Shown: piece after piece, positions 1-20,000 of the stretch | Numbering within the stretch: position 1 is the first letter of the stretch | How the letters are laid out: every line of letters begins with the position of its first letter | Virus record (IMG/VR): IMGVR_UViG_3300042268_000523 | Location: 55,172 to 75,171 of that record | Strand: one strand, 5' to 3' | Source: an uncultured virus (IMG/VR IMGVR_UViG_3300042268_000523) | Lineage: Duplodnaviria > Heunggongvirae > Uroviricota > Caudoviricetes > Schitoviridae | Length of the DNA stretch: 20,000 nt | Notes under the pieces: generated by a model | What the model saw: only the letters and a program-made list of their open reading frames with translations | The model's database searches: none | Told to the model about the DNA's origin: nothing | Translations under genes and position numbers: made by a program

Positions 1-423
1 TCCTTTCATTGCAATCCAAACCAAAGGTAGATGAGCATTAAAACCCCGGGGCCGGGTATCGATATGGAACATAATCCAAGGTAGCCCATCTGGACCCCGG
101 GTATCTAAATACACTCCAATGCCATTGAACAATTTGGAACTGATTAAGGTTTGGTATGTATCAATTGGAATTCCTTCGCAAAAAACATCTACAGCAGTCG
201 ATTTGCGGACAGGTTGATATGCACTGGTACCAATGTAATGCTGTGAGCCTGGATTGCCGTCTAAACGAGCCAGAGCACCTTTAACGGGCGAAGGATAAAT
301 ACGTTGATTTAATAGCTTTCTAAACTGATCTAAAGCCATAATAGTTTTTGGATCAGCTAAGTAGGTAGGATCTTCAGAAAACTCATTGGCATTGAAGTAT
401 TGTATGGCAGACCAATCAATCAT
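1..423 (-). CDS. Endolysin, peptidase M15A/YcbK-like Zn peptidoglycan peptidase (3'-truncated by window edge)
   Basis: Translated by hand from ATG at 423 (ATGA overlap with the stop of 420..794), open to position 1: MIDWSAIQYFNANEFSEDP...ALDQFRKLLNQRIYPSP...ARLDGNPGSQHYIG...STAVDVF...LFNGIGVYLDT...MFHIDTRPRG. YFxxxEF, SxH...AxD, GIGxY and HIDxR are characteristic of M15A/YcbK-type peptidases. Confidence 0.85.
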   Translation of the reverse strand, partial: MIDWSAIQYFNANEFSEDPTYLADPKTIMALDQFRKLLNQRIYPSPVKGALARLDGNPGSQHYIGTSAYQPVRKSTAVDVFCEGIPIDTYQTLISSKLFNGIGVYLDTRGPDGLPWIMFHIDTRPRGFNAHLPLVWIAMKG

Positions 424-794
424 GCGTTTATTCCATTAAAATACTTTTCAAATAACCGATCATATCTGGCCTGGCAAGCTGCCCTGTTCTCTTTACATGT
501 AGCCAAGATATCATCCTCTTTTTTGATTCGAGCAGCTAGTTCTTTATCCATGTATTTATCCAATACATTTTCAAAGCGTACTGCTAGTTTTTCAATATCT
601 AAATTCAAAGCTGCACGTAAACTTTGTAAATCTTGGTGTTTGGGTAATGCCCTATAAATCACCCCGATAAGAATCAGTATAGTAGCCTGTAGAACCAAAA
701 ATGATACACCACCTACTGTTGCCAGCATAGGCCAATCAGCAGCACCTGTTAAAGTGTAATGCCGCATGGGAGCTTCGAGCATAACAGGATCCAT
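420..794 (-). CDS. Single-TM membrane protein with helical/coiled-coil tail; holin-like or spanin-like lysis accessory
   Basis: SD AGAGG upstream; hydrophobic stretch VGGVSFLVLQATILILIGVIY followed by a charged helical region with CxxxxxxC; translationally coupled to the endolysin. Function is inferred from context only. Confidence 0.55.
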   Translation of the reverse strand: MDPVMLEAPMRHYTLTGAADWPMLATVGGVSFLVLQATILILIGVIYRALPKHQDLQSLRAALNLDIEKLAVRFENVLDKYMDKELAARIKKEDDILATCKENRAACQARYDRLFEKYFNGINA

Positions 795-809
795 TTTAAC
801 CTCTTTGGT

Positions 810-1178
810 TTAAAGGTGATTTTTCAAGAGCATTACAGAGATTCGCAAAGCAGCTATAGTCTGGGTATACTGTCCAACATTTACTTTTGAAACAATCGAT
901 AACAGGGTATCTGCATGTTGTGCCAGAGCCATTAATGCATCTGCACTGTCAGGGGTAGCTCGAAGAACCATAACGGTGGTGAGGTAGTTTCTTTCGAGTT
1001 CTGCAAGGGTTTGAATAGTCCCGGGAGATAGAGATTGTTGCACCATGGGATCAGTCAGAATTGTTTTCGCATCCAGGTAGATAACATTAGCTGTTTTCAA
1101 TACCCTTTCTTTCTCCGTGCAAGAAGATACACAGAGAACTGATAAACCAATAAGCAATAAGACCAATAGTTTTTTCAT
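810..1178 (-). CDS. Lipoprotein (signal peptidase II lipobox), probable outer-membrane lysis accessory
   Basis: Start moved to ATG at 1178 (SD AAAGGA upstream): MKKLLVLLLIGLSVLCVSS-C, lipobox VSSC; +2 residue is Thr (not Asp); mature part looks helical/amphipathic. Confidence 0.7.
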   Translation of the reverse strand: MKKLLVLLLIGLSVLCVSSCTEKERVLKTANVIYLDAKTILTDPMVQQSLSPGTIQTLAELERNYLTTVMVLRATPDSADALMALAQHADTLLSIVSKVNVGQYTQTIAALRISVMLLKNHL

Positions 1179-1194
1179 CACATTTCCTTTCTGG

Positions 1195-1629
1195 TTACAG
1201 GTCATAATAAAAGAATTCACCTAAATTATTTACAGCAGAATAGTATACAAAAGCTGCAATCATTCTGCTTCTTAATACCAATCTTTTAAAGAAGCCTTGT
1301 TTAGTTTTTGTAAACCAGGTCCAAATGATTCGTTGCATATTATTTCGAAAGAGCTTATTGGAAAGGGTAAAGCCTGCTCGATCATCCCAAACTGCAAAAC
1401 ACCAATCATGGATTTCACAAGCCGGCCGAATAGGTAAGCCAAAAATTTTATCTGGAATGAGCCAATCTAAAACACCTCTGGGACCACAACCATTAATGAT
1501 CTCTTCCCGATCTTCAATAGTCGCAGCCCAGAAGCTGTTTGGTGCTGACAGATAATATCCCTTATATAATTGTTGGGAAATCTCATCTGTGGCTGAATTA
1601 ACAAAAAGGCTTTCAATTCGTGTAATCAT
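1195..1629 (-). CDS. Phospholipase A2-like / DUF1353-like HD-motif protein
   Basis: NGCGP...P...ACEIHDWCF...SNKLFRNNM...YYSAV..LG pattern matches the NGCG / CxxHDxC[YF] / xDxxF layout of prokaryotic and group XII-type PLA2 and DUF1353 proteins; SD AGGA; no signal peptide. Confidence 0.6.
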   Translation of the reverse strand: MITRIESLFVNSATDEISQQLYKGYYLSAPNSFWAATIEDREEIINGCGPRGVLDWLIPDKIFGLPIRPACEIHDWCFAVWDDRAGFTLSNKLFRNNMQRIIWTWFTKTKQGFFKRLVLRSRMIAAFVYYSAVNNLGEFFYYDL

Positions 1630-1644
1630 TTGAATCCTGTTGAA

Positions 1645-2172
1645 TTAAGCCGGCCAACCGGTATTAATATCAATTGCATTCAATGCTTCGATTGTTGCTG
1701 CTGCACTGATTTGAGCTTTCAGAGTCCAGGCATAAGATACAATCTGGTCGCCACGAGTCTTCAAGAACTGGCCCATATCTATGATATCCTGGGCTGTCAG
1801 GGTTTTCAGGTTGTTGGATACCGGCATGAAATACATGGTGTCTTCCGGATTCTTGTTCATGGCATCGATGACCAGATCCTGGATATTCTGTCGGTCGGTT
1901 TCATCTCGCATCTGGATGCCGTCTGGTTCTGTGTCTCCTGGGAAGGTGTAGGGGATGGAGTCCATGTAGATTTTGGAGTAGCGGATCTCATTGATTTGTA
2001 TGTTTAGTAGTTCTTTAGGTGTGGAATAAGGAAACAATTCCCCATTTTTTATATAATATTTATCAATATCGTCGATTGTAAAATATTCTGGGGCAGTGAT
2101 ATACGTCATTGGTCCTGTATAATTATCTGTTGCAGTCCCTACAATCTGTTGTTCATGAATAAGTATTTTCAT
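1645..2172 (-). CDS. Tail fibre assembly/chaperone-like protein (DUF4376-like C-terminal domain)
   Basis: C-terminal ...LTAQDIIDMG...AWTLKAQISAAATIEALNAIDINTGWPA is typical of DUF4376/tail-assembly proteins; SD GGAG; lies downstream of the tail fibre. Confidence 0.65.
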   Translation of the reverse strand: MKILIHEQQIVGTATDNYTGPMTYITAPEYFTIDDIDKYYIKNGELFPYSTPKELLNIQINEIRYSKIYMDSIPYTFPGDTEPDGIQMRDETDRQNIQDLVIDAMNKNPEDTMYFMPVSNNLKTLTAQDIIDMGQFLKTRGDQIVSYAWTLKAQISAAATIEALNAIDINTGWPA

Positions 2173-2174
2173 AA

Positions 2175-2945
2175 TTAAGGCTCCACGTGTATTAAGCGAC
2201 TTAGGCGCACATAGCTACTCGTACCTCCGAGGGTGCGTTTAGTCTTAAACCCTTGTCCTTGATAATATACAGGTTGCAATATCTCGAACCAGCCAACTAC
2301 AATCATTTCATTAAGGCCCGACCCATCTACAAATGTAAATGACTGATCCTCAGCGGAGTAGTTACTCATCGCCCATTGAAGAACAACACATTTTCTTGTC
2401 GTATGAGTTCCCCATTGATCTAACTGTACCGGTCCCGTATTGGCATCCTCACAATAAGCATCCAAGGCTGTTCGCATAGTCGGATTTTGTGCGAAACTTG
2501 GGAATGCCCGGCTATTATTATATAATAAGAGTTTATTATCCCATTGCGTTGCTCCAAACCAGGATGACATAACTGTTGCCGAATTTGCTATACTTTCTAT
2601 AGCCGCTTCAGAACTTAATACAGCGTCGAACATATCAGGCAAAGCCAATATTTCTGCTGCAACGGCTGGTATATTAACCAGCGCGTCCATCGCAAAACGT
2701 GATTGTGTCCAGATTTTGCGTGCGTGGGCGGAATTAAATATCATACCTCTTGCCAAGGCGGAATTTGCTATAATACTTCTAGTTAAACTTGTTGCTATCA
2801 TTCTTTGGCTTTGACCTGGTAATTCTAACAATACCTCAAAATCAGACTTCCTTCCGAGATCTGCTAAAAGAATGTCCAATTCTGCTCCTGTTATTGCCCC
2901 ATCTTCTATGGCGTTTAATAAACGCCAGGCCCGTACCATCGGCAT
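2175..2945 (-). CDS. Tail-fibre-associated hypothetical protein with degenerate helical (A/I)xxIANS-type repeats
   Basis: ORF of ~256 aa; SD AAGGA fits the second ATG (2945, MPMV) better than 2951; degenerate repeats such as SIIANSALA, AVLSSEAA, SIANSATV; sits between tail fibre and assembly gene. Confidence 0.6.
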   Translation of the reverse strand: MPMVRAWRLLNAIEDGAITGAELDILLADLGRKSDFEVLLELPGQSQRMIATSLTRSIIANSALARGMIFNSAHARKIWTQSRFAMDALVNIPAVAAEILALPDMFDAVLSSEAAIESIANSATVMSSWFGATQWDNKLLLYNNSRAFPSFAQNPTMRTALDAYCEDANTGPVQLDQWGTHTTRKCVVLQWAMSNYSAEDQSFTFVDGSGLNEMIVVGWFEILQPVYYQGQGFKTKRTLGGTSSYVRLSRLIHVEP

Positions 2946-2963
2946 GATCATTTTCCTTATTTT

Positions 2964-5900
2964 TTAAGTGTGTTTTACAACCATTATAGACCAAGTATCT
3001 TGCGCCCCTGAATTTACAGTCCGCGTAGCTGTGGACGAATTAATAATCATAATCGTAACGGTATCTATAGCCGAAACCCAAGCGTAATAGCTTAATGACC
3101 CTGCGTTAACTTCTCCCGGTGCGACACATAAAAATGAAGGAGGAGATGTGATCACGGCATCTCCAGGAACTGCGCCAGCTATGGTGGCCGTAAAACTAGC
3201 TCCATGTTGGGATGCTACAGAGGCTATATTACAATTAGCGGTTCCAAAAAGAAATTTAGTAAGAACAGTATCACGCCACTCATTATCCGGTAGTTGCCAC
3301 GCATACACCAAGTCCCAATGCACAGCTTCCAGTATCCATTTTCCAGTTGTAGTAGCGAAACAGCTTTCATCATCATCTGGTTCATCTGAATTAGTCGTAA
3401 AAATAAAAAGGCCCAGGCCCCGTACTATAGCACTGTCATGTTCAGTAGCATCAGCAGAACGAAGTTGCGCTCTATCGGCATACTCTAAGATTAGAGAAAT
3501 ACCATTGCTACTGCCTGTTTCTATAGTTACCGGTACCCAAGCTGATCCGTTCCATGCCGGCACTTGCCCAGGTGTAGCGGACTTCTGATCCCAATTCGCC
3601 ATGTCCGTAGCATCTTCGTTTGGAACATTATCAAGACCCACATTAGCGGCTGTCGTACCAGAACGAATGACTGCTACAGTCGTAGTTGCTGCATCAGATA
3701 AACCAAGATTTGTTCGAGCCGTTGCTGCATTGTTTAGATCTGACAAGTTACTGGCAATTTTTAGTTGAGCGTCGTTGGTGACGTTTGCCAATCCTATATC
3801 TGATTTTGTGACACTATGAGGATTACCGGTGGTTGTCCCTATATGCGTATCCAGATTCCCCTGGACAGTCGCCGCTGAACCGGCAGGGTCATTGCGTGTG
3901 TCCCTATTGGTCGGAGCAGGGTGGTCAGCTTCATGCGTAGAAACAGCTCCTGCGGCTGTCCCAGAGGCATCATATAATCCTGCATGATCTCCCCAGCCAT
4001 ATGCCGTATCCCAATTGGTGATCTTTACTGTTGTGACAGCACTGGCTTCATGATCAGAAGCCAAAGCACCAACATCTAAAGCTGTTAAAATAATATCAGC
4101 AGAAAGGGCTTTGGTATTTACTGTCCTGGTAGCAGGAACCGCATCGGTAATTCCATATCCCAAAAGAGTAGTAGGTAATGCACTCAATTCTGAGAAATCA
4201 TAAGCCGGCTTCGTAGCTTCTTTTGCCCAGGCAGCAACATCAGAAGCAGGTCTGGCATCCGACAGCCGACTGTCACTGGTATCAATCAGAGTAGCATCAG
4301 AAATTTTGGCATTCAGTTCAGCCAAAGTTGCAGCAGTATGGTCTGCACTCCCTAACCCATGGGCTTGATCATGGATCTTTGCCTTTTCAGCATCCGTTAC
4401 AAAACGATTAGTGGCATCTTGAGCAATGATACTTGGATCATGAGTAGCTGGATGAACATAAGCATTTGCATCTGAAGGAGCATGAGCAGATTCAATATGA
4501 GACTTAATATCTGCGGCAGTTACTGGATTGGTTCCTCCAAAATCCAAAGAAGTATCAGTATTCTGCGTATGGATCTTGGAGATTTCACTATCGGCTACCA
4601 ATGAATGGTCTGCAATGGCATCCACTTTGGTATCAATACCATGCGCATTTGTGGTATTGCCCGTATGCGTATCCAGGTTGCCTTGAACTGTCGCTGCTGC
4701 CCCTGCAACTTCATTGCGGGTATCCCTATCAGTTGGAGCAGGATGGGTCGTAAGATGCGTTTTCAGAGCTGCAGCGGTAACTTCATTTGCACCACCCGAA
4801 TCAAGAGCACTGTCAGAATTTTGAGTATGAATTTTAGCGATTTCTGTATCCGCCACTAACGAAGAACCTGCTACTACATCAACTTTCGTATCGATACCGT
4901 GTGCATCGGTCGTGTTACCCGTATGGGTGTCTAAATTTCCCTGTACTGTTGCAGCAGCACCTGCAACCTCATTACGAGTGTCTCGGTCAGTAGGAGCTGG
5001 ATGAGTGCCTGTATGCGTGTCTAAATTACTTTGAACCGTTGCCGCTGAACCAGCAGCATCAAAATCAGATGAACTGATGCCTGAGTCTTTAAGATTTTTA
5101 CCAGTTGTATCAGAGAAGGCTACAAAGTTATCTGTAACGCTGCTGGCGGGTCCAAGGGTGTCACCCGAACCTAAACCATCAGTACCTTTCTGAGCCAAAT
5201 AATCCCAATCGGTAGCTACTGCGGAAGGCTCTTCTGAAGTAGTTGTATTAGCAATCCAAGAAGAACCAGTATGAGCAACAGCATCATTTTTTTGATAAGT
5301 GCCTGCTACCCAATCACCTTGCCACTGATCCCAGGGATCTCCTTGAGGACCGGTATCGCCAGTTTCCCCTTGAATACCTTGGATTCCCTGTATACCCTGA
5401 ATGCCTTGCGGACCTACTTCTCCTTGTTCACCCTGCAATCCTTGTTCGCCTTGTGGTCCAACTAAGGAAGCTAACCATGCAGCCTCATCACCAACAAAAC
5501 CATTCGTTACAGCAACCTCGTAAGCTGAATCCCCTTCTTCACCTTGCGGGCCAGTTAAACCAATTTCACCTTGTGGACCAACTTCTCCTTGAATACCCTG
5601 GATACCTTGAATACCTTGTGGACCAACCAAAGAGGCCAACCATGCAGTCTCATCTCCTACAAAGCCATTTGCAACTGCCTCTTCATAAGCAGATAAGCCA
5701 GTGTCTCCCTGCGGACCTGTTTCACCCTGTATTCCTTGGATACCTTGAATGCCCTGGGGTCCAACCAACGAATCGAGCCAATCACTTTCAGTTCCAACAA
5801 AACCATTGGCTACGGCTTCTTCATAGGCTGAAAGACCAGTATCACCTTGTGGACCTGCCGGCCCTGTAGCTCCAGTTTCCCCTTGCAATCCTCGGGGTCC

Positions 5901-6074
5901 AGTTTCTCCTTGGATCCCCTGCTCTCCCTGAATACCTTGCGGACCTTGAGGTCCAGTAGCTCCTGTTTCGCCCTGGATCCCTTGTATTCCCTGATCCCCG
6001 GTATCACCTTTTGGTCCCTGTGGACCTGTCTGTAAAACAGTTGTTAATTGCAATACGCCGGAAGAACTATCCAT
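2964..6074 (-). CDS. Long tail fibre / collagen-like fibre protein
   Basis: SD GGAGG; N-terminal Gly-X-Y collagen runs; WQGDW..GTY..ND.V.H.GSSW module; fibre motifs PTTLLGYGITDA, NPHSVTKSDIGLANVTND, SNLSDLNNAATARTNLGL; His-containing repeats; distinct C-terminal tip domain. Confidence 0.88.
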   Translation of the reverse strand: MDSSSGVLQLTTVLQTGPQGPKGDTGDQGIQGIQGETGATGPQGPQGIQGEQGIQGETGPRGLQGETGATGPAGPQGDTGLSAYEEAVANGFVGTESDWLDSLVGPQGIQGIQGIQGETGPQGDTGLSAYEEAVANGFVGDETAWLASLVGPQGIQGIQGIQGEVGPQGEIGLTGPQGEEGDSAYEVAVTNGFVGDEAAWLASLVGPQGEQGLQGEQGEVGPQGIQGIQGIQGIQGETGDTGPQGDPWDQWQGDWVAGTYQKNDAVAHTGSSWIANTTTSEEPSAVATDWDYLAQKGTDGLGSGDTLGPASSVTDNFVAFSDTTGKNLKDSGISSSDFDAAGSAATVQSNLDTHTGTHPAPTDRDTRNEVAGAAATVQGNLDTHTGNTTDAHGIDTKVDVVAGSSLVADTEIAKIHTQNSDSALDSGGANEVTAAALKTHLTTHPAPTDRDTRNEVAGAAATVQGNLDTHTGNTTNAHGIDTKVDAIADHSLVADSEISKIHTQNTDTSLDFGGTNPVTAADIKSHIESAHAPSDANAYVHPATHDPSIIAQDATNRFVTDAEKAKIHDQAHGLGSADHTAATLAELNAKISDATLIDTSDSRLSDARPASDVAAWAKEATKPAYDFSELSALPTTLLGYGITDAVPATRTVNTKALSADIILTALDVGALASDHEASAVTTVKITNWDTAYGWGDHAGLYDASGTAAGAVSTHEADHPAPTNRDTRNDPAGSAATVQGNLDTHIGTTTGNPHSVTKSDIGLANVTNDAQLKIASNLSDLNNAATARTNLGLSDAATTTVAVIRSGTTAANVGLDNVPNEDATDMANWDQKSATPGQVPAWNGSAWVPVTIETGSSNGISLILEYADRAQLRSADATEHDSAIVRGLGLFIFTTNSDEPDDDESCFATTTGKWILEAVHWDLVYAWQLPDNEWRDTVLTKFLFGTANCNIASVASQHGASFTATIAGAVPGDAVITSPPSFLCVAPGEVNAGSLSYYAWVSAIDTVTIMIINSSTATRTVNSGAQDTWSIMVVKHT
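4620..5006 (-). repeat. Internal tail-fibre duplication with 258-nt (86-aa) period; 43-aa cores at 4620..4748 and 4878..5006
   Basis: THPAPTDRDTRNEVAGAAATVQGNLDTHTGNTT[D/N]AHGIDTKVD occurs twice (42/43 identical); a third, more diverged copy lies near 3815..3925. Confidence 0.92.
5334..6026 (-). repeat. Collagen Gly-X-Y repeats interrupted by three SAYExAVxNGFVGxExxWLxSLV modules
   Basis: Directly visible in the translation (GPQ, GIQ, GET triplets) and as CCTTG/GGACC-rich periodic DNA. Confidence 0.92.
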
Positions 6075-6387
6075 AGGTCACATCCTCCAAAACCTCTATA
6101 GTATAAGTCTCTGTACTGATTACACGGCCAGACAAATCAGTGTATTCAATATCAGATTGAAGCTCGCCTCTGGGCCAATCAGTTGTATCGGCACAAGCTA
6201 ATCGAAATGTCCCAGCAGCAGCATCAATAGCTGTAAAAACCAAATCAGCAACCAATGTTTTACGTCTGCGTACCTGACTCCGAACAGTCCAACCAGTCAT
6301 ATCTAAAGGGGTAGTTCCATCTGATTCCGTCAATGCGAAATCCAAAGTAAAGGTATCCCCTCGTTTCACACTAATACTTGTTGCCAT
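6067..6387 (-). CDS. Tail fibre adaptor, BppU N-terminal-like beta-sandwich protein
   Basis: KRGDTF...DGTTPLDMTGWTVRSQVR...DAAAGTFRL...DIEYTD.SGRV..TET..IEV..DVT pattern typical of BppU_N-like phage fibre attachment domains; SD GAGGTG; 8-nt overlap with the fibre gene. Confidence 0.7.
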   Translation of the reverse strand: MATSISVKRGDTFTLDFALTESDGTTPLDMTGWTVRSQVRRRKTLVADLVFTAIDAAAGTFRLACADTTDWPRGELQSDIEYTDLSGRVISTETYTIEVLEDVTYG

Positions 6388-6396
6388 GAATCACCT

Positions 6397-6438
6397 CTAC
6401 ATTCCTTTGGGTATAAACCACATTGACTTAATCCACAT
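6397..6438 (-). CDS. Putative 13-aa mini-ORF MWIKSMWFIPKGM
   Basis: Strong SD GAGGAG 7 nt upstream of ATG (6438); TAG stop overlaps the SD of the next gene; fills the intergenic gap. Confidence 0.4.
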   Translation of the reverse strand: MWIKSMWFIPKGM

Positions 6439-6455
6439 CAAACTACTCCTCAGAA

Positions 6456-7430
6456 TTAATAAGCAGAACCAAGATCAATTCGTCTCCAGTTTGCATCTGC
6501 AATCGTATTGGCAGCAACAGGGATATAAAGAAAAGAAGCATCGACCTGCGGAATCCAGGCTTCACTGACCGTACCATCAACACCGCCAGTCAGAGTAGCT
6601 TCAGCAAAAGAGGCATTAGCCATATCAGTAAGTGTATCAATTGCATTGCCCACAACACCCTTGGTATCCGCAGTCACAGTTACCGTATCACCTGCACCAT
6701 CGGCCAGGGTATAATCAGTACCGGCATCGGCTGCAACCAAAGCAGTAACAGCATTAGCAGCAGAACAATCAGCTCCACTCCCGAGGACCACTGCAGCAAA
6801 GACATTGGATTCCGCTGAAAAGGTTTCAGTCGTAGCAATGGTATCACCGGCAGTCCCACCAATCAGTGCAGTAATAGTACAATCATTGGCAGCAAAGGCA
6901 CTTGCAGATACCAGTGGATGAGCCGTATTCACACTGTCGGTACCATTGATAGCAGCAACAATGGCAGCCTGTGCAGTTGGCAGATCAGTACCAATAGAAA
7001 TTTTCCCATCAGCATTGGCAGTTCCATCCGGAACGAAAGTATATTCTTTAGTGCCAATGGTCATGGTATCGCCAGAAGTAGGCTGAGTGTCTACCGTAAG
7101 AGTTCCCGAAGAGGCGGTAGTATAACTGGTGATATCTACTGCGATATTTCCAGATGTAACGGTCTGTGCTGCATCTGCAGCGAACTCATATACATCCGTA
7201 CCAATTGTAACGGTTTCGTCATCTGTAGCAACATCGGTAAGTGTCAACGTACCCGTAGCAGCAACAGCATTTACCGGAGTACCTTCAATCAAAATATCCT
7301 GATCATCGGAATTGGGAGCATGGATATTTGCAATTGCTTCCGGGGTAATGATGGCAAGTTTGGCGATTTCTGCTTCCGGTACGGTTGCATACCCAGGCCG
7401 ATACGGGACACTTGCTTTGTTTAAAATCAT
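6456..7430 (-). CDS. Thr/Ala/Asp-rich virion structural protein (head fibre/decoration-like) with nested beta-domains
   Basis: SD AAAGGA; duplicated motifs ATGTLTL..DETVTIG..YEF / SSGTLTV..GDTMTIG..YTF; C-terminal DASFLYIPVAANT...NWRRIDL resembles a motif common in phage fibre/decoration proteins. Confidence 0.6.
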   Translation of the reverse strand: MILNKASVPYRPGYATVPEAEIAKLAIITPEAIANIHAPNSDDQDILIEGTPVNAVAATGTLTLTDVATDDETVTIGTDVYEFAADAAQTVTSGNIAVDITSYTTASSGTLTVDTQPTSGDTMTIGTKEYTFVPDGTANADGKISIGTDLPTAQAAIVAAINGTDSVNTAHPLVSASAFAANDCTITALIGGTAGDTIATTETFSAESNVFAAVVLGSGADCSAANAVTALVAADAGTDYTLADGAGDTVTVTADTKGVVGNAIDTLTDMANASFAEATLTGGVDGTVSEAWIPQVDASFLYIPVAANTIADANWRRIDLGSAY

Positions 7431-7452
7431 GATTTTTTCCTTTCTGGTAACT

Positions 7453-7496
7453 AAATATAAAAATGGGCCTATTTCTATAAAGAAATAAACCCATTT
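7453..7496 (-). terminator. Rho-independent terminator after vRNAP
   Basis: Minus-strand RNA AAAUGGGUUUAUUUCU-UUAU-AGAAAUAGGCCCAUUU forms a 16-bp stem (two U.G pairs, which only pair on this strand) running into UUAUAUUU. Confidence 0.75.
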
Positions 7497-7527
7497 ATAA
7501 GTGGTTGTTTTTAAAAAAGCAGCTGTG

Positions 7528-10500
7528 TTATTTACTTAAAATCGTCTCTGTCGCAGCTAGAGGTACTGGCATAAACAATGATCCAAGGAATGAACCAACA
7601 GGATTATCTATCTTATTCAAAGGATCGCTCGTTACCAGCGGGATAGAATTATATACATGATCCGCCCCTAAATGGCTGGCCATCATAATTGACATGGCCA
7701 CATCAAAAGGCTTCTCAATGATGCTCTTATAAATTGGTTTCAAAATTCTGACTCCATATTTCGTGAACCAGAACAAACCAATTTCATTAAAGTATTCGGT
7801 CAGCCGATGGGTTGGTACATCGAAGTTTACAAACTCCTCCATAGCCTTGGCTGCAGCTTCGGCTTTATCCATTTTATCGACTTTCGTATAGTGGGTATAG
7901 AGTATGTGCCGGCCAATGAAATCGGTCATTTTAACAGCATTATTGAGCAGCTTATAACCATTGGTATCCTGGGTCATAAACATAATCTTACCGACATTCT
8001 GAATTGTCGGATGAAGTTTCTGCATACCCTTATCAGTCAGCTGTTCCATCGGTCCTGGGAAATAGGATTTATTGAAAGCAGTTTCAAGATCATCTACCAG
8101 GGATGGCATCAATCCGGATTCAATAGATTCCCGTACTGGATTCCTGGCAATGGAATCTTCGAGCTGCATCAATTCATTATCAATCACCCGGGTAGACTTA
8201 CCCGCTTTTTTAGCCAGCTGTTGCTGAACTAATAGTTCATCTCGCTTTTTGGTATCTGCCTGATATTTTGTTCCCATATACCAAGCTTCCCAACCCAAAT
8301 TAATAATCGTACTGGTTGGAATGCCTCGACCTTTTAAATAAAACATATTGCTGCCAAGGTTCTTCATCGTCACTGTCAAAGACTTTACAATGATATTGCT
8401 TTTCGCAATCTTCGTAAGCTCCATTGCCCACTGCTCTAAATTATGTGCAACGATGATTCCTTTGTTTTTGGGCAATAGATGATTGAATATTGAAACAATC
8501 AATCGTTCCAGTTTCGCCTGCTCTTCTTTATTTTTGGTGAAGGCTTCTGCAATACCATACTTGCGATAACCAAAAACCAAGTCTAAAATCTCTTTGGCTA
8601 CAAACATTTTACCGGAAGAATTTCCCCAGATTTTCCTGGCTGCTGCTTTCATAGAATCCGGCATCATATAATACAGCTCTCTCATTTTTGGATCACTGAC
8701 TGATGGACCTACTTCAACAAAAGCAGCAGGATTTTCTTGGTAGTGTTTGTCAAAATGTTCTTTCAATACTATCACCAGGTCTTTGTTGATTACCGGAGTA
8801 CGAACCTTATCAACAATCTGACCTGCCATTCCTCCAAGTATTGCATCGAAATCATTTACCTTTTCCAGATAAGAATCTTTAGTTACTTCGGTCATCATAT
8901 ACCGATAAGATACAATGTTACCCAGTCGATTAAACTGCGGCACCATATGAGTACCAGACTTAGGAACCGTAGGTACAATAGTTGGATCCATCATAGCCTG
9001 GATATTCTTTTGTTTGTCCTTAATGATATCCGCATTATTCTGTCGGCCAACTTTAGTAGACACATCCAATTCCAAAGCAATATCCTGGGAATTTGTACCT
9101 TTTGGTTTCCGGCCAGTAAATGAAACGATTCCCGTGAGCCGATCATTAACCCTTCCAGTCTTAGATGTATAAATATACATTTTGGTTTGTCTGGTTGGAT
9201 CAAGAGGATCTCTGGCAACTGGATACAGGCTTCTTGTATACCCGTTTGCAATGAAAGCTTCTTCTTGATCTTTTGTTCCATATTCATATTTAATTCGGGG
9301 ATTCAAAATCTCTTTAATATAGCCCTTCTGAAAGAGATACTTATTCCCATTAAACGATTGCTCTAAAGCCTGTTCTTTGAGCACTTGGTGCATGTTCAAT
9401 ACACCTACCACTCCTTCAGGATCTTTCTCCATTAAAGCGGCAAATTCGGCTCTCTGCGAGCGATTGGTATACTGCAAGGCATAGAGGCTAACCAGCTGAT
9501 CAATCAACGGCTCCATGCGATCTACGACCTTCTCGTTAATTGAATTCATTAATTGAGTATCTCGACAACCTGCAATCGCTCGAACACTTTGGAAAGCATC
9601 TTCATTATTCCGGCTAAATCCATGAACCATAAACCAGCCTAAAGCATCGCTGGCCTTCTGATAAAAAACTTTGTGTTTACCGGTCAAATCCTTGTCTTTC
9701 CGGATTTGAGCTAAAATCTTATCAATCTCTTGGTTCAATGCTTTTGGTTCCTGCAAAACCTTTAACAGTCGATCTGCTCCCAGCGTAGGCAGTAATGCAG
9801 CCAAATCTGGCTTCAATCCAATCTTTGTAATACTGACCGATTCTGAGACTGTAGGAGCCGTTTTAAAGAGCTTTACAGCCAATTCGCTATAGGTATCAGA
9901 GGCAGCTTGTTTAACCGTATCTAGCAGCATATGACGGCGATTTAAGAGCCAATAGAATTTGGTCCATTTATCCGTTCTACCGATTCCTTCGGTTACAGCT
10001 GCCTTAATCATATTCTGGTCCATGGCCTCAATACGATTAAACAGTCCTCGCATACTTTGCCCTAAAGCCGTATCAGAGTCCCTCATAGCATTGCCCAGGT
10101 TTCGCAGGTCATTTGCTATTCGGATTACCGGAGTCTTTGTAAAAACAGCCTTAATCGTCTTGTTACCGATATCAGAAACAGTCTTTGTCAAACCAGCATG
10201 TTTGGCCTTAGCCTTTTCAAACAACTGGGTCTTATTCTTCGAATCAATCTGAGCCATTCGAAAGGCCAATCTATCTAACTCAGCTGCCATGTTGTCCTTC
10301 GGAGAAAACTTCACAAATTTGCCTGAAACAAATTGAAAAATCTTCCGGGCAATATTCATCAAAGTTGTTTGAATATTTGGTCCCTTAATTTCTGCCCAGG
10401 TAGTTTTGGTATAAGCTGTCTGATCCAAAGAAATCTGTAACATCGCTTTCCGGAAATTTTCATTGGTAGCAGCATAAGCCATAAACTCATCCAAATGGGT

Positions 10501-13500
10501 TGAGTATTTATGGGTTGTCTCAATACCAGTAGCAGGATTCACACTCTTTTCAGCCACTACCCTGGCTTCTCGGAAAATATAATTGAAAGCCTGTTGAGCA
10601 GCTTCTACCTCAAACTGATTTGCCGGATCAGTTACATCGATTGTAGGATCATTCAAAAAGACCTTATATCCATCTGCTCCTAATTTCTTAAAGGCAATCC
10701 GGTAAAGCATTTCAACCTTATTTCGCATACCAGGCATATGTCGTAAACCAAAAGCAATAATCGTATGATACAGTTCATGGGTATATACTTCGCCGGTACT
10801 CATCCGAATGCCACTATTCAGTGCACCAGATACAGGAGCTACCGGCTGCTTACTAATGAAAATACGACCTTTCTCATTCTGCTGGCCAGGGACAAAAGCA
10901 CCATAGGCTTTGGCATACGGGTTTGATTTCAAGTACACATCAATCGGCTGCATGACATGCCGTACCAAATCATTAAGTAGGTTTTGCAGATGCTGATCAT
11001 GTTCCGCACTATCAATCTTACTGCTATCATTTTTGATCTGGTTATACAGATGCAGAACATTCTGCCCATTGATCTCCTGTTCTAAAACATATTCAGCAGG
11101 ATCAATGGTAATCGGTTGATCAACACTGCTTCCAAAGATATTGTTCTCTTCCAGAAATGCTTTGATCTCTTTGGTTAAATCTTTTGCCATATCCAGTTCA
11201 GCCTGACGCTTATTTGTAACCTGACGAGTCACATCACCGGCCGGCAGAGCATTGGTTTTATTTTGATTCACGATATAGGCAGCACCAGGATAGCTGTACT
11301 GCTCCACCTTCTGCATAATAGAAACCAACCAATCTTTATTCTTTTTGGTTGCTGCTGCTGTTTCCTTGGTATTTTTGATAATCTGTTTAATGGCAGCAGC
11401 CATATTGTTTTCATTGATCTTAACTGGTTTACCATCCAAATCAGTCATATGGGTAATTTTCATACTCTTGAGTTCAGACAGTAAAGCCTTTTTAACATCA
11501 ACAGAGTTAATCTCCCCTCGATCTAAAAGCTCTTGCAGTTGCTGCTGATAATTGGTTTGGGTATCCAGCACTCCTTGGTTCAATTCTACACCCATATCAT
11601 AATCTTTCATGACAGTGTAGAAATGCTCATTTAAAGCCTGTCCCAATTTAACAGCATCCAGGAAACTGGTGGTGAACCCATCATGGTTATTGAGTATATT
11701 GGCCCACTCTAAACCCAGAGTCATATTGGCAATCATACTATCGATATCATGAATGGTCAGAATTGTACCCGCTACCCCGGGAGCTTCCAAACCTTCTCGT
11801 TTATATGGAGCACCTTTTTTCAAAGGAATAATCGAGTCGGTATAAGATTGAATTACTCGATCTTTCCCGTACTCTTTGTTCCGGGTTTCCTTAGCCAAAG
11901 GAATCTTACCACCCATGTACGTTTTGACCTGGGGAAACAGAGGCTGTAAGTCAGCTTCAATCTGTCGCAGCTCTTCAACAGTTATTTTTCTTTTTGGTTC
12001 ATCTGATTTGGCAATCTGTGCCTGCAGCTCTTTGACTCGCAGTTTATACATTGTGTTATACATGGCTGCAGCCAGATTAATCCCGGTATTCAGCGGAGCA
12101 AACGTAGCCTGCATGTCACCATAAACATTGGTGATCGCATCGCTTAAAGCCTGGCCATGATACTGGCTAACAGAGTTGGTAATAGCAGTTACATGCTTGT
12201 CTGTTAAAACGGTATTTAATAACACCTTGGAATCAACTACATCCCCTTTCAGAGCAGCAGCGAGAATGTTCTTATCTTCGGTCAGAACAATCAGGTCTTG
12301 TTGCAAAGCCCGTAAAGCATCTGCATCTTTAGATGCTGCAATCGTTTCCATCTGGGTATAGATTAGATTGATTGCAGTTTCACCCAACTCTTTTAAAAGA
12401 GTATTTTCACCCATTCCATAAACTGTTTTCATGGTTGGGTCTTTAGAGAGTTTACGAACTATTTTGGTGATATTGCCATCAGCTTCTCGGAAATCTCCAA
12501 AGAGATTCTTCAGTGCATTTAATACCTGTAATTGTTCTTTGGTATCTGTATCATTTTCGATGATCAGTTTTTCCGCTGCAGTGAGAGCATTTGCCCAAGC
12601 AAATCCAACAGCCTGATAAGCATCATGATTTAATGCTCCGGCCAGGTGTTGAGCCAAACCAGCGTAATCCTCATCAAAACTAATACCAGCATTTTGTAAA
12701 GCAGCCAGAGTTTCCAGTCGATCTGCTTCTGCACCCATTAATTGAACTCGACCTATGGCAGGTCCATTCGATACTCCATCGATCTCCGTAGGCAGGTCTG
12801 TTTTGAAGGTTTTCTGTTTGGTTTCTACAGCAGTTAAATAACGAGCATACTCAATAATGCCCTTCATCGAATGAATGTTTAAACCACCTTCTTTGGTCGC
12901 TGCAGCCAAAGCGGTTAATTCTTGTTTGTAACCTGCCTGCAGTTCTGCCATCTTTTCTGGATTAAGGGTATCAAGATCACCTGTTTCTTTAATGATCTTT
13001 TGAACAGCTTTAATGGCATCTTGGAAAACAGGTTCTTGGAGCTTATCTTCAGTTTTCTCTACGGCTTCCATCAAGCCGCCTTCTTTACTAACCTCAATAT
13101 CCAAAGCCAGACTTACAGCTTCCATGAAGCTGTAATAGGCATCGATGTCAGTAGGATTGAATTCAGCCTCCCAACCTTTCATATTGAACAGGAATCGATC
13201 TACCTTGCTACCCTGTGGGTTTATATCACCCACTTGCCCCATACGTCCTTGCCGCCAGAATTCAGCGGGAATAAACAATTCAGAAGCATAACCATTAGGT
13301 TGTTGTGCTGCGTCAGCCAACCATGCCTGTATACGCTTATAATTTTGTTCCAGATTAAAATTAACCCCTTCAACAGAATCCTGATTAACCTTGTGAGCAG
13401 TGGCAGGATCCTGAAATCCCATAACCATTTTCAGATTATCTGGATCCAATAACAAAAAGAAATTCATGCTTCTGGCACTGGCTACATAAGGTTTATTGAT

Positions 13501-16500
13501 ACTGTTGATCAGATTCTTGGTTTGCTGTTTGGTAGCCTTAAAACCAGTTTTCTTTAAAATAAATTCTGCAGCTTCTTTGTAAGTTAGAGGTTTCCACCGA
13601 TAGTTCTTTTTATCAACCTCTCCTTCAAAAACTAAATCCCAGGTTGTTTTGGAATTTTGATAAGGAGTTACAAGATTATCTGTAATATCCTGTGCTAATC
13701 GATCATAACCAGTTTCCGGATCCACTTCTGTTCGTACCCGGTAAAAATCGATAGCACCTTCGTCTTCAACATCTTCCCATTTTCCGTTTTTATCTTTCTT
13801 CAATTCAAAACGATTTTGGATACCATTAAATTTCTTACGATTCTGGGGATCTGCTTTTTGTTCATTCTTCAAACCTTCTAAACCAGACACACTATCAGAA
13901 GCTTTCTGTCCTTTCTTGGTTCCCTGGAAAATCTTGGTCATGGTTAGATAACCCATGTGTTCCATGGTTGCCATAGCCTGCAAACCCAATGAAATCTCTA
14001 ATCGGTTCTGAAGGTCAAAGTCGGCCTTTTCCTGAGCTTCCATACCCAAGAGCTTATAAATATCTTGGCCCAATTGTTCCTGCAGCATAGTAGCTGTAAC
14101 GCCCTTATCTCGCAGCAATCTCATAGCCAGTTGGGTAGGCTTTTGATCATCTTTCAAAGCCAAAATTCTGCCTACAGTTTTTTCATCATTCAATACTGTT
14201 TCACTGGCCCGGGTAGCCAAATATTTATAGGATACCGCCATCATTGCATTTACAACTTTGGGAGCCAGATTACCCTGAGCGTCAACCAAATATTGAATTG
14301 GATCGGTATCCCGGTAAGGCATACCCTTTGCGGTATAGGCTTTAAAGAGACGCTTGGTATTTTCATCTCCGTGTAGAGCTGCCTGGAAAGCCTCACCGAA
14401 TTTAACAATTGAATCTACCGCTGCTTGGGTATTTTCATTGAAAGGATTTTCTTTGCTAAAATACTTTTCATAATTGGCAAATAATCCATTCTTCAATGCT
14501 TCCAGAACTCGATGAGTCTTTTGCATCAAGGGCTGAATACCTTTCTTAATCGCCTTCTTCCCAAAGGTTAGAAACAGCTTATTTGGAATATCAGGATCTA
14601 CATCTGTCTCTGTATCGGCTTCCTCCTGCTCAGAAGCTTCCACTCCTTCCGGGTTCGATTCCGGATCAGCTGTTCGCTGATCCTCCTTCGAACCCTCTTC
14701 TGTGGAAGCTTCTTCGGTCTGGGCGGAAGCCGGCTCAACAGTTTCAATTCGTTTTTTGGCTTTTAATACGGCAGCTACCACATCAGCTTTAGCTGATCCT
14801 TTAACAACCTTCATACCCTCTAATTCTGCAATCGTAGAATCTTTGTATTCCAGAATTTTTTGCATATGGTTGTTGTTACTGGATAGTTCATTGGCTTCAC
14901 TTTCGGTAAAACCCATTGACTGTAAACTTGCCACCAACTCTAATTTCTCATCCAAAATTTCTTGAGCAGCAGCAATTTCATTTTGAATGGTTTCTCGTAA
15001 TTGTCCTGAGTATTTCTTTAACTTTTTCTGTCGATTACGAATAATCTGTTCAAGACCTTTGGCAGTTTTATTTTCAAACTCTTTTGTATTTACAAATTGT
15101 TTCTTCCTGGGAACAGGTTTCTTTGGTTTCGCCGATTTGGTTTCTTCCTGTTTTTTGGCAGGTGGTTTATTGTCCGTCTTCTGTTGACCCAGTTGATCGG
15201 CTACTACAATTTTCTGAACCAAAGCCAAAGCATCTGTTAATGCGGTAGGGTTGTCATTTTTCAATCGTTGAACCAAAGTGAAAAATAACTCTTTGATTGT
15301 ATCTACCAAACTCTGGTCGGCTTTCATCGGCGGCAGAGTATTCAAGTATTCCTGGAAAGGTCGAGAACTAATAGCCTGAGCTACAAACTCTTTTTCATTT
15401 GTAAAAGCATAACCTTTTTGTTTACCTGGATCCTGTTTTAATACATGATCCATTAAGCTTTTGGCTTGACCAATTAAATCTGATTGGGAGTCTAAATGCT
15501 TACTGGTTAATACATGGGTGTATTCGTGCAGGAATACCGTTGCCGGCGACATCTTTTTGGTTCGTTGCTCAGTCGGGTAATCAAACGTCTCATTCAAATT
15601 AATGGTATTATCTATAGCTCGACCAGCTACCGATTTTTTTGTTTGAGCATTTACCATATCCGTTTTAAATGAAACCGTTACCGGAGTGAAAGGAACACCC
15701 AATTTATTGAGTTCAGCTAACACCGAAGCAGCCCAAACACTGCTTTCATCATCTTTTAAAGCTCGGCCTTTCTGCTGCATTAAAGCATCAAATTCCTGGC
15801 TTACTTGAACCAGTTCGTCCAATGAATTAACAGTAAGAGAGCCTTTATTATCTGTCGTAAGGATTCGGCCCACTTTCTCATTAAAATGCAAACGAGGAGC
15901 ATCCCCACCCTCCGGAACAGTCGGGTCCGGAGTTTGTGTGGTGGTGGGGATTGTGGTGCCAGACTGTTGCCTGGGAGAGTCAGGCGACTCAGGAGTTAGT
16001 GGTATGGGTATCTCCTGAGTTTCTGCAGCTACCCCTTGCCCTGGTGTTTGTTCAGATTGTTCAGTGGCAGCCTTATTTTTATTTTTAAAAGCCTCAACCA
16101 TATTCTCACCTACAACTACTGCCTGGTTGAGCAACTTAGCCTCCTGTTCCATATTTTTAATTGTGGCCTCAAAAGCTGGGCCTACAGTATACGGTTTAAG
16201 TGGATTACCTTTCTTATCAGTTTCAGAAGTCCGTTTGGCTTGAATGGCATCCCAATTGGCCTGGGTATCTGGATCCAAAGATTGATTGGTTTTGACAGCT
16301 TCTTGGACAGCCCTAAAAGTAGAAGCTCGAACCTGTTTTTGATCTGCCCAAGCTCGAAGCTTATTAAGACGGTTTTCCGCCTGTTTAACGTCCTTTTGGA
16401 TCAGAGCTATACCAATGCCTTGGTGATGGTCTGTAATCCCCATAAAACCGTCTTCTGCGTTACCATCTATAATATCGGATCGAACATCAACCGGAGACTT

Positions 16501-18342
16501 GTCTCTTTGCCGTATGTATTCTTTTTGGTTTTCAATTTGGTCTTTGATTGAACTGATTAAATTCTTCTGGGCTTCAGTGAGATTTCTGGCCTGTAACAGG
16601 TCATCAATAGTAGCAACATCATCTTCATTCAATAAAGCAATTCCACCTGTTGAACCAAAAATTTCAAAAATAGTATCGTCCACAGAATTGCTGTCTGCCT
16701 GTTTAAGGGCAGTTTTCATTTCTGTGAGCTGTTCAGGGGTAACCTGTTTAGACTCCTTCATGCTTTGCAGTAAAGGATCTGCAGTTTCCAGAATTGTTGT
16801 AAGTGATTTGGCCCTTTGAAATAGAACCTGGATCCGATTGTTATCTGCATCTGTCGCTTCTGCTTTAGAACGCAGCTCTTTCATCTCTGCCATAGCAGCT
16901 GCTTTTTGTTCTTTCAACGAAGCAACCATATCAGCCGCATCTTCAAAATTAGCGATCTTATCAATCGGTTTTAGTTTGGGATCCTGGCTACGCTTCTGTT
17001 TAGCCTTTAAAGCCAATAAAGGATTATACTCAGGTTTTTCTGGATCAATGTAGGTAGCAGTATCTCCTGTCTTTGCAACTTCAGCTACTTTTTGATCAAA
17101 GCCATATTTTGCTTCCGCCCGGGCTAAATCCTTTTCACGTTGAACAGCTGCTCGTTGTTTCTGTTCTTGATTGGATCGAGAAAGTGTGGCTCCAGTACCT
17201 GCTGCCGGACCCATAAGAGCACCAGCCATACCAGCATCAAGCCGTTCAGCTTTTGCCTCTTCAGACATTAAATCTTCAACACCCTTACCCCACTGCTCGA
17301 TACCTGTTTGCGTATATTCTTGGGCAAATTCAGCAGGAGCCATAATACCTGCCGTTGTAGCTCCACGAGCCAAACGACCAGGTACTCCATCGATATTATC
17401 AACGACTTTACCCAACTGACCTTTAAAGGCTTTCAGACCCAATACGGTTTCCATATACTCAACCGTTCCGGCCAAAGCCGTAGCGGTTAAACCTTTTCCG
17501 ATTTCTTTGCCTGTCAGTGGAGTTCCTCGTTCAGAAGACTGTTGAGCCAGATCACCCATAATCTCGCCACCTTCTAAACCAAAAGACATAGCACCCATGC
17601 CAGCATGTTGGCCGACTGCTTGAGTAATACGAGATACTGCTAATTTGGCTGCTGCTTCCTGGGAAAGTGTTTGACCGGCTTTTGCAGCTACAGCTATAAG
17701 CCGATCAGTCTCTTTCTTAACCAATCCACCCATAACTTTTTTGATAACTGTTTTGCCTGCTACTTGGGTTCCAGCACTAACCACCCCAGCACCGATTAAA
17801 ATCGTTCCCAGCTGAGCTACTACATTTGGAAGATTATATGCTGCCCAATCACCCAAGGCTCCCCAGTCCCCGTCTTTGGCTTTTTGATATGAGTATGTGA
17901 ACGAATCTTCTGGACGAGCATTTCGAGATATATCAGTTGCAATCTGTGTATAGCCTTCAAGCATTTTTTCTTTAAACTTGGTGCTTAAACCGCCTTCTCC
18001 AAAAGCCGATTCGCCTATAGCTCCTGCTCCAGCTCCTAATCCATATCCACTCATAGGAATCAATTTTGCAGCATCGGAAAGACTTCGAACAGCTTTATCT
18101 CCTATAGTCTCGGGTGTTCGAGTCAATACAAAATCTCGTAACTTTTGTTCATTAAATTGATTTATTTGTCGTTGTTGTTCCAGAACTGGATCAGGTGTAA
18201 TAACATTACCACCTAAACGCTGTTGTTTATCTGCAGAAATTTGACCTAATAATCGAGCTTTAGCTTCAGCAATAGATAAAACTTTATTTTGTTTCTCGTC
18301 TGAAACAGTTGGTTGATTTTGTAAGACATCAAATAAAGACAT
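7528..18342 (-). CDS. vRNAP: Virion-encapsidated single-subunit DNA-dependent RNA polymerase (N4 gp50-like)
   Basis: 3604 aa; WRQGR (T/DxxGR-like, R1700), motif A EIDGVSNGP (D1855), motif B RKLSKDPTMKTVYG (R1963), motif C NNHDG (D2221); Gly/Ala-rich hydrophobic N-terminus; only one Cys; two HExxH motifs; SD AAGGA. Confidence 0.95.
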   Translation of the reverse strand: MSLFDVLQNQPTVSDEKQNKVLSIAEAKARLLGQISADKQQRLGGNVITPDPVLEQQRQINQFNEQKLRDFVLTRTPETIGDKAVRSLSDAAKLIPMSGYGLGAGAGAIGESAFGEGGLSTKFKEKMLEGYTQIATDISRNARPEDSFTYSYQKAKDGDWGALGDWAAYNLPNVVAQLGTILIGAGVVSAGTQVAGKTVIKKVMGGLVKKETDRLIAVAAKAGQTLSQEAAAKLAVSRITQAVGQHAGMGAMSFGLEGGEIMGDLAQQSSERGTPLTGKEIGKGLTATALAGTVEYMETVLGLKAFKGQLGKVVDNIDGVPGRLARGATTAGIMAPAEFAQEYTQTGIEQWGKGVEDLMSEEAKAERLDAGMAGALMGPAAGTGATLSRSNQEQKQRAAVQREKDLARAEAKYGFDQKVAEVAKTGDTATYIDPEKPEYNPLLALKAKQKRSQDPKLKPIDKIANFEDAADMVASLKEQKAAAMAEMKELRSKAEATDADNNRIQVLFQRAKSLTTILETADPLLQSMKESKQVTPEQLTEMKTALKQADSNSVDDTIFEIFGSTGGIALLNEDDVATIDDLLQARNLTEAQKNLISSIKDQIENQKEYIRQRDKSPVDVRSDIIDGNAEDGFMGITDHHQGIGIALIQKDVKQAENRLNKLRAWADQKQVRASTFRAVQEAVKTNQSLDPDTQANWDAIQAKRTSETDKKGNPLKPYTVGPAFEATIKNMEQEAKLLNQAVVVGENMVEAFKNKNKAATEQSEQTPGQGVAAETQEIPIPLTPESPDSPRQQSGTTIPTTTQTPDPTVPEGGDAPRLHFNEKVGRILTTDNKGSLTVNSLDELVQVSQEFDALMQQKGRALKDDESSVWAASVLAELNKLGVPFTPVTVSFKTDMVNAQTKKSVAGRAIDNTINLNETFDYPTEQRTKKMSPATVFLHEYTHVLTSKHLDSQSDLIGQAKSLMDHVLKQDPGKQKGYAFTNEKEFVAQAISSRPFQEYLNTLPPMKADQSLVDTIKELFFTLVQRLKNDNPTALTDALALVQKIVVADQLGQQKTDNKPPAKKQEETKSAKPKKPVPRKKQFVNTKEFENKTAKGLEQIIRNRQKKLKKYSGQLRETIQNEIAAAQEILDEKLELVASLQSMGFTESEANELSSNNNHMQKILEYKDSTIAELEGMKVVKGSAKADVVAAVLKAKKRIETVEPASAQTEEASTEEGSKEDQRTADPESNPEGVEASEQEEADTETDVDPDIPNKLFLTFGKKAIKKGIQPLMQKTHRVLEALKNGLFANYEKYFSKENPFNENTQAAVDSIVKFGEAFQAALHGDENTKRLFKAYTAKGMPYRDTDPIQYLVDAQGNLAPKVVNAMMAVSYKYLATRASETVLNDEKTVGRILALKDDQKPTQLAMRLLRDKGVTATMLQEQLGQDIYKLLGMEAQEKADFDLQNRLEISLGLQAMATMEHMGYLTMTKIFQGTKKGQKASDSVSGLEGLKNEQKADPQNRKKFNGIQNRFELKKDKNGKWEDVEDEGAIDFYRVRTEVDPETGYDRLAQDITDNLVTPYQNSKTTWDLVFEGEVDKKNYRWKPLTYKEAAEFILKKTGFKATKQQTKNLINSINKPYVASARSMNFFLLLDPDNLKMVMGFQDPATAHKVNQDSVEGVNFNLEQNYKRIQAWLADAAQQPNGYASELFIPAEFWRQGRMGQVGDINPQGSKVDRFLFNMKGWEAEFNPTDIDAYYSFMEAVSLALDIEVSKEGGLMEAVEKTEDKLQEPVFQDAIKAVQKIIKETGDLDTLNPEKMAELQAGYKQELTALAAATKEGGLNIHSMKGIIEYARYLTAVETKQKTFKTDLPTEIDGVSNGPAIGRVQLMGAEADRLETLAALQNAGISFDEDYAGLAQHLAGALNHDAYQAVGFAWANALTAAEKLIIENDTDTKEQLQVLNALKNLFGDFREADGNITKIVRKLSKDPTMKTVYGMGENTLLKELGETAINLIYTQMETIAASKDADALRALQQDLIVLTEDKNILAAALKGDVVDSKVLLNTVLTDKHVTAITNSVSQYHGQALSDAITNVYGDMQATFAPLNTGINLAAAMYNTMYKLRVKELQAQIAKSDEPKRKITVEELRQIEADLQPLFPQVKTYMGGKIPLAKETRNKEYGKDRVIQSYTDSIIPLKKGAPYKREGLEAPGVAGTILTIHDIDSMIANMTLGLEWANILNNHDGFTTSFLDAVKLGQALNEHFYTVMKDYDMGVELNQGVLDTQTNYQQQLQELLDRGEINSVDVKKALLSELKSMKITHMTDLDGKPVKINENNMAAAIKQIIKNTKETAAATKKNKDWLVSIMQKVEQYSYPGAAYIVNQNKTNALPAGDVTRQVTNKRQAELDMAKDLTKEIKAFLEENNIFGSSVDQPITIDPAEYVLEQEINGQNVLHLYNQIKNDSSKIDSAEHDQHLQNLLNDLVRHVMQPIDVYLKSNPYAKAYGAFVPGQQNEKGRIFISKQPVAPVSGALNSGIRMSTGEVYTHELYHTIIAFGLRHMPGMRNKVEMLYRIAFKKLGADGYKVFLNDPTIDVTDPANQFEVEAAQQAFNYIFREARVVAEKSVNPATGIETTHKYSTHLDEFMAYAATNENFRKAMLQISLDQTAYTKTTWAEIKGPNIQTTLMNIARKIFQFVSGKFVKFSPKDNMAAELDRLAFRMAQIDSKNKTQLFEKAKAKHAGLTKTVSDIGNKTIKAVFTKTPVIRIANDLRNLGNAMRDSDTALGQSMRGLFNRIEAMDQNMIKAAVTEGIGRTDKWTKFYWLLNRRHMLLDTVKQAASDTYSELAVKLFKTAPTVSESVSITKIGLKPDLAALLPTLGADRLLKVLQEPKALNQEIDKILAQIRKDKDLTGKHKVFYQKASDALGWFMVHGFSRNNEDAFQSVRAIAGCRDTQLMNSINEKVVDRMEPLIDQLVSLYALQYTNRSQRAEFAALMEKDPEGVVGVLNMHQVLKEQALEQSFNGNKYLFQKGYIKEILNPRIKYEYGTKDQEEAFIANGYTRSLYPVARDPLDPTRQTKMYIYTSKTGRVNDRLTGIVSFTGRKPKGTNSQDIALELDVSTKVGRQNNADIIKDKQKNIQAMMDPTIVPTVPKSGTHMVPQFNRLGNIVSYRYMMTEVTKDSYLEKVNDFDAILGGMAGQIVDKVRTPVINKDLVIVLKEHFDKHYQENPAAFVEVGPSVSDPKMRELYYMMPDSMKAAARKIWGNSSGKMFVAKEILDLVFGYRKYGIAEAFTKNKEEQAKLERLIVSIFNHLLPKNKGIIVAHNLEQWAMELTKIAKSNIIVKSLTVTMKNLGSNMFYLKGRGIPTSTIINLGWEAWYMGTKYQADTKKRDELLVQQQLAKKAGKSTRVIDNELMQLEDSIARNPVRESIESGLMPSLVDDLETAFNKSYFPGPMEQLTDKGMQKLHPTIQNVGKIMFMTQDTNGYKLLNNAVKMTDFIGRHILYTHYTKVDKMDKAEAAAKAMEEFVNFDVPTHRLTEYFNEIGLFWFTKYGVRILKPIYKSIIEKPFDVAMSIMMASHLGADHVYNSIPLVTSDPLNKIDNPVGSFLGSLFMPVPLAATETILSK

Positions 18343-18357
18343 AGGAATTCCTTTAAA

Positions 18358-20000
18358 TTACCAGGTCATAGGACGAACCAGATTAATGACATCTTTATTC
18401 ACGGTTTCTTGTTGCCGTTTTAAATATTGATCAGTCTCTGCTTGAGTCGCTTTTCGCAATATGCCTTCAGCAGTTTGAACCTTAAAACCATTAGGAGTGG
18501 CGATTACGGGTAGAGGCTGTTTAACTGTTTCTTGAGGCGATGCTGCTGCTGCTTGTGGAAATAAAGCACTATCCGCTGACAATTTAGTATCAAAAGCTTT
18601 TAACGTAGCCGGCGTATTAGTTTTATTTGCACCCATTTGCTGTATTTTCCATTGATTCACTTGTTGGGCTACTTGACTAGTCAACTGTCGAAGAGCATTC
18701 TCTCCCTCTTTTAATACTTCTTGTTTACGATTTTGTAATGTATATGCGGTAGTCCAGTTTTTAAAAACTGATTGCAATTGTTGATCAAAAATATTGATAT
18801 CAATACCTTTTCCCGAATCCAACAAGTTGTCTCGTACTGCTGCTGTTGCAGCCTGGTGCACCATAATTGTAGCATCAACATCACTAATGTTTGGAAGGCT
18901 ACTAAGTTCACGAACTTTTTCTTGCAATAAGGATTTGGCTGCTCCACCTTTACGGCCACCGATTTTATCAAAGGAAAGCCATGTGCTAGCTACTTGTTGA
19001 TCCAGTAAATCAAAGGCATCTTTACCCTCTGAAATTTGTTTTTTAAGATGTGTATACCGTTCTTCATCAAAACCTCTGGTCGCTGCAATTTGAGTATCTA
19101 AACCTGCAGCGGTATTAGTAACATGCGACTGTACAGTATCCACAAACTCTTGAGCCTGTAAGCGGTTATTTTCCACTTCAAGAGCCTGTTCAGGCGTTAG
19201 ATTTTGTTGTAACAAATCCCATTGGCGATCCATTACTCGCATCTCGTTTGCATATCTGTCTTGGGTCTGTTGCCACCGTACATCCTCTCTTTGCTGTGCG
19301 GTATCTTCTCGAACCAATCTGCGTACACGGTCTTCTTGTGCTTGTGTATCTTGCAAGTCTTCACGGCTGCCGGCGAGTTCTCTTGTAAGTGTTTCCAGAA
19401 AACGATCACGATCATAAGGTACACCCATTCCATCTGCCTGATCTAAAAAAGCTTGAGCTTCCTGATTGTTTTTTGGTGTACCAAATCGACCCAAGAGCAT
19501 ATCTGTATTTTTGGTTTTTGTATCTGTATATTGAGCATTTCGAAAAGCATTCTGTTCCTGGTATTTAGATACAAAACCCGGAATTGCTTCCGGAGCCATA
19601 CCTGCTTGTAACAACTGTTGTTCCATGGCTTTATTGCCTGCCAGAAGGGATAATTCACTATCTGCAGCTTGATTTGCAGCCAATAAGCCAGCACCATAAG
19701 CTTCATCCCTCAGCTGCCCCCTACGATCTTTTAAACCGGCCGCTAAAGCATCTTGTGAGTATGTGGCTCCTAGGCGTTCATTAAGGGCCGCTAGAGACAA
19801 TCCAGCATCTTCTGCTTGGTTCAACCCTCCCAGGGAATCAATCCCCTGTAACTTGGCTGCAATTGCTCTGTCGTTGTTTTTAATGCTGTTTTGAAAATTC
19901 TGTTCATCAACTTGCTGGCGTTCTTTAAGAAGCCTTTCCAATGGATCAAAAGCTCCCTGTAAAGTTTTGCTCGCCATACCCATTCCGACCATGGCCCCAC
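18358..20000 (-). CDS. Virion ejection/structural protein, N4 gp51-like (5'-truncated)
   Basis: Immediately upstream of vRNAP as gp51 is in N4; Gln/Ala-rich helical, no Cys in the 544 aa seen; the frame is open from 19992 to the window edge, so the true start is probably outside the window. Confidence 0.65.
   Translation of the reverse strand, partial: GAMVGMGMASKTLQGAFDPLERLLKERQQVDEQNFQNSIKNNDRAIAAKLQGIDSLGGLNQAEDAGLSLAALNERLGATYSQDALAAGLKDRRGQLRDEAYGAGLLAANQAADSELSLLAGNKAMEQQLLQAGMAPEAIPGFVSKYQEQNAFRNAQYTDTKTKNTDMLLGRFGTPKNNQEAQAFLDQADGMGVPYDRDRFLETLTRELAGSREDLQDTQAQEDRVRRLVREDTAQQREDVRWQQTQDRYANEMRVMDRQWDLLQQNLTPEQALEVENNRLQAQEFVDTVQSHVTNTAAGLDTQIAATRGFDEERYTHLKKQISEGKDAFDLLDQQVASTWLSFDKIGGRKGGAAKSLLQEKVRELSSLPNISDVDATIMVHQAATAAVRDNLLDSGKGIDINIFDQQLQSVFKNWTTAYTLQNRKQEVLKEGENALRQLTSQVAQQVNQWKIQQMGANKTNTPATLKAFDTKLSADSALFPQAAAASPQETVKQPLPVIATPNGFKVQTAEGILRKATQAETDQYLKRQQETVNKDVINLVRPMTW

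Follow-up and report, generated by a model that had tools for sequence, protein, structure and literature searches.

The window analysed here, a stretch of 20,000 nt, covers positions 55172–75171 of a complete 75,171-bp phage genome, which has a terminal overlap of 127 bp and encodes a virion RNA polymerase of 3604 aa (phrog_2206), N4-type RNAPs, a portal and a major head protein. Four genes at its left end (Table 1) close the minus-strand late operon of this N4-like phage, whose host is probably a Desulfobacteraceae-type Gram-negative bacterium. Strand reading confirms the tight linkage noted in the initial annotation: a 16-nt gap separates gene 1 from the MKK start of gene 2, a 15-nt gap lies between genes 2 and 3, and the stop codon of gene 3 overlaps the start codon of gene 4 in ATGA. 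Purine-rich, Shine-Dalgarno-like stretches (AGGA, AAGGAA and AAGAGG) are present in the gaps. A DUF4376 gene lies directly upstream of gene 1, where the tail-fibre genes give way to the cassette; since the gap here is just 15 nt, the cassette is a continuation of the tail-fibre operon. Gene 4 extends 168 nt past the left window edge and is followed by a small conserved 71-aa ORF that overlaps its 3' end and then by convergent plus-strand replication genes ending at 54933. The DNA of window positions 1–3000 has no match among phage records.

Table 1. Genes of the cassette and the adjoining tail-fibre type gene (window positions unless stated otherwise).
Feature	Position	Strand	Product	Basis
Gene 1, PLA2-like protein	1195..1629	(-)	144 aa	ORF list and strand reading
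Gene 2, lipoprotein precursor	810..1178 (ORF open from 1220)	(-)	122 aa from MKK start	
Gene 3, single-pass membrane protein	420..794	(-)	124 aa	
Gene 4, endolysin candidate	1..423 in window; genome 55594..55004	(-)	196 aa, first 141 codons in window	
DUF4376 protein, tail-fibre C-terminal/assembly type	1645..2172	(-)	175 aa	Pfam DUF4376 5.7e-12; PHROG tail fibre families 1e-5

The gene 1 protein contains neither a signal peptide nor a transmembrane (TM) segment. It matches no Pfam or PHROG family (Pfam returned 0 families even at E ≤ 10, so neither PF07087 nor PF09056); tblastn against phage records retrieved a single Vibrio phage (two records), and a single-sequence locus search found nothing. 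Six homologues are close, and 1916 cluster representatives, most of them 113–160 aa long, are reached at E ≤ 1e-3; a scan of 16 longer members for fusions revealed no extra Pfam domain. Compared with solved phospholipases A2 (PLA2s), profile A1 matched 8k1w (2e-4) and 1faz (6e-4), and profile A3 matched 1faz (2e-7), 4aup (2e-6), 8k1w (7e-6) and 7ygk (2e-5). The AF2 model (pLDDT 91.3) has its best Foldseek matches in the PDB with 4aup, 7ygk and 1faz (probability 0.98–1.0, E 0.01–0.1), ranks 1–4 and 7 all being PLA2s (probability 0.51–1.0, TM 0.42–0.57, E 0.01–1), and its best BFVD match with a Vibrio phage 1.097.O ‘phospholipase A2 domain protein’ (E 3.6e-6, TM 0.68/0.73). At E ≤ 0.01, 32 of 60 relatives match DUF1353 (best 1.4e-5) and 12 match Phospholip_A2_3 (best 1.2e-4); PHROG 1158, whose label ‘tail assembly chaperone’ is an unverified annotation, is matched by 32 of the 60. 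Profile–profile comparison links the gene 1 type only weakly to canonical DUF1353 neighbours, with a probability of 9.8% and a pairwise E of 0.0033. Judged by its profiles and model, gene 1 is a PLA2-fold protein of the group XIV/DUF1353 (TtaP) kind, which bears out its initial description as a signal-less PLA2-fold protein.

The motifs of gene 1 comprise a G47-C48-G49-P50 loop, P59-D60, C71-x-x-H74-D75, and N91 at the column of the catalytic-dyad Asp. H74-D75 aligns with the H-D of 1faz, 8k1w and 7ygk; H74, D75, G49 and N97 are invariant across all 60 aligned PLA2-like sequences, and C48 and C71 occur in 57 of them. The dyad Asp is kept by most of the family (Asp in 51, Asn in 8, Thr in 1) but not by the subclade of gene 1, which together with its 7 nearest relatives accounts for every Asn. 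PLA2 activity has been shown experimentally for TtaP only; TtaP, the DUF1353 founder, is encoded beside the phage-type muramidase TtsA, and its D85A mutant, altered at the dyad Asp (also D85 of SvPLA2), is inactive (PMC11525133). Enzymatic action of the gene 1 protein is therefore not assured from its sequence, as Asn occupies the very position whose Ala mutant is dead in TtaP. The conserved Cys48–Cys71 pair and the Ca-loop-like G-C-G-P-x-G motif suggest that the protein may be harmless in the reducing, low-calcium cytoplasm.

Gene 1 resembles both TtaP (DUF1353, PF07087; Salmonella typhoid-toxin islet) and the group XIV PLA2s of Streptomyces violaceoruber (1faz/1lwb) and Tuber borchii (4aup) in its three-helix PLA2 core, H-D motif and small size. 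With TtaP it further shares the missing signal peptide and a place next to a gene for a phage-type cell-wall hydrolase, whereas enzymes of group XIV undergo secretion and have their N-terminal sequences cleaved off. It departs from TtaP in falling below the Pfam threshold, in having Asn at the dyad Asp, in keeping a Cys pair where TtaP has no disulfides, and in being paired with a lipoprotein gene, none of the islet genes cdtB, pltA, pltB, ttsA and ttaP being described as a lipoprotein (PMC11525133). The discoverers of TtaP favoured outer-membrane perturbation after muramidase action, which they could not show, and deletion of ttaP had no detectable envelope or toxin-secretion phenotype in the host (PMC11525133).

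An all-frame lipobox scan identified gene 2 as the sole convincing lipoprotein ORF of the whole genome. A V-S-S-C20 lipobox, with Thr as the +2 residue, closes its signal peptide, and the mature part of 103 aa contains 3 Pro and no further Cys; the sorting rule that reads the +2 residue is that of E. coli. Both the scan and the composition agree with the outer-membrane-type lipoprotein that had been proposed at this place; its further label there, ‘helical amphipathic’, we soften to a possibility. The only other lipobox pattern match in the genome, a 46-aa ORF, was dismissed as antisense to a 376-aa gene. Gene 2 belongs to no Pfam or PHROG family, a word-index search with the lipoprotein found only itself, and its nearest Atlas clusters are unnamed viral proteins (scores 0.91–0.92). 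Homologues with 33–47% identity nevertheless lie beside PLA2/DUF1353 genes in other loci (L053/L062, L058/L060/L076, L097, L118, L119, L120 and L122), and in eight of eight independent groups the lipoprotein family is found ≤2 kb from a PLA2-type gene, its partner being either of the gene 1 type or a canonical DUF1353 above the Pfam cut-off.

Gene 3 combines an uncharged span (residues 21–47) with a charged helical C-terminal region of 77 aa (15 K+R, 13 D+E) that includes Cys100 and Cys107. The net charge is -2 before the span and +2 in the first 15 aa after it, a bias that, on charge counts, points to an N-out, C-in orientation. No homologue was detected in 126 fetched loci, no match in Pfam or PHROG and no described holin family; all Atlas leads score <0.9, among them Holin_BhlA (0.81, below the useful range) and DUF2730. 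No lipobox ORF is nested in the gene. As a small membrane protein with a charged C-terminus whose gene adjoins that of the endolysin candidate, gene 3 shows holin traits, and its ATGA coupling to gene 4 makes it the obvious holin candidate. It is the likeliest holin, with an i-spanin role as the alternative; the holin could instead be one of three small ORFs with two TM segments that the genome carries outside the cassette. The initial annotation had suggested that the PLA2-like protein and the lipoprotein may replace or assist holin or spanin; given gene 3 as candidate, the pair probably does not replace the holin.

Gene 4 has 35 homologues, none with a Pfam domain. The protein itself matches neither Pfam nor PHROG, tblastn against phage records gave no match, and neither phmmer nor a 27-sequence profile retrieved an M15 chain from the PDB. 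H62, D79 and H120, the putative zinc ligands, and D122 are invariant in all 27 aligned family sequences, and the His-to-Asp spacing of 11–17 residues is longer than the canonical M15 one. The AF2 model (pLDDT 91.0) has no Foldseek hit in the PDB at E ≤ 0.001. VIA-align placed the 1lbu Zn DD-peptidase (Z 7.8), hedgehog N-domains (5.6–5.8) and VldE (5.3) at the top, followed by Ply500 (4.7), LysB4 (4.6), T5 endolysin (4.4) and then MepA, VanY and VanX; LAS enzymes or hedgehog N-domains make up 9 of the 12 best rows (Z 7.8–3.9), although matches of Z <8 may reflect a common arrangement. Gene 4 models as an LAS/M15-like zinc peptidase and is an endolysin candidate. Like M15/LAS endolysins and related enzymes (T5 endolysin, Ply500, LysB4, VanY/VanX, Streptomyces Zn DD-peptidase), it has the invariant His/Asp/His and a holin-adjacent position, and its model points to the same fold class; unlike them, it lacks a sequence match to any M15 Pfam model or PDB chain, does not exceed Z 7.8, and has a 40–50-aa C-terminal extension besides the longer spacing. 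We have softened the former label ‘M15 endolysin’, with which the modelled fold and invariant residues agree and the missing Pfam and PHROG matches do not. Holin Pfam families adjoin members of the gene 4 family in three loci (L096, L103 and L105), and DUF1353 adjoins the family in all four closest relatives (L086–L089) as well as in L093, L097 and L120, with a lipoprotein following in L087, L089 and L097.

Canonical spanin genes are absent from the phage. Within the cassette, a hydropathy scan detected the TM segment of gene 3 and the signal peptide of gene 2 and no further hydrophobic segment; together with the genome-wide lipobox scan this upholds the view that a multi-TM holin, a nested Rz1 and an o-spanin rich in Pro are all missing from the cassette. 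A canonical holin or Rz/Rz1 pair just beyond the left window edge was sought in the genome region past gene 4 and not found, and hydropathy, lipobox and family scans of the whole genome yielded no spanin candidate outside the cassette. An embedded Rz/Rz1-like pair on the minus strand at genome 32.2 kb was rejected as antisense inside a 376-aa plus-strand gene. The 52/53-aa two-TM, tail-anchored coiled-coil and 250–260-aa proteins found in the cassettes of relatives have no counterpart in the genome (best tblastn E 0.7).

We then surveyed the neighbourhoods of PLA2 genes in other phages, using 67 loci (clusters at 90% identity) and 374 same-strand neighbours within three ORFs. A Pfam endolysin lies ≤3 genes from the PLA2 gene in 22 of the 67 loci against 7.8 expected under uniform placement, and ~5e-6 of uniform-placement simulations reached at least 22; neighbours were called by a longest-ORF rule on one strand with the PLA2 ORF kept fixed, and the expected-count model is rough. 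The endolysins belong to the families Phage_lysozyme, GH108, Amidase_2, Amidase_3, M15_3, M15_4 and Hydrolase_2; beyond these 22 loci, one has a holin only and two have the gene 4 endolysin family. Of the 67 loci, 21 have a same-strand lipobox ORF ≤2.5 kb from the PLA2 gene, and in 15 the two are immediate neighbours, compared with none of 67 on the opposite strand and 1 lipobox ORF in 270 kb farther away in the same loci. Linkage to lysis genes, for which the initial annotation had proposed a neighbourhood survey, is found in relatives: the PLA2 gene is associated, far above chance, with at least seven endolysin families and an abutting lipoprotein gene.

Several gene orders place the pair precisely. 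Loci L041 and L065 read holin, GH108, lipoprotein, PLA2, and L037 and L071 read small terminase, lipoprotein, PLA2, with the large terminase next in L037; we take these slots to be the Rz/Rz1 and 18.5/18.7 positions of the lambda and T7 gene orders. In L062, a DUF4376 homologue (71% identical) precedes a lipoprotein, a 53-aa TM protein, PLA2, a tail-anchored protein and a lysozyme. By contrast, 41 of the 67 show neither an endolysin nor a holin of Pfam ≤3 genes from the PLA2 gene, and among the non-lysis neighbours are genes for a helicase (L004), ribonucleotide reductase (L056) and an integrase (L084) as well as head genes (L014, L017) and tail genes (L059, L064, L083). In L006, which has the nearest PLA2 relative of the fetched loci (52% identity), DUF3164 lies upstream, Mor lies two genes downstream and an endolysin was not seen, and in Francisella phage KIRK a DUF1353 gene directly follows the tail-fibre genes (PMC7924643).

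We propose that the four genes form a lysis cassette in which the PLA2-like protein and the lipoprotein act as an enzymatic, lipoprotein-assisted outer-membrane disruptor in place of spanins, a reading to which we assign a probability of about 0.5. The single-pass protein would build up in the inner membrane and serve as the holin, and its triggering would let the two signal-less cytoplasmic proteins into the periplasm. There, the LAS/M15-like zinc peptidase would sever peptidoglycan cross-links, and the PLA2-like protein would be docked or activated by the outer-membrane lipoprotein from the neighbouring gene. The last barrier, which in most phages is dealt with by spanins, would be broken by production of lysophospholipid and fatty acid or, should the Asn variant have little activity, by binding of lipids. 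In the open-access articles searched, we found no description of a phage lysis role for DUF1353 proteins or for PLA2s like those of group XIV.

The proposed pair shares with two-component spanins (lambda Rz/Rz1, T7 18.5/18.7, T4 PseT.3/PseT.2) the cassette place in relatives, one outer-membrane lipoprotein partner and, presumably, the third step of Gram-negative lysis as its task. It differs from them in that the lipoprotein is partnered by a soluble PLA2-fold protein instead of an inner-membrane coiled-coil protein, in the proposed action on lipids instead of membrane fusion, and in the lipoprotein itself, which is long (103 aa when mature), has only 3 Pro and lacks a Cys that could form disulfides. 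A functional parallel is offered by colicin lysis proteins (bacteriocin release proteins), where, as outlined in PMC2896534, a small outer-membrane lipoprotein and phospholipase A activity permeabilise the envelope. There, the phospholipase is the host β-barrel OMPLA and only the lipoprotein resides on the mobile element, whereas here both are phage-encoded and the PLA2 is soluble and helical; activation of the PLA2 by the gene 2 lipoprotein in colicin style is a conjecture. Non-spanin solutions for the outer layer are also represented by mycobacteriophage LysB, described as a lipolytic enzyme of the lysis cassette (PMC5707550), by the ‘lytic cassette’ of phage WO, for which a PLA2 of the patatin type, together with a holin-like protein of one TM segment, has been proposed (PMC9203015), and by the cationic peptide gp28 of phiKT, reported along with an estimate that spanins are missing from ~15% of phages (10.1101/515445). 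The esterase LysB has mycolyl-arabinogalactan as its substrate, the patatin, whose role is likewise only proposed, has an unrelated fold, and gp28 is not an enzyme; unlike gene 1, none of the three is paired with a lipoprotein.

The main competing explanation keeps spanins and makes genes 2 and 3 a separated two-component pair (o-spanin and i-spanin) in reverse order, the PLA2-like protein being an accessory or an unrelated neighbour. Only 15 nt indeed separate the gene of an outer-membrane-type lipoprotein from that of a protein in which an N-terminal TM segment is joined to a long, charged helical domain and two Cys are present, the very features sought in spanin searches, and T4-type o-spanins likewise lack proline-rich regions (PMC6139136). 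The charge bias of gene 3, however, points to a cytoplasmic C-terminal domain, and the partners are not co-inherited: gene 3 has no homologue in the fetched loci, and the constant neighbour of the lipoprotein family in every group is PLA2/DUF1353. In several groups the sole nearby membrane proteins are 53–54-aa two-TM or tail-anchored coiled-coil proteins, which are unable to span the periplasm. The lipoprotein gene moreover precedes gene 3, whereas in the architectures listed by PMC6139136 the i-spanin gene comes first or contains the o-spanin gene. We consider a spanin pair unlikely here. We know of no reverse-order spanin pair anywhere.

We consider it quite unlikely that the PLA2-like protein instead helps the phage across host membranes at infection, whether as an entry enzyme carried by the virion or tail or as a factor in tail assembly, with the lipoprotein protecting the infected cell or excluding superinfecting phage. 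Such a role would fit the position of gene 1 directly after the tail-fibre and DUF4376 genes, the PHROG 1158 label, the tail or fibre neighbours in L059, L064, L083 and phage KIRK, and weak fold matches to parvovirus capsid PLA2 domains (E about 1 or more); type VI secretion effectors, too, include phospholipases paired with lipoprotein immunity proteins. It is at odds with the enrichment of PLA2 genes near endolysins and holins of many families and with the occupation of Rz/Rz1 and 18.5/18.7 slots by the pair, the protein is small with no attached structural domain, and the PHROG label is unverified. Very unlikely, in our estimate, is a loss of catalysis throughout the Asn-91 subclade, gene 1 included, in favour of a non-enzymatic lipid-binding, membrane-wedging or lipoprotein-regulating role still within lysis. 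The substitution is confined to this subclade, and inactivity of TtaP D85A speaks for such a loss; retention of H74, D75, the G-C-G-P-x-G loop and the Cys pair, however, is unexpected in a dead enzyme, and Asn can still hydrogen-bond the catalytic His.

Enzymatic, lipoprotein-assisted disruption of the outer membrane may extend beyond this phage. More tentatively than for the cassette itself, we suggest that a soluble PLA2-fold protein and an outer-membrane lipoprotein could constitute a widespread, undescribed two-gene lipolytic spanin substitute for the final stage of Gram-negative phage lysis that covers part of the ~13% of phages in which spanins are not found, with ttsA–ttaP as a domesticated remnant. 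A spanin survey found none in 91 of 677 genomes (PMC6139136), and for the breaching of the outer membrane by phages of this sort the cationic peptide of phiKT is one alternative reported so far (10.1101/515445). A lipoprotein-docked phage phospholipase would, if true, be a second, enzymatic answer. Small disulfide-poor bacterial PLA2s are of practical interest as enzymes, as are outer-membrane-active lysis factors as helpers for endolysin-based antibacterials. If the proposal is true, it would give the large DUF1353/PLA2-like family a biological role, and it would plausibly account for where TtaP came from and for what it does, a role that eluded those who discovered it.

The 75,171-bp genome, whose final 20 kb form the window, is a single contig with a 127-bp repeat at its two ends and is therefore complete and circularly assembled. 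We called 93 ORFs by a longest-ORF rule and compared 91 of them, together with 14 extras, with PHROG families. The matches include the virion RNA polymerase, two N4-type RNA polymerase subunits, portal, major head protein, large terminase, replication genes and an integrase; the phage is N4-like. No lysis family was found at E ≤ 1e-4 among these queries. The tyrosine integrase sits in an otherwise N4-like genome; N4-like phages are usually virulent.

Late genes lie on the minus strand, the cassette comprises their last members, and plus-strand replication genes converge downstream. The initial annotation described four tightly linked genes, and the sequence bears this out: all four are on the minus strand, with gaps of 16 and 15 nt and one ATGA overlap. 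Upstream, a DUF4376 tail-fibre-type gene is separated from gene 1 by 15 nt. The 1036-aa tail-fibre protein contains long G-x-x repeats of the collagen type and several modules that recur within it. It matches 51 PHROG tail-fibre families, and its gene precedes those of a 258-aa protein and the DUF4376 protein. The proposed lack of canonical lysis genes also holds: the cassette and the region just past the window edge contain no multi-TM holin, nested lipoprotein or u-spanin, the sequence beyond the edge consisting of the remainder of gene 4, a 71-aa ORF and then convergent genes. An all-frame lipobox scan of the whole genome returned only gene 2 and one antisense artefact. Homologues of the 71-aa ORF (jackhmmer E 1e-24 to 2e-35) hold the matching position in five related loci (L086, L087, L088, L089 and L008), so the ORF is probably a genuine fifth gene of the cassette, whose product would be a small soluble helical protein; it matched no Pfam or PHROG family.

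Coordinates of the cassette genes and of other features in the genome (L116 and L117 are stretches of it) and in related loci
Feature	Location	Strand	Remarks
Gene 1, PLA2-like protein	window 1629..1195	minus	144 aa; 16-nt gap to gene 2
Gene 2, lipoprotein	window 1178..810	minus	122 aa; 15-nt gap to gene 3
Gene 3, membrane protein	window 794..420	minus	124 aa; ATGA overlap with gene 4
Gene 4, endolysin candidate	window 423..1 and beyond (genome 55594..55004)	minus	196 aa in full
71-aa ORF	L117:14898-15113 (genome 54898..55113), just outside the window's left edge	minus	overlaps the 3' end of gene 4 in another frame
Tail-fibre protein	window 2964-6074	minus	1036 aa
Virion RNA polymerase	window 7528..18342		3604 aa; phrog_2206
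Tyrosine integrase	L117:9812-10951 (genome 49812..50951)	plus	phrog_1, E 3e-39
Two-TM small ORF	L116:158-352 (genome 20158..20352)	minus	57-64 aa; basic tail
Two-TM small ORFs	genome 41685..41873, 49153..49326	plus	57-64 aa; basic tail
~250-260-aa protein of relatives	L087:4229-5008, L088:4207-4989, L089:4231-5004, L008:562-1317		upstream of endolysin; no known family
52-54-aa protein of relatives	L062:2838-2999, L053:4837-4998, L008:2361-2519, L118:302-466		L008 and L062 copies 66% identical

The gene 1 product itself matches no Pfam or PHROG family. A profile built from six close homologues matches four solved group XIV/XIII PLA2s (E 2e-4 to 2e-3), and an exhaustive profile search for the family gave 1916 cluster representatives at E ≤ 1e-3 (790 at E ≤ 1e-10), mostly of 113-160 aa among the 150 matches listed. 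We aligned 60 sequences: these six homologues, some fifty from the top of the list (most of the longest omitted) and roughly every tenth thereafter. The resulting profile matches the solved structures 1faz at 2e-7 and 4aup at 2e-6; 32/60 members touch DUF1353 and 12/60 Phospholip_A2_3. Direct profile-profile similarity between the window's PLA2 type and canonical DUF1353 is weak. With the AlphaFold model (pLDDT 91.3), PLA2s occupy ranks 1-4 and 7 of a Foldseek search of the PDB, and the best viral fold match is an annotated phospholipase A2 domain protein of the N4-like Vibrio phage 1.097.O (E 3.6e-6).

H74, D75, G49 and N97 (numbering of the window protein) are invariant in the alignment, and C48 and C71 are present in 57/60 sequences. 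C48 lies within a G-C-G-P-x-G loop and C71 three residues ahead of the catalytic His, a placement that would correspond to the disulfide between Ca-loop and helix in classical secreted PLA2s. The dyad-Asp column holds Asp in 51 sequences, Asn in eight and Thr in one, the Asn group being the window protein and its nearest relatives. Thus, the window protein has the fold and the H-D motif but lacks one defining catalytic feature. PLA2 activity of TtaP, the DUF1353 founder from Salmonella, was demonstrated in 2024; the dyad is H70/D85 plus D71, and the D85A variant is inactive. TtaP has no signal peptide and remains cell-associated, and its gene adjoins that of the phage-type muramidase TtsA. That study looked for its biological role and found none, reports no ttaP phenotype, and describes TtaP as free of disulfides, in contrast to the window family with its Cys pair C48/C71 (PMC11525133).

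Of the 166 relatives of the PLA2-like protein that a pattern scan confirmed on viral contigs, the best 80 were kept as loci, and two earlier loci were added; clustered at 90% identity, these formed 67 groups. On either side of the PLA2 gene, the three same-strand ORFs closest to it were searched against Pfam, 374 proteins in total, at E ≤ 1e-3 for the first batch and 1e-4 for the other two. In 22 of the 67 loci (from the best 80 of 166 relatives plus the two earlier ones) an endolysin-type family lies near the PLA2 gene: Phage_lysozyme, GH108, Amidase_2, Amidase_3, Peptidase_M15_3, M15_4 or Hydrolase_2. A rough model in which a single detectable endolysin is placed with uniform probability along a genome no shorter than 40 kb, at a density of one gene per 0.9 kb, predicts 7.8 such loci and reaches at least 22 in about 5e-6 of simulations. 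Beyond the 22, L063 has a holin only, members of the window's endolysin family occur in L008 and L073, and L053 has a sub-threshold lysozyme. The PLA2-type gene of five further loci (L013, L021, L027, L036 and L039) lies downstream of a Mor/C-type activator, a position that we take, from phage Mu, to be the lysis region; Mu gp27 follows in four of them and DUF2730 in L036. The remaining loci show no lysis context within three same-strand ORFs per side. Some lie among head, tail, replication or integrase genes; L006, which holds the closest PLA2 relative among the fetched loci, is another locus with no lysis context.

In an all-frame lipobox scan of the same 67 loci (best 80 of 166 relatives plus two), 21 have a lipoprotein ORF on the strand of the PLA2 gene and no more than 2.5 kb from it, and in 15 such an ORF abuts the gene (≤ 90 nt). 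On the opposite strand of these stretches lipobox ORFs occur in 0/67 loci, and the 270 kb of same-strand sequence more than 2.5 kb away contain one. The abutting lipoproteins, 48 to 161 aa long, belong to many sequence families. The gene order is holin, GH108 endolysin, lipoprotein, PLA2 in L041 and L065, which by lambda gene order is the Rz/Rz1 position, and small terminase, lipoprotein, PLA2 in L037 and L071 (large terminase next in L037), which by T7 gene order is the 18.5/18.7 position. Other orders are holin, PLA2, two lipoproteins, M15_3 (L067); lipoprotein, PLA2, Amidase_2 (L079); and lipoprotein, PLA2, M15_4 (L010). The window's own lipoprotein family, with homologues at 33-47% identity in a six-sequence alignment, falls into eight independent groups (window; L053/L062; L058/L060/L076; L097; L118; L119; L120; L122). 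All eight have a PLA2-type gene within 2 kb; four groups have the window's type, and the PLA2-type gene of the other four is a canonical DUF1353 that scores above Pfam's cut-off.

The lipobox of gene 2 is V-S-S-C20 with Thr at +2, and the mature part of 103 aa contains three Pro and no other Cys. Gene 3 encodes one uncharged span (residues 21-47) between an N-terminal part of net charge -2 and a flank of net +2, as well as a charged tail of 77 aa containing two Cys; no homologue was found in the fetched loci, and Atlas leads were all sub-threshold. Membrane proteins beside window-type lipoproteins differ in kind between groups: N-terminal-TM coiled-coil proteins (window, L119, L122), 53-54-aa two-TM proteins (L053/L062, L118; also L008) and tail-anchored coiled-coil proteins (L062, L097; also L007). 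Such variation is expected of holins, not of an i-spanin tied to this lipoprotein. In four loci, a conserved protein of 52-54 aa that has two hydrophobic stretches is encoded after the lipoprotein gene and directly upstream of the PLA2/DUF1353 gene; a search of the window's genome did not find it. Distant from the cassette, the 57-64-aa two-TM ORFs have the shape of class II holins and matched no PHROG family; each may be the actual holin or else an antiholin.

None of the 35 homologues of gene 4 has a precomputed Pfam domain. H62, D79, H120 and D122 are invariant in the 27 that were aligned (P0017, P0019, P0022, P0025, P0027, P0029, P0032 and P0035 were left out). Sequence and profile searches of the PDB gave no match, nor did Foldseek with the gene 4 model at E ≤ 0.001. 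In an exhaustive VIA-align search the best match to the model was the Streptomyces zinc DD-peptidase (Z 7.8); next came hedgehog N-domains and VldE, then three phage endolysins (Ply500, LysB4 and T5), and after these MepA, VanY and VanX. These matches point to a LAS fold for the model, but the tool rates their Z values as middling. In our interpretation, gene 4 encodes a divergent endolysin of LAS/M15-like type that belongs to none of the described M15 families. Its neighbourhood was surveyed in 29 loci, with 130 of 166 neighbour ORFs searched against Pfam (the duplicate L113 and ORFs below 62 aa were dropped). Holin families adjoin gene 4-family members in L096, L103 and L105, and DUF1353 does so in L086, L087, L088, L089, L093 and L097; in L087, L089 and L097 a lipoprotein follows. 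Directly upstream of the window-type endolysin, the closest relatives encode a conserved protein of ~250-260 aa, for which no counterpart was found in the window's genome.

The window's lipoprotein family is present in Desulfotignum and Desulfobacter metagenome-assembled genomes (L118 and L119), and one endolysin homologue (P0012) is labelled Deltaproteobacteria. Because relatives of the cassette genes come from these bins, a sulfate-reducing Desulfobacteraceae host is suggested for this phage lineage. In L119, the relatives of the lipoprotein and of the PLA2 are part of a 6.9-Mb Desulfobacter chromosome and may belong to a prophage.

The closest functional analogues of a PLA2-lipoprotein unit are the colicin lysis lipoproteins, which activate outer-membrane phospholipase A (PMC2896534), mycobacteriophage LysB, and the proposed patatin cassette of phage WO (PMC9203015). 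In the published gene table of Fusobacterium phage FNU1, DUF1353, a hypothetical protein and an amidase are consecutive entries. A spanin survey counts 91 of 677 phages without spanins and makes no mention of lipases (PMC6139136). In the open-access article texts searched, we found no paper giving the PLA2/DUF1353 family a lysis role. A spanin-substitute role is weakened mainly by Asn in place of the dyad Asp, by the many PLA2 loci with no visible lysis context and by the missing ttaP phenotype, along with the crude calling of neighbour genes. The proximity to tail-fibre genes, in this genome as in phage KIRK, and the PHROG label 'tail assembly chaperone' also weigh against it. The most economical explanation of the cassette is a holin candidate and a LAS endolysin combined with a PLA2-plus-lipoprotein unit, which would act on the outer membrane in place of spanins.
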